Below are positions 1-64,000 of a DNA stretch of 64,000 nt, in pieces. A model generated the notes under the pieces. That model was not told the DNA's origin. It was given only the letters and a program-made list of their open reading frames with translations, and ran no database searches. The translations under genes and the position numbers were made by a program. The stretch covers positions 558,001-622,000 of the forward strand of contig JAVKOQ020000002.1 of the NCBI GenBank assembly GCA_031835245.2, in the 5' to 3' direction. The DNA comes from Balamuthia mandrillaris (Eukaryota). Numbering within the stretch: the first letter of the stretch is position 1; each line of letters begins with the position of its first letter.

Positions 1-684
1 AGAGTTGGGTTAGAGAAGAAAGTATAAAGAAGAAAAAGAACGAGAGAAAAGCGGGAAGAACGAACGAAGGAAAAGGAAGAAGCAAGCAACAAGAAGTAAG
101 AAAAAATGACGAATAAAGAAAGAAGACTGAAAAACGAAGACAGGTAACGAAAGAGTACACAAGAGAGAAATGAGAATGCGAGACGAGAAGAGCAAAGAGC
201 AGAGAGGAAAGAGAGAAGAGACGTGGGTTGAAAACTATTGAGCAAAGCAGTAGTAGCTGCCAAACCAGAAGCATAAGTGACAGCGGTGCCGCCACACATG
301 GCTCCAAGCAGGTGCTCCAGTCTCTTTCCTGTCGGATGACAACAATAAAAATGAACATGCAGAACTAAAGAGAGCCGGGAAGGGAAGCATGTTTTTACGA
401 GTAGGCTGGTCGGCACGAGAGTAGACCATGCCGCCGGGGTCACCCTCCAAAAAGGTAGTCGCCACGTGCAATGGAGGCGCCACGTCGTGCACGTTCTCCA
501 CGCCTTCGTCCCCGTGGATGGCGATGGTGGTCATGTCCATCTGCTTCAGGTCGAGAGGGAAGGCCTCTTGGTGGTGCTGTACCGCAGCATACGGATCCTT
601 GCCATTCGTCTTCTTGGATTTTCCTTTGTGCTTTGGCGCTTTTTCCTTCTTGCCCTTCTTTTCTTTCTTCTTTGCTTTCTTCAT
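1..684 (-). CDS. Cys/Met metabolism PLP-dependent enzyme (cystathionine gamma-synthase/lyase family), 5' part; runs off the window
   Basis: Exon 684-399 (TIAIHG..DVAPPLHVATTF..YSRADQPT), intron 398-329, exon 328-223 (RKRLEHLLGAMCGGTAVTYASGLAATTALL). YSR-x-x-x-PT and ASG-x-AA are family motifs. Confidence 0.85.
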
Positions 685-1678
685 TCCTCCTGTTATTCTT
701 GCTGACCTTTTTGCTGTAACGCTCTACCAATAGAATAGAAACGAAAGGGGGGCCTTCACCACCCTGCAAAGGTGAACCCATAGACATTCCTTGTACCTAT
801 CCGAAGCGTACAAAATAAAAGAAATGCGTCGGCAAAAATTAGAATTCAATATTCCCAATATGGGTGAAAAGAAATGGCAAGGGAAAAAGGGGGAGCAAAG
901 TTGTCCCTGCGCTTCCCTGCTAATAAATGCGAGGAACATTAGTGTCGACAAGGACGGCTGCCAAACCTAACCATTGCGCGTTGGTCATATTTCTATGAGA
1001 AAACGACATGGAGAATGGGCAACCCAACAGCGAAACAAAAGCGTGTGGCCAAGTGGGGGCCTCGTTTCCCGATGATCCCACACAACCGGGAGAGGAGAAG
1101 GGAGCCGCCTTCGCGCTACCTTGAGGCACGGAGGGCAGCAGAACGAAACGCTAGAGGATCCTCTCCATCTCTCCTCGTTTTTTGGAACTGACCCCATCCG
1201 CCAAGGGTGCTGCCCACACCTTCCAACAGGTTATGGGCCACTGCAAAGAAACAAGATTGCGTGATAACCATGGAGGTAGTGTTAATGTGAAGGATACATC
1301 TCGGCTGATGATGACTCTGTTAGTTATGGGAAGGAGGAAGGGGCACCTCAGAAGAAAAGACCTGTCTCATAAAAAATCCAAACCCTGCCGGGGGCTGGCA
1401 CACGCTTTCTTTCGTTAGAGCTGGTTCATTCTGCAAGCCTTTCTTCCTCCTCTTCTTTGAATTGAATGATGGTGGTTGGTATGCTCTCCTCCAAGGGCTG
1501 CCTCAGCTCTTCCTTCAGCTGGGAGTCCGGGCTTGGAATGTAAGTAGCTCTTGGGCAGGCTTTTGCCCCAAAGCTTCTGCTTGTCGCAATCTATAACTCG
1601 GGAGAACTGCATGTGGGAAGGCAAACATCTCGCCTGGACCTCCTCCTCCAAAGACCTTTTGCCACACCGAACGAACGA

Positions 1679-1716
<38 letters not shown>

Positions 1717-1774
1717 GGGCTGGCTCAAGAGAGGGACATCAAAATTTTTATTTACGACAAGAGCAAGCACAAAG

Positions 1775-3790
1775 ATGGAAGAAACGACGACCCAAGAGAC
1801 GTCGGCGGTGAGTGCCACCCTCTACGACCCGGAGCACCTCCGCCAACCGCAGACCGTCACGCTGGTCGGGGCGTTCCCCCACCAGGTGGCCGGGCACGGC
1901 GCCATCCTCAAGGCCAAAGGGCACAAGATTTGTAAACCGTTGTCCCCAAGGGAGGCATGGTTCTACCAAACCCTCAACAAGAGGCAGCCTTCTTCCTCTT
2001 CTTCTTCTTCTTCCAACACCTCTGCCTCTTCTTTCTCTCCTTTGCTGCGTTTCATCCCGGCGTGGTATGGGGCGTTTGAGATCTCGGCCGCTCAGCTGAA
2101 GAGGCTGGTGGTGGAGGAGGAGAGGCGGCGCCATAGCGCACAGCAGCACCAAGGGGAGGAGAGGGAAGGGGAGGGCGGCTTGGAGGTGCAGACCTGGGAC
2201 AGAAAAGTGTATCATCAGTTGGAGGAACAGATTGAGCGAGAGGTCATCTCCTCCCCAAAACATACTCACTGTACGATTTTTTTTTGTTCTAGTTCATCAT
2301 CCTCTTCTCGTCCTTGTCCTTGTCCTTGTCCTTGTCCTTGTCCTTGTCCTTGTCCTTGTCCTTGTCCTTGTCCTTGTCCTTGTTCTTCTTCTTCTTCTTC
2401 TTCTTCTTCTTCTTCTTCTTCTTCTTCTTCTTCTTCTTCTTCTTCTTCTTCTTCTTCTTGTTCTTGTTCTTGTTCTTCTTCTTCTTCTTCTTGTTCTTGT
2501 TCTTGTTCTTGTTCTTGTTCTTGTTCTTGTTCTTCTTCTTCTTCTTGTTCTTCTTCTTCTTCTTCTTCTTGTTCTTCTTGTTCTTCTTGTTCTTCTTCTT
2601 CTTCTTCTTCTTCTTCTTCTTCTTCTTCTTCTTCTGTTCTTCTTCTTCTTCTTCTTCTTCTTCTTCTTCTTGTTCTTCTTGTTCTTCTTCTTCTTGTTCT
2701 TGTTCTTCTTCTTCTCCTCCTTCTTCTTCCTCTTCCTCTTCTTCCTCCTCTTCTCTTAACTCATTTGTTCATGATAAACCAGCCTATATCGTGATGGAGA
2801 ACTTGACCGCACACTACAAGCACCCGTGTTTGATAGACATTAAGATGGGTACAAAGACGTGGGACGATGAGAGCCCAGAGCATAAACGCCTTATCGCTAT
2901 GGAGAAGGCAGCAAAGACCACCACCTGTTCTCTTGGGCTTCGCCTTTGTGGCATGCAGGTAATTCTTCTTATTTCATTCTTCGTTCTTCATTCTCGTCTC
3001 TTTGTTTATGTCTTTCGTTATTCTTCTTAATCATTCTTGTTCTTCTTTCTTCTTTCTTCTTGTTCTTCTTCGTTCTTGTTCTTGTTCTTGTTCTTGTTCT
3101 TGTTCTTGTTCTTGTTCTTGTTCTTGTTCTTGTTCTTGTTCTTGTTCTTGTTCTTGTTGTTGTTGTTGTTGTTCTTCTTCTTGTTCTTGTTCTTCTTGTT
3201 CTTCTTGTTCTTCTTCTTCTTCTTCTTCTTCTTCTTCTTCTTCTTCTTCTTCTTCTTCTTCTTCTTCTTCTTCTTCTTCTTCTTGTTCTTCTTCTCTTTT
3301 CTTCTTGTTCTTGTTCTTCTTCTTCTTGTTCTTCTTCTTCTTCTTCTTCTTCTTCTTCTTCGTCTCATTTTGTTTTTCTTAAAAATAGGTATGGCAGACA
3401 CAAGAGAAAGTGCTCAGAAAGATAAGCAAGTCAGAGGGACTTGACCTAACCCCAGAAACCATCGGAGCACATCTCTCCAAGTTCTTCCACAACGGAGAAC
3501 GACTTCGAACGGACGTCATCTCTGCGTTCACGAAAGAGGTAGAAGCATTGCTTCATACATTAGAAACCTGTCCGCCTCACCACAGGTTCAACATCTACTC
3601 CAGCTCATTGTTGTTTGTCTACGAAGGCGAGGAGAGACAAGAGGAAGAAGAAGACCAACCCCCAAAGGTAACAATGAAGATGATAGACTTTGTGCACGCG
3701 TTCAGGATCAACGACGAGAAACCAAATGATGATGGCTATGTATTTGGACTCCGCAACCTTTTGCAGCTGCTTCAACAACAACTGTTGTAA
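1775..3790 (+). CDS. Inositol polyphosphate kinase/multikinase (IPK family), 3 exons
   Basis: Exons 1775-2270, 2783-2958, 3389-3790 with GT-AG introns. Motifs HQVAGH, YIVMENLT, PCLIDIKMG (PxxxDxKxG), GLRLCGMQ, SSLL, MIDFVH. Confidence 0.93.
2312..2755 (+). repeat. Intronic (CCTTGT)n then (TTC)n/(TTCTTG)n microsatellite
   Basis: Directly visible inside IPK intron 1. Similar tracts at ~3035-3360, ~4770-5240, ~11590-11725 (AAG on + strand, minus-strand gene), ~40155-40240, ~49335-49405. Confidence 0.97.
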
Positions 3791-3892
3791 AGCGGAACTT
3801 TGTACAAAAGAGAGAGCTGCTCACCGTCGTCTGACAACGAGCCAAAATAGCTTGATTGCAAAATAAAAGGAAGAAGAAAACGAACAATAAAC

Positions 3893-5510
3893 ATGGATGG
3901 CTTCTTTCTGCCGGACGAGCTCTTTGCGCTGGTGTTGCAGGAGGTTCCTGCTGTTTCCGTGTTGACCTCCGTTGCACCCGTGTGCAAACTTTGGAAACGG
4001 CAAGCCACCGCCGAGTCTTTGGTAATGCTTTTTTAGTAAAACAAATACCAAGGAGTTCTTTGTTTCTTAATCGTTTGTTTAGTGGAAGCCAAAATGTGTC
4101 GCCAAGTGGGGGCACAGACCGCGTGCAGGAGGCGGAACGCTATGGCGTCACTGACTGGCTCTCTTACTTTTGCGAAAGGCGCGTTTTCACGCCCTTCCTT
4201 TGCTTCTTCTTCCCATTTTTCTCTTGCACGCATCTTATTCTCTTGCTCTTTCTCTCTTCTCTCTTCTCTCTTCTCTCTTCTCTCTGTGCTCTTCTCAAAC
4301 AGAGCTCACTTTGAAGCATTACCTCCGTTAAACCTGAGCTTTCTCGCAGCCGCTGACCCGTCTAGTTCCTCCGACCCGCCAGCCTCCACAGAGCTCCTCA
4401 GCGAGTTGAGCAATAAGAACGCCTTTGAGGTTGGGGCGCGGCTCTTCCAAGAGGGACAACTCGGGGAGGCCATTGAAGCACTAAAGGTGGAGGTCTTGCG
4501 CCACCCGATGAATCATAAGGCCTGGGCGATGCTGGCGAAAGCACATGAAGAAAACGATTGTGATAACTTGTTTGTTCTTCTCATTTTCGTGTTCTCTCTC
4601 TCTGCTGGCATTGATTAATACCAACGCACAACAAAAGGTCGATGGCGTGCAACTGTACGGCGGTCAGGATACAGCCAAGCAGCAGAGACGTTTTGTTGGG
4701 TATAGTTGTCGGCTGCATCAATGAAGCCCAAACTTATCTTGTTTGTACTTGCGCATCACACCTTTCTCTTGCTCTTCTTCTTCTTGTGCTTCTTCTTCTT
4801 CTTCTTCTTCTTCTTGTTTTTGTTTTTGTTCTTGTTCTTGTTCTTGTTCTTGTTCTTGTTCTTGTTCTTGTTCTTGTTCTTGTTCTTGTTCTTCTTCTTC
4901 TTCTTCTTCTTCTTCTTCTTCTTCTTGTTCTTGTTCTTGTTCTTCTTGTTCTTCTTCTTCTTCTTCTTCTTCTTCTTCTTCTTCTTCTTCTTCTTCTTCT
5001 TGTTCTTGTTCTTGTTCTTCTTGTTCTTGTTCTTCTTCTTCTTCTTCTTCTTGTTCTTCTTGTTCTTGTTCTTGTTCTTGTTTCTTCTTCTTCTTCTTCT
5101 TCTTCTTCTTCTTGTTCTTCTTCTTGTTCTTCTTCTTGTTCTTCTTCTTCTTCTTCTTCTTCTTCTTCTTCTTCTTCTTCTTCTTCTTCTTCTTCTTCTT
5201 CTTCTTCTTCTTCTTCTTCTTCTTCTTCTTCTTCTTCTTCTGCTGCTGCTGCTGCTCCAAACTTAAACAGCAACAAAACAAAACAAAGACTGGTTACTTT
5301 TTGGTGCTATGGCTGTTGCACTCCCCTTACAAGGCTCGCTTGGGGGACTTGGAGCCCTCCGACATTCCCTTGCAAGACGACATTCCATATAACATTTCAG
5401 ACGAGCTCTATTTCGACATGGAGCAAGCGTTTAAAGACATTATCAAGGAGCATCCCGATGACGTCGAAGTTAGAGTCATTTTAGGTTTGTTCTTCATTCT
5501 CTCTCTCTCT

Positions 5511-5552
<42 letters not shown>

Positions 5553-5909
5553 TTACTTTTTGTGATGGCTTTAACAGCATTGATGGAAATGGGTTCATGG
5601 AACTACGCAGGAGCTATTCCGCACCTTGAGCATGCCGTAAAGCATGATCCCACCAATCATGCCTTGTGGCATAAACTAGGTCAGTGCGAACACCACCACT
5701 TTAACTTTATTGTTTATTTGTTCTATTATTCTGCATTACATTAACGTCAAAATACAGGTGCAACACGAGCTAACGCTCAACTTCATCTTGATGCCTGTAC
5801 CACTGTTCTTCTTCTTGTTCTTATTCTTCTTCTTCTCCTCGTCTTCCTCTTCTCCTTCTTCGTGTTCCTCATCTTAATTGTCATGTTGTTCCTTGTTCAC
5901 CTTTCACTG

Positions 5910-5942
<33 letters not shown>

Positions 5943-6415
5943 TCTCTCTCTCGTTTTCACTCCTCACTCCTTATTTCTTTAACATTGAATGTAGGTCATG
6001 CGTACCAAGAAGCTCTGCATTTACGACCCAGGTATGTTCGCTGTATGAGCAACCTTGCCAAAGTGCACGTCAAGTTGAAAAGCCCACGAACAGCTGGCGC
6101 TTGGTGCACCTCTGCTCTCATGTAACCATTACCCTCATTTTGTTTTCTTTATGTTCTCTTTGCAGTTGTCTTCTTTCCTCACATTCACAAACAAACAATC
6201 ATCAACTACAAACAAGGATAAACCCCGAGGCAAAATGGATATGGGAGTACATTTCAATGATCGCCATACTGTACTCAAAGGACTCCACAGAACAAGCTGC
6301 TTTGCAACTGGCAATAAAACAGCGGGACGTTGCTTCCCTGCAAAAACATTTTCTTGAGGGGGAGAACGCACCTCCTCCCATCATTCCTCCGACTCACGTT
6401 CAGCTGGCCAACTGA
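3893..6415 (+). CDS. F-box + PEX5-like TPR protein (about 9 exons; one apparent 1-nt frameshift at G-run 4108-4112)
   Basis: Exon 1 MDGFFLPDELFALVLQEVPAVSVLTSVAPVCKLWKRQATAESL|W is an F-box. Spliced C-terminus AFEVGARLFQEGQL..AWAMLAKAHEEND..GCINEAQ..LWHKLGATRANA..YQEALHLRPRYVRCMSNLA..WIWEYI..RDVASLQKHF is colinear with the PEX5 TPR domain. Confidence 0.8.
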
Positions 6416-6979
6416 TGCAGCACTACTTTCATCGTGCAGTGTAGTAAAAGAACCGTTTTTTCTTTCAAAACATAATAACGACTTGGCGCAATGCACCGCT
6501 TCGGCCGGAGATGAGGTTGTTTTTTTCCGTATAGGATCTGAAAAAAATAGCAAGTGAGATCGACCAATAAAAATTCAAACCCAGCCTCGCTGACATAACG
6601 ATGCACGCACTTTTGGAAATCCTGACGTGGGTTTGGCTTTTTGGTTGGGGAGTTCCCCTCCAACCCCCACACCAAAAACAAAAAAAAAGTGCACAAATGA
6701 ATGGGGGCTGCTCGCTACTTTTTTTGCAGCAGCAGCACCACCAGACAATCCAAAAAAAACAACAACAAACAAAAGTGTGTTCTCACTCTCTCTCTCTCTC
6801 TCTCTGCCTTGTTTCTTTCTTTTCTTGCTCCACGTGGAGAAGAGGGTAAGAAGCGCTTCTTTGTCTTCTGCTTGGTTTTTTTTTTCAATTTCTTTTTGCT
6901 TCTAGCATTACTAGGAGGAAAAGTATTATTATAGCATAGAGGGAGAGTAGCGGAGGGGGGTGGAAAGGAAGGAAGGAGA

Positions 6980-7364
6980 ATGGAGATCGGCTCGTTGGGG
7001 TTGAGTTGGAGTTGGGGCTTTGGGAAAGGAAAGAGCGTGCAGAGCAGCGGCTCCCACCCGAGCGTAAAATTCGAGAAGGCGACCAGCGACAACGAGGAGA
7101 ACGGCGGAGCGAGCAGCCAATGTACCAATACCACTACCACTACTAATCCTCACTCTACCTCGCCCCCAGCAACCGGCAGAGGCGAAACCGAGTTTCCTAG
7201 CTTTGGCAAACTTGCTGTAACCGGTTTGCTTGCTTCCGCCTTCTTTTTTTGCGGTTGCTTTTTTTTTTTTTGTTGAGCTCATCGGTCTTTTTTTTTTGTT
7301 CAGTGGTCAAGGCAAGAGGACTGCCTGCAGACAAAGACAGCAGGTACCTGTGCTCTGCTCTTTG

Positions 7365-7399
<35 letters not shown>

Positions 7400-7555
7400 G
7401 CTCCGTGTAATGCTCACTTTGAAACGCAATAGCTATTTTTGTGAGGTTTGTTTCGGAGAGGAGAAAACCAGGACCGATACTTGTGCGGGAGGTACTCCTG
7501 GTTGGGACTTTGAACACGTTTTGTACGTTTACTAGTCGCTGCTCAATCTCAACCT

Positions 7556-7598
<43 letters not shown>

Positions 7599-7719
7599 GA
7601 TCCTCTATACCTCATTATTGCTCTATTGTACTCTCTCTTATCTTTTTTCGTTTCAAAACAAGCGATGTAACGCCACAACAACAAGAGCTACGTTTCCGTT
7701 TGTTCAACACAAATGGTGC

Positions 7720-7758
<39 letters not shown>

Positions 7759-8644
7759 GTCTCTTGCATCCTCTTCTTTTTTATTATTTATTTACAGGAG
7801 CACTTAAACAAAAATCAAATACACAAGAGGATTGTTTGGGAGCAGTTTGTTTCCAAGTAGATGGGAAGCACTATCCACAAACACCACAGGACGGTTGGCA
7901 CCTTCTCTCCGATCCCTCCACCGCTAAAAAGAAGAAAAAGTCAAAAGAGAAGGCCAACAACAAAGCCAACAAGAAAGAGAAGGAGGAAAAGAAAGGAATA
8001 ACAGCAACGCATTATGAATCCAGTTACGGCAGTAATATGACGGTCACCACAAATGAGCTTCGCAACGTTTTGTTGCGGAAACAAAAAGACATAATTCAAC
8101 GGAGCAAACAAGAGGCAAAAAACGAAGACGAAGAAGAAGAACAAGTACAACAACATGCAGAAAGTGTTAATACCGGCCAACTAAAACGAGAAGGTGAAGA
8201 AGAAGTGGAAGAAGATAAGTGCAAAGCGCAAAATGAAGACCAACGAGGGGATACGTCCATCGATGTACCAGTTGTTAACAACCTATCGGAATCCGGAGAG
8301 TTTCAAACAAAGAGTGCGAAGAGGATGAGTTTGACAAAGAAACTTCAAGCAACGGCTTTTAGATCTTATCCAATGCCTCCTTCCTCTTCATCTGGCGATC
8401 GCCAACAAACCGACGGTCTTTCTGTTTATCTTCACCTTCAACTGCAATACGTCTCCTACGATCGTTTGGTTCGCTTCGTGCTCAGAGAAACGACCTATGG
8501 AGAGATCGCTTACGTGCAAGTCTTATCCAAGCACGTGAATTTGGCGGATGATTTGGCACGTGCTCTTGTGGCGCTCTTTGCAGCCCATGGCCGACTTGCC
8601 AATCTTCTCAAGTGTGTCATTCATACTGAAGTTGTTAGCACAGG

Positions 8645-8689
<45 letters not shown>

Positions 8690-10064
8690 CTTTCTCCTAT
8701 TTTTGTTGTCTTAATCATGTTTCATTTGATAGAACATGAAGATACATTGTTTCGGTCAGAGTCGTTGGCAACGAAGATAATGGCGGAGTTTATCGCCTTT
8801 AAAGGTCGTTCCTATTTGAAACGAACTTTAGAAGATCTTGTGAAGCGTATTTGCAAGTCTGCTGAAGTAATAGAGGTCCGTATTTTAGAAGTGAAAGCAT
8901 AGCTATTGCTTCATACTTATATTCTTCATCTTTTTTAAACCAGCTCAACCCGACCAAGTTGAAGACTCACGTTAGAAACACAGCGCAAGGGGAAGCTTAC
9001 CTCAAAAATAACATTTCTAAGCTGTCTTCTTCCTGCGAAGCCTTTCTCTCCGCCATCTCCAATTCTCTTTCCTTTTGTCCTATGTTAGTTTCCCGTTCTC
9101 TTTCTTGTTTCTTATTTCTTATTTCTCCTTCTTCGTTTCTTACCATTGAAACCGGCATTCCATTGTTGAATAACAGAGAAATACGGCAAGTTTGTTCGTT
9201 TCTGGCAGACACAGTACAACATCGGTATCCGAACAGCACGCTCACTTCAGTTGGCGGTTTTCTGTTTCTTCGGTTTTTCTGTCCCGCCATTCTTGCGCCT
9301 GAACATTATGAGCTAGTTAAAGGCACTTACTCCTCCTTTGTACTCTTATTTCTATTTTGTTTTTGCTTCAAGTGTTAACCGCTTTGTTTTGGGTATGTTT
9401 ACAGAGTCGCCGGACCCAAACGCGAGGCGGCATTTGACATTGGTGGCTAAAATATTACAGAGTTTGGCCAACGGACGGGCCTTTGGGGAGAAAGAGGAGT
9501 ACATGGTTCAGATGAATGACTTTATGGAAAGAAAGTTCGACGCTGTGAAACAACTGTTTCGGGACTTTACGGTTCGTTTTTATCTCTAGGCTTTCATTCT
9601 TGCTTCTTTCTTATTGGCCTCCTTGTTCTATGGTATATTGAAGGAATGGGAGCAAGTGGAACAACAACCGAGTAAAATGTTGCGCACCAGCTCTTCAGAG
9701 TCTTCAAGGACAGAACTTCCACCTTTAACGGTTGTTCATTTGGATACGATCGTGGAATATACCAGCCGTTATCTTGCCTGCATTCAATCCAATCTTCCAC
9801 CTGACCAACAGGTACTCCTCTTCTCGCTTCTCCCTTCTATGCTTTTCTCGTTCTCTCTCCTCTTCGCATATTTTTTAATGTTTTACTTTTCTTTTCTGCT
9901 TCTTTGTCTTCTCTATCTGCTCTTTTCATCTTCTTCAACTTGAATGAATGCAGCTTGAGTTCAAGCAAATAGCAGCAGAAGTAGACATGCGACTAGCGCC
10001 ATTGATAGAAGCCAAATCCAAACAAGCCTCCACAACAGCCAACACATCAACAACGCATTCTTAG
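6980..10064 (+). CDS. C2 domain + RasGAP protein (about 11 exons)
   Basis: C2-like VVKARGLPADKDSSYFCEVCFGEEKTRT..TPGWDFEHVF. RasGAP motifs TLFRSESLATKIM, GFLFLRFFCPAILAP, LVAKILQSLANG..FGEKEEYM. Confidence 0.92.
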
Positions 10065-10324
10065 CCTAGGCTCTCTTTTGTTTTTGTTTTTGTTTTTGTT
10101 TTGTTTTCTTCTCTAAAAGTTGTGTACAGTACAGTATTCATTGAAAAAAGCAAAGATAGTGGCCTGTGCCATTTCTCTTTTTTTTTTTGCCTCTTTGTTC
10201 CCATTTCTTTTTGGTTGTTCCAAATGTTACTCTGCCGTTTATTTTTTATTTTATTTATTTTTTTACAGTTAAAAAAAAAATACAACAAAAGGGATATCCT
10301 TTTGTTTTTTCTTGGCATTCCTTT

Positions 10325-12481
10325 TCATTGCGAGGTCTCTTCTTCGCTTGAGCTACTGATGGAACCAGCCGGTTGGGAAGAAAGCGGGGTGACGTGTTTG
10401 CCTTCTATCTTTTTGGTGCCCGTGTTGTTGATGTTGGTGGGGAGGCTGTCTGACTTTCGCACAGAAAGCTTGTGGTTGACGAACAGATCTATCCAGAAAC
10501 GTTTCCAGAACTTCAAGTTGTCATGCGACAGAGTAAAGATAAGACTCACCCAAAACCCTTAAACAACAAAGAAAGAATATGAGAAAAATAGAAACGAAAA
10601 AGCAAAAAAAAAAAAAACAAAAAAAAACTTACCTCCAGAAACGTCAAAGAACAAAGCCAAATAAGTCAGAGGAAAGTTTGTGGTGGTTTCATAGTGGCAA
10701 CCAGCACCATCAGCTGCTGTTAATGAACAATTAATCCATTCTATCACAGTGTCTTTGACGTCGTCGAACTGAGAATGATTGTAAAAGCTGACCATGATCG
10801 GGAAGAGATAAAACGTGAGAACCGCCAACGTGACAGCGACTAAACGCCATTGTGCACGAAATGCAGTTTTGCCATTCGTCTTTTAACAGAAATGCATTCA
10901 TTAGAAAGAAATAAAAGAGGACGAAGAGGGTTAACTTACTTTAAACACTTTGAATAGAACAACGATTAAGATAAACGTTCCAACCATGAAAATGATACTC
11001 AATGGTATTGTATACAATCCAACCTCCCACCATGAATCCGATTCAACATTGATGTCCGCCTTACCGTTATAACAAAAACTCATTATAACCTTCGTTTGAT
11101 GCATGAAAATGAAAAGCAAGAAAGAGACTGACCTTCCAAGTACAAAAGAGTTCGCCATAGTTACCTCCGAGTTTGTCCACAGAGAGACCGATGATGACGA
11201 CCAAAGTGGGCAAACCCCAGCCAAATCCATGATGGAAGGCCAAACGCCACCACGGTATCACCAACTCTTGTGTCGTAACTATGATCAACATATTGATGCA
11301 GAGGTTCAACCACCACACCGCTGTTGCCCAGGTTGACCACACGAAGAATACAGCTGTTCACATCATTAAGAGACAATAATACATTAGAATCAGAAGAACG
11401 GAAGAACGGAAGAATAAAGACTACCAAAAGCTTCACAAGCAGGAGCCCCAAAGTCGAAACCAGCACCATCGGTTACACAATAGAAATCCTCCCATCCATA
11501 CAACGTCCCCCAACAAAGCGTAAATGCTGTCAACGTAAAACAAATTCCCAACCACGGAGTCTGAATGTTGAAGGACAACAGACGAATAAGGAGAAGAAGA
11601 AGAAGAAGAAGAAGAAAAAGAAAAAGAACAAGAACAAGAAAAAGAAAAAGAAAAAGAAAAAGAAAAAGAAAAAGAAAAAGAAGACGAAGAAGCAGAACAA
11701 GAAGCAGAACAAGAACAAGAAGAAGCCAAGAACAAGAGCGAAAACCGAGAAAAGCAAGACAAACCAGGTTGTTCCGAAAGTCACGGCGAGCAGGATTCAA
11801 AAACTGAGTCAGCAACAAAAACATGGTGGAAGCCAACGAGAACCAACAAAATACCGAGGCGGTCCCTATGAAAGCATCCCATTCCTTATCGGTATAAGAC
11901 ACATCCAAGCAAGGAAGATCGCAGTAGCCCTCAAACGTGACCAGTCCCTCTGGGCAAGCCACCAAAGGGAAAGAGCCGGTGTAAGGCAGAGCTGCGGTGC
12001 AAGGCTGGTCCATGGTGAACCATTCAGGCGGGCACTCGAACTCTGCGTCGTCGAAATCGGAGGTACAAGTGGAGGTTATGTCATCGCAGACGTAGGCGCA
12101 GATTTTCAGAGGGCCGGTCTGTGTTTCGTTGCATTGATAGTAACGGCTGCAAAGAGAACGAGCAACAACTGCTTGACATGGTGGCTTTGCGGAGGAAGAG
12201 AATTGAAACGCTATTCTGTAATGCATAATGCTGTTACCACAGAAGAAGAAAAAGCAGGAACAAAAAAGAGAAGAAGAGGCGTACTGCAGTTGTTCGTTTT
12301 GTAGGGCCAGTTGTCCTTCGGCTTCTTCCCAAACGGAGTAATTGACGTAGGGTTTGCAAAGGTCGATCACCACGGAGGGGTCGTGACAGGCCTGCGCATC
12401 CACGGGATGAACAACAAACCAGGCAGCGACGAGCAACCAAGGAAGGACCCCTGTGGCCCACCACGCGTTTGTCCCTGTCAT
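10325..12481 (-). CDS. Frizzled/Smoothened-like (class F) 7TM receptor with Cys-rich ectodomain
   Basis: Signal peptide, Cys-rich domain (C..LCKPYV..LCSRYYQC..ICAYVC..C), linker CPEGL..CDLPC, TM segments, WWLNLC, FHHGFGWGLP, C-terminal NLKFWKRFW resembling the Smoothened helix 8 pattern. Confidence 0.85.
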
Positions 12482-13005
12482 CTTTGTTCGGTTGTCCACA
12501 GTAGCTCCAAAATATCAAAAGGAAAAAGATTAGACGAAGAAAAAAACAAACCCAAGTAATCTTGTGATTGTTGTACAAAATTCCCCGAAGCATCCTGATT
12601 GGTTACCCGATAGTATTTAATTGCCCTTGATCACTCCGTAATTTACCCTATTGGCCAAAAAACAGGCTAAAAGCCCCATTTTAAAAAAATTGCCCCGCCC
12701 CGTTCGTCCAAGAGCACTACATTGGGGGTCCGGAGAAGGAGAGCGAAGAAAGGAGAGAACGGAGAACCACCCGGAACGAAGTACCCTTGTTGCCCGGAAG
12801 AATGGTATGAGTCGCCGATCAAACCTTGTTATAGAACAACACCCGTTTGCACGGTGGTTGTCCTTCGTTTTCATTGGTGCTTTCTTCTTCTTTTGCTGTT
12901 CGTTTCCTCGCGAATGGGGGAATTTGTTCGTACTGTTGGCAAGCAACAGCGTGAAATGATGGTAGAGAACAGAAGAAGAAATAAGAAAGCATACAACAAG
13001 GCAAT

Positions 13006-15018
13006 TTAATAGCTGGCACGCATTTTTCCGGTGATGGGGCAAACGTTGCCCATGCCTCGCGCGTGGTTGCTGTAGCGATCCACGTCGAGGGCCAATGCAC
13101 GAACGACAGCCCGTTCTTTGGGAGTCTCGTGGGAGGAAAGGTTTTTGTGGAGATAACGCTTGCACCACACTTTGACGGCCAACACATCTGCGGAATGTCC
13201 TTCGTCGTCTGTCCCTGCATCGACAGATAGGAGAGAAAAACCTTAGACACATAAAAGCAGAGAAAGTGCAACGAAAAGCAGGAAAGAGAAGAGAAGAGAA
13301 GAGAATGAAGATGGAACGAAAGCAGGAAAAAGAGTATCCCGAACCTCCATTGCCAGGCCATACAGCTTGGGCAATCAGCAAAGCAGCACAAAAGGTGCTC
13401 GACATGGCATAAGCCAAGTCCCTGGCATTGGACTCCGCAAAGGCGATGTCCCCCTCCTCATCCAACTTGTTCATCATCACATCCACAAACTTGAATATCT
13501 CATCTATGTTTTCCTCCACTTGTGTTGCGAACGGGCGAACTACTGGAAGAAGACGGGTGGACTGAAGACACTGCTGAATGACGTTCTTGAACTCATTCAA
13601 AGCACGAGGATACCTTTGCAACACCCGCAGAAGATCCAGCGAGAGCACGTTGGTTGTGCCCTCCCAAATGGTGTTGACTTGTTGATCCCTCAATCCGGCA
13701 GGGAGGTCGGTGGCGTCCTCCATATATCCTGCTCCTCCCAAGCACTCGAGGCACTCGCTGGCCACTTTCACTCCGTTCTTGGCCGTAAAGAGCTTCAACA
13801 GGGGAGTGAGCAAGCGAAGTACATCCTTATCCTCAGGCGAAGCTGTTCCCGCCTCCACGCGTCCTTGCAACATGGCCACATGGAATAAGAATTGCATGTT
13901 GCCGCGATAGAGCACGTCCAATTCAGCTAGTGTCTTGAGATGAAGAGGATGCTCTGCCAGCGGCTTGCCAAAGCTTCGTCGCCGATGAGCATAGTCCCTG
14001 GCTACAGCGATGCCCTTACGCATGGCAGAGGTAGAGCCTACAGCTGCCCATATCCTAGTCACGTTGAAGAGATCAGCAATAGTAGGGACACCACGACCCG
14101 GTCGTCCAATAAGATGAGCAGGAGTGCCGCACAACTCCAGCTCCGCGGTGGGCAAAGTCTTTGTGCCCAACTTCTCTTTCAGCCTATGAATCTTGATACG
14201 ATCTAATTTACCATCGTCCTTCCTCAGTTTGATGTAAAAGAGGGACAAGCCTTTGCTTCCAGGGACCGCCTTGTTGTTGTTGGTAGAGTCTTGGATGCGG
14301 GCAAGACCAAAGGCCACTTCGGAGAGCGTGGCGGAGGTGAAGTACTTGTATCCGTGTAGAAGATACATATCGGAGGGCGCATCGGGCGGAAGACCGACTT
14401 TAGTGGCAACCGTTTCGGTGTTACCCACGTCGGAGCCGCCCGTTCGTTCAGTCATCCATTGGCCGGACGTCCAGAAGACATTCTTGTCTCGGGAGGTAAG
14501 GTGCTCAAATACTTCTTGCAGAATTCCTGCTTTCTGTCCCGCACTATCATACCAGAGGGAGGAGAGAGAGAGAGAGAGAGATATCAACAAAACGATTAAG
14601 AAAGAATCACAATACAAAAATATCAAACCTAGGGTTCATAGCGGCACCAAAAAGCTCGCAAAGACGAGCAGCTCCATCAGTCATGGCGAGAGGGCAGGAA
14701 TATAAAGCCGAGTAAGGAGCAAACATATGAACCTTCGCTATCTGATGGACACGACTGTTTGAAAAAGTTAAAAAGATGAGGTTTAAAAAAAACAGGCACG
14801 AAGTGCAACAAAAAAAAGTTTTTAGGGGGAAACAAACCTCCACTCTCCATGACGACGCTCATAAGGGATGGCAATGAGGCCTTCCTCAGCAGAGACGTCG
14901 TTCAGGCGGAACCAACCCTCTCCAATTTGGATCTCATCCAAGCGCCTTTTAGTGCGTGTGTTTGGCGAGAGAGAAGTGCTTTCGGTTAGACCAACAGAAC
15001 GAGAGGAAAAGGAAGCAG

Positions 15019-15056
<38 letters not shown>

Positions 15057-15404
15057 AAGAGACCTTCCCCAACCGTCATAATTGACCAATTTTGGTGGAT
15101 ATCTGGTCACATTTTTGGCTGCGTGCAGTGAAGCATGGCCGCGTCAGCTTTGAACAGAAAACGACACCACAAAACCAACCACACACAAAAAAACGGAGGG
15201 AGGGAGGGGGGGGATAGGCAGATGCGTTTTACCATGGGCGGCGCACTCGTGGACCACTCTATCGCCAAAGCTTTGCAAATCGGGCTCTATCTTGTCGAGC
15301 ACCTCGGCAGGCACGATGCGTTGCAATATCTCGCGCAGCACATTGTCCTCCAGGTACTGGTTGCCCAAACGGGGTGGGTCTTGCAAGAAGCCCGGCACTT
15401 CCAT
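13006..15404 (-). CDS. AidB-like acyl-CoA dehydrogenase, multi-exon
   Basis: FLQDPPRLGNQY, SCPLAMTDGAA, TSGQWMTERTGGSDV, GYKYFTSA, RLKEKLGTKTLPTAELEL, ECLGGAGYMED, IWEGTTNVLSLD. Confidence 0.93.
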
Positions 15405-15576
15405 TTGGCTGCCTGCTTCGCTTTGCTTCGCTTTTCTTTTCTTGGATAAAATTCGCCGCGGAGGAATCCGAAGAATTAATTTGTCGACTATGATCTGGGT
15501 TGAGATGCGATCAATTTCAAAGCGCCAATCCACAATCAATTCAATGTACGCATTTATTTTCTTTTTTGTTTGTGCT

Positions 15577-17247
15577 TTACAAATCCTCATCGTAAATATC
15601 ATCACCATCATCATTGTCTTCATCCTCTTCGACTTCAACCGCAGCACCTGGACATCCGTTTTCCTCCAAGTACTCTAACATTTCGCTGGATTGTGCCTCA
15701 TTGTAAGCTCGCCGATTCCAGGGGCATCCGTTCTCATGCAACCATTCCATCACCTCCACTGAATCTCCTCTTGCTGCATAAACGCAAGTTTTCTCGTTGC
15801 AGGGGCATCCCTCCGTTTTGGCCCATTTCACCACGTCTAGGTGGCCGTTGGATGCGGCTGCATACAGTGTACATTCATCCCAAGGGCACCCGTGCTCGTG
15901 AGCCCACTGAAGCACTTGAAGGTTTCCATATTTTGCTGCTTCTACACAGGTGCGACTATCCCAAGGGCATCCCTGCTCTCGAGCCCATTGAAGCATTTCC
16001 AAATTGTTGTTTGCTGCTGCCACTTCGCACACCATCTTGTTGCAGGGACAGCCGTTCTCATGAGCCCACTTGAGCAGCTCAAAGTGACCATGGCGGGCCG
16101 CTATAACAGACGTATTCTCATCCCACGGACAGCCGTTCTTGTGAGCCCACTTGAGCACATGCAGAAGATTGTGCTTTGCCGCCTCCTCGCAGACCTGCTT
16201 GTTCCAAGGACAGCCATTCTCCCGAACCCATTGCAGAGCTTCTAAGTTACCGAGAGAAGCCAGAGAGATGCACGTGCTTTCGTCCCAGGGGCATCCTGTC
16301 TTTTCACGAAGCCATTGAAGCAACTGCAGCTGTCCTTCAGCAGCAGCAGCGGCGCACACCCGTTCATTAAAGAAGCTCTTCTCTCTGTCATTGCGGGCAG
16401 CCCACTCCAAAAACTCACGGTCTTCACGCAGAATTGCCTGCTTGCACATTGCTAAACCATCCGCAGGATATCCGTTCATGAATGCCCACTTGTGCATTTC
16501 CCACACTTCTCTGTTCTTCTCATACTTGTTGTTCGGCCTCGCTATGGGCATCCAGAGGCCACGGTGCCATGAAAGGCCATTCTCACGAGCCCATTTCAGA
16601 ACGTGCACGTTTGGTGCATGTGCACACACACCCCAGTCCAAAGGAATGCCCTGTTCATGAGCCCACTTTAAGACGTGCAGGTGTCCATGCTGGGAGGCGG
16701 TCCATCCGATGGCCTGGCTCATGCTTTCATCCCAGCACGAGGGGCTAACCATGCTGCGCAGCTTTTGCAAAAGGGCGAGGTCCCCTCTCCTTGCCGCGGC
16801 CATGAGAAGTTTGCGGGTCTGACCTTGCACGCCCATTGGACTTCCGTTCTTCAGCGCCCATAGAAACATCTCGGTGGAGTCATGCATCAGGCTGACATTC
16901 AACTTTCTTCGCTTCTCTGCTGAAACGCGATTGAAGAGGTGTTTGTTTACTCTGGCCAAAACCGGGAGATACTTGGGAGGCATGTACTCCAACATCAGGT
17001 CTAACAGTTCCAACGAGCAATCCTCAAAAGAGTTCTGACGTTCGCTAGCGGAGAGTTTGTGTGGGAGCTCCTTCTGTTGAGTGGCATCGGTATGTATCTC
17101 CTCTTCCTTCTTCGTAACCGTTGTAGTAATCGTGCTGGTCCTACGTTTCTTCATTGGCGCCCTTGTCTTATCCTCTTCATTTTGTTCGTTGAGCGGCGCC
17201 TCCTGCTCTTCGTTGCTGTCGTTCTCGCCACGACCCTTGCATTCCAT
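15577..17247 (-). CDS. Intronless F-box-like + ankyrin-type repeat protein (giant-virus/amoeba GCPW family)
   Basis: F-box-like FEDCSLELLDLMLEYMPPKYLPVLARVNKHL, then about ten ~25-aa repeats AA..G.L..LKWA.ENGCPW and an acidic tail. Confidence 0.88.
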   Translation of the reverse strand: MECKGRGENDSNEEQEAPLNEQNEEDKTRAPMKKRRTSTITTTVTKKEEEIHTDATQQKELPHKLSASERQNSFEDCSLELLDLMLEYMPPKYLPVLARVNKHLFNRVSAEKRRKLNVSLMHDSTEMFLWALKNGSPMGVQGQTRKLLMAAARRGDLALLQKLRSMVSPSCWDESMSQAIGWTASQHGHLHVLKWAHEQGIPLDWGVCAHAPNVHVLKWARENGLSWHRGLWMPIARPNNKYEKNREVWEMHKWAFMNGYPADGLAMCKQAILREDREFLEWAARNDREKSFFNERVCAAAAAEGQLQLLQWLREKTGCPWDESTCISLASLGNLEALQWVRENGCPWNKQVCEEAAKHNLLHVLKWAHKNGCPWDENTSVIAARHGHFELLKWAHENGCPCNKMVCEVAAANNNLEMLQWAREQGCPWDSRTCVEAAKYGNLQVLQWAHEHGCPWDECTLYAAASNGHLDVVKWAKTEGCPCNEKTCVYAARGDSVEVMEWLHENGCPWNRRAYNEAQSSEMLEYLEENGCPGAAVEVEEDEDNDDGDDIYDEDL

Positions 17248-17612
17248 CTCTGCTGCGTGCGTCAAGGAAAGAAAAGCGCTTCTTGAGCCAGAGGGGAACG
17301 ACGTGCTCAAACGGAGGCAACGTAGCAGAAGAAGAAAAAGAAGCGGCAGAAAAAAAAAAGAAGAAGAAGACAGAGGTCTGGGAGGCGTGCCAACCCCGTA
17401 ACGATCTGTCTTTCGCGTCGTCCCTGTTTTCTTTTGGGCTTCTCTTCGGTCTACACTAATTAAAAACATGCAGTCAGCAGATCATCCTACGAGCATAATA
17501 GGCTGTTTGGCGCCCAAAACCGTATTTTCCGTAATCCCACACAAACAAAAGGGGGAAGCGAACTTTGCCTCTAACGGTAACAAAAAAAAAAATAAGGGGA
17601 GAAGCAATAGGA

Positions 17613-20600
17613 ATGAAAGAGCGCAGAAGAAAGCGGAAGCGTTCCTCTGGTACTTCGCGGCAGCCCAAAACGCGTAGCGACGATGGTGCCAGCTCGTCTT
17701 CGTCGGCAACTTCCTGTGTAGAACTCGGCGGTAGGTTGATGTTCGTTGCGTAAACTCGGCACGGTCAAAGAGAGAGAGAGAGAGAGAGAGTTTTTGAGGG
17801 AGGAGAGAGTGATTTGTTTTACGAACCTTTCTTTTTTTTGTTTTGTTTTGTTTTTAACCACGCACGCTGAACTAGCAGAGAAGGAAACGGCCGAGCGTCT
17901 TGCAACAACACCGGAAACGAGTTTGTTGCAGTCACCCAACAAAAAGCAAAAACGAGAGCTTTCTGGTCAGGAAGAGCTTATGAAGCTTCGTGTATGGGAT
18001 CTGAAAGCGCAGCTACGAGCGTTGAAGCAAAGTACGACCGGTAAGAAGGAGCAGCTTGTGCAACGCCTTCTCGCTTGTCAGCAAGCTGACAAATTGGAGA
18101 ATGAGGAAGAAGAAAGCGAAAAGCAAGAACAAACAAAAGAAAAGGAAGAGATGGTGAAAGCCAACGAGGAAGAGAGCGATGAAACAAAGGCAGCACAAAA
18201 GAAAGTCAAAGAAGGCAATGGGAGGATGGATGAGGACAAGAAAGACGAAGAGCGGATGGAGGAGGAAGAAGAAAATAACCAAGAAGAAAGGAGAAAAGAA
18301 CAAACATATGAGGAAACGCGAGAGAAAGAAGCGACAGAGGACGTAGCCAAGAAACTTGGAAATACTGAAGAGCAGCAGCAAGAACACACGAACGATACAC
18401 AACATCACCTTGAAGAAAAAGAAGAACGCGAAACAAAAGATGAACCAACGACATCCAAGAAAGAAGCAAACTCACACGACCCAAACGGAAAGGATAACAC
18501 ACAAGCGCTGCAGCATACACCAACGCGGAAGAAGGGTGCACAAGGCCGTTTGAAGAAGAGAGTCAGTGAACCTGTTTTGATCGAAGATGGAGAAGAGCCA
18601 CTGGAAGGCAGTTGGCTCAGTTGCGACAAATGTGACAAATGGATCTACGCTCCTGATGACAACATCAAGGATATTTGGATATACGATGACAACAATCCCA
18701 ACCACGAGGAATACTATTGCGCTTCTTGTCGTCGGGAAGGAGAGAGAGCACAGAATGAGCAGAAGGTAGAGGAGGCATCAACAGAGAATACGGTGAACAA
18801 AGAAGTGACAGAGCGACATGGAGAGGCTTCCACTCGAAAAGATCAATTGGAAGTACCACCTATTTGTCTCTCGTTGTCCCCGAATGTCTCACCCAAAGAT
18901 GACACTCCTTCTGTGTTCTCTTCTCTCAACGTACGAAAGAAACGCCGAAGAAGACGAAGCAGCTACAGCACACCAAGAAAGAAATCCTCCAAAACAAAAC
19001 GCTGCTCACTCAGTCCCTCCAAAGAAAAAGAAAGAGAAATAGAAACAAAGGGAATGAAAGAACAAGAAGCAACAAAAGGAGAAGAGGAAGAAAGAAAAGA
19101 ATCGCATGAGAATGACGTAGCCGAAAAAGCAGAAGACATGGAAAACGGAGCAGATGAAGAAAACGAAGAAGCAACCATCCAAGTGTTGCCCGTAAGTGCT
19201 GAAGAGCTCAACAAAGAGCTAAGCTTTGTCTTCATGCCCACAAAACCTTCTGCCGAGGAGCTGCGAGGTCAACAATTTCGGTTTAGAGTCGGCCACGCTA
19301 CCTGCAAAGGAGGCAGAAATGAAAACCAGGACGCTTATATCGTACCCAACAAAGCCAGCGTAAAGCGTGGAGACATGCCTGTGTTTGCCGTGCTAGATGG
19401 GCATGGCATTCGTGGCAAGCCTGCCGCCATGGAAAGCGCCAGCATTATTGCTTCCACTATTGTCAGTCATTATAGAGAGAAGAAGAGGATGAGCAAGCCG
19501 AAGAAGGAACAGCAAAACAGAAAAGTAGAACGTGCTGCGGCCCAACCAAGCGAAACTTCTGGTCTGGATGATCATTTATCTTCTCTTGCAAATGCGGGGC
19601 AGAGAATAACTCGCAACAAAGCAAAAGCTGCTGGGTGTTCTACTTCGGCAAAGAACACAACCAATGGACAAACCTCAAACGAACCAACTTCATCTTCTTC
19701 ATCATCCTCTTCTATTTCTTCTACTACTTCTAATGATCCAGAAGAAGAGCTTCGCAAATGCATTCAAGAAAGTCTCGGCGCAGCTAATCAACGGCTGTTA
19801 CAACGAATGGAAAGAAGCGGCGAAGAATACGGCACAACTTGCGTGTTGGCTGTAGTCATGAGTTCTCGTCTCGTTCTGGCAAACGTAGGTGATTCCAGAG
19901 GCATTCTCTTTCGGACTCGTAAAGTAGGAAGATCGATGTCTCAACAACTTGTTCTCGCTTCTACCGACCATCGTCCTGCTGATGCTAATGAACGGTACTG
20001 CCATTGTTTTTTATTCTTTTTTTCTTTACTTGTTTGTTTACTTTTCGTCTCATGTTCTTTGTGCTTTCTATTTCTGTTTTTGTGACTTCTAATTTTTTGA
20101 TTAAAAAAATTAACTTCGCGTCTTGATTTAAACAAAGACAACGGATAGAAGGCTGTGGAGGTCGAGTAAAACCAAGTCGCGTAGTTGGCTATCGAGTGTA
20201 TCCAAAGGAAGGAGACTTTACTGTCGAAGAGGCCTCGCAGAAGCAGCTGGGTCTCGCCATGTCTCGCTCCCTTGGTCACCTCATTCTCAGCCGCTATGGC
20301 GTCTCACCCGAGCCTGAGTTCTTCACCGCTGATTTGGAAGACGGAGACAAACTTGTGCTTGCATGCGATGGGGTATCTATCACGCCTGCTTTCTTCTTCT
20401 CCTCCTCTTCCTTGTCTTCTGTATTGTAACAAGCAGTTTGTTGATGCATTCAACTGAAGATATGGGATGTATTGAGCACGGAGGACGTAATGCATTTGGT
20501 GAATTTGTATGCAGGCCAAGATCCGCAGCAGGCATGCCGGGCGCTGGTCACAGAGGCAGAGAGACGGTGGAAGAAAAAGGGATCGAGAGCAGACAACATG

Positions 20601-20636
20601 ACCGCCGTCGTTGTCTTTTTTAATCGATGTGTTTAA
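17613..20636 (+). CDS. SAP domain + PHD-like Cys cluster + PP2C (PPM) phosphatase
   Basis: SAP: LMKLRVWDLKAQLRALKQSTTGKKEQLVQRL. Cys cluster: WLSCDKCDKW..YYCASC. PP2C motifs: GGRNENQDAY, AVLDGHG, GTTCVLAV, ANVGDSRG, DHRP, LAMSRSLG, LACDG|IWDVLS, DNMTAVVV. Confidence 0.85.
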
Positions 20637-20806
20637 GGTTTTGCTATGTTTTGGTATGTTCTCTTTTTTCTTTTTTCTGCCCTTTTCCCTTTATCTTTTC
20701 TACTATAACATTATTATTTATACTTTTTCTCAAACCAAAACAATTGCAGATAAGAGAAAATTAAAAATTGCTGTACAAAAAAGCTTTGTTCTCTCTACAC
20801 TCAAAC

Positions 20807-22199
20807 CTACTTAGCAGGAGTAGTATTGACGGCAATCTTTTGCAAGAGTTCCATCATTTGCCTTCTCTCTGCGATTTGTTCCTCGGTATCTCCACCGACA
20901 CTTTCGGAGATGGAGAAAGTAGGCTGCACGTGTGACTCGCTGCAAATGACGGCCAATAGGTTGCTGATGAGCTTGGATTGATCCGCTTGCGAGATATGAA
21001 TGCCGGCATCCATCAACTCATGAATGGCCCCTAGTATGAACAAACGTAAGTTAACCATATTTTTTTTTGTTTGTTTTGTGTTTTGGTACGTACCGTCAAC
21101 GATGGAGACAGCGCCGTGCACGATGGTGGAACGAGCTTCCACGAGGGCGTTGGCCTGTTGTCGAACCAACATGCCTTGGGCTATCTCTGGTGCATACTGT
21201 TGTTGTTTTGTTTTGTTTTTTTTTTTTTTTTCAAAATGAGACAAAAGTTATACCGAAAGAAAGAAGAGACAAAAGTAACCTGCAAGTCAGCAAGTTCGTA
21301 GGAAATGATGCGAGCGCCGCACACATCGCCCTTCCTCTGCAACAACTGAACGAGAATCTGGCTGATCTCCTCGCTCTCTGATTGAAGGGATTTGCCATTC
21401 TTGGCTTCATAGGGATACATCGAACAGACTCTCTTCAACACCGCCAAGCTTTGCCTCTCCAGGTATTTATTGTAGTCGTCCACATCTGTTATTATGAAGA
21501 GAGAGAGAGAGAGAGGAGAGAAGAACAATCAGAGAAGAAAGATGGAGAATGAGAGCAAGAGAAGAAAGAAGAAAAGTTTTACCAAAGGCAGCTTTAACCG
21601 TGTCAGTGATCTGGTACGTAACGATGCCGCCGACCACGATGGGGTTGCCGTTCTGGTCAAGGACGGTGCTCCTTTTGATATCCAACGTTTGCATGCTTGT
21701 CGAGACGTACTTCACCTGCCTGCCAAACACCGGGAACCAGTACATGCCTTAACAGGGACAGATACCACGCAAGGCATAAGAAAAGAAGCAAAAATGAAGA
21801 AAGAGCAAAGACGAAAGGGAAGAGAAGGTGTTACCTGGCGTTCGGTAGACGCGAACCAAAGTACCCCAGAACACCACCAACCCATGTTGTTGTGGCGATA
21901 CCTTGTTTTTTTTTTAAAAGAAAAACAACAGAGTGAGACAAAGAAAACAGTTGTGGTGGGACTGAGTGTGTGTGTCAACGTACAGTGAAGAAACTGCCGA
22001 AGATGGGTAGCACGGTGATGAACCACAACAAGTTCCAAAGCACGCCCAACACGCTCACGCTGCCGAGCGTGGCGTTGTTGGTGGTGTCCACTTTGGCCTC
22101 GCCAGAGGTCAACTTGTCCATGGTGGCCTCATCCAAGAGGTCCTCCTCCTCCAAGCTGGCAAATCGGTGTTGCTTGTTGCGTGTCGTCATTTCGAACAT
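20807..22199 (-). CDS. SPFH/band-7 (stomatin-like) membrane protein, multi-exon
   Basis: Hydrophobic N-terminal segment, TVLDQNGNPIVVGGIVTYQITDTVKAAF, LADLQ|YAPEIAQGMLVRQQANALVEARSTIVHGAVSIV. Confidence 0.87.
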
Positions 22200-22604
22200 A
22201 CAAAAAAATAAAAATAAACCTTCTTCTCCTGCTTCAACTTGGCGTTGTTACTTTCGTGTTTTGTCTGTCTGTTGGGTTATCAAACAACTACTACTACTTT
22301 AGTTTTTTTATAGTGGGTTGACCCTCCCTTAAACTGGTCATTAGAGATAAATAAGAAAAGCGTCACGAATCGTTACAAATGTCCAAAAGCAGAGCGTCTA
22401 ACAAAGCAATCGTAGGAACCATCGGCCTCCTTTTCTGCGCCGTCAACTTCTCCTTGAGAGGAGCCCATTGGTGGCCGTCCGCTGCCCAACTTTTCCGACT
22501 TTGTCGTTCATTCATTTTGTTTTTCGAAGAAAGTGGCAGGAGGTTCGCACCAGTTTCCTGTTTTTTTTACCAACTTAAAACTTATGACTCCTCAAAAGTA
22601 AAAT

Positions 22605-22631
22605 GTGTCGACACCAATTTAATGTCGACAT
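22605..22631. promoter_or_regulatory. Pair of palindromes GTGTCGACAC / ATGTCGACAT in the divergent SPFH-GPAA1 intergenic region (candidate cis-element)
   Basis: The same TGTCGAC(A) core recurs in several other intergenic regions (see findings). Function is inferred only. Confidence 0.35.
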
Positions 22632-22740
22632 ATTAATTGCATGCTCTCGTATCTTGTCTCACGTCCATCCGGCAGCCAAAAAAAAGGGGACAAGAGAGAA
22701 GAGGGAGGAAAGCAAAGAAAAAAGCAAGCGTGGCAGCGAG

Positions 22741-23304
22741 ATGGACAGATGGAAGCGACTGCTCAAGTATCTCTTCTTTGTGGTTGGGTGAGTGTTCTTG
22801 GGCCCTTTTGCTGGCCAGTGATTTTTTTTTGTTAAATTTGTTTGGCTCATGAGCGTTCTTGGCAACGAACCAACAGGGTGGTGGCCTACGGTTACGGCCT
22901 GTGGACCTTCTCCACCTACAAAACCAAGCTGGGGGATGCCGTCTATGTCTCTGAGCGAGCGTTGCTCCCAGGCTACGCCAGCTTTCAGTTTGGGCCAAAG
23001 CACGCTGACCACACTCTCAAGGTCAGCAGGGAATACAACAAAGTGGTGTTTGGTCTCTCTGGCAACGAAACGCTCACTCCACAACAAAGAAGCAGGTACT
23101 CCTTTATTGTGTCTTCTCTCGTTTTTCTCTTATCTGTTCACTCTCTCTGCTTGTCTTCCTTTCTTCTCTTGTCTGCTCTTGTCTGCGTCTTTTCATTTCT
23201 TCTGTGCTTGCAGTCTCTACTACTGCAACTCTTTCCATTACTTTCTCACTCGTATTACTTGTTCGTCTCTCTCTCCCTCCTCTCTCTCCCTCTCCCTCTC
23301 TCTC

Positions 23305-23353
<49 letters not shown>

Positions 23354-24327
23354 CTGAAGACAAACAGCAGAATATCTGGCTAAAACGTTGGAAGAACTTG
23401 GACTTCGTGCACACATCCAAAGCTTTGATGTGGAACAAGGCATTACAAACACAACTACACCACCAGAAATTGGATACAACGTGTACGCCATCTTGCCTTC
23501 TCCGAGAGGTGATGGAACGGATGCTATTGTACTCTCCTCTCGCTATTACAGCAACCAAGGTACTCACCCTCTATTTCTTCTTTTTATTTCTTTCTGTTAC
23601 GGATTTCGTTTGGCCTCTCTCTTTCTCACTCTTTCTCTCTTGCTCCAACACAGAGGAAATAAAAGGAACATATACGACAGGTGTATCCATCGTGCTTGGT
23701 TTATTTAAATTCTTCAATTGTATATCTCGTCTCATCCTTCTTTCTTTTATCCCATGCTACCGTTTTCTCACCCACTTATTCTTTCACTGGCGTGAACAGC
23801 ACAACCATGGCTCAGCAAAGACTTTATTGTACTTTTCACGGATGGCAGACATGGTCAACAAGCCGCTCGCTCTTGGTTGGAAGCCTATCATTCTCGCTTA
23901 GAACTGCAGCAAGGAACACCAGAAGGAGAATTGGAAGGCTTTGAGCGTTCTGGCCACATTGTGGCTGCTTTTTGTCTGGAAGCGAATGGCAAGGGCTTCG
24001 ACTCAGTTACTTATCATCTTGGTATAATATTTCCTTTCTCTGTTTCGTTCTTATCTTCATTTTCTATCAAGCAATTACCTAAAATAACGAATTCAAACAG
24101 AAGGAGCAAATGGACAGCTCCCAAACATGGACTTGTTGGCCGCATCCCAAAAGATCGCCAGAAAAATCGGCATATCACAGCAGCTGCCGCTCAACTACAT
24201 GGATGCATTCCTTCCCGAAAGCCTCAATGCATCTTTGACCATCTACGAGAAAAACCTGTTCAACATGATGACCACCCTTGCCATTGGCGTACCCAGTGGG
24301 GATCACGGGGCCTTTGGCGTGTATGCT

Positions 24328-24362
<35 letters not shown>

Positions 24363-25759
24363 TTTGTTGACGGTCTGTTACCTGTTTTTAAAACTGTTTG
24401 CAGGTATCATGTCGATGCTCTAACCATCGAAGCAATTCCTGGTATACACGCCCAAAAGAAAGCGATTCAAAATCTTTCCAAGTATCGGCTCTCTCTCTCT
24501 CTCTCTCTCTCTCATTTGAAGCGATAATTCAACTAACACCATTACCTCAAAAAAGGTTATTAGAAGGAGTAATGCGCTCTGTTAACAGTATAATAGAGCG
24601 TCTTCATCAATCCTATTACTATTATCTACTTCTTGACTTTAAGACCTACGTTCCTATTGGCTACTACACCCCCACTTTGCTCTATATTGTTGCGCCTGTT
24701 CTCTTACGTGTATCCTTTATCTTCATCTCCCTGTTTCTTGCAACCTTTGCATGTACAGACTTAATTCTAAGGGTTGCTTCAAAAGGGTTTATATTATTAC
24801 TTTTTGACGGAGGAAATTGGGCCTGCAGAACGGTTACGACACCAAATCCAACGACAACAAAGAAAGAGAAAGAACCAGAGTTTGGTTAAAAAAGAGCATG
24901 ACAACAAAGCCAATACGGACTCTACCTCCGACACAGGCGAACAAGCACCACTTCCGCCCGTGGCTAGGCAGTGGTTCAACTCCTATGTGAGTCTTACAGT
25001 TTTGTGCTGCTTGGCCCTCGTTGTCTTTCTGCTTCCTTTCTTTTTGGAGACTGTCATTCCTGACCAACAAACGGTTAGTTATTTCTTTTTGCATTTTGCG
25101 TCGTTTTTCTCTCTGTTGCTCTTTCTAAAATGCTTCTATTTCTTTTTCTTTTCGCTTGATAGATGTTGCGCGTCTGGCTTTCTCTCTCTGCGTTCCTTAT
25201 ATTTTGCGTGATGGCCTTCGTACTACCATACACCGACTCCATTTTCATTGTTCGTCCTTCTTCTTCTCTCAACTCGTCAGACCTCTTTCTTCGAACAGAA
25301 GGAGAATGGGCGTCCATCGGCTGTCTCTCCGGTTCTCTTCTCTTCCTCTTCATCGTTCCTTGCACTTTCATCAACTTTAGCTTCACCGTTCTTCTCGCCA
25401 TCCTCGTTACACCTGTTTACACCATCGTTGATCCAGTTGTTTCCACTTTTCCATCCTCCTCATCCTCTGCACTCTCCAAGTTTAGTTTCTTCTTTTGGAA
25501 TGCCATCAACATATTTCAGCTTCTCGCCATTACTTGCATCTCCCCTGTTGGCTTAGTGGCTGCTTTGGCGTGGTTCTTCTTGGAATGTTCCTTCATGGAA
25601 GCGGTGACCATCATCTTGGATCAGTTCAAGGTGCATTCCACGTTGACATATCCGGTGTTGGTGCTATTGTTGCTGCCTTCCGTCCTTCTTCTGTACAAAA
25701 GCCAGGTCGCTTTTTTGCTTCACAACTTCAACTTGTCTCGGCAGAAGAGCACTCAATGA
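22741..25759 (+). CDS. GPAA1: GPI transamidase subunit GPAA1/Gaa1
   Basis: VYVSERALLPG, GYNVYAILPSPRGDGTDAIVL, QPWLSKDFIVLFTDG, GANGQLPNMDL, LLEGVMRSVNSIIERLHQSYYYYLL, C-terminal multi-TM region. Confidence 0.92.
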
Positions 25760-25769
25760 AGTTTCCTTT

Positions 25770-25802
<33 letters not shown>

Positions 25803-25830
25803 CGTTCTCTCTATGATGCTATTTGGTTTA

Positions 25831-27237
25831 TCACTGCTTCTTCTGCTTGCCATATTTCAGGATAGTGTCTTGACTGGCAGGACAAGGCGGCTCTGCTTCC
25901 TCCAACATCCACTGCAACATCTCCCAACGGGCTAACTGGAGGGCCTTGTGACTAGTGCTCTCATCCCAAGGACACGGCGGATCCGCTTCCTCCCTCATCC
26001 ATCGAAGCAGCTGCAAGTTATTCGCAGAGATAGCAGCATTGCATGTGTCCACTCCCCAAGGAAACTCCACCTCTAAACGAAGATACCGCAGTGTCTCCAA
26101 GTGACCACCTTGAGCGGCGGCTGTGCAAATGGCGGTCGGTTGAAAGAAGCAGTCCTCCACCAGGTCTGCTCCCTTTTGTTGGTACAACCAACGAAGCACC
26201 TCCGTGTGACCCCTCTCCGCTGCGAATCCGGCTGCAAAGGAGCTCCATGGACAGCCGTTGGCATACACCCATTTCAGCAAGTGCAAATGGCCAGCAGAGG
26301 CTGCCGTGTCGAAGGCCTGCCACTGGTCCAACTCTCCGCCATGAGCCAGCAGCCATTGCACCATGTTCAAGTCGCCAGCTTCCACCGCCTGGGAACAAGC
26401 GTACGTGTCGCCCTCCTTGACACGAGCGCCGAGGCTGTACATCCACTCGACCACGTCGAGGCGGCCACCCTGCGCTGCGCACGAGTACAGGTAGTCGTCT
26501 TTGGTGAGGTCGTAGCCTTTCTCTTCCACTGCCCACCGAAGAACGTGAAAGTGTCCTTTCCTGGCCGCGTGCCTGGTCAATAGCAACATGCTCACTTCCA
26601 ACTTCTCTCCCTGCTGTTTCCTTTGGAGCTCCTCTGCTTGTTCTTTCATCCATTGCAACACCCCCAGCTGCCCACCAGAGGCAGCGCAGGCGACCGTGTG
26701 TATACGCAGCACCTGAGCAAGGTCATTGAGGTCGCAGGCCACCCAACGGAGGACGTGGATGTGACCGGCCGCGGCTGCCGTCCAGCAGGTCTCCTCATAA
26801 ATGCCGGGCCGTTGGTGCTCGGGGACGCTGCGATAGGCCCATTGCAAAACAGCCAAGTGACCTCCTCTTGCCGCTTCCTTCATGATCTTCTTGAAGTCAG
26901 GGAGAGCTGGTCGAAAAGAGGCTTTGTCGTGGGTCAGCTCCTGCAACAAGTCCAAACGACCGGTGGAGGCGGCCGCCAGGTGGAGGTCCTTTGCGGAGAG
27001 CAAGCCGTTGTCGGTGGCCCACTCCCACAGTTTGGTTTTGCGCTCGCCGTCAGCCTGGCTCGGTGCGTTACCGCCTGGGCTGAAGGAGAGAAAGAACCTC
27101 GCCCCTAGCCGCTTCCGGTGGTGCGGGGGGATGCAGTCACGCCAGCTGTGACAAACTTGGGCCACCAACCCGGCAAGACCGGCAGGCAGCAACTCTTGGA
27201 GGATAAAGCAGAGCAGCTCGTTCGGAAGGTCGTCCAT
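25831..27237 (-). CDS. Intronless F-box + ankyrin-type repeat protein
   Basis: MDDLPNELLCFILQELL..VAQVCHSWR F-box, then repeated AAxGGHLxVLxW / CPW units. Confidence 0.88.
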   Translation of the reverse strand: MDDLPNELLCFILQELLPAGLAGLVAQVCHSWRDCIPPHHRKRLGARFFLSFSPGGNAPSQADGERKTKLWEWATDNGLLSAKDLHLAAASTGRLDLLQELTHDKASFRPALPDFKKIMKEAARGGHLAVLQWAYRSVPEHQRPGIYEETCWTAAAAGHIHVLRWVACDLNDLAQVLRIHTVACAASGGQLGVLQWMKEQAEELQRKQQGEKLEVSMLLLTRHAARKGHFHVLRWAVEEKGYDLTKDDYLYSCAAQGGRLDVVEWMYSLGARVKEGDTYACSQAVEAGDLNMVQWLLAHGGELDQWQAFDTAASAGHLHLLKWVYANGCPWSSFAAGFAAERGHTEVLRWLYQQKGADLVEDCFFQPTAICTAAAQGGHLETLRYLRLEVEFPWGVDTCNAAISANNLQLLRWMREEADPPCPWDESTSHKALQLARWEMLQWMLEEAEPPCPASQDTILKYGKQKKQ

Positions 27238-27512
27238 CAAGGCGGTGCTTTGCCTCAAAAAAAAAAACTGTGGAGGACCGTCGTCGTGTGGAGTTTGTAA
27301 AGGAAAAAAAGAGTAGGCAGAAGAAGCAGGCTGATCCTGGTGTAGAAAACACAAAGCGGCCACGGGAAGGAGACCTTGCAGCTGTTCCAACGCTATTGCG
27401 GCTTACAAGCTGCGTCTTGGAAGAGCTGCAAGGCCTCCTTCTCATGCATACATCTTGTGAGCCCTTCAGTGTAGGGGCTTTGACTTTCCCTGCTCATTCT
27501 CTTGGATCCTTT

Positions 27513-27592
27513 TGGTGGACCCATGGCCACGGCCTGTGGCCCTTCTCCACCCACAAACCCAAGGTCTATGTCTCCGAGCGAGCGTTTGCTCC
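27513..27592 (+). pseudogene. Decayed copy of GPAA1 exon 2
   Basis: tggtgg..acggcctgtggcccttctccacccacaaacccaag-gtctatgtctccgagcgagcgtttgctcc aligns to 22879-22969 with a 12-nt deletion and small indels. Confidence 0.8.
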
Positions 27593-28060
27593 TCCTAGTC
27601 ATGCCTGTTGGGAAGCTGCTTCTTCTTCTTCCCTATCACACAAATAAATTTTGGGAACGATTGAGGCAATGGAATGACCACTTTTCAAAACACAATAACA
27701 GAAGCAACAAAGAAAGGGGTGGGTGATGGCCAGGGCCGTGCAGAGGAAACCCTTCGGCGGAGTGTGGAATGCACCAGCCTCCGCCCTCTCGTGCAGCCTT
27801 TCCTTCGCTATGGGAAGAACTGTCTGCTGTGTTTGGATTTTTGTCGACATAGGTGATCTTCTTTGACCTAAATATGGTAAGTAACCGTTGAAATTTTGAT
27901 TTTTGATTGGCGGTTTGAAATTTTGATCACACCACAAAGGAAGCAAGTTTTGCTTGGCTAGGGCGCTCGACTCGGCTTTTCCGCTGCCTCGCGTTGCAAA
28001 CGTCCCGCAACGACGACGACGACGACGAAGGCATTGGCCAGAACGACGTTCAACCAAATA

Positions 28061-29437
28061 ATGGCACAAGCAAACGCCCATGACTTCTCCCCAATGGAGT
28101 TATATCTGCGTTACGCTCTGGCGGGAGCGCAGTGTTGCATGCTGACGCACACCGTCTTGGTGCCCATTGACGTTGTCAAAACCAGACTTCAGGTTCACTT
28201 TTTGCCCTCTCACTCACTGTTCTCCTCTCTCTCCTTCCCTCTCGCGTTCTCTCTCTCTCTCTCCGGCTAAACTGTTTGTCACACTTTTCAAAACTCACCA
28301 ATAGACAGAGCGTGGTGTCTATCGCGGCATGTTCCACGCATTCAGCGACATAAGCAAGAAGGAAGGCCCGCGAGCGCTCTTCTTGGGGCTCACCCCAACG
28401 GCCGTCGGCTATTCCTTGCAGGGAGCGTGCAAGTTTGGCTTCTACGAGTTCTTCAAGGAGCACGTGGCTGGTTGGGTGGGCAAGGAGAATGCTGCTCGTT
28501 GGCAGCTGCCCATTTACTTGGGGTCGGCTGCCACGGCGGAGGTCATTGGCACGGCGGTGTTGTGTCCCTGGGAGGCGCTCCGTATCAAGAAGGTCAGTCA
28601 GCCCGATTACTGCAGAGGCATTCTTGACGGGCTCATTAAAATTGGCCGGACAGAGGGAATGAACGGGTATCTTTCTCTTCTCTTTTATCTCTCCTCTTTG
28701 CTCATCACTCTTCCCATCCGTTGTTTCTCGTCTTGCTTTTTATGTATATGGTTGTCTTCCTTCTTGCATCTTTCTCTTTCATCTTTTATTTCCTTCGTTT
28801 TTTTTTGATCGCTTTCTCTTCTTTGCTCACAACAACAAACAAGAACAGATACTACAAAGGACTAATACCAATACTCGGCAAGCAAGTGCCCTACACCATG
28901 ACCCAGTTGACGGTCTTCCAATTCACTGTGGACTACATCTACAACACCCTGCTGCCCTCCCTGAGCCACGGGCAGCTTCACAAGCACGATCTCAGCACCA
29001 CCTCCCAACTTTCCGTCAGCCTCTTCAGCGGCATCATTGCTGGTCTTGCCAGTGCGGTCACCAGTCATCCTGCCGACACCCTCCTGTCCCGTGTGAACAT
29101 GACCCGCAAAGAGCAGCACCATCAAACTTCTTCTTCCAACATGGTGATACTGCGGAAAGCGATGCAAGAACTCGGGTTTAGGGGTTTGTGGTTGGGTCTG
29201 GGGACGAGGTGCTTCATGGTAGGGTTGCTTTCTGCTGGCATGTTCTTGATCTATGACTCGGTGAAGGTCATGTGCGGTCTGCCCACCACCTCTGGCATCT
29301 CTGATGGAGGCAAGCACCACAAACAAAAGGAAGAGGAGGAAAGAGGGTTCGCATTGCCGGAGGTACCATTACCTGTTCCGCATGCGAGTTTGTCCGATGT
29401 GAACGATGGTGATAGCGACACCTCTTCTCGTTCCTGA
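28061..29437 (+). CDS. Mitochondrial phosphate carrier (SLC25A3/MIR1/PIC2 family)
   Basis: THTVLVPIDVVKTRLQ, GYSLQGACKFGFYEFFK, LCPWEALRIK, KQVPYTM, SHPADTLLSRVN; C-terminal extension. Confidence 0.93.
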
Positions 29438-29473
29438 TGCTAAACTGTGTTCCTTTCTTTCACCTTGAGACAA

Positions 29474-29526
<53 letters not shown>

Positions 29527-29826
29527 GAGGGGGGAGAAGGCTTGAGGGAGAGAGAACGAAAAGGATAGAAGTAACAAAATGGTTATCACAAAGCAGATTG
29601 CTTCGAGGTTGTTCAACACAAAGACGTTCTGGTCTCAATGAAGCCTCAGCAGGAAAGGTGCAGATGGAAGCTATGGTGCCTGCGCAGAAGTTTTCTGTGT
29701 AGGTGCCATCGGTTTGGACTGAGTTTTCTCTGCCTTGCTTCCCTGGGGAGAGCAGGAGGACCCGGTCCACCTGGGAACCGTTTGGCCAGAGGAAAACGAA
29801 AAAAAAAAGGAACAGAGAACTTGAGG

Positions 29827-29866
<40 letters not shown>

Positions 29867-29883
29867 CCAAAGAACAGAAGAGA

Positions 29884-30238
29884 ATGATAGTAGAGATCGA
29901 GTGCAACCCGAATCCTTGTGGCACCAACGAGAAGGAATTCCAGTTCACGGACGAGGCCATCGCTTGCATCAAGCACTCCGGGCTCAAGCACACCGTGGGA
30001 CCCTTGGGCACCATCATCGAGGGTACGTACAATCACCAAAGAGCAACAATATAACAAAGCAGCATGTTCACAACCAATCTTAGGGGAACCAGAGCAGGTG
30101 TGGGACCTCTTGCGAAGGGTTCACGAGGCGGCGTTGAAAAGCGGGGCCAAAATGGTGAACACCAGCATCAAGATCTTGGAATACGCTGACCGCGAAAAAA
30201 ACCCCTCCATGGATCAACTAACCGCAAAGTGGAAGTGA
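29884..30238 (+). CDS. Thiamine-binding protein, MTH1187/YkoF family (2 exons)
   Basis: MIVEIECNPNPCGT..AIACIKHSGLKHTVGPLGTIIEG|EPEQVWDLLRRVHEA..VNTSIKI. A (CA)n tract (29828-29864) lies just upstream of the ATG. Confidence 0.85.
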
Positions 30239-30400
30239 GGTCTACGGAAGAAAATCAATTTTAAATAAATATTAAAACATCTCATCTCTCGTGCACTAGC
30301 ATCTCTCTTTTCGTGCTACTGCTTTCTTCCCTGTCAGGTTGCAGTCCCTGTGAAGAAAGCAGTAGCACGAAAAGAGAGATATTTCCCTTGTTGTCCTGCT

Positions 30401-30585
30401 TGTTGTCGACAAAAAGAGGGGCCACAAAAACCTGTTGATGTCGACGTGTCCTCTCTCATGTCCATTCCCCCATAGGCCTAGCGGCAAAATCTGTCTAAGC
30501 TGGTTGTCGACAAAAAGGGGGCCTTTTCCACGCGTCGTCTCCCTTGTCCATTGCCGCATCCGCCAGGCGGCAAAATCTGTCTATG
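30401..30585 (+). repeat. Imperfect tandem duplication (~85-100 bp units), intergenic
   Basis: TTGTCGACAAAAAG.GGG..GCC at 30403 and 30504, TGTCCATT in both units, GCGGCAAAATCTGTCTA at 30481 and 30567. Confidence 0.8.
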
Positions 30586-30909
30586 GCATCATATGAGGAG
30601 CAAAGGGGGAAAAAAGGAAAATCGGAGATAGACAAAGAAGAAAGTGACAGAAAGAAAAGGGCAAACTGAGAGAGGAAAACGAAAAGAGGGTGGTTCTTGC
30701 TTGCCCCTCTCCTCTGCCTTTGTTACTGTTTATTTTATTTTATTTTTGCTGCTTTTTTTTTTGGTCGGGCCTTTGTTTCTAAATATTACGTACGGAGGGC
30801 ACACTCTTCTTTTAAAGATTCGTTTTTTATTGAGCGCTCCCTAACGTTACGCACACACAAACAAACAAAAAAAGGAGGTAACGATTGGCTCCACCCCAAA
30901 TAACAAAAA

Positions 30910-32914
30910 ATGATTAGACACTCCACACGGTCTCCATTCGGGTGGATGACCAACATGGTGTTCGTGGGCCGTATGTTTGTGGTGCTGAGCTTGGTGGGCT
31001 CCGTAATGATGTTCTTTGCCATTTGGAACCTCGACTCCCACGAGAGGAGCAACACCCTTGTTGCTGATGTTCAAAAGAGCGAGCTGCAGATGCGTATGTC
31101 ACTCTCCTCTTGCTGCTCTTCTTCTCTCCTGTCACTCCTTCGCTTCGGCACTGGATTGAATGTTCTCTTCTTACTCTCTCCTCATTCCTCTCACCCACTC
31201 TCTTTTCTTCTCGCTCCTCTTTCTTCTCTCTTCTCGTTGCAAATAGGCGATAAGATGGAGGAAATGTTTCACAAGATGGAGGATCTCTCTGCGCAGCTGG
31301 AGACCATCAAAAAGGGCATGACCAACAACTTGTTCCATTACTTCAATGAGAACGAGTGGCCAGATCTATGGGGTACCACGCCCCGGCCCCACTCCTTTGA
31401 CAAAGAGCCCACTGCTGGAAGCACCATTCCGTATTGGTACGTCTCCACCTTCATTTTCAAAGAGCACGCGTTGTGGCTTATTGTTAACGCTCTCGCTTTT
31501 GTTTCACCTTTTCCGTAATAAGGTTGAGAGAGGAGATAAGAAACACGCCAATCGTATATACATTTGTGAATGGTTCCATTCCCGAGTATAGAGAACAGAG
31601 GAAAAAGTATTGCCCCATTTCTCCACCAGAACGTTGCGTTGGTGGTGGCAGAGACAGGTAATTCAGCCTCTCTCTCCTCTCTTATGATCGTTAAACTCAC
31701 TGTTTCATTTATCACAAATCAGAACCAACGACGAATTGCGTTACTCCCTTCGCAGTCTTCAGAAAAACATTCCCTGGCACAAAGGCCATATCTACATCGT
31801 GGCTCCCAAAGACCACCACCCCTATTGGCTCAATGTCTCTCATCCTCGCATCCACATGGTGGATCAGGAGGACCTCTTCCCCGATGATATAAGAGAGCAT
31901 CTTCCGACCTTTAGTTCAACAGCCATCGAACCTCATCTCTGGCGTGCAGTCCCTGAGGGTACTAGGAACTTTATTTACATCAACGACGATTGTTTTATAG
32001 GTCAACCCATGCGTCCTGTTGACTTCTTCACTTCCACTGGCCAGTAAGTCTTTTTCTTACTTCTTTCATTTATTGTATTTTATGTTATTTATTTGTTTAT
32101 TCTTATTATTTGCTTTTGGTCAATCTTTCTCTTGCTTTTTCTGCTAACAACTCATACAAACAGAGGAAACGTATTGTATCTGGAACCGTCAGTAGTGCAC
32201 GCCACCCAAAAGAAATGGGAGGAGTGGAACGAAAAGCATCAAAAGATCTGGTTGGCTGGCGTTTACAAGAGCATCCTTCGCATCAAAGAGCGGTTCCCTG
32301 ATACACCGGGACAACCCACCACGTATCACTTCTTGAAGCATGCGCCATTCGTTATTAACCGAGAAGCTCTTAAGAATATCAGCACGGTATGCACCTCTTC
32401 CTATTTCCTATTTTTTTACTTTAAGGGGCTTCTCTTTTCTGGATTCTCATTCATTGATCCTTTCTGTTTTCGCTCCAATAGATTTGGCATGAAGACTTCA
32501 AGACAACAGCAGCGCATCGGTTCAGGCACACAGACGACGTATTTGCGGTGTGGATGCACACATACTATGTCTACCACACTTTCCCCAAATCTCAATTCAG
32601 AGTGTGGAATGTTGAGGTGAGCTGTTCTTCCCTCCTCTTCTTCCTCAATTTTTATTGTACTTACATCTTTTGCAACAAAACAGAACGGAAAAACAGCAAT
32701 GAAATTGTTTAAAGCGACAGCCAAGGTGGAGGAGTTCCAACAGACGATCGAATGGATACGAGAGAACAAGCCCATCATCTACACCATCAACGACAGCGGC
32801 TACGGCAAGCCCGTCGCGGAGCTCTTCTCTGAATTCATGGAAGCGGAGTTCCCACAGCCCTCCATTTTTGAGCGCCGCGATCAACTGCCAACAACAACTT
32901 CTCCACGTAAATAA
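30910..32914 (+). CDS. Stealth-family hexose-1-phosphoryl transferase, type II membrane protein
   Basis: N-terminal TM, CR1-like PIVYTFVNGS, CR2 NDELRYSLRSLQKNIPW..IYIV..P.WL..PTFSSTAIE..FIYINDD, CR3 HAPF, CR4 TINDS..FPQPSIFE. Confidence 0.9.
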
Positions 32915-33058
32915 CCTTTCTCTCTCTCTCTTTTGTTTATTTTTGTTTTTAAAGTCCGCCACACCGAGAAAAAAATAATAAGAAACTTTATTTATTTTTT
33001 ACACAAGAAGCTTCTTTATGTTTTCGTTTGTGGTTGTGGTTGTGGTTGTGGTTGTTGT

Positions 33059-33178
33059 TCATTCTTTTGGGGGTGATGGCTGTTGAAGAGCGGAGATGAT
33101 GTGCTGTTCGGTGGCGTTGGGCGTTGTGTTGGTGCCAAATCGTTGAAGTGGCTTGCCATCTCTTCCTATCAAGAACTG

Positions 33179-33229
<51 letters not shown>

Positions 33230-34218
33230 AGAAGCATTCTTTCGTTTAGCATACAAAAGACAAAGAGCAGGAAAGAGGGGTGCGGTGACAAGAGGAAGGA
33301 TAAGAACACGAAGATTGCTGGGAACAAACCTTGGTGAAGTTCCATTTGATGTCGGTGGTGCCCAGCACGCCTGGAAGCGTCTCTTTCAGATACTTGAACA
33401 AGGGATGCGTGTTTGGCCCGTTCACCTCCACCTGTTTTTGCAGATATAAAAATCAGCATGTAGTTTCTTCTCTTTCGTTCTCTGCCTCTCTCTCTTCTCT
33501 CTCTCTCTCTCTTGAACCTTGTCGAACACAGGGAAGGTAACAGGGGGCTCAAAGTCCTTGAGAAACAGTTTGATGTCCTCGTTGCTCCCTGGCTCCTGCT
33601 TACCAAACTGGTTGCAAGGAAAGCCCAAGACCACCAACCCTTTTTTTTTCCAAACATCAAACATCAATCACTCTTCAGCGATTCGATCGACAAAAAAAAA
33701 AAATCTGAAAGAAAGAAACACATCGAACCTTGATCTTTGTACTTTTGGTACAATTGCTCCAGCTGCGTGTAGTGGCAGTTGGTGGCGCCGCACAGAGAGG
33801 CCACGTTCACAATGACCAGCACTTTCCCCTTGTACCGAGCCAGGTCCACGGGCTGGCCATCCATGTCCAACACCGTGAAATCATAAATGCTGTTGATGGC
33901 GCCTCCTCTCTCTTGATGATAAGAATGGGCGTGCACGTTGGTCGTGGCTGCGGAGAGAAGAAGAGCGCCCCCTCCAACCACCACCACCGTGCTCGCGCGA
34001 AGCAGGGATGAGGAGGCTGAGGAAAACATCCATCGATTCGTTTTGTGTCTTTGAGGAAGAGCTGCGCGGGTACTGAACGAACGAGGAGGAGGAGAGGGGA
34101 GGGATCGAAAGGAAGAACCAGGACAAGGAGTAAGGAAAGAAGAGCCTCCTCCATGGAAGGCTCTCAGCGAGCAAGTCGACGGCGTGGCGGTGGTACGCAG
34201 GGCTGCTGCTGCTTTCAT
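33059..34218 (-). CDS. Cys-type glutathione peroxidase with N-terminal targeting peptide (4 exons)
   Basis: [38 protein letters not shown]. The catalytic codon is TGC. Confidence 0.94.
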
Positions 34219-34302
34219 TTTTTCTGTATTATTGTCTCTCAAAAGAAGAATGAAGCCAGCGGTGAAGGAGAACAACGAAGGATGAAAGAAAGAGGAGGGA
34301 AG

Positions 34303-34353
<51 letters not shown>

Positions 34354-34361
34354 AACAAAAA

Positions 34362-34398
<37 letters not shown>

Positions 34399-34443
34399 AA
34401 TAAAAAGATCTTTTGGTGTTGTTTTTATTGTTTGGCTGTTCAT

Positions 34444-35542
34444 TTAGGAGAGGTCGGCGGCCTTGATGAACTGCCTGAGGTCAAAGTTGATGGCGGTGCC
34501 GGGGGAGCCCGCCAGGGTGCCGCTCAATGGCGTCCTGGTGAAGGAGAGGGCCAGGGTGGCGGCGCGGCTGCTGCACACCTCCTCCTTGGCGCCCAGTTCA
34601 AAGTGGTCCTCATCCGATGAGACTGTTCGCCAAGCGAGCAGAGTGGAGAGGCGGAGGTGAGCACAAAGGGGAGCCGATGGTTAGGGAAAGGGGAGCGTTG
34701 GTAGGTGAGCGGAACGAGAGTGAATGGATAGAAGTTCAAAACGTACATTTGATGGTTTGCAGCCACCCAACAGCACAACGCTTCTTTAGCGTGAGCTCCT
34801 CACACTCAATGCTGGAAACATCCTCCTCCAGGCCCACTTTGTGGGTTACATGAATGAAAATGAGAAACGCAGGTCAAGAGGACGAGAGAACGAGAAGGAG
34901 AGGACGGTGTAAAGAGAACAAGAACAGATGCCGAGAGGTATGATAAGTGAGATGCTGCACAAGAGAATGTTGACAGTAAAGAAAAGGGACACCCAAAGGG
35001 GAGGAAAGATGCTTACGCTCAAAGGTCATGGTCGCCCAGAAGCAGTCCAAGCTGGCGAGATATTCCCGCCCATAGGAACTGGTTGCCGTGAGAGATTCGA
35101 AGCTTTGAGGAAGGTTGAGGTCGAAAGCTCCCGCTATGAGGACGCTAGCAGCACCGATCTCCCAGTGGCCTTCCACGTGGTGCCGCATGGCAAGACGAGA
35201 GCACACCGCGTCCTCAAAGTAATCTGTTTGGAGTTGAATCGAAACTGGCGTTAAATAACGTTCTAAGCAGGTAGAATAAGGCATACCAGTGTTGTACTCG
35301 TAAGAGCCATCCTTGTTGAACGTCACCACATCTTTTACCCAAAACGAATCTCTCCCAGCCTCACATCCCGTTTCAAACGATCCAGCGAGTACTTTTAACG
35401 TTTTTTGACATCACGTTTTAATGTTAACCCACTTTTTTTGTTACTTAGGGATAAAAAAAAGCGTCATACCGCTTACGTCAAGACCCTGGCAGGACGCAAT
35501 GAGCAACGCACCACAAATGAACGCCAGCAATTGAGCCTTCAT
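34444..35542 (-). CDS. Secreted protein, APCDD1-like domain (5 exons)
   Basis: Signal peptide MKAQLLAFICGALLIASCQG. Spliced LAGSFETGCEAGRDSFWVKDVVTFNKDGSYEYNT|DYFEDAVCSRLAMRHHVEGHWEIGAASVLIAGAFDLN. All introns GT-AG and frame-consistent. The domain call is by eye. Confidence 0.6.
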
Positions 35543-35794
35543 TTTGTCCTTTTCCCCCCTTTTGTCTCTCTCACCTACACTTTCTTTTAACGCTTGCGAC
35601 GCTTCAGAATCAAACCAAATAAGGAAGGTCTTTGCTGATTGGTCCAAACTAACCATTAGATTTGAAGGAGACGAGAGAGGACACGAGACACTTCATATGA
35701 TAAGAGAGTGGACACGAGCAAGGACGGGATCCATCACCTGAAACAAGCCCACCGGGCAGGAGAGTGAAACAAACAAGAAACAGGAAAAAAAAAG

Positions 35795-37405
35795 ATGAGA
35801 AGAACGTATGGTGTGCTCTCTTCTGTGGCTCTCAACCAACGTGAGCGTTTGTGTGGTCTGGATCCACGGACCACCTCTTTTGTGCTCTTTGTCACTGCCG
35901 CTCAGCGGTTGCCAACGCGCCACTACACCAAAGCAACTTCATCAACCTCCACGCAGACCACCACAACAACATGGGATTGCTGCCCGTTTTTTCCTCGCGT
36001 GGAAGGAAAGGCAAGAGAAGAAGATGAAAGAACCAATGGCGAAAAATGTTTGGTTGGAGGGGGAGAAACGTCGGCGGTGGTGGTGGTGGATCGTCCCTTG
36101 TACCCCGACAGGCCCAACTACGCCCATTACCTCACCATTTTCTCCAACCTGTGGCACAATGGTTATCACCTCCGCTGCCTTCTCTCGTTCTCTCTTCTAT
36201 TCTCCTCAGAACTTAGCTCTTCTTCTTGTTCTTGTTCTTCTTCTTCTTGTTCTTCTTCTTCCTCTTCCTCCTCCTCCTCCTCCTCCTCCTCCTCTTCACC
36301 TCTTCCTTATTCTTTCTTCTCCTGACCTTGTTGTTTGTTGCAAAAAAAAAAAACGAACAGCACAGCTGAGGGTATGCGCGGACGGCGGTGCCAACCGGGT
36401 GCACGCCCTCTCCAAAGAGAGCTATGTGCCCGATTTCATCATAGGGGACTTGGACTCTGCCAGGGATGACGTCTTGGACTATTACACCAACACCAAGGTT
36501 TGCCCTCTCAGTGTTTTCTCTCGTTATCCATAGTAGCTTCTTTCTTTCCTCTCCTGTGGTGTTTATTATGGTCGGCTGTTGCTGTTTGTTGACGGACAAA
36601 GAAATAACAACAGGGCACTCAATTGTTAAGAGTGGCAGAGCAGGAGACAACAGACCTCGATAAGTGCATACGTACCATTTGGGAACTCGAAAACAAACGC
36701 TCTGTACATGTACCATGTCTTCTTTTGTTTCCGCTTCTTTGCTTCATCTTCTACTCCTCCTCCATCTCCTTTAGATCTTGTCAGTTCTTGTTATATCCTT
36801 CGTTCGTGTTTCTTTCTCCTCCTTCCTTCTTCAACTTGAGGAGAACTGCTAAAAGCTTCTGCAAAAGTATAAATACATATACATATTCGGTGGATTTGGA
36901 GGTAACTTCACGCAAGAGCTATCCAACCTCAATGTGTTGTACAAGTACTCTCCCCGTAAATTGATTCTAGTTTCCCCGTTGAACGTTGGGTTTGTTCTTC
37001 ATCCTGGAAGACATGTCATCGTTGTGCCTCCTACCGGTATCTTTTCTTTCCTTCATATTGTTTGACTGTGATGACCGTCCCAAAAATTTTAACTTTGAAA
37101 TGATCACAGAGGTAATGGAGAGCACAAAGCCCATTCAATGTGGGCTTCTACCGATTGGAGGGTCCTGCGTAGGCATTACCACTTCAGGGCTGCGGTGGAA
37201 TCTAGGAGGTAATCGCTCATCTCGCCATCTCTCTTCCTTCGTGCTTTTCTCTAATGCTGTTTCAGATAACACGGAGCTACGGTTCGGCGGGTTGATCAGC
37301 ACTTCCAACGAGATTGCTGACAGGGACGGCAGAGTGGTCGTGAATACGCCCAACAACGTCTTTTGGACGTTGGACTTTCGGAAGTACCTGGCCATCACCC
37401 CATAG
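35795..37405 (+). CDS. TPK1: Thiamine pyrophosphokinase
   Basis: RVCADGGANR, PDFIIGDLDS, QETTDLDKC, CGLLPIG, TTSGLRWNL, FGGLISTSN. Confidence 0.92.
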
Positions 37406-37604
37406 CCTGCAATAAAACGAGTCTCAATATAATAGGTTGGTTTAATATCTTCTTCTAATATCAATATAATAGGTTCATCGTAAAGACAGAAAATAAAGGA
37501 TAATAGTATGTTCAATCGAGGATATTAGATTCCAAATATATTATGTTCCAGTGCGAAGTGGATTTAGGATAATAGGACAAGCAACAAAAAGGGGAGCAAA
37601 GAAG

Positions 37605-38215
37605 ATGGAAGAAGAGCAAGAAGCCATCAAGCGAAGGGCCATCGAGCTCGCCCGGCGGCACGTCGCCCACCACATCAGCTCCTCCGTGTTCTTGTACCAA
37701 CAGCAGGACCTGTTGCGGGCCTGCCCTCCGCCTCATGAAAATCCCCCTGGCGCCGACCCAGAAAGGGCCAAAGAGCAAAGCCAAGCCGTGGCGTTGCTTC
37801 AATCCCGCTGCGAGAAGCTGTGGGGTGAACTGGTGCGAAAGAAGAAAGAGCTGGAGTCGTTGGATGAACAAATAGTGGCAGCTGCGCAAGCTTCTCGTTC
37901 CTCTTCTTCGTCCTTGTCCTCGTCAACCGCATCAGGTAGCGGTGGTAGGCCGGTCATAGCAAATGATCATCTGCAAGAAAGGATGGCGCGGCTAAGGGGT
38001 GAGAACAGGAACAAAGGCAAGGAAAAGATGGACGATGCCTCTGTGGCCATGGATGTGGAGAAGGCAAAGCAAAGGGCGAAAGCCTCCGTAATGGAGGAGG
38101 AGGAGAGGTCCGCCACAGCAACCACCGAGCAGGCCGCTCGCGGCACGGAAGCAGCAGAGGAGGAAGAGATGGGACCACGACATATGCTTATGGAGGTAAT
38201 TTTTAATGGTTATTT

Positions 38216-38276
<61 letters not shown>

Positions 38277-38827
38277 TCTCTCTCTCCTTTGTTGTCTGAC
38301 ATGGAAGATGGCGGAGCACAGCGGCTAGCTATGTTGGAACTTAAGAAGCTTCAACTGGTCGCCGAGGTTGAACAAGCCAAGAAAGATACCACTGTAGAAA
38401 GTATGCTCTTTTCTCTTATTCTTTCTCTCTCTCTATTTCTTATTCATGTTTGCCAAATACAAGCGGAATCAGAGGAAGTGTTGAAAGCACGTTACGTGGA
38501 AATGGCCAAAGAGGACTTGAAGCAATTGAACGAGACTATGTCTTACATGCGCGACGAGATTGAGTACCAACGCGCCAGATTGGCAAGGTTCTTGTCTTCT
38601 TCTACTTAAGCCTATTCTCCACCGATTCCATCCTCCTATTCTACTCCTTCCTATTCTTTTTCTTCTCCTTCATCTTGTCTTACAGCTGCATTGCTTATTG
38701 GTTCTTTTAACCCACAGGGAACAACAAAGAGAAAGAGAAAATAAAGTAATCCACGAACAGCTTTTAGCTAAACTAGCACAGCAAGAAGAACAAGCCAGCA
38801 AGCTTCCTCCCAACCCCATCGCCTCAA

Positions 38828-38873
<46 letters not shown>

Positions 38874-39328
38874 GCCTCCGCTAACCTTCGTTCTCCGTAT
38901 CAAACAAAAAAAAAAGGATGCAGCAACTTTTGGCGAAGAAAAAACACTATGAACAACAAAACAGCAGGTGGACGAGAGAACTCATTCGCTTCATCGACAC
39001 CTACTATCCTGTCCCCGATAACGATGATGCTTCTTCCTTTATACCTTCTTCCCTTTCCTCTGCAAAACGAAACAAGAAAAAAGAGGAAGAAGAAGAAACG
39101 ACACCACAAGAGAAGAAGAAAGTATTGGCGTTGAAGGTATTGCTGCAGCACCTGATGGTCAAGTGCCAAACGAAAGAAGAAGCAGAAGAAGACTCGTCCT
39201 CGTACATGGACGTGAGCGATGAGGCGGTGTTTTGGCCGCCCTATGTGGAGCTGTTGGTCAGAAGCGGCGTTGTTCAGAAACATCCCGAGGATGGACGTCT
39301 CATTCGTCTTGTTCAGTTTCAGCGATGA
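37605..39328 (+). CDS. CENPK: Centromere protein K-like (coiled coil + CENP-K C-terminal domain)
   Basis: C-terminus FWPPYVELLVRSGVVQKHPEDGRLIRLVQF matches the CENP-K signature FWPPYVELLLRNGIALRHPED..RIRL..F. Confidence 0.82.
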
Positions 39329-39365
39329 CCTCATTAAACAAAAGATTACATGTAACTGGAGATCT

Positions 39366-39398
<33 letters not shown>

Positions 39399-39582
39399 AA
39401 CCTTGACAGACAAATGAAAGAAAGTGGATTGAAGCTGGAAGAGTGTTAATCAAAGATTGAAAAATAAATAAATCACAGGTTTCAAACAACAAAAGGAAAC
39501 AAAAAAAAGAGGAGAGTGAAAAAGGCATCCACCCTCTTCGTTGATGAAGAATTTAAAAAAAAAAGAAGTGGGGAAGAAGAGA

Positions 39583-39915
39583 CTATCTCTTCTTGAAGCC
39601 ATATTTTTTCCTCTCGTAGAAGAGATCGGTCTTGGAGCTTCCCAAGTTCACGATTTTAGGACAGCCGTCTCTGTCCTTCTCCAGTATGGTACATTCCTTA
39701 CAGTAGTAGGCGTCCGAGATGCCAGGAGCTCCGCAGATGACGCACCTGCCCTGGTAGGAGCCGTAGTTGCACTCGTCGCAGATGCGAACGAGCGTGCAGG
39801 GTCGCACGTAGCTGTCGCAGATGACGCACTTGCCGTCGCACTTCTCGCACAACCGGCCGATGGCGATGCCCGGTTGCTTGCGGCACATGATCAAGTCGGG
39901 GTGATGCTTCGCCAT
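39583..39915 (-). CDS. PHF5A: PHD finger-like SF3b subunit PHF5A/Rds3 (intronless, 110 aa)
   Basis: [39 protein letters not shown]...[14 protein letters not shown], near-canonical sequence. Confidence 0.98.
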
Positions 39916-40320
39916 GTTTGTTCCTCTTTGTGTGCGGACGTTGATCACCGGCTTGAAGGATAAGAATACGAAGACGAAGACCAAGCAGCAAGCCTTCCGC
40001 CCCCCTTTTTTTTTGCTTTTTCTTTTACTTTTTTCTACTATCACCCCTCATGCGGTCTGTTATGAATCAACCCTCAGGTTAGCAGCAATGACGTCACATC
40101 GAGGAGCAGGTTTGCTGCAATGTTTGTGCACACGAATTTTATGCTTATTCTTCTTTTGTTCTTCTTCTTTTCTTCTTCTTCTTCTTCTTCTTCTTCTTCT
40201 TCTTCTTCTTCTTCTTCTTCTTCTTCTTCTTCCTCCTCCTCTTGTTATTATTCTTCCTCTTTTGGCCAGATTCTAAAGTTATTTACAACGTTTATTGTTC
40301 TGTTCGGTCCTACAAAGTGT

Positions 40321-41118
40321 TCAAAACAAGAGACAAGAAGAAGGACTTGGGCTGCGAATGCCCGCTACGGAGGTAATCCTTCTCATTCTGCTGCGGATTG
40401 CCCTCGCCTGCTCTTCCTTGTCTTCCTCTTCTGCGGGATCGCTGCCATCTTCCGGCACTCCTCGACAGAGCCTCATCTCTCGGATCATCTCTGCAAAGGC
40501 TTCATTCACGTTCTCACCGGTTCTGGCACTGGCTTCCACGAACCTCGCTCCCATCTCTCTGGCCAAGTCCCGGCCTTCCTCCGTGGAGACCTGCCTCCAT
40601 CCCTCCATGTCGCACTTGTTGGCGACCAAGGTCAAGGGCACTCCCTTCGCCTTCTGCGTTTCCTCAATTTGCTCTGGCAGGTCCTTCACGCGAAGAATCT
40701 GCCTGTAGAAGCTCGTCATCTCCTCAAAGGTGCTCCTGCAGGTGATATCATAGACGAGCATAAAGCCTTCCGCCGAGTGGATGTACTGATCCCTCAGTGA
40801 GGAGAACTCCTCCTGTCCTGCGGTATCCAGCACTTCCAACAGCACCACCCGTTTATCCACTTGCAGCTGTTGCTTGTAGGAGTCCTCAATGGTAGGATCG
40901 TAGAGCTCAACAAACTGGCCACGCACCATCTGGATGGTTAGACAGGACTTGCCAACGCCACCAGGGCCGAGCACCGCCACCCCAAAGTGGCTGTGATGGC
41001 TCCAACAGCTGCCACCGCGATGCCTTCTCGGAGAGGACTCCGTTGGTTTCTGATGTTGTATTTCCGAAGGGTCTTGCCTGGGCTCTTTGGGTTTGTGGGG
41101 AAGGAGCAGCTTCGGCAT
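40321..41118 (-). CDS. Ras-family GTPase with N-terminal extension (intronless; start uncertain)
   Basis: [32 protein letters not shown], CaaX CLLF. Confidence 0.9.
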   Translation of the reverse strand: MPKLLLPHKPKEPRQDPSEIQHQKPTESSPRRHRGGSCWSHHSHFGVAVLGPGGVGKSCLTIQMVRGQFVELYDPTIEDSYKQQLQVDKRVVLLEVLDTAGQEEFSSLRDQYIHSAEGFMLVYDITCRSTFEEMTSFYRQILRVKDLPEQIEETQKAKGVPLTLVANKCDMEGWRQVSTEEGRDLAREMGARFVEASARTGENVNEAFAEMIREMRLCRGVPEDGSDPAEEEDKEEQARAIRSRMRRITSVAGIRSPSPSSCLLF

Positions 41119-41628
41119 GGTGTGTTGCTTGCTTGGCTCCTTGCTGCTCTGCGTGGTCGTCCCCTGTAGATTGCCTGCTCTGGCTGGGTTCTGAAGTTTC
41201 TCGAAGATGTTTTTTTTTTTGGTAACCTCCTCAACTTTCAGGTATCTTGTGGAATGGACTCGTCCCTTTTTTTGGTCATGCCTGACGTACTTTCCCGCGT
41301 TGTCATTGGACGGTTCTTGTCTGTGCACCAATGCGCAATTCACTCGGCTGAGGGTTGGCGGCCTCAAAGAACAAAAGAGAGAGGGAGCAAAGGGGGAGCG
41401 AGAGAGAAGAGAGCACACAAAAGTGAGAAAAGGTGGAGTGGTTTTGCTTCAGAAAAGCTGCTTTTTTTTTACAAAACTGAATAAACTAAGTCAACAAAAA
41501 CAAAAAGATGCGATGAGAGAAGAACAAGAAACAAAGGAGGGGGCCTTCAGCATCATTTTTTCCAATGTGAAGCCACAATAAAAAAATAACAGTACTTTTT
41601 TTTGTAAAATGATGGGGGTGCGTGTGGC

Positions 41629-42328
41629 TTAGAACAAGTTGCACTTGCCCCTCTTCTTCTGCTGGACAGGAAGAGGGTGGGCTTCCCTGAACTTGTTGAT
41701 CATGCGTACGAGCTCGTAGAAGATTTCGTTGACGTTGACCTTGTTCTTGGCGGAAGCTTCCATGAAGCCCATGCCGTGCTTATCGGCCAAGGCCTTGCCC
41801 TGCTCGGTGGTGACCTCCCTTATGTCCTCCAAATCCACTTTGTTGCCGACCAACATGATGGGGATGTCGGGGGTGCCCTCTTTGATGCGGAGGATGTCTT
41901 TGCGGATGTTTTCTACGTGTTCGAAGGAAGAGGGAGAGGTGATGCTGTAGATGAGAACGAAGCCATTGCCGTCCTTCATGTAGCTGTCTCGAAGTGCGCG
42001 GTACTCTTCTTGACCGGCCGTATCCATGATGTCCAGCACGCAAGACTGTCCATCAACCTCACACTCCTTCCGATAACCTGGTATTTTTGAGCAAAGTCGG
42101 AGATTAGATTTTTGATTTTCATCCCACAAAAAAAAAAAAAAACGAAATGGGCAGATGGAAAAAAAAAACTTGGTTTCGAAACGTACTGTCTTCGATGGTG
42201 GGATCGTATTTTTCAACAAAGTTGCCTTGGATGAAGCGGACCGTGATGGCAGATTTTCCGACACCACCAGCGCCGACCACGACCATTCGGTACTCGTTCA
42301 ATCTTCCTCCCTTTGTTTTGGCTGACAT
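41629..42328 (-). CDS. Ras/Rap-family GTPase (2 exons)
   Basis: [36 protein letters not shown], CaaX CNLF. Confidence 0.95.
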
Positions 42329-43962
42329 TTTGCTCTTTGTGTGTGTGGACTTGGGTTTTTTTTTTGCGAGTTTGTTTGTGAATAAAAAAAATAATAATAA
42401 AAACAGTGGTCGTAAAAGCCAGAGAAAATGGAGAGAGAAAAAAAAAAGAGAGAGAGAAAAGAGGAGTCACACCCCGCGCGCGCGCACGCAAAGGGAAAAC
42501 AACGTGACACAAAAATCTGCTGTTGTACAATTTTTTTTTTGGTGGTTTGTCGGTCGGCGCCGCAAACAGACAGCAGAAAAAATGAGGTACAACAGGGGAA
42601 AATAATAATATTTGAAAGGAACGACAAGAAAAAAGAACCAAAAAAAAAGTACAAAGGGAGCAAAAAGGAAGGAAGTAGCGCGAAGTACCTTGTACAATAC
42701 AACTAAACGGGTGCGCAAAGGTGAAAAAAAGACAAGAGAAAGTGCGAGAGGCGATAAATAAATAAACTACGTTACAAAGAAATAGAGTGTGCAGGTTCCG
42801 CTAACGCGTTTTGTTTGGAGAGAAAAATAAATGGGTACCTATTTTTGTTGCCCAGAAAATTTCAGACAACCAAAACGCAGAAAAAAATGCGTTCATCGCT
42901 TTCCCTGCAACCGCGATTAATTAAACCCTTTTTTGGATTTAATTAACAACCGTTCATTGGTTCCGGAGTTTATGCCTTCCAAAAATGTCTATTGCTGTAG
43001 ACACCGAAATTCTATTTCTGTGGCTTTTCGGGTGTACATCGTGACGACATGGTTTCGAAAATGCGCTGAGAAGAGTGGGCTTTCGGGGGCGGTCAAACTG
43101 CGGGTTCGGATACGTGAAGAAACGGACAGATAAGCCCCGCCTTTGCGTTACGCAGGAGAGAGATGAGACATGACTCTCCAGATGGCTGTCAGCAAAAGAA
43201 CGAACGGTAAAACAGATTAAGGAAAAAGTGGAGAAGAGAAACAAATGCTATGACGCTCGAACAGGGTTTAAACTTACGTGGAAACCAACTTGCTTGGAAA
43301 CACGCAGGAGTTGAGCTCGCTTCTCCATCCACATCAACACTACCACTATCACGGATTCCCTCCAACTTGCTTCGGGGCAGGCGGAGAATTCCTTCCGTTT
43401 GTAACATGTCCATCTAATGGAGTGTTCCAAGAGTGGCTGCTAGGTTCCTCATGAGTTCTTCCTCTTGGTGTTGCTGCTGCTCCTGAAGGCGGCAGTGGTG
43501 CCCTGCCCCGGTCAAAGTGATGTCTGCCAATTCTCTTCTTTTTTGACTTGACGGATGCAACCTGAAAGATAGAATTTGTGGTAATGTTGTTTCTTCGAGT
43601 TGTTTGTGAAAACGTGGAAAAAGAAATTTTACCTTCAAGCAGTAACGGTCAGTTTTCACTCCCAAAGCATCTGTTTCACCAACCGCCAAATCGCCTGGAA
43701 GCTTTGCCAAGAGTCCATTGGTCCGGCACATCACTCTCATCTCCATTCTTCCAATATCCTTTTTATTCCTGTGTCCCACCCAACATCTCTTTTTTGTGGG
43801 CCATCTGCTGCTGCTATCCTGTGCAGTAGTAGGACGACACAAATACTTCAGGAGTGTTTGTGCGCATACCTTGTAGACCAAACAGTTTTTTTTTGTTGTT
43901 GAAAAAACGTTAAAAAGATTGCAAAGCGAAGAAGAAGAACAGAAGAGATTTTGTTTTGTTAT

Positions 43963-45554
43963 CTAGCAGAGTTGTACAAAGTTGGAGGGGAAGTAGCCAA
44001 CGACGCCGTTGAGGTCGCCCTGCCACCAACCAGAGGGATCCGTATCATCAAGGATGGTGATGATGTCTCCCTCTCGGAAGGGCAGGTCGGTCGCCGTCTC
44101 CCCGGCATAGTCATAGAGAGCACGACAGGTCTTTGCAGCTTCGGCATATCCTTCTCCTCCTTCGTAGTATCCGCCTTCACCTTCGTAGTAGCCCTCACCC
44201 TCATAACCACCTTCTCCCTCGTAATAACCCTCTCCGTAGCCTTCGCCCTCATAACCGCCTTCTCCCTCGTAATAACCCTCGTCATAACCCTCATCATAGC
44301 CACCCTCGCCATACCCACCTTCATCATAGCCACCTTCATTCCATTGTTGTTCTTGAGCAGGTGGTGCAGCTGGAGCAGGTGCTGGAGCGGGTGCAGGGGG
44401 AGCAGGAGCAGGGGCAGAGGGCTTGTAGGATGGAGCAGGAACAGGAGGAGGAGCCTGCTTGGGAGCAGAGTAAGAAGGAGTGGGAGCCGGGGCAGAGTAA
44501 GAAGGAGCAGGAGCCGGAGCAGGAGCTTGCTTGGGAGCAGAGTAAGAAGGAGTGGGAGCGGGGGCAGAGTAAGAAGGAGCGGGAGCGGGAGCAGAGTAAG
44601 GAGCAGGGGCAGGCGCCGAGCGAGAAGGAGCAGAAGCAGGGGCGGCTGCTCTGGATGGGCGGTATTCGGGCTCCGGGGCAGGTTGTTCCACCTCCCACGG
44701 CTTTGGTTGTGCTGCATCATTATGGTTAAACCAAAGTTAGCGATTTATGAGCACAAGGAATAGAAGCAGGGAGAGAGACGAGAAGGGAGAGAGCAGAGCG
44801 AAGAGAGAAAGAGAGATAAGATAGCAGTCAAAGCAATAAAAATAGACAAGTGCACATACGCGCAGAGCTGAACTTGGAGGCAACGTTGGACACTTTGCCG
44901 GGGGCCTGGGCATCTTGGGCAGGGCTCCATGACTTGAAGGAGGAGTGCGTTTGCTTTATGTTCTGCTCCTCCACGGAGGAAGCAGAACCACGTTGCACGA
45001 CGACTTCTTTGGGGATACCAAACTTTTGCTCTCGTTCTTTGTCGAGCTCATCCCGCAGTTTCTTTTTGGAATCAAATTTTGAAAAAAAAAGAGTAAATAT
45101 TTTGGCTTCGAATAAAGAATAAAGAGAGGAAAAGGAAGAAAGGAGTGGTACCCTTGCGGCGTTGGCTGCGCTGACGATTTCTTCTTTTTTGGTGCCCTCT
45201 TTGATGGTTTCTGCGTTCTAAAAAACATTCCAAAAACCAACAAAAAAAGGTGACGGTTTGTTTTTGTTTTCAATCTTTTGATTCTTCAACAAAAAAAAAA
45301 GAGTGGTCATATACCTCAAAGTCAGGATCGGTGTCCCAATCGTCATCAGCAGCACCCTTTTCAAAAGAGTATATTTTTTAGAAAAAAAAAAGCAATGAAA
45401 CGAAATGGTCACAATAACAAAAATAAAATCAAAGGTGTTACAGCGAATCAATCAATCAACAAAAAAAAAAATCAAGAAATTTAGTCGTTGTCCCCATTAA
45501 AATACAACGTACTTGAGCCCAAGGATCTTCGTCGGGCGCTTTGAACATGGACAT
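43963..45554 (-). CDS. Cortactin/HS1-like protein: acidic DDW motif, Pro- and Tyr/Gly/Glu-rich linker, C-terminal SH3 (5 exons)
   Basis: Spliced MSMFKAPDEDPWAQ|GAADDDWDTDPDFE|NAET..ANAAR|KLRDEL..KFGI..KVSNVASKF..; SH3 ALYDY..DLPFREGDII..GWWQG..GYFPSNFV. Confidence 0.8.
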
Positions 45555-45800
45555 TGTGGCTTGGTGGTGGTGTTTGTCGTTACGTTCAGCTTTTTTTTTT
45601 GTTGGTTTGGTTGGTTGCCGCAACGAGAACGAAAGCGTGAAAAAAAAATTATTGTTTCGTCGGTATTGCCTCCGCCTTAATTTTATTTTCGCACCTTAAA
45701 ATGATTAATTGTCGACGATCCAAGCTCGTAAAAGGAAAATTTTTGTATATTAACCTAATAGGCTAACCCCTTTTTTTTTTTTTCTGGTGGTGAAGTACAT

Positions 45801-46484
45801 TCACTTGCTCGATTCAGCAACGGTATCTCCCTCGGAAGGAGCCACGTTGTCCGAGAGAGGGACGCCTCTCTCCTCATCCATAGTCCCTTCCATCCCCTCC
45901 CCCTCTCTGAAAAAGGTGTTCACGGCAGCGTGCGTGGCATAGTTCATCAGCGTGGACTTGCCCTTCTTCCCCTTCTTGCCCTTCTTTTGTTTCTTGCCTC
46001 CCCCGCCAGAAGAATGGTCAAGAAAGGGCACGCCGCCACCGGTACCAGCACCACTGCCGCCACCATGGAGATGTCCCGTGGCTGCATAGTTTTGAGCAAG
46101 AGTCACCGCGCCAGCCACCGCCTCTCCCAACACTTGCTTCAGGGGTTTCTGTCCAGGAGGATAAGCTTGTCCTGGCGGATGTTGTTGATAGGGAGCGTTG
46201 TAGTAAGGTTGTTGTGGTTGTCCGCCACCAGCATAATAAGCAGGAGGGGCAGAGTGTTGATACCCTCCTGGAGCACCACCAGGGGGAGGAGGATAAGGAT
46301 AAGAAGAAGGAGAAGCAGCAGGAGGATAGCCGCCAGGAACGTGAAGTGGACCCATGAGGTCTGGGGGAGGAGGAGGGGCTGCCCCTGCAGGAGGAGGATA
46401 GGCCGCCGCCGATGATGACCCATAGTAAGGATTCTGTGGGGCAGGGGGGCAAAGCCCCGTTGAATAATAGTTCTGGGGTTGCAT
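45801..46484 (-). CDS. Pro/Gly/Tyr/Gln-rich hypothetical protein
   Basis: Uninterrupted coding-like ORF, low-complexity PPxY/YPP-rich N-half and a Lys-rich patch. Confidence 0.6.
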   Translation of the reverse strand: MQPQNYYSTGLCPPAPQNPYYGSSSAAAYPPPAGAAPPPPPDLMGPLHVPGGYPPAASPSSYPYPPPPGGAPGGYQHSAPPAYYAGGGQPQQPYYNAPYQQHPPGQAYPPGQKPLKQVLGEAVAGAVTLAQNYAATGHLHGGGSGAGTGGGVPFLDHSSGGGGKKQKKGKKGKKGKSTLMNYATHAAVNTFFREGEGMEGTMDEERGVPLSDNVAPSEGDTVAESSK

Positions 46485-46765
46485 GTTTGACCCTGTTTGT
46501 TGTCTTCTTTTTTCTTCTTCTTCCTTTTGGTTGACTAAACTTGTTTTTGTCAGTCTGTCAAAAAACAAAAAAACAACAAAAAAAACAAAACAAAAAACAG
46601 AAAAGAAAAAAAAGAAAAGAAAAGAAAAACAAAAAAAAAAAGAACTTTTCAGTCTTTTCCTTCGTTTTTACGGCGATTTTCTGTCAATTTTTTGATGAAA
46701 GAAGTGAGAAAACCAAAAAAGCAAAGAAAAGAGAGACAAGAGGAACGAAAGTGCCATTTGGCTGT

Positions 46766-48707
46766 TCATGTTGAGGACGAAGACTTTGGCTTGGTTGCCA
46801 CAAAGAAAACGGGATGATAGCCGGGCTGCAGCATCGACCGAGAGTCATTATCGTAGTAACAATTCTCTTTCCGCTCTTCCTTCTGTTTTGTTTTTTGTTG
46901 TGGTTTGTTTTTGGGTCGTGTAGAGGAGGAGAAGAAAGAGAATGAATCCACTGTGTTTCAAGTAAATTCAAGAAATAAACGTACCTCGATTTGAAAGCCA
47001 AAGGACTCCATCACTTGTTTTAGTTCCTCAAAAGAGAGCTCTATGGATTGTTCCTCTTGCATGTCACTCCAGTGATATAATAATGGGCCTTCGGTATCCA
47101 TTAAAGAGAAAGATTAGAGAAAGAAAGAAACGGGAGGAAGAAGGAGGGAGAAACAAACCGAGATTAACCCACACGCCGCCTTCTTTCAAAATGTTATAAA
47201 TAGTTTCCACATAGGCTATGATGTTCTTGGCCGTATCCAGGAAAAAGCAGGTGCATACACAATCCCATTCTACAACGTGAACGAGAAACACTGATGAGTA
47301 ACAGGGAAAACGAGGAAGCAGCGAAGAGGAAGAACGGAGAGGAGAATAAAGGGAGAAGAGAAAAGAACCATTTGGAGCTGTATAAACTTCGAGAAAGTCG
47401 CCAGCGCACATGGAAAAGTCGGCTTCCAGAAGGGCCTCGGAAGCAGGGTTAACGTCAGGGACGGTAACAACCCTGAACTGATCTTCCGTGGCGTATACGT
47501 TTGCGCTGGAGGTGATGAAAGGAAATATGCGAATCACATTTGGATTACGCACTCTATCATAAAGGAAAAGAAACAGGTTGCGGTGATGAGAGAAAGTAAG
47601 AGAGAGAGAGAGAGTGAGAGAGAGAGAGAGAGAGCATTACCGATTAAGAATGAAGTTGGAAGATATCAACATGAAGTAAGAAAATTCATTTCCTTGACTA
47701 GCATAACCTTCAAAGGAGAGAGAAAGATAACAAGATATAGATAAGAAAGTGAACGGAGAACAAAAGAGGCATCAAGCAGAGCATACCCCGACATGCAAAC
47801 TCCCAAGCAAGGCGGCCCAAACCACCGCCAGGCACCAACACTTTGACTTTGTTTCTGTTGTATTGTTTTAGAAGCAGTCAGGCAAACAAATGAAGAGGAA
47901 ACAAAACCTGTTTTCTGGCGTGATGGGGAACCGCCGTTCCACTTCTTCGATGAGCGGTCCGAAGCAAGCATCCCTCTCTGCTTTTCCCTGTCATTACCAA
48001 TTTAAAAGAGTTGAGAACACAAAAGTAATGACCTTGTAGTACTGACTAGGAAGGAAGGAAGGAAGGAAACGACAATAAAGAAAGCAAGCGACTACAAGAT
48101 AGATAGAAAGAAACGACAAGAAAGAAAGAACAAAGGGCAAAAAGATATACGACAAGATAGAAAAAAAGACAACGACCAAACTGTAGTTGCTTACCTCCTC
48201 GCTCCATTCCCTCATGAACTGCTTCAGGGTGCTGCGAACCTTGTCAAAGTCCTCGGCACGCGGTTGCGTGCCCTGTGTGAGCTGCTCCTCCTCCCCCTCA
48301 GCAACGGCATTGCGGCCAAAGAGGCGGTGCTCCTCGACGATCAGGTTGGCAAAGTCCTGGTTGACGGAGAGGCACTGCCGTATGCGGATGAATTTTTTCT
48401 CCATGTCGGGCAGCAGGGCCTGGTGCTTGGTGGGCAAGCTCTGCCAGTCCCTCTCCATGCGGCGCAGCCAAAGCTGGAAGTAGCTGCGGTAGTAGCGAAA
48501 GGCATTGACGGTCTTTTGGAAGACTCTTTGCTCTTCCAATTCGGCATCCTCCTCCGTTTCCTCTCCCGCTCCCTCTTCTGTGTCGTTTCTTCCCTCCTCG
48601 TTGAAGGATCTCAAAGCCTCATGATGACGGCGATGGTCATGAGAACCACCGCCATGGTGGTGGCTGTGCCCGCTGCAGTCATGGTGGTGGTCGTGGTTTC
48701 TTCTCAT
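46766..48707 (-). CDS. CARNMT1: Carnosine N-methyltransferase (N2227 family)
   Basis: DFDKVRSTLKQFMREWSEE, VLVPGGGLGRL, QGNEFSYFML, MCAGDFLEVY, TCFFLDTAKNI, WVNLG|PLLYHW, SIELSFEEL; His-rich N-terminus. Confidence 0.93.
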
Positions 48708-48871
48708 CTTTTCTTTCTCTGTAGTTTTGTTTTACGTCGACATATTATCTTGGGAAGCTACTAATAGGTAGATAGCATGAATAATATATTTCATCATTTG
48801 TTCAATATAATAGGTATGCATCACTTAGATTCACAAAAGAAAGAAGAAAAGAAAGGCAGAAAAGCAATACA

Positions 48872-49614
48872 ATGGTTCGTCCTGACTACTACGTGTCCAG
48901 GGTGACCCACATGGTGTACGTGCTTGTTCTGTTTTTGGAGTGATCCACTATCTCACCTTTTTTGTTTTTGTTTTGTTTGTCAAAAATAAAAAACGAACAT
49001 TTAACAAAAAACAGCACCTCAGGTTTGTTGATTGGAGTAGCGGCAGCGCCTTACATGTTCAAGGACGCTGCTTTGCTGGCTCCCAAGATCATGCCCATCA
49101 TTGCTGTCGTATCTTTGTTGACAGGTTAAGCTTTTGTTTGAGAAGAAGAAGAAGCGCTCTTCCATATGTTTCATGCTGATGGGTTATTTTGCACACAGGC
49201 TTGTATAATGCTGGTGCTGTGAAGCCCTCACGCATGGGAGCAAAGGTTGGCCCCTGGAGGGTCCTTATTTACGCTGTCAAGATTGGCATTCTCGTTAGCC
49301 TTACTCCTCTCTTGGTACGCTTCTTCCTCATTTTTCTTCTTCTTCTTCTTGCTCTTCTTCTTCTTCTTCTTCGTGTTCTTGTTCTTCTTCTTCTTCTTCT
49401 TCTTGCTTCCTGCTTCTTCTCCTAATTCTTTCTTGCCTCTTGCTTCTTCTTGGTCCCTTCTCTCATTTTTGTTTCTCAAAACCAAAAGGACAAGGTTGTT
49501 GGAGCAGAATTGGTGGTGCCCATTCGCCTGGCTGCGGTGCTCGCTTCCGTCTGTGCTGGTTCCTACGCTCGTTACTACCGCGAGGAAAACCAAGACCTTT
49601 CCAAGTCTGCTTGA
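48872..49614 (+). CDS. Small multi-pass membrane protein of unknown function (4 exons)
   Basis: Frame-consistent GT-AG splicing gives MVRPDYYVSRVTHMV|TSGLLIG..SLLT|GLYN..LTPLL|DK..YARYYREE..; about 4 hydrophobic segments. Confidence 0.7.
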
Positions 49615-49750
49615 AAGCCCCAAAAGCGGTATCAAACGGCAATTGGACCGCTTTGTTTTTTTTTTTTCTTAACCAACAAACAACTCCCTTGTATCTACTT
49701 TGTCTGTCACAGTCTTTATTTACCATCCTCCCTGGAATTATCAAAGGAGC

Positions 49751-49792
<42 letters not shown>

Positions 49793-50128
49793 AAGGAGGG
49801 AGGGAGAGAGAGGGAGGGAGAGAGTAGAGAGAGGAGAGGGAGAGCCAAAACACTTTTTTGGAATGCAAGGAATGTATAGCATTAGATCAGATCGGATTTG
49901 GCCGTCGGATGATGTCATTATTAAAACGTTTACCCCCTCAAGCAGCCAGCAGCGTTTTTCGTGTCGCCAAAAAGAAAGCGAAGAAAAACAGACAAGGAAG
50001 GAGAAAGCTGAGCAGTGCGCGCACACGATTTTTAAAGAAAAATAAAACAGAAGCGGTGACAATGGTACGCGCGCGTTCTTTTGGAGAGAAAGTTTGTTGT
50101 TTCTAACGGTAAAGGGATCTTTCCAATC

Positions 50129-50766
50129 ATGCAGCAAGATCAAAGGGCTATTCCAATTCTGAAGGAAGGGCTTGAACCTCTTCGTGATGGCTTGGCCTCC
50201 AACGCTGCTGGAGGACGTGTTCTTCCTCAACACCCATTGGAAGAAAGCTTCAAAAACGTTCGTTTTTGTGTATTTGACTTTTATTTCCCTCATCTCTGTA
50301 CTTGCTAACAAAACAAATAGTTCGTGAACAATGACACCAGTTTCAAGCGTGCAGCGCTCAGCAATGTTTTCGGCTCACACATGTCTCTTCGACTACAAGC
50401 AGAGGAAGCCATCCTGTCAGAGTTTCAGCGTCTGCCCAGTCTGCATAGCGAACGTTCTGGCCTGAAAACGATGCTTGGCGTTGATGATGACCTTGGCTTT
50501 GTTGACTTCCTTCAAGGTACAGTACTTCTTGTTTTTGCTGTAATTCTTGTTCCTGTTCACTTAATGCTTTTGTGTCACCTCATCTGTCTGCCTCGTTCTC
50601 GTTTTTCTTATTGCGTTCTTTCTGCTTTTATCCTTCCTTTGTCTTCTTCCTACTCTCTCTTATTCGTTGTTAACTTCATCTATTTACGTTTGTCTTTGCA
50701 GATCCCTCTTACTCTGAAACCTCGGTTGACCTTCACAATGCTATGGAGGCTAAGCTTGGCTTGTAG
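50129..50766 (+). CDS. POMP: Proteasome maturation factor UMP1/POMP
   Basis: HPLEES, NVFGSHMSLRLQAE, QRLPSL, GVDDDLGFVDFLQ|DP..LHNAMEAKLGL. Confidence 0.9.
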
Positions 50767-50975
50767 ACAAATAAAGTTTGGTAAACAGATTCAAGAATGA
50801 AACGTTTTTTTAATAGCTCTTCTTCTTCATGTTCTTCTTCTTCTTGTTCTTGTTCTTCTTGTGCTTCTTCTTCTTGTTCTTCTCACTTCTCACTTCTCAC
50901 TATTCTCTTTTCTCTACTCTCCTTCGTTTATTTCTTCTCTTGGACAATGCTTTGACAGAATACATTTTGGTTACT

Positions 50976-51488
50976 TTAGTGAACTCTTCTCCACCGCAAC
51001 GGGGAAACCGTTCTGCTGGTGGGGCTCTTCATATTGGCTTTGGTGAGAAGCGATTCATGAATGGGAGCTGGTGGCGGTGAAGGAGCAGCAGCAGAAGGTT
51101 GTGTTGTCATCGTTCGAAGGGGTTCCCCATGCCCGTTGCGGAACATGTATTGCAGGGAGGTCGTCTTGCCCAACAACGCTTTCTTGGCTTCCAACTCTCT
51201 GGCCTTTGCTTCCATGCCCGTTACCATCGCCGCCGTTAGCGATGACCGGCGAGTGTTTTCCGTTTGTGTCGGCACAACGCTCATCTTTTGTTCTTTTTGC
51301 TCGCCTCGTTCTCCCGCGTGGTGCTCGTGCAGTTCCTCTCTGCCCGAGTTTTCCATAGCGGTTGCCTCCTTGCGGCTGTTGTTGCGCGTCTGGAACAGGA
51401 CATAACAGGCGAGCATAATCCATACAACAATGATGCCTTGTCCCAACTTGAGGCACAGTTGTGAGTCGAGCGCTTTAAGTCCTTTCAT
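50976..51488 (-). CDS. Hypothetical protein with an N-terminal membrane anchor
   Basis: 170-aa ORF with one hydrophobic segment (GIIVVWIMLACYVLF). A (TTTC)n tract lies at 51501-51600. Confidence 0.45.
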   Translation of the reverse strand: MKGLKALDSQLCLKLGQGIIVVWIMLACYVLFQTRNNSRKEATAMENSGREELHEHHAGERGEQKEQKMSVVPTQTENTRRSSLTAAMVTGMEAKARELEAKKALLGKTTSLQYMFRNGHGEPLRTMTTQPSAAAPSPPPAPIHESLLTKANMKSPTSRTVSPLRWRRVH

Positions 51489-51491
51489 CAG

Positions 51492-51598
<107 letters not shown>

Positions 51599-52013
51599 TC
51601 CCTCCTGTCGTTTCTCTCTCTCTCTCTCTCTCTCTTTAACGGTTTTATATATATTTTTTGTAGAGTTTTGTGGGTGATCGGACGCGATGACGTGGCCAAA
51701 GAGAGATTGTCTGTATCTGTGCAGCGATGGAGCTGCATTTGTGCAGGTAATCTCTTATTACCACGCGAGGGTTGCCCTGTAATTTTTCATCTCCCTTTGC
51801 TGGCAACGCAAAGAACCATGCCGCAGTGTCTTTTTGTCCTTTCCTATTTCCCAATAAAATCACTACCTTATCTTGGACAAAAGATTTTCCCTGACCGTTG
51901 TGCAAGCTCGCCCCCGAATTTACCTCTCATCTTCGTCAAGCAACTTTGCTGCGGCGATTTTTGCTGTAACAGCAAAGAAGAAAGAAACACACACCAACAC
52001 ACACAAAGAAAAG

Positions 52014-52493
52014 ATGGCTCAACCATGGATGGACTTCAAGATGGCCCAAGCCGCTAGGGCCACTCAGCTTAACCGTGACGCCAACAAGGTAAACACCAAC
52101 GTGCGCGGAGAGCTCGCCGGCCAAAAGTCGATGGAGGGCGTGGACAGCTTGGCCGTCCAAACCTCGCTCGCCCAGAGCAAGCGCAACAGGGAGGTCACCG
52201 GCGTCAACAACCAGGTCCGCGGCGAGCTGGCCGGGCAAAAGTCCCTCGAGGGCACCGACAGCATGGGCATCGGCACCGCCCTGGACCGCTCCAAGCTGAA
52301 CCGGGAGGTCACCGCCGTCAACAACGAGGTCAGGGGAGAGCTGGCCGGACAAAAGTCCAAGGAGGACGCGCAGAGCGTTCACGTGAAGCACGCCTTGGAG
52401 CAGCAGAAGAACGTGGGCGATCAGCTCCGCGTCAACGAACAGATTCGTGGGAAGGACGCTTCTCAGGACAAGAACACTGGCAGCTTCTTTTAA
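52014..52493 (+). CDS. 159-aa tandem-repeat protein (hillarin/LimE-type post-LIM repeats), intronless
   Basis: About 4 units of ~37 aa: DS..(V/I)..(S/A)L..SK.NREVT.VNNxVRGELAGQKS; the last is VNEQIRG. GC-rich third codon positions. Confidence 0.8.
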   Translation: MAQPWMDFKMAQAARATQLNRDANKVNTNVRGELAGQKSMEGVDSLAVQTSLAQSKRNREVTGVNNQVRGELAGQKSLEGTDSMGIGTALDRSKLNREVTAVNNEVRGELAGQKSKEDAQSVHVKHALEQQKNVGDQLRVNEQIRGKDASQDKNTGSFF

Positions 52494-52799
52494 ACCTGTT
52501 TTTTTTTCCCCCTTTACCTGTGATTATTTTTGTTCTCTTAAAAAAAAACAAACAAGCAACACCTGCCCCTCTGTTCATACTTTATTCCGGCCTCTTGCTG
52601 ACGCCCAAAGGAGTGGTTGCACATTCCCCACACAGAGGAAAGCGTGGCGTGTTAGCTTGGAGCATTGTGTGCGCTTTTGTGGGCATTTGTTCATCCGTTG
52701 GTCGGAAGTCTGCATCCGCCCTGCAGTTCAAGGGGAAGAGAGCCTTCATCTGCGAGGGAGCTCCTTTGACGGTTACCAGAGGGCTTGGCCTGGGCGGAC

Positions 52800-54093
52800 G
52801 GTCTCACCTCTACCTCTTCGTGTTTGGTGACAGTGCGACTTATGAATATTATGCGTCCCTGTACCTCATTGCAGCTTTTCGGACATTACCGCCAGGCTTC
52901 TACGAGGGCCAGGCCAAGTGGGCAGACGTCAACCAGGACTCCTTTCCCGACCTCCTCCTTCAGGGCAAGTTGGACCGCACGGCAGTATTAGAAGCTTCCT
53001 TTGGACAGCTTTTGCTGAACGACCAAGGCAGCAACTTCTCCCTCCTGCTCTCCTTTGCTTTCCCTGCTGACCAGCTGCAATGGGGGGATTTCGATGGGGA
53101 CCACTTCTTGGATGTGATTCATCTTCAACATAACGGCCTCGCAGCAGTTCACCTGAATGACGGAAACCAACCCACCACCTTCACTTCTTGGTGCTTGGAG
53201 GCACTACAGATATTGGTGAAATTCGAGCAGCTGATTTCGATGGAGATGGAGATGACGACATGTTGCTCGTATCGGGCTTCTACCGTTTCTTGTATCGCAG
53301 CGACGGGGATGGAAGCTTCGTTGATGCCACAGGAAGTCTCATTGCAGAGAACAGCAGCCCCTTTCACCCCGTTACTGACAGTAGTGCGGACTGGGGAGAT
53401 GTGAATGGTGACCAACATTTGGATTTTGTGGTTTGCGGAAAGGGGACTGTTTCTCCATGGTCAGCAGTGTTCTTGCAAACAAGCGGAGGACAGTTCAGGG
53501 ATGCCACTGAAGAGCTCTTTCTCGCAGATCCCTTGCCCCAAGTCACATCTTGTTTTGTTCGATTTGTGGACTTTGATGGAGATGCACACTTGGACCTCTG
53601 CATCACTGGCGCAGGAGGTGGGGGTTTATTTCGCAACAACGGCTCTGCCTTTGAAGGTTTGTTGTTTGTTTTGTTCAACGTTGGATAGTTGTGAAGTGTT
53701 GACGTGGGTTTCTTTCTTCTTTGTTGGACGCAGACGTGACTAGAAGGGAGTTTGGATTGCTTAGACCCTTCGGAGGCATCGACGACGGGATGGACGTCTC
53801 CTCCACTTCCGCTGGCAACGAATGGACGTTTCGCTTGGGCGGACGTAGATGGCAACGGCTCGCCCGACTTTTCTGCCCTCTCCGCAAATGGCTTCCAGTT
53901 GTGGCGGAACGAGCATTTGTTCCCCAGCGACCATGGCAGTGCATCCTCCTCAGACGAACCGTCCCCCTCCTCCTCACCTAATTCGGAGAGCAGTAGCGCC
54001 TCAAGTGACGGCCGAGATGACGATGGGGATAGCAGCGGTGGTCGTGTGAGGTTGGCCGTATGGTGGATGGAATTGGTGGAACGGCCGTTTTAA
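52800..54093 (+). pseudogene. FG-GAP/VCBS repeat protein, frameshifted, no clear start
   Basis: WADVNQDSFPDL, WGDFDGDHFLDV, AADFDGDGDDDM, WGDVNGDQHLDF, VDFDGDAHLDL, WADVDGNGSPDF; frame changes near 53185 and 53755. Confidence 0.7.
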
Positions 54094-54179
54094 AGCACAC
54101 CCGTCTTGCCTTCAACCACATCCACGTTTTAAAACAAAGACAAAGGTCCAGAAAGTATTCTGTTTGTTAAGTATTCTGT

Positions 54180-56095
54180 TTATTCATTCTTGTTGGCAAC
54201 AGGAGTAGCCTTGCTGAAAGGACGCTTCAACAAAAGCAAGAACAGCTCAAAAGTGATAACAATGACAAACTCGGGCCTGAAGAGGGCAGTCTTTGGCACT
54301 CGACCCGTCATGATGTCGGCCCAGCGAGCCAAGAACTTGTCACCCTTCCTTCTCACGGCTGCCGTCGCCGCATCGATAAGGATCGGGAACCGGTAGAGCA
54401 CTTGGCAAATGTGCATTGACCTTTTGTTTGTTTTGTGAACCACAAAGATGAGGAAGAGATAATAATATCAAGAAACTAAGAAGCAGTGATACAAACCACC
54501 AAAAGTCAGAACCAAACTCTTGCATCCAACGGTAATGGTAGAGGCGCATGGTCTCAGCGTCGTAGTTGCCCATGGCCTTGGCTTCCAACAAGAGGTTGGC
54601 GGCGATTCTTCCTCCGTCCATTGCGTGATGGATGCCCTCGCCTTGTTTGTTTAAAACATTAGAGAAAGAAGAAAGAAGAAAGAAGAAAGAAGAAGAAGGA
54701 GGTAGAAGAGAAAAGAAGAAGAGAGTACCAGTCAATGGGTCAATCATGCCGGCAGCATCACCAATGAGAAGCAAGTGCTCAGAGGAACTTACGGGCTCGC
54801 CACCCAAACGAAGGGAGGCTGCCTTCATCCTTTCGATCTTGTAGTTTTTACCCAATGCCCTGCTGACGTTCACATCCGATGTCAGCAGGTACTCATGCCA
54901 ATAAGCCAAGTCATCGTTGGTAACCTTTGGGTTGCTGTTCATCGGGAAGGAAAGATAGCGACCATGAGAACAAGAAGACAAAAAGAAAAGCAGAAGAAAG
55001 AAACAATAAGAAAGAAGCAAATAAACAAGTTACCCAGGAATGATGTAACAGCAGTAGTTCAATTCGTCGTTGGGATGACGGAAGAGAGCAGCATAGCCAG
55101 GGAGCAGACCCTTGTTGTAGAACACAACACCATCAGCCTTGAATTTGTGAGTGCCGCCTTCCACAAATGCACGAGAGCACGTGCCATTGGGTGGTCTCTT
55201 GATTAATCCCATTTGAGTACCTGTTGTTGTATCATGGTTAAGAAGAGAAAGAAGCACAAGGAGAACAAGATGGAGAGGAGGAGGAGAACAAGTAGGCCAA
55301 AAGGAAAAAGTTATTATACCCAGTCTGGAAGGAGCTCCATCGGCACAGACCAAAACACGAGCCTTGTAGGCGGGCGCAGTCTGTCCCTCGAGGAAAACCG
55401 ACCAGAGACCAGCCTTGGGGTCGAACTTGGCATCCACCACGTTAGAGTTCTCGCGTAGGTCAGCGCCGACCTCCTGAGCCCTGCGAGCGATGGCCTCATC
55501 GAGGAGCAAGCGCTTGATGGCAATAGCGGCAGGGATATCTCCCAGCTGCTCATGGCTGCGACCGACGTAGCTGATACCACCTGGGCTAACAAGACCTCCT
55601 GAGTCAGCCTGTTGGTTTTTATTGTGTTTGAATGTTACGTTACGATCATTAACGATAGCAACATCAAGAGAGAAAGGACGAAACCCCAAGAAAGACAAAG
55701 AAACAAGAAAAAAAAAAAAACAGTACCACATGAGCCTTGTTCTCTTTGATCAGCTTATCGTAGATGCCCATGTCGATCAAGATCTCAATGGCGGTTTTGC
55801 AGACGGCATCCCCGCAGTACTTGTCCCTTGGGAAGCTCTTCTTCTCCAGCAGCAGGACGTTGGCCTTGCCGTCCTTGGCCAGGTAGTAGGCGCAGGTGGC
55901 ACCGGAGGGACCAGCGCCAACGATGGCCACGTCGTAAAAGTCCCTGTCGGGAGTGGAGGCGGTGGCCTTGGCGTCCTGCTCGTGGAAGCGCCCGCGGCGA
56001 GTCACCGGAAAGGCCTTCTTGGTGGAGCGGAGGAAGAAGAAGTAGAAGAGAGCGAGGGCAGCCGTGGCTGCGGCTAAGTACGTCCAATACTCCAT
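54180..56095 (-). CDS. FAD-dependent oxidoreductase, geranylgeranyl reductase family (resembles Dictyostelium CmfB type), N-terminal membrane anchor
   Basis: DVAIVGAGPSG, EKKSFPRDKYCGDA, VCADGAPS, IGDAAGMIDPLT|GEGIHHAM. Confidence 0.9.
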
Positions 56096-56399
56096 CGCTT
56101 ATTTTCTGTTTGGGGTTGCACACATGGCAAAGATGAGAAAAAAGAAACGTGGGTTGGACAAGTTTGACGAAACCTTTTCGATGCTTTCAACGTAAGCACC
56201 CTTACTGGCACTTCAAGCGGAGATCAGTGGCAGCGAAAAAAAGAGCGAGCGAGAGAGAGAGCGAGGCGGACAAGCAAACGAAAGAACGAGGTGCTTGCGG
56301 CTGCTGTGGCTTTGCTTTCTCCGTGCGAGTGAAAAAAAAAAAGGAGGAGTTAATACGGCGAAACCCTATATTAATAAAAGGCAAAAGGAAAACGAGGCA

Positions 56400-57230
56400 A
56401 AATGGTTGGACGAAAGCAAATACCCCGAGGGACATACCCCCTATGGACAACAGGAATGGGTTGTTGCGCTACCAGTTGACGAAAGGAGGAGCTTGCGACA
56501 AGGCGGAATTCCAAACGGGGAGTTTCCTTTGGCGAACAGAAAAGAATGGAAGAGGATGATCTTGTGGATGGTATGCGCACAAACACTCCGTGTACTACCC
56601 ATGCCTCTGGCGCTCCGAAGCACTGAGCATGGAGACGGTAGAAAGCGCTGCACTTGGCGGGCGTGTGAAAGCATTGCAGTGGGCGAAGGCAGCAACCAAA
56701 GGAGAGTAAGCACCACTGCAGATAAGCCAGCAGGCGGCCAATGGAGGACACCTTCTGGTGCTTCAATGGGTGATCGATGAGCTTAGATTTGATTCAACCA
56801 ACGACACTAAAGTCTTCTGTAGTGCAGCCAGAAGAAGAAGGTTGGAAGCGTTGCAGTGGTTGCACGACAGTGGTGCTCGATGCAGTGGCCAAAGCAGGGC
56901 TTGTGCAGCTGCTGCAAAAGGGAGTCACTTGGAGGTGCTGCAATGGTTGCTGAGCAAGGGAGGCTGCTGGATGAGTCTGTGTTTCGCGATGCGGAGGGAG
57001 GACACGTGACCATGTGGCTGCGGAAGAATGGTTGCCCTTGGAGCGTCCGGGCGTTTGGGGTGGCAGTTGCCAAAGGCCGCTTGGAAGCACTTCGTTGGAT
57101 GTATGACCGGCTTGGCCCACAACTGCTCCTAGGATTGAAAACCACTGACGTGGAGCGTGCCGCTCACAACGGCCATCTAGAAGTCGTCGAGTTCGTCGAT
57201 CATGTCTCCGCTAAACTCCACACGTTATAG
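56400..57230 (+). pseudogene. Decayed ankyrin-type (GCPW) repeat gene
   Basis: Repeat units (AALGGRVKALQW, GGHLLVLQW, AAAAKGSHLEVLQW, NGCPW, AAHNGHLEVV) are spread across different frames with stops. Confidence 0.75.
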
Positions 57231-57297
57231 GCAAATTCCCATATCTGAACCATAACAAGCGAACACAAAAGAATACTCAAAGCTTTATTGGGAAATG

Positions 57298-57416
<119 letters not shown>

Positions 57417-57484
57417 AATTGGTCCGCTGTAGGGACGACGATGGGGATGATTCTTCCGCTGTAACAGAAATTAATGTGGAAGGT

Positions 57485-60400
57485 TTAGGAGGTCTGCATA
57501 TAACCAGCCACTCTGTAATTCATGAAAGAGGGGCGTTAGAAGATACAAGGGAGGTGGCGCAGAGAAGGAAGAAGGAGTGCTTACTGGTTTTGTCGCTGAG
57601 TGGAATCAATAGCCTCCTTTTTCAAAGTTCGATAATAGTTGTCAAGACTTTCACTAAGTTCTTCAGCAGTTGGTCTAAACAATAAACATAACGATAAGTG
57701 TTGTCCACATTTTGAACAAAAAGTTATACAAAGAAACACAAGGAACAAACCGAAGTTTTGGATCCGATTGCCAGCACCGTTCCAACAGGTCTTTTATTAC
57801 CTCATCTTCGTTCTCTTTGATGGGCAAACGCTCGCCTATTTCATTGAAAATAAATGCACTGTATTTAGCACCACCAAAGACCCCGAAGTGAGGTCAGGTC
57901 TCACCTTCGTAAAGAACTTTGTTAACGACGTAATTGACGTCTTTGCCTTCCCATGGCTGTTGTCTTGTGCAAAGTTCCCATAAAAATACACCAAACGAAA
58001 AGCTGTCTGTTTCTTTGCTGTATTTCTGGTCCTTAAATGCTTCTGGTGCCATCCACTATAAAATTTTTTCATGTTGTTAGTTTTGCAGGAGGGGAGAGAA
58101 AGAAATCGAGAGAGAGCGAAACAATGGAGACAAAAGAAAACAATAATAATTACCCTAACAGCGCCAACATTGCTTTTGGTGATTTGGTACATTTTCTCCA
58201 ACACACGCGACATGCCAAAGTCTCCTAAAACTGCTCTGAAATTGTGACACACCAACACGTTCCTTGCTGCTATGTCTGTTCGTCCATTCCGTTTCACCAT
58301 TGTGAGAATAAAAGAATCTGAAAAGCAAGGAAAGGAAAGGGTAAGAAGTTTTCTAACCCCGATGAACCACGTTCAGTGAATGAAGATAACGAAGGCCTCT
58401 GGCAGCATTACGAGCAATCTTGACAATGGCTAGCCATGAAACATCATCTTGCTTTTTGTTTGGGTTAATCAACAGGTCATAGGCCGACCCGTGCTCAGCC
58501 CATTCTGTGACGAGACACATGCGTTTGCCTTTGCGCATCACTCCATACAATGTTGTACAGTAATTCTCTTTGCCTCCCAATTCGCTGGTCGAAGGGACAA
58601 CAAAGAAAGAAATAGAAAGAAAAACAAGAAGAACAAAGACAGGAGGTCAGTAAGCATTTTTAAAAAAAGTTTAACAAGACGTACTGCATTATTTCTGCTT
58701 CTCGAATGAATTCGTCACGAAGTTGTTGATCCACGACAATAGCGCTGCATACCTTCACTGCACAGTCCTTTCCTTTCCACTTGCCTTTGTACACAACTCC
58801 GAAAGCTCCACTAGCAACTGGTTCTTTGACGTATTCCACATCCTTTCTTCGTAGCCTTGGAACTGGTCCATCATAATAATCTTCTTCCTGTTCTTCTTCA
58901 TCATCATTTTCGTCATCTTCGTTGTTGCGATTTGTTGACTGTAGATATATTCCTTCTTCCACATCTTTGTCGTTCTTTTTCAGGTTCTGCTTTCTTTTGT
59001 TGCGCCTGACAATAAAGAAAGCTGCAGCACCGATCAAAAGAAGGAGCAATAAGACCACGGTGAGAGAAACGACTACTGGAATCACAACTGTATTATCATT
59101 TGACTCTGAATCTTCCCTACCAGCTGCTGAAGAAGAGGAAGAAGAGGAAGAAGAAGAATCAACGTTGACAACTGTAAGGACAGCCTCCAAGAACTTGCGA
59201 TTCCTTTGCAGTGATGCTTCTATCCTTATTGGAAGTTGTTTCTTCGTCTTGTCGTTGCTGTTGGTGTTGCTGGTTGGTGAGATTACTTCAACGACAACAG
59301 TTTCGATGGGACAATCAGAAGTCAGGTTCACGCTCTGTCGATCTTCAAAGATGAGAGGGAGTGCTGCTTCGGGTGGTGGAATGTCTTCTAAGTTCGAGAA
59401 ATCGAGCTGCAGAATACCTATGTCCCTCGAAGTAAGCAAAACAAAATTTTGTTTTCAACCAAATAGATATACTAAAGAAAACGAAAAGAAAAGTAAGCGA
59501 TCCAGCAAACATACCATGCAACGAAGCACATCCTTCCACATATAAGAAAGCCTCTGAGCGAACAATAGTCGACCCGACCACAAATTCTATCCTTCCACCC
59601 TCGGTCAAGTTCACTGATCCTTGCACCGCAACTCCTGTTTCTCCTTCTATTCTCCAAACCTCATCCTCCTCAATGGTAACGCTAGAATAAAGCAGCCATC
59701 TCTCCACCACACATCTCCCTCCTCTCTCCAACACGAAAGCAAGGAATTCGGCACTGCCGTGTCCATCATCGCATTCTCCGCTTGTGTGTAAGTTGCTCGC
59801 AAAGACAACAACCGCACCAGGTGAAGGTCCCGTTTGATCGATGATACCGGTAGGGCCAGGATAACCGTTTGTGACGCCATAAGTATCGCCACTGTCGAAA
59901 GGAGCTCCAGCTGCGATGATGCCTCCATGATAGGCCACAGATTGCCCCATATAAGCAGGATTATTTACGCTATTTGATGCTTTCATCAAAGCCACGTACT
60001 CCCAATCTGCACCCTCTTCCCGTTGATAAAGATAAGCGCCACCAGTGTTCTCATCGACCAAGCACACTTCTTCAAAGGTTACTCCTGGTTGAGTGGTTCC
60101 TTCGGAAGGAGCTCCGCATATGATGACATCGTCTTGCAGTGCCACCGCTCCGCAAAATCTGACGTCACAGTCTGTCGTAGCATTAGTCGACAGTTGTTCA
60201 GTGCGCCACTCTTGCGTTGCCCCTCTGACAAATATCCATGCGAGTTCGTTGGCAGTGCTGTATTCGTGAACGCCGGTCGTTACTACGGCAGTATTGTTGC
60301 TCAAAGCCACTTTATAGCCAAACGGTCTGTCAGCGCATGATCGAGGCTTCAAAAAGGCTTCTTGTCGCCATTCCACTTCGTTCGTTTCGCCTTGCTTTTG

Positions 60401-61528
60401 TCGGACAAAGATGTAAGCAGCTCCGCAGTTGCGCGAAGTATTTGAGACTAAGTCTGGATCTGCGTAAAGAGGGCCTTGGATCGGGTGCTCGAGAGCGGGA
60501 GAATCCTCACCTGTTGCTCCAACAATGATGGTGTCGCCATCAGCAGCCACTGAAATGCCGAAAGAATCCCCTTCATCTCCATACTCTGGTTTGAGAATAG
60601 CTTCCATTCGCCATCTGCCCGCTTCATCTTCATCATCTCTTCGAAAGACAACGACTGCTCCAGAAGAGGGAGAAGAAGAGGAAGAGGAAAGCTGTTCGAG
60701 GTACTGTTGTGAGGTGAAGTAACCTTGAAGAGTCGAATTCTCACCAGGCATGCCCACGACAAGCGTCCTTCCTGAATCCGCCGTGGCCACAGCATAACCA
60801 AACTTTCCATTGGGAACAGCCATGGGAGGGCCTAAAAACGCTTCTTGCCTCCACCTATCTGTCTTATCGTCTCGAACAAAGACGTAAACGCTGCCATAGT
60901 TCCTATCTTCTTCATCAAAAGGTGGGTAAGGAAAGAATGAACCATCGTCCGTTGTTTCGTTGAAGGCATGTCCAAGGTCCACTCCTTCGATCCCAAGCTC
61001 ATGAAAAGGGGTGGACACCACCACCATGTCCGCGTTCGCCACGCTCACGCTCCATCCAAACCGGTCTTTCCGCCCGACCTGGTGCGCTTTCAGGATGGCC
61101 TCTTGTCTCCACTTGCCCCAAAGGGTCCTCCGGAACAGCCAAACGGCACCTGCTTCCTCCGCTCCAAACGAGTCAAACCAGGAGCCTGCAGCCGGATACC
61201 CTTCGCCGTGGTACACTCCGGTAACGTTGCTGGCCTCCGCGACGGCGCTCACAGCCAGCAAGCCGTCCCGCAGTGAGAGGGATTCGTAGCCAAAGTCCAA
61301 GTAGATTGTCGCGCCCCCGAGCGTGTTTTCCAGGTAAAAGTTGGAAACCTTGAGCAGGGCCTCTTGTTGGAGAAATGGTTCTTGGGGCTCTTGTCGCTGT
61401 TGTGGTCGTGGGACGGAGTAGGCGGAGGACGCGTGCAGCACAAGGAAAGACAGGAGACAGAGGAGAGAGAGCCAACTGGAGGAGAAGCCGGAAGAAGAGA
61501 GAAAACGGTGGAAACACGTAGCGGACAT
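57485..61528 (-). CDS. Receptor kinase: signal peptide, FG-GAP beta-propeller ectodomain, TM, Tyr-kinase/TKL domain (last exon approximate)
   Basis: Repeats W.QEA.LK..D.FG.SV..GA. TM VVIPVVVSLTVVLLLLLLIGAAAFFIV-RRNKRK. Kinase ASGAFGVVYKG, AVK, HR|DIAARNVLV, DFGMSR, VR|WMAPE, DSFSFGVFLWE. Confidence 0.9.
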
Positions 61529-61859
61529 GCTGTTGTTTGAATAACGAGGCTCTGCGTATGGTTTGTTGCAGCGAGCAGGGGGCGCTGAGGGTAATGAAAT
61601 GATTCATTAGCGAAACGAAATGAATAGCTTGCTCCATAATACAAATCGGAAAACGTGTCTGCTACGCGCATCTTCCTCCACTCCCGTCGCCACTCCCCCT
61701 GCGTTCTCTCCAAAATGGGAGTTTTTTTCTTAACTTAAGCCCAAGATCCAAACTTTCAAACCATCAATCCGCAATCAAAGCCAGAGATCAGAATGTCCAC
61801 AAAAAGTCCTTTTTCATGTCGTCCTGAACGCAGGAGGACACACAAAAACGAAGAAAGAA

Positions 61860-64000
61860 ATGAAGCCAGCAGTGCTGCGGTTGGACCTCGCCGTTTCTGA
61901 TGAAGAGGAGGACGACGACGTGCTGAAACAAGGCGAATGGGATGAGTACAAGAAAGAAGCGCGAGCCAGAGAGGCGATGAGGGCCAGGGAGAGGGAGCAA
62001 AAGCGAGCCGACGTGCTGGACACGGCCGCCAAGCTCGTGGTGGACATGTTCCCTGACCTGTGCCCCACCTACCTGGACGGGCTTTTGCAGGAGGGATGGA
62101 GGACAGCCACCGCCAAGACGGGAGAGATCAGCCTAGAAAAGCTGCCGCAGGACATAGCCTTGCTCGCCACAGAGCAGGTCATGGAGAAGAGCAACTACCC
62201 CAAACGCCCGCCGCCAGCCCTCTCTGCAACCTCCTCTTTGTCTTCTGCCACTACGACTGCCACTACTGTTTCTTCCTCTTCTTCATCTTCCTCATCCTCG
62301 TCTTCCATAACATCTGGTTCTTTTACGCCTAAACATGCTGCACAGCACTACCGCAGCGCTGAGTTCGTGAACGAGCTTGCCAACCTTTCAGTGAGCTACT
62401 ATCCTCAGTGGTACCATGGCGCACATCACGCTCTTCTTCTTTCTCATCGCTTCGTTTCTTCGCTTCTCTGATCCTTCTCTCTCTCACTCTCTCTCTCTCT
62501 CTCGTTTCTTCTGTATACCAGCGAGATATACCTGGCCAACGACTATCCATGGGTGGCTCTGCCGGACATCCGCCGAATACTGCATCAGAACAAGCTCTCG
62601 TACACTCTCACGAAGGACGCTTTGGAAGCCCTTCGGGAGTCTCCTGGCGATGCAAACAACGAGCACTCCAACTCCACTGCCTTAACACCTGGCCGAAAGC
62701 GGCGCAGAACAAACGCTCCTTCCACGTTCAAAGGGCTACAGCCGTTGCAGCGTGCTCGTGCTCCAAAATACGTGCCCACCACCATTGATCCCGTTCTGAA
62801 GGACGAGGTGGAGGCCTATCACTACTATGTGGCCAAGGAGCAGGAGGAACAGGACAAGCGGTTAGCGTTGGACCTCTCGAAGGATCTCTACGAGGAGGCT
62901 GGTGGCTCCTTCATTGAGTGTGGATGTTGCTTTGGTGACTACGCCATTGAAGTGGTTCGTTTTATTTTCTGGTCTTCCCTTTATTGTTCTTCTGCTCTTG
63001 GTTCACCTCGTTCTCGTTCTCTCGTTTTACCTTGTCTTTTTTCTTGTATTTAACATGTTTATACCTGTTGTATCCCTACCATAACCAGATGGGACAATGT
63101 ACAGAAGGACATTTATTTTGTGGGGATTGTCTGAAATCTTACGCCCAAGAAACAGTGTTTGGTCAAGGCAAGACAAAACTACGTTGTATGGATGGAGGTG
63201 GGTGCGATGGCACTTTCCCTGACAACCAACTTCAAAAAGTGTTGCCACCTAGCGTGTTTGAGAAGTATCAGCAACGCCGCCAACAAGAGGAGATACGTAT
63301 GGTACTTATTACATTTTCCCTCATTTATCTATTCGTCTGCTTTTCCTATTTACTTTCTTATCATGAAAAAAAAAACGATACAGGCTTTTGAGTCAGATAC
63401 CAGTAAGTTGGTCGAATGTCCATTTTGTGATTTTAGGGCAGAGGTTTGCAACGAAGAAGACAAAGTTTTCAAGTGTCTTAACCCGGCTTGCATGAAAGAA
63501 AGTTGTAGATTATGTAAGGAGGAAAACCACATTCCTCTTCGGTAACGTCTTCCATCTTCCATTTACTTCCTTTTCGTCATCGTTCTTCTTCGCTACGCTT
63601 CTCTTATTATTTTCAAAAATAGATGTGAAGAGGTGGAAAAGAAAGCTCATCAGCAAGCACGTACCACTGTAGAGGAGAAAATGTCGGAAGCATTGATACG
63701 GACATGCCCCAAATGGTACGCACTTGACGCATACTTTACTGTCTTGGTCAGAGTTCATCACGAACCATCATTCATTCCATTTCAAAGCAACACAAAGTTT
63801 TTCAAGGAAGAAGGCTGCAATAAGATGACCTGCTCTTGCGGAGCATGTATGTCTCTCTTCACATTTCCCTTTTTTCAGTTTTACTCACTCGCCTTTTGTA
63901 CTCTCTTTTTCTCTTCTCACGTTTGTTTCTCTTCGCTCTTTTCTTATATGATTTCTTTCTCTCTTATTCTAGCAATTTGTTATATATGTAGGCAGCTGAT
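61860..64000 (+). CDS. RBR E3 ubiquitin ligase, RNF216/TRIAD3-like; runs off the window
   Basis: RING1 ECGCCF..QCTEGHLFCGDCL..CMDGGGC, IBR CPFC..CLNPAC..SCRLC..HIPL, RING2 EEKMSEALIRTCPKC..KEEGCNKMTCSCG..ICYICR. Confidence 0.9.

What the first reader, a model, noticed from the sequence alone, without database searches (positions are those of the whole stretch)
3893..6415. F-box fused to a full PEX5-type TPR domain: candidate SCF adaptor reading C-terminal (PTS1-like) degrons
Seen: exon 1 encodes an F-box (LPDELFALVLQEV..VAPVCKLWK..LW) that the ORF track misses. The downstream exons rebuild the whole PEX5 cargo-binding domain, but the long N-terminal PEX5 region with WxxxF/Y repeats is absent. 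Known: PEX5 TPRs clamp a free C-terminal SKL tripeptide via conserved Asn/Arg residues, and F-boxes recruit SKP1-CUL1. Here the equivalents of human N415 (INE), N534 (ATRAN), R557 (VRC) and N561 (SNL) look retained, while N526 (LWNKLG) is His (LWHKLG). Inference: an import receptor repurposed as a ubiquitin-ligase substrate receptor, for example for quality control of mislocalised peroxisomal proteins or a new C-degron pathway. I know of no described protein with this architecture. Caveat: the join needs one G removed from GGGGG at 4108-4112 and a GC-AG intron at 4179-4302.
Basis: partly seen in the sequence, partly recalled or inferred. Interest (0 to 1): 0.88.

Follow-up and report, generated by a model that had tools for sequence, protein, structure and literature searches.

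The report
F-box fused to PEX5 cargo domain
An amoeba has joined an F-box (a tag that normally recruits the protein-destruction machinery) to the cargo-gripping domain of the peroxisome import receptor PEX5, which likely makes an adaptor that marks proteins for destruction by their last few amino acids, although the copy in this window is broken by a real one-base insertion that other copies lack.

Summary
The fusion is real; this copy is a natural null. A nine-exon gene (3893-6415) joins an SKP2-like F-box to a complete PEX5 TPR domain. Public-run contigs show introns 1-3 spliced, including the GC-AG intron, and the exon 4-5 join. The extra G is not an assembly error: it stands in two studies and stops this haplotype at 66 residues. 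A second haplotype in the same sample lacks it, as probably do two other samples. The label Balamuthia mandrillaris comes from annotated proteins. A paralog (KAL6047931.1, 52% identical) has the same F-box-linker-TPR layout, a Pfam-grade F-box and all five core PTS1 contacts. A published table lists a separate canonical PEX5. The window's gene evolved about five times faster than the paralog and carries N526H and I564K, yet variants show purifying selection (pN/pS about 0.35), and a model seats a C-terminal ARL in its pocket (0.76 vs 0.03, possibly from memory). No F-box-PEX5 protein was seen outside this species; no paper or earlier scan finding describes it. Best reading: an SCF receptor for PTS1-like C-termini; SKP1 binding, substrates and degradation are untested.

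The parts
3893..4021 (+). Exon 1: start codon and F-box motif (43 codons)
   Evidence: Pfam F-box-like E=4.4e-4; SKP2 F-box alignment; 24 of 41 identical to the paralog's F-box
4022..4082 (+). Intron 1, GT-AG, 61 nt; also retained in several contigs
   Evidence: Joint 'skips 61, GT..AG' in X3 and X9; unspliced contigs in X3, X4, X9
4083..4178 (+). Exon 2: end of the F-box and a conserved helix (DWLSYF); holds the G run
   Evidence: 16 of 31 identical to the paralog in the open frame; open frame scores 248 vs 197 and 148 for two frameshift-free splice models
4108..4112 (+). Five-G run: natural one-base insertion that breaks this haplotype (stop after 66 residues)
   Evidence: Five G in X1, X3, X4, X9 contigs with 0 differences; one base fewer in the second X1 haplotype (table 4) and in the X9 loose end; inferred one fewer in X6 and X11
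4179..4302 (+). Intron 2, GC-AG, 124 nt
   Evidence: Joint skipping 124 in X3, X4, X9; the second haplotype's joint in X9, depth 23.7
4303..4569 (+). Exon 3: linker, TPR1, TPR2 start
   Evidence: Joint 4569-4638 in X3, loose ends in X4, X9; PEX5 alignment
4638..4740 (+). Exon 4: TPR2-TPR3 with the N415 equivalent
   Evidence: Loose end at 4740 in X3 continues with the first letters of exon 5
4741..5288 (+). Intron 4 with a long CTT/GTT microsatellite
   Evidence: Sequence; GT-AG ends
5289..5484 (+). Exon 5: end of TPR3, TPR4 hinge, start of TPR5
   Evidence: Matches annotated protein P0002
5578..5679 (+). Exon 6: TPR5-TPR6 start, with His at the N526 position
   Evidence: splicing not tested with reads
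5758..5796 (+). Exon 7 (39 nt): A530, T531, N534 equivalents
   Evidence: splicing not tested with reads
5995..6121 (+). Exon 8: TPR6-TPR7 with R557, N561 equivalents and I564K
   Evidence: splicing not tested with reads
6217..6415 (+). Exon 9: PEX5-type C-terminal helices and stop codon
   Evidence: splicing not tested with reads

Best explanation
This gene is one of at least two paralogs in this amoeba that join an N-terminal F-box to the whole cargo-binding TPR domain of PEX5, and the intact protein likely acts as an SCF ubiquitin-ligase receptor that grips a free PTS1-like C-terminus and would send that protein to the proteasome instead of the peroxisome. Shown: the exon structure and splicing of introns 1-3; an open 418-codon frame when read across the G run; a second paralog of the same layout; loss of the long PEX5 N-terminus; a real null insertion in this haplotype. 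Inferred: a PEX5 duplicate swapped its import N-terminus for an F-box, then duplicated again; the F-box binds SKP1; the TPR ring clamps a C-terminal tripeptide; substrates are cytosolic proteins with PTS1-like ends (most simply, peroxisomal enzymes that were not imported or are being cleared). The window's paralog has a remodelled pocket (N526H, I564K) and probably binds more weakly or reads a shifted motif; it can be lost from one haplotype.
For: Paralog P0003: F-box-like 40.1 bits against a cut-off of 24.3, then TPRs; aligns end to end with the window model over residues 4-413; F-box 59%, TPR1-3 63%, TPR5-7 62% identical, hinge only 25%, so the F-box is as conserved as the TPRs. Paralog keeps N415, N526, N534, R557, N561 and 37 of 41 columns that are at least 90% conserved in 146 PEX5 rows; its model matches PEX5-PTS1 structures best (1fch E=1.3e-15; TPR pLDDT mostly above 85). 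Splicing and open haplotypes. Variants between haplotypes in exons 1-4: 17 non-synonymous and 14 synonymous on 460 and 134 sites, binomial p=0.004. A separate, far more PEX5-like gene is listed for the species (PMC7549135 supplementary table 5). Complex model of the window's TPR domain with a 34-residue probe ending in ARL: score 0.76, best of 3 controls 0.03; the mark was reached by 51 of 78 solved and 2 of 108 mismatched pairs; runs share at least 55% of contacts, partner pLDDT 42-46; the tripeptide sits on N187, H290, K291, A294, N298, R321, N325. This pass may come from memory of solved PEX5-PTS1 complexes, and peptides were not calibrated. F-box C-degron receptors exist (Das1, FBXO31).
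Against: The window's haplotype is a null and the five-G form is in two studies. N526 is Asn in all 159 other PEX5-like rows checked and N526K prevents cargo binding in human PEX5 (PMC7693011 passage). This gene keeps only 29 (A) or 28 (B) of the 41 conserved columns, and its branch is 0.71 against 0.14 for the paralog. Exon 1 alone is under the Pfam cut-off, and the paralog's modelled F-box has pLDDT only 42-59. No single listed contig spans F-box to TPR, and intron 1 is often retained. Degrading PTS1 proteins would compete with import, so a different substrate class is plausible.
Confidence: 0.55

Rival explanations
1. Only the paralog is a working C-terminus reader; the window's gene is a decaying or re-purposed duplicate whose TPR domain no longer binds PTS1-like ends and serves, if at all, as a generic scaffold in an expanded F-box repertoire.
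For: N526H, I564K, S412G and 12-13 of 41 conserved columns lost; fivefold longer branch; null insertion in this haplotype; another F-box-ankyrin ORF in the same window shows that F-box shuffling is common here.
Against: pN/pS about 0.35, p=0.004; N415, K527, A530, N534, R557, N561 all kept although the domain is only about 62% identical to the paralog; both haplotypes are spliced at intron 2; other samples appear open.
Confidence: 0.25
2. The proteins act at the peroxisome rather than on stray cytosolic cargo: they dock on the import machinery through the single WxxxF-like helix (and, in the paralog's annotation, a KPWE-type segment) and regulate or ubiquitinate import components, or compete with PEX5 for cargo.
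For: WLSYF/WLAYF kept in both paralogs; the paralog's annotation continues into a PEX14-like KPWE domain (44.3 bits), a motif class that binds PEX7 (PMC12339391 abstract).
Against: The W..Y/F helix also fits the usual extension after an F-box (recalled pattern, not tested); the 952-residue annotation also carries an unrelated PhzF domain and may be a merge of neighbouring genes; its motif reads KPWQ; no such segment follows the window's gene (tblastn).
Confidence: 0.1
3. The substrates are foreign: the adaptors read C-termini of giant-virus or endosymbiont proteins as a cell-autonomous defence, which would explain fast divergence and allele loss.
For: Long stem (1.78) and unequal paralog rates; a segregating null allele.
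Against: Variants show purifying, not diversifying, selection; no direct link to infection was found.
Confidence: 0.07
4. The fusion is an artefact: an orphan F-box fragment lies next to a truncated PEX5 copy.
For: Both annotated proteins for this locus lack the F-box; no single listed contig spans both parts.
Against: Joints for introns 1 and 2; the paralog was annotated with the same F-box-linker-TPR order and matches exon 2 in the open frame.
Confidence: 0.03

Closest known systems
PEX5, PTS1 import receptor (human 1fch, 2c0m; trypanosome 3cvq)
   Same: Whole TPR cargo domain with C-terminal helices; N415, K527, N534, R557, N561 equivalents.
   Different: No long N-terminal region with repeated WxxxF/Y motifs; an F-box in its place; about 30% identity; N526H and I564K in this gene; long separate branch.
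TRIP8b / PEX5-related protein (PDB 4eqf)
   Same: A PEX5 TPR domain re-used to bind the C-terminus of a non-peroxisomal protein, HCN2 (entry title; sequence match E=6.5e-14).
   Different: Channel accessory subunit with no F-box (recalled).
SCF-Das1 (yeast) and SCF-FBXO31 (human), F-box receptors of C-degrons
   Same: F-box adaptor that reads a substrate's C-terminus; Das1 does orphan quality control (passages).
   Different: Other reader folds (FBXO31 calycin barrel; Das1 not PEX5-like, recalled); no PTS1 link in the passages seen.
TPR-type C-degron ligases CRL2-APPBP2 and CHIP
   Same: TPR groove reads a C-terminal degron (table in PMC9098119).
   Different: Cullin-2 or U-box, not F-box/SKP1; TPRs not derived from PEX5 (recalled).
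Yeast Dia2 (TPR-F-box-LRR; recalled, no call)
   Same: F-box and TPR in one chain.
   Different: TPR lies before the F-box, is not PEX5-type, and the LRR is the substrate reader.
B. mandrillaris KAL6047931.1 (P0003), annotated only as a PhzF-family protein
   Same: Same F-box-linker-PEX5 TPR layout over its first 418 residues, 52% identical.
   Different: Keeps N526 and I564; the annotation runs on into KPWE and PhzF domains, possibly a gene merge.

Membership tests
F-box proteins (SCF substrate receptors) | F-box motif reaching the family profile | tested here: inconclusive
   Window exon 1 alone 20.4 bits against a cut-off of 24.3 (the motif continues into exon 2); the paralog passes with 40.1 bits; 59% identity between the two.
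F-box proteins (SCF substrate receptors) | N-terminal F-box in one chain with a C-terminal binding domain | tested here: met
   Joints for introns 1-3; end-to-end alignment with the paralog. Met for open haplotypes, not for the window's own haplotype.
F-box proteins (SCF substrate receptors) | Binds SKP1 and assembles on CUL1 | not testable with these tools
Canonical PEX5 | C-terminal TPR ring plus C-terminal helices | tested here: met
   fold of the paralog.
Canonical PEX5 | Long N-terminal region with repeated WxxxF/Y motifs | tested here: not met
   About 112 residues before TPR1, of which 44 are F-box; one WxxxF match only. Many, not all, PEX5 rows show several.
Canonical PEX5 | PTS1 contacts N415, N526, N534, R557, N561 | tested here: not met
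   Four of five in this gene (N526H); five of five in the paralog.
Canonical PEX5 | Carries cargo into peroxisomes | not testable with these tools
   A separate, more PEX5-like gene is listed for the species.
C-degron E3 receptors (Das1, FBXO31, APPBP2, CHIP) | Pocket that holds a free C-terminus | tested here: inconclusive
   Model seats C-terminal ARL in the pocket, 0.76 vs 0.03, but may reflect solved PEX5 complexes.
C-degron E3 receptors (Das1, FBXO31, APPBP2, CHIP) | Binding leads to ubiquitination and turnover of the substrate | not testable with these tools
   No data.

The most novel reading that the evidence does not exclude
This amoeba has turned the peroxisomal import receptor into a small family of ubiquitin-ligase receptors, so that the same C-terminal code (SKL-like) means 'import' to PEX5 and 'destroy' to its F-box paralogs; the paralog with Asn526 reads canonical PTS1, the window's His526 gene reads a shifted motif, and the paralog may also reach the PTS2 pathway through a KPWE-type segment.
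Probability: 0.3. Interest if true: 0.88.

Novelty: new variant of a known kind. Interest (0 to 1): 0.66.

Why it matters
A targeting signal doubling as a degron, read by a ligase built from the import receptor itself, would be a new way to police peroxisomal proteins left in the cytosol and a clean natural case of a receptor changing jobs by domain swap. Two paralogs that differ at the key Asn, plus a natural null allele, make the idea directly testable. It also shows that the current annotation hides this gene's F-box because of a GC-AG intron.

Tried and rejected
No whole genome is held, so canonical PEX5, SKP1, further paralogs and the DNA of the second haplotype and of P0003 could not be read directly. 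No RNA holder listed among 20 runs; the two raw RNA runs laid gave 2 and 0 reads from 3-5% of each run, too few to use. Assembly error at the G run: rejected. Frameshift-free splice models (donor 4036 or 4106): score lower against the paralog (197, 148 vs 248) and no such joint was listed. Genomic retrocopy as the source of the joints: unlikely, since X1 shows none while X9 of the same sample does. Word-based searches: 1 hit of 337 candidates, 1 of 2691, 66 of 7384 with no F-box family listed on any. Representative search: only the best 150 of 6031 hits were seen; the paralog's F-box found no other among 229 stored proteins. Metagenome contig scan: 582 pattern matches, none confirmed. Atlas: hits all under 0.9, PEX5 clusters first, no cluster listed with F-box and TPR together; it covers only clusters of 50 or more. 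The tree does not place the clade next to any PEX5 group (long stem, few labelled rows), so the donor PEX5 is not identified. The row labelled E381 is really A380 and was not used; the 'False' identity flag came from one extra codon after the stop. Paper search was uninformative. An unfiltered per-site recount did not run; one search covered the N526 question only.

Full report
Observation. The sequence holds a nine-exon gene on the + strand: 3893-4021, 4083-4178, 4303-4569, 4638-4740, 5289-5484, 5578-5679, 5758-5796, 5995-6121, 6217-6415; seven introns are GT-AG and intron 2 is GC-AG. Exon 1 hits Pfam F-box-like at E=4.4e-4 (20.4 bits, cut-off 24.3) and aligns with the SKP2 F-box. From exon 3 on, the model reads the same as annotated protein P0002; a second annotated protein, P0001, differs at 20 of 344 residues. 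Both are labelled Balamuthia mandrillaris and both lack the F-box. The best natural PDB matches are PEX5 TPR domains (E=5e-20 to 9e-20).

Splicing. Eight of 20 listed runs were laid. None of the holders is on record as RNA, but X3, X4 and X9 (two studies) give contigs joined at the predicted sites: intron 1 in X3 and X9; intron 2 (GC-AG) in X3, X4 and X9; intron 3 in X3, with loose ends in X4 and X9; the exon 4-5 join as a loose end in X3. X1, from the same sample as X9, and X6 and X11 show no joints, so I read X3, X4 and X9 as RNA-derived (inference). In X9 the second haplotype is shown spliced at intron 2 (depth 23.7). Its splicing at intron 1 is inferred: its contig begins at the acceptor G, as the first haplotype's does, and a second contig with its letters covers 4007-4009 but not 4036.

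The G run. It is not an assembly error. X1 has a contig over 3977-4230 with no difference from the window (depth 51.7), and X3, X4 and X9 agree. As it stands this haplotype stops after 66 residues. X1 also has a second haplotype (depth 39.7) with one base left out at 4108, and the X9 loose end at 4109 shows the same. In X6 a near-identical haplotype covers 361 window bases with 360 letters and one gap in bin 4095-4119; in X11 all four pieces break at 4109-4111. I read both as four G (inference). So the insertion looks recent and limited to one haplotype in 2 of 4 samples. Read across it, the frame is 418 codons.

A paralog settles the architecture. The representative search (6031 hits, best 150 seen) returned P0003, KAL6047931.1 of the same species, 52% identical. 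Its first 418 residues are F-box (40.1 bits, over cut-off), linker and TPRs, and align end to end with the window model, including exon 2 in the open frame. Identity is 59% in the F-box, 52% in exon 2, 63% and 62% in the two TPR triplets and 25% in the hinge. Its AlphaFold model has a confident TPR domain and a low-confidence three-helix F-box (pLDDT 42-59), and matches PEX5-PTS1 structures best. In a tree of 149 TPR domains the three F-box rows form one side of a branch (SH-aLRT 100, stem 1.78); 80 of 229 stored proteins were left out (non-PEX5 TPRs, redundant cluster members, rows failing a motif or length filter). After the duplication this gene's branch is 0.71, the paralog's 0.14. The donor PEX5 is not resolved.

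The pocket. Numbering was read from the human 2c0m alignment. The paralog keeps N415, N526, K527, N534, R557, N561, I564 and 37 of 41 columns at least 90% conserved in 146 PEX5 rows; the window's gene keeps 29 (A) and 28 (B), with N526H, I564K and S412G (rows were pre-filtered to N or H at 526). Without that filter, position 526 is Asn in 145 other rows with the motif and in 14 of 14 PEX5-like rows without it; four long non-PEX5 rows were left out. N415 and N526 bind the cargo carboxylate (PMC9328179, one passage) and N526K prevents binding (PMC7693011, passages); the effect of His is unknown. A complex model of P0002 residues 100-400 with a 34-residue window frame ending in ARL (a probe, not a gene) scored 0.76 against a best control of 0.03 (mark reached by 51 of 78 solved and 2 of 108 mismatched pairs; at least 55% shared contacts; partner pLDDT 42-46), with the last three residues on N187, H290, K291, A294, N298, R321, N325 and the Arg near D155 and D157. 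Like complexes are solved, so this shows likeness, not binding.

Selection. The variants listed for the second haplotype type in exons 1-4 are 17 non-synonymous and 14 synonymous on 460 and 134 sites (pN/pS about 0.35, p=0.004). The list is incomplete and pools runs, so this is a rough sign of constraint.

Canonical PEX5. PMC7549135 (passages and supplementary rows) lists a B. mandrillaris PEX5 at 52% identity and 66% coverage to the Acanthamoeba protein (E=3e-126; human E=1e-53), far closer than this gene's roughly 30% over the TPR domain. I take it to be a different gene (inference; I could not read its DNA), so the fusions are spare paralogs.

Mechanism. Most likely a PEX5 copy exchanged its import N-terminus for an F-box and now hands proteins with PTS1-like ends to SCF (0.55). 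Rivals: this copy is decaying and only the paralog reads C-termini (0.25); action at the import machinery through the WxxxF-like helix and the paralog's KPWE segment (0.10); defence against foreign proteins (0.07); artefact (0.03). SKP1 binding, substrates and turnover are all inferred.

What is known. F-box C-degron receptors (Das1, bioRxiv 2023.08.13.553125, passages; FBXO31) and TPR C-degron readers (APPBP2, CHIP) are described (PMC9098119, passages), and TRIP8b re-uses a PEX5 domain. I found no description of an F-box-PEX5 protein: 0 papers for F-box + PEX5 + Balamuthia, 0 for C-degron + F-box + TPR + PTS1, 2 unrelated by title and abstract for PEX5 + F-box protein + Skp1 + PTS1 + tetratricopeptide, listings only; the Dictyostelium F-box survey PMC9485057 has no occurrence of TPR or PEX5 in its main text (its supplements were not read and may bear on this). 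The library lacks most subscription journals. No such protein was seen outside this species, within those searches' limits. Earlier scan findings hold nothing on this gene; one note supplied the KPWE/PEX39 lead (PMC12339391 abstract).

Verdict. Observation confirmed, with the correction that this haplotype is a true null. It is not a canonical PEX5; it is probably an F-box receptor; it would work like a C-degron ligase. The architecture appears undescribed and so far confined to one species. New variant of a known kind; interest 0.66.

Noticed in passing
P0003 (KAL6047931.1) residues 480-526 and 602-947: The paralog's annotation continues from the PEX5 TPR domain into a PEX14-like KPWE domain (motif reads KPWQ) and a PhzF domain. 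Either a real longer fusion or a merge with neighbours; a peroxin-type segment directly behind a PEX5-derived gene would be a notable coincidence.
   Followed up: partly
window 4022-4082: Intron 1 is retained in contigs of X3, X4 and X9 (both haplotypes in X9) that come from runs with spliced joints elsewhere; retention would cut the protein right after the F-box. Possible regulation or pre-mRNA.
   Followed up: partly
P0001, P0002: Both annotated proteins for this locus start inside exon 2 in the wrong frame and read through the GC-AG intron, so the F-box is missed.
   Followed up: yes
window 3870-4750: Two or more haplotypes about 5-9% apart occur within single samples (X1 depths 52 and 40; X11 about 58 and 36), annotated on different contigs; allele or recent duplicate not resolved.
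   Followed up: partly
window 25834-27402 (-): F-box-like plus ankyrin-repeat ORF (F-box 27.4 bits).
   Followed up: no
window 15580-17481 (-): Long single-frame ankyrin-repeat ORF with an F-box-like stretch by eye before the repeats; resembles giant-virus-type ankyrin proteins (recalled).
   Followed up: no
window about 1600-3790 (+): Inositol polyphosphate kinase gene (IPK) ends about 100 bases before the F-box start codon.
   Followed up: no
window 17740-20082 (+): ORF with a weak SAP domain and a PP2C phosphatase domain.
   Followed up: no
window 57839-61603 (-): FG-GAP repeats followed by kinase pieces, a possible receptor kinase.
   Followed up: no
window 11393-12514 (-): Signal peptide, cysteine-rich region and hydrophobic helices, Frizzled/Smoothened-like by eye; no Pfam hit at 1e-4.
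   Followed up: no
window 12620-15674 (-): ACAD11-like acyl-CoA dehydrogenase; its apparent C-terminus ends in ASY, not a canonical PTS1.
   Followed up: partly
window 6165: A strong in-frame alternative acceptor in intron 8 would add 17 residues before the C-terminal helices; use not tested.
   Followed up: no

Follow-up and report, generated by a model that had tools for sequence, protein, structure and literature searches.

The locus described here raises the question of whether an amoeba possesses a relative of cortactin and, if so, which part of the protein carries the kinship. It lies in Balamuthia mandrillaris, an amoebozoan of the Discosea, within a stretch of 64,000 nucleotides that was analysed as a whole and is called the window below (contig JAVKOQ020000002.1, positions 558,001 to 622,000). 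An earlier note had proposed a repeat-less cortactin/HS1 homologue at this place, in a lineage where cortactin is not usually described. The latter statement agrees with surveys, accessible in part, that put the origin of cortactin in Holozoa (PMC3748353, PMC4824007) or the protein in Metazoa (PMC554100). No amoebozoan cortactin-like protein was found in the literature searched, whose scope leaves out most subscription journals, and none is named in the accessible parts of PMC8305917, PMC11673790 and PMC2651865.

Gene structure, expression and protein layout

Five exons on the minus strand (45554-43963; Table 1) splice to an ORF of 366 amino acids, in which all the peptides quoted earlier are present; introns 1-4 measure 156, 97, 90 and 148 nt and are all GT..AG. 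The spliced product is identical to an NCBI protein of B. mandrillaris, P0001 (366 aa), which was found with the last exon as the query and matches at 100% over residues 1-120. Contigs of run X1, RNA by our guess, skip all four introns and those of X4 two of the four; runs X2 and X3 skip none, their pieces spanning no joint, and a contig of X5, a run of unrecorded sample kind, runs on through every intron. The joints of introns 4, 3, 2 and 1 are crossed by 3, 8, 8 and 7 raw RNA-seq reads in X7 and by 5, 1, 11 and 10 in X8, so that every joint, including those of exon 45356-45315, is supported in both runs; X9 has just four reads at the locus and none at any joint (X7-X9 come from one study, X1 from another). 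RNA reads thus join the four short exons to the SH3 exon, as had been predicted, which disposes of the possibility that the two are not spliced together; the five-exon gene is real and expressed.

Table 1. Features of the Balamuthia gene in window coordinates (aa, residues of P0001)
Feature	Position	Strand	Remarks
Exon 1	45513..45554	-	42 nt, aa 1-14; includes DPW motif
DPW motif	45527-45519	-	aa 10-12, in exon 1
Exon 2	45315..45356	-	42 nt, aa 15-28
Cortactin-type inverted acidic motif D19-E28, predicted Arp3-binding site	45315..45344	-	8/10 identical to cortactin D20-V29
Intron 2	45218..45314	-	97 nt, phase 0; codon and phase as in an intron of cortactin genes
Exon 3	45152..45217	-	66 nt, aa 29-50
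Predicted helix, candidate counterpart of cortactin NtA helix	45020..45172	-	aa 44-64, split by intron 3; AlphaFold2 pLDDT ~56-68
Exon 4	44860..45061	-	202 nt, aa 51-118; rest of predicted helix, KFG (aa 63-65), linker
Conserved Trp motif, family-specific	44912..44935	-	aa 93-100; W in 6/7 family members
Degenerate SFM-like segment (short F-actin-binding motif)	44867..44893	-	V107..F114; P1 and P8 fit, P4 and P9 off
Exon 5 including stop codon	43963..44711	-	749 nt
Pro/Ala-rich tract	44356..44709	-	aa 119-236, exon 5; 36% Pro
Tyr/Glu/Gly-rich acidic tract	44137..44355	-	aa 237-309; 16 Tyr, net charge -23
C-terminal SH3, kind seen in amoebal Abp1-like and LIM proteins	43966..44136	-	aa 310-366

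Upstream, a same-strand ORF of 227 aa (46484-45801, minus) has a Pro/Tyr-rich N-terminal half, a Lys/Gly-rich segment and no Pfam match, and stops 247 nt short of the ATG of the gene. Just downstream lie two tandem Ras-family GTPase genes (42466-41629 and 41448-40321, both minus) and a PHF5-like gene (40047-39583, minus), and elsewhere in the window a Stealth CR2 domain and proteins with FG-GAP repeats are encoded (31688-32044, plus; 59348-61603, minus; 53161-53685, plus).

P0011 and P0012 are full length, resemble P0001 in layout and are 52% and 49% identical to it; two further relatives, L094 and L033, were found among metagenome loci. A search of 1.84 billion representatives yielded seven matches at E≤0.001, P0001 itself included, and brought in the more distant P0018, P0021 and P0022. 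Two of its matches were set aside, P0019 because it is the L033 gene read through its intron, and P0020 because it is an unrelated repeat protein. A word search with residues 1-120 recovered just P0001 among 114 candidates, and no named orthologue from Acanthamoeba or Dictyostelium was found among the cluster representatives searched, which as representatives only do not speak for absence. Across the seven rows of the family alignment no change occurs in D, W, TDPDF or N and the region of the predicted helix is conserved, while DPW occurs in four members (and in L033) and is absent from three.

The Pro-rich tract, Tyr-rich tract and terminal SH3 described earlier are all present in the protein, whose residues 1-30 are acidic (net charge -9) and whose AlphaFold2 model (pTM 0.23) is confident in the SH3 alone. 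Searches based on the cortactin repeats miss P0001, which bears the NCBI name 'VM domain-containing protein' and in which Pfam recognises SH3 families only (residues 313-366, E≤10); at that threshold there was no match to the cortactin repeat (HS1_rep, PF02218). Pfam gave neither a WH2 nor a C region in P0001, whose acidic motif is N-terminal, unlike the C-terminal WH2-C-A of class I NPFs (WASP/SCAR), and no ADF-H domain (PF00241) in P0001, P0011 or P0012. ESM Atlas, queried with residues 1-120 of P0001 and 1-70 of P0022, returned no usable feature match, all structure rows having TM ≤0.34 by query.

The Arp3-binding-type motif and the intron behind it

The N-terminal motif matches the sole ten residues of cortactin, D20-V29, that were resolved on Arp3 by cryo-EM, where they lie in inverted polarity (PMC10613254, accessible in part). 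W21 of P0001 is the counterpart of cortactin W22, all five acidic positions stay acidic, and the Asn that comes next is kept as N29 in exon 3. According to the accessible part of the same paper, the only one in the literature searched that has the motif string, cortactin fragment 1-33 binds Arp2/3 as well as fragment 1-76 does (KD 2.2-5.4 uM), without co-activation, so the motif is enough for binding in cortactin. Residues 1-120 of P0001 had three matches at E≤10 among 177,635 PDB sequences, with the cortactin NtA in second place (E 0.24, likewise borderline); a profile of the seven family members, run against the same sequences, had three matches with cortactin at ranks 1 and 2 (E 0.043 and 0.052, borderline), the alignment covering the motif only.

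The back-translated motif pattern was matched three times in 596 Gb of prokaryote DNA, each time in the same homologous stretch, which reads in a 40-codon frame; measured against this control the motif is far beyond chance. In metagenomes it occurred at at least 115 loci, and 104 of the 115 listed have an in-frame Met no more than 35 residues upstream. As these loci were picked by the motif, its identity in them holds by construction, and evidence can come from their remaining features alone. By rule they were binned into 85 cortactin-like loci, two orthologues of the Balamuthia gene and 28 others, with several cortactin-like fragments missed by the rule and left among the 28. No Arp3 sequence was found in the viral contigs or in the motif loci.

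Intron 2 of the Balamuthia gene falls directly after the tenth residue of the motif, and a GT stands at the same place in 31 of the 115 listed loci. These collapse to 23 distinct upstream sequences, namely the orthologue L033 and 22 cortactin-type loci, some of which are close relatives of one another; the next exon was found in L033 (after an intron of 79 nt) and in 11 of the 22, and many other genomic cortactin loci are without the intron. Judged by density (four introns in 1101 nt; three in the first 200), the odds of an intron on a given site are about 1 in 275 to 1 in 65, before any bias towards AG|GT, the context in which intron 2 sits and which could favour parallel gain. The shared position favours descent over convergence and does not prove it. 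In human cortactin the DDW site lies in exon 3 (PMC554100, accessible in part). Intron 4, near the SFM-like segment, was considered as a second intron shared with the cortactin locus L016 and left uncounted, the two sites being three codons apart.

The earlier note had allowed for an N-terminal similarity that would not exceed a generic acidic-Trp motif. The PDB ranks and the shared intron make the similarity much more than that; with the motif removed it is not significant. This lack would agree with convergence, or with a motif that binds some other target and only incidentally resembles cortactin. An endocytic coat would be one such target, given that DPW is an AP-2 ear motif. For short linear motifs an origin de novo is possible, as the accessible part of the literature says of the SFM. 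This reading is very improbable in our estimate: the match extends over 11 residues with the same intron behind it, at a chance rate near zero, and it is DPW that is missing from three of the seven members, while the Arp3-type motif is invariant. The motif was instead likely inherited as a module from a common ancestor with cortactin, and to judge from these comparisons the predicted grip on Arp3 probably predates by far the animals and their nearest kin.

The motif also heads proteins of other kinds. It lies three to five residues from the start of fimbrin-type proteins with EF-hands and three to four CH domains (L064:291-2519, minus; L046:2482-4476, plus; L066:44-1882, plus), in which it may tether a bundler to Arp2/3; L052 and L098 are listed with these fimbrin/plastin-type proteins. 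A two-LIM protein (L030:2130-3539, minus), with which L065 and L067 are listed, starts with a variant of it. Further motif-headed proteins are encoded by L017, L018, L020, L027, L036, L040, L062, L071, L076 and L095, several of which keep E-x-x-R after the motif as cortactin does; L017, L018, L020 and L040 were scanned and have no Pfam match. In L030 and in several of the proteins without a Pfam match the motif likewise stands three to five residues from the start. The fimbrin, LIM and no-Pfam loci have 53-69% GC, those of the fimbrin type 53-68%. Since it heads proteins other than cortactin, the motif alone is no proof of whole-gene orthology.

Comparison with cortactin and with Abp1-like proteins of amoebae

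Like cortactin and HS1 (CTTN, HCLS1; PDB 8TAH, 8P94), P0001 has the N-terminal inverted acidic motif (8/10 and the following Asn), the post-motif intron, a predicted helix after the motif, a Pro-rich and Tyr-rich region and a terminal SH3. Unlike them it is without the 37-aa repeats, the MWK start, the long charged helix and the QRWG segment conserved behind the motif in cortactins; its SH3 is distant from theirs, and it is amoebozoan, whereas the surveys cited above, as far as accessible, confine cortactin to Holozoa. For a quantitative comparison 17 cortactin ORFs with repeats were reduced to 15 by dropping two near-identical ones. Once the motif was removed, profile-profile scores against these 15 were equalled by 16/150 and 54/400 column shuffles (P ~0.1, not significant). 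With a PSSM of the helix, P was 0.026 for P0001, lay in the range 0.17-0.26 in three orthologues and came to 0.046 when the family was scored as a profile, a post hoc and marginal result. The repeat PSSM gave P0001 a score of -18.6, the cortactins having a median of 82 and a minimum of 26.9, which together with the Pfam result bears out the claim that the tandem actin-binding repeats are absent. The further suggestion that KFGI is the vestige of one repeat was rejected as unproven: KFG scores as no repeat and, present in four of the seven aligned members, is absent from three and missing in the distant ones.

In Balamuthia and in three orthologues the SFM-like segment (residues 107-115) has the V of P1 and the F of P8. 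It departs from the consensus at P4 (V/A for L) and P9 (S/N for E), the positions that set affinity according to the accessible part of PMC13364712. These two positions, with the repeat score and the motif-removed comparisons, weigh against the reading of the gene as a cortactin orthologue over its whole length, which would have split off before the repeats expanded, or would have lost them, and would act as a full branch stabiliser with linker motifs in place of the repeats. For such orthology speak the shared intron, the order of the parts (motif, helix, SFM-like segment, Pro-rich, Tyr-rich, SH3) and the spacing from Trp to helix, 30-31 against 31-37 in the 15 cortactins. Locus L016 could moreover stand as an intermediate form; it encodes a cortactin with small introns, the same post-motif intron, an SFM, a charged helix, a Tyr/acidic tract before a cortactin-type SH3 and a single repeat, so the number of repeats can fall to one. 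L093 and L096 were grouped with L016 as one-repeat cortactins, a minimal or ancestral-like form.

The C-terminal half bears on the same question. The SH3 of P0001 is 62-73% identical to the SH3s of ADF-H (Abp1-like) and LIM proteins and only 36-44% identical to eight cortactin SH3s; for P0022 the corresponding values are 52-60% for the others and 36-50% for cortactins. The named ones among these ADF-H and LIM proteins come from the amoebozoans Armaparvus and Pellita, and the SH3 of the P0001 relatives suggests that these, too, are amoebae. A tree of 19 rows and 57 columns, drawn without P0009, SH3-less cortactin ORFs, animal DBNL and myosin-I, has the cortactins on a long branch of their own (97/92); their union with the Balamuthia family is rejected, if marginally, by the AU test (p=0.046), and the SH3s of the family mix with those of ADF-H and LIM proteins and form no resolved clade. 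No cortactin chain appeared among the best 60 of 348 PDB matches to the SH3. The SH3, taken in the earlier note for a cortactin feature, thus falls outside the cortactin type in both identity and phylogeny and keeps ADF-H/LIM company.

The Tyr-rich tract fared no better as a cortactin mark. A Tyr/acidic tract also precedes the SH3 in P0002, P0003, P0004 and P0008 (6-14 Tyr in 76 residues) and occurs there in ADF-H, LIM and IMD proteins; being common to these, it is no cortactin signature, and its distribution suggests a lineage-wide feature. P0003 (a LIM-like fragment with an SH3) and P0008 (IMD with an SH3) are amoebal proteins of other families with the same tract.

The Abp1/drebrin-like (DBNL) proteins of amoebae (P0002, P0004-P0007) resemble P0001 in an SH3 that is 62-70% identical and in a Pro-rich and Tyr/acidic tract ahead of it, and one of them, P0007, also has an SFM-like segment. 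They begin with an ADF-H domain and are without the inverted acidic motif, P0001 being the reverse. Abp1 and cortactin have been described as a parallel pair of Arp2/3 ligands, each binding F-actin and having a terminal SH3 (PMC2196464, accessible in part), and such parallel layouts fit a swap of modules between the two. As the Abp1-like proteins have the same C-terminal half and the SH3 groups with ADF-H/LIM proteins, we regard whole-gene orthology as unlikely. What stands of the proposed repeat-less homologue is the Arp3-type motif, the intron and the lack of repeats; the remainder of the sequence is not significantly similar and the SH3 is not of the cortactin type.

Predicted function and reach of the module

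On the best reading P0001 combines an Abp1-type tail with an ancient module that binds Arp3, and is likely a tether or a weak stabiliser of branches; it is no established orthologue of cortactin. It has cortactin's motif and is without the actin-binding repeats, so it would likely tether Arp2/3 to partner proteins; it has neither the repeats nor an SH3 of cortactin type and likely works like cortactin's N-terminal domain. We hold it fairly probable that the protein, with the motif at one end and the SH3 at the other, keeps hold of Arp2/3 at Arp3 and brings it to partners of the SH3 and of its proline motifs. W21 would enter the Arp3 pocket with cortactin's inverted polarity, and the predicted helix would rest against active Arp3 in the manner of cortactin I55-T76, a contact that might to a modest degree stabilise branches or co-activate alongside WASP/SCAR. 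The SH3 and Pro tract would recruit the partners. Any F-actin binding would be weak and would go through the conserved linker motifs, and P0001 on its own should not activate Arp2/3. The accessible parts of PMC10613254 and PMC11102864 report that cortactin NtA alone neither binds F-actin nor activates Arp2/3, that it partly protects branches and that it synergises with WCA, which is why we predict that P0001 tethers and that any stabilising or co-activating effect would be modest. Co-activation in particular may not take place, since QRWG is missing in P0001 and cortactin 1-33 does not co-activate.

Arpin and the WASP family's A domain also use an acidic-Trp motif to occupy the same pocket of Arp3 (PMC10613254, accessible in part); theirs lies at the C-terminus and runs the other way when bound. 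A protein that occupied this site without binding F-actin could, like Arpin, damp WASP/SCAR-driven branching. The site is common to Arpin, NPFs and cortactin, P0001 has no repeats, and in the accessible part of the cortactin work fragment 1-33 binds without co-activation and fragment 1-76 at high concentration lowers polymerisation with monomeric WCA. We nevertheless consider such a competitor improbable, given that a helix of about cortactin's length (21 residues against 22) is predicted after the motif, in a region conserved in the family, and that fimbrin combines the motif with domains that bind F-actin.

Beyond Balamuthia, where the tether remains our preferred reading, we suggest tentatively, at slightly less than even confidence, that the inverted acidic motif of cortactin is an ancient and mobile module for binding Arp3, which arose before Amoebozoa and Opisthokonta parted and may even go back to the last eukaryotic ancestor. 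Separate lineages would have joined it to actin tools of their own, namely repeats (cortactin), a tail of Abp1 type (amoebae) and fimbrin or LIM domains (other eukaryotes), so that class II branch stabilisers would be pan-eukaryotic, a class so far unrecognised. If the amoebal family truly has cortactin's motif and intron, the module dates back at least to the common ancestor of amoebozoans and opisthokonts. P0001 is also a natural repeat-less construct, bearing on the question, raised in the accessible parts of PMC10613254 and PMC11102864, of how much stabilisation and co-activation the N-terminal domain gives alone.
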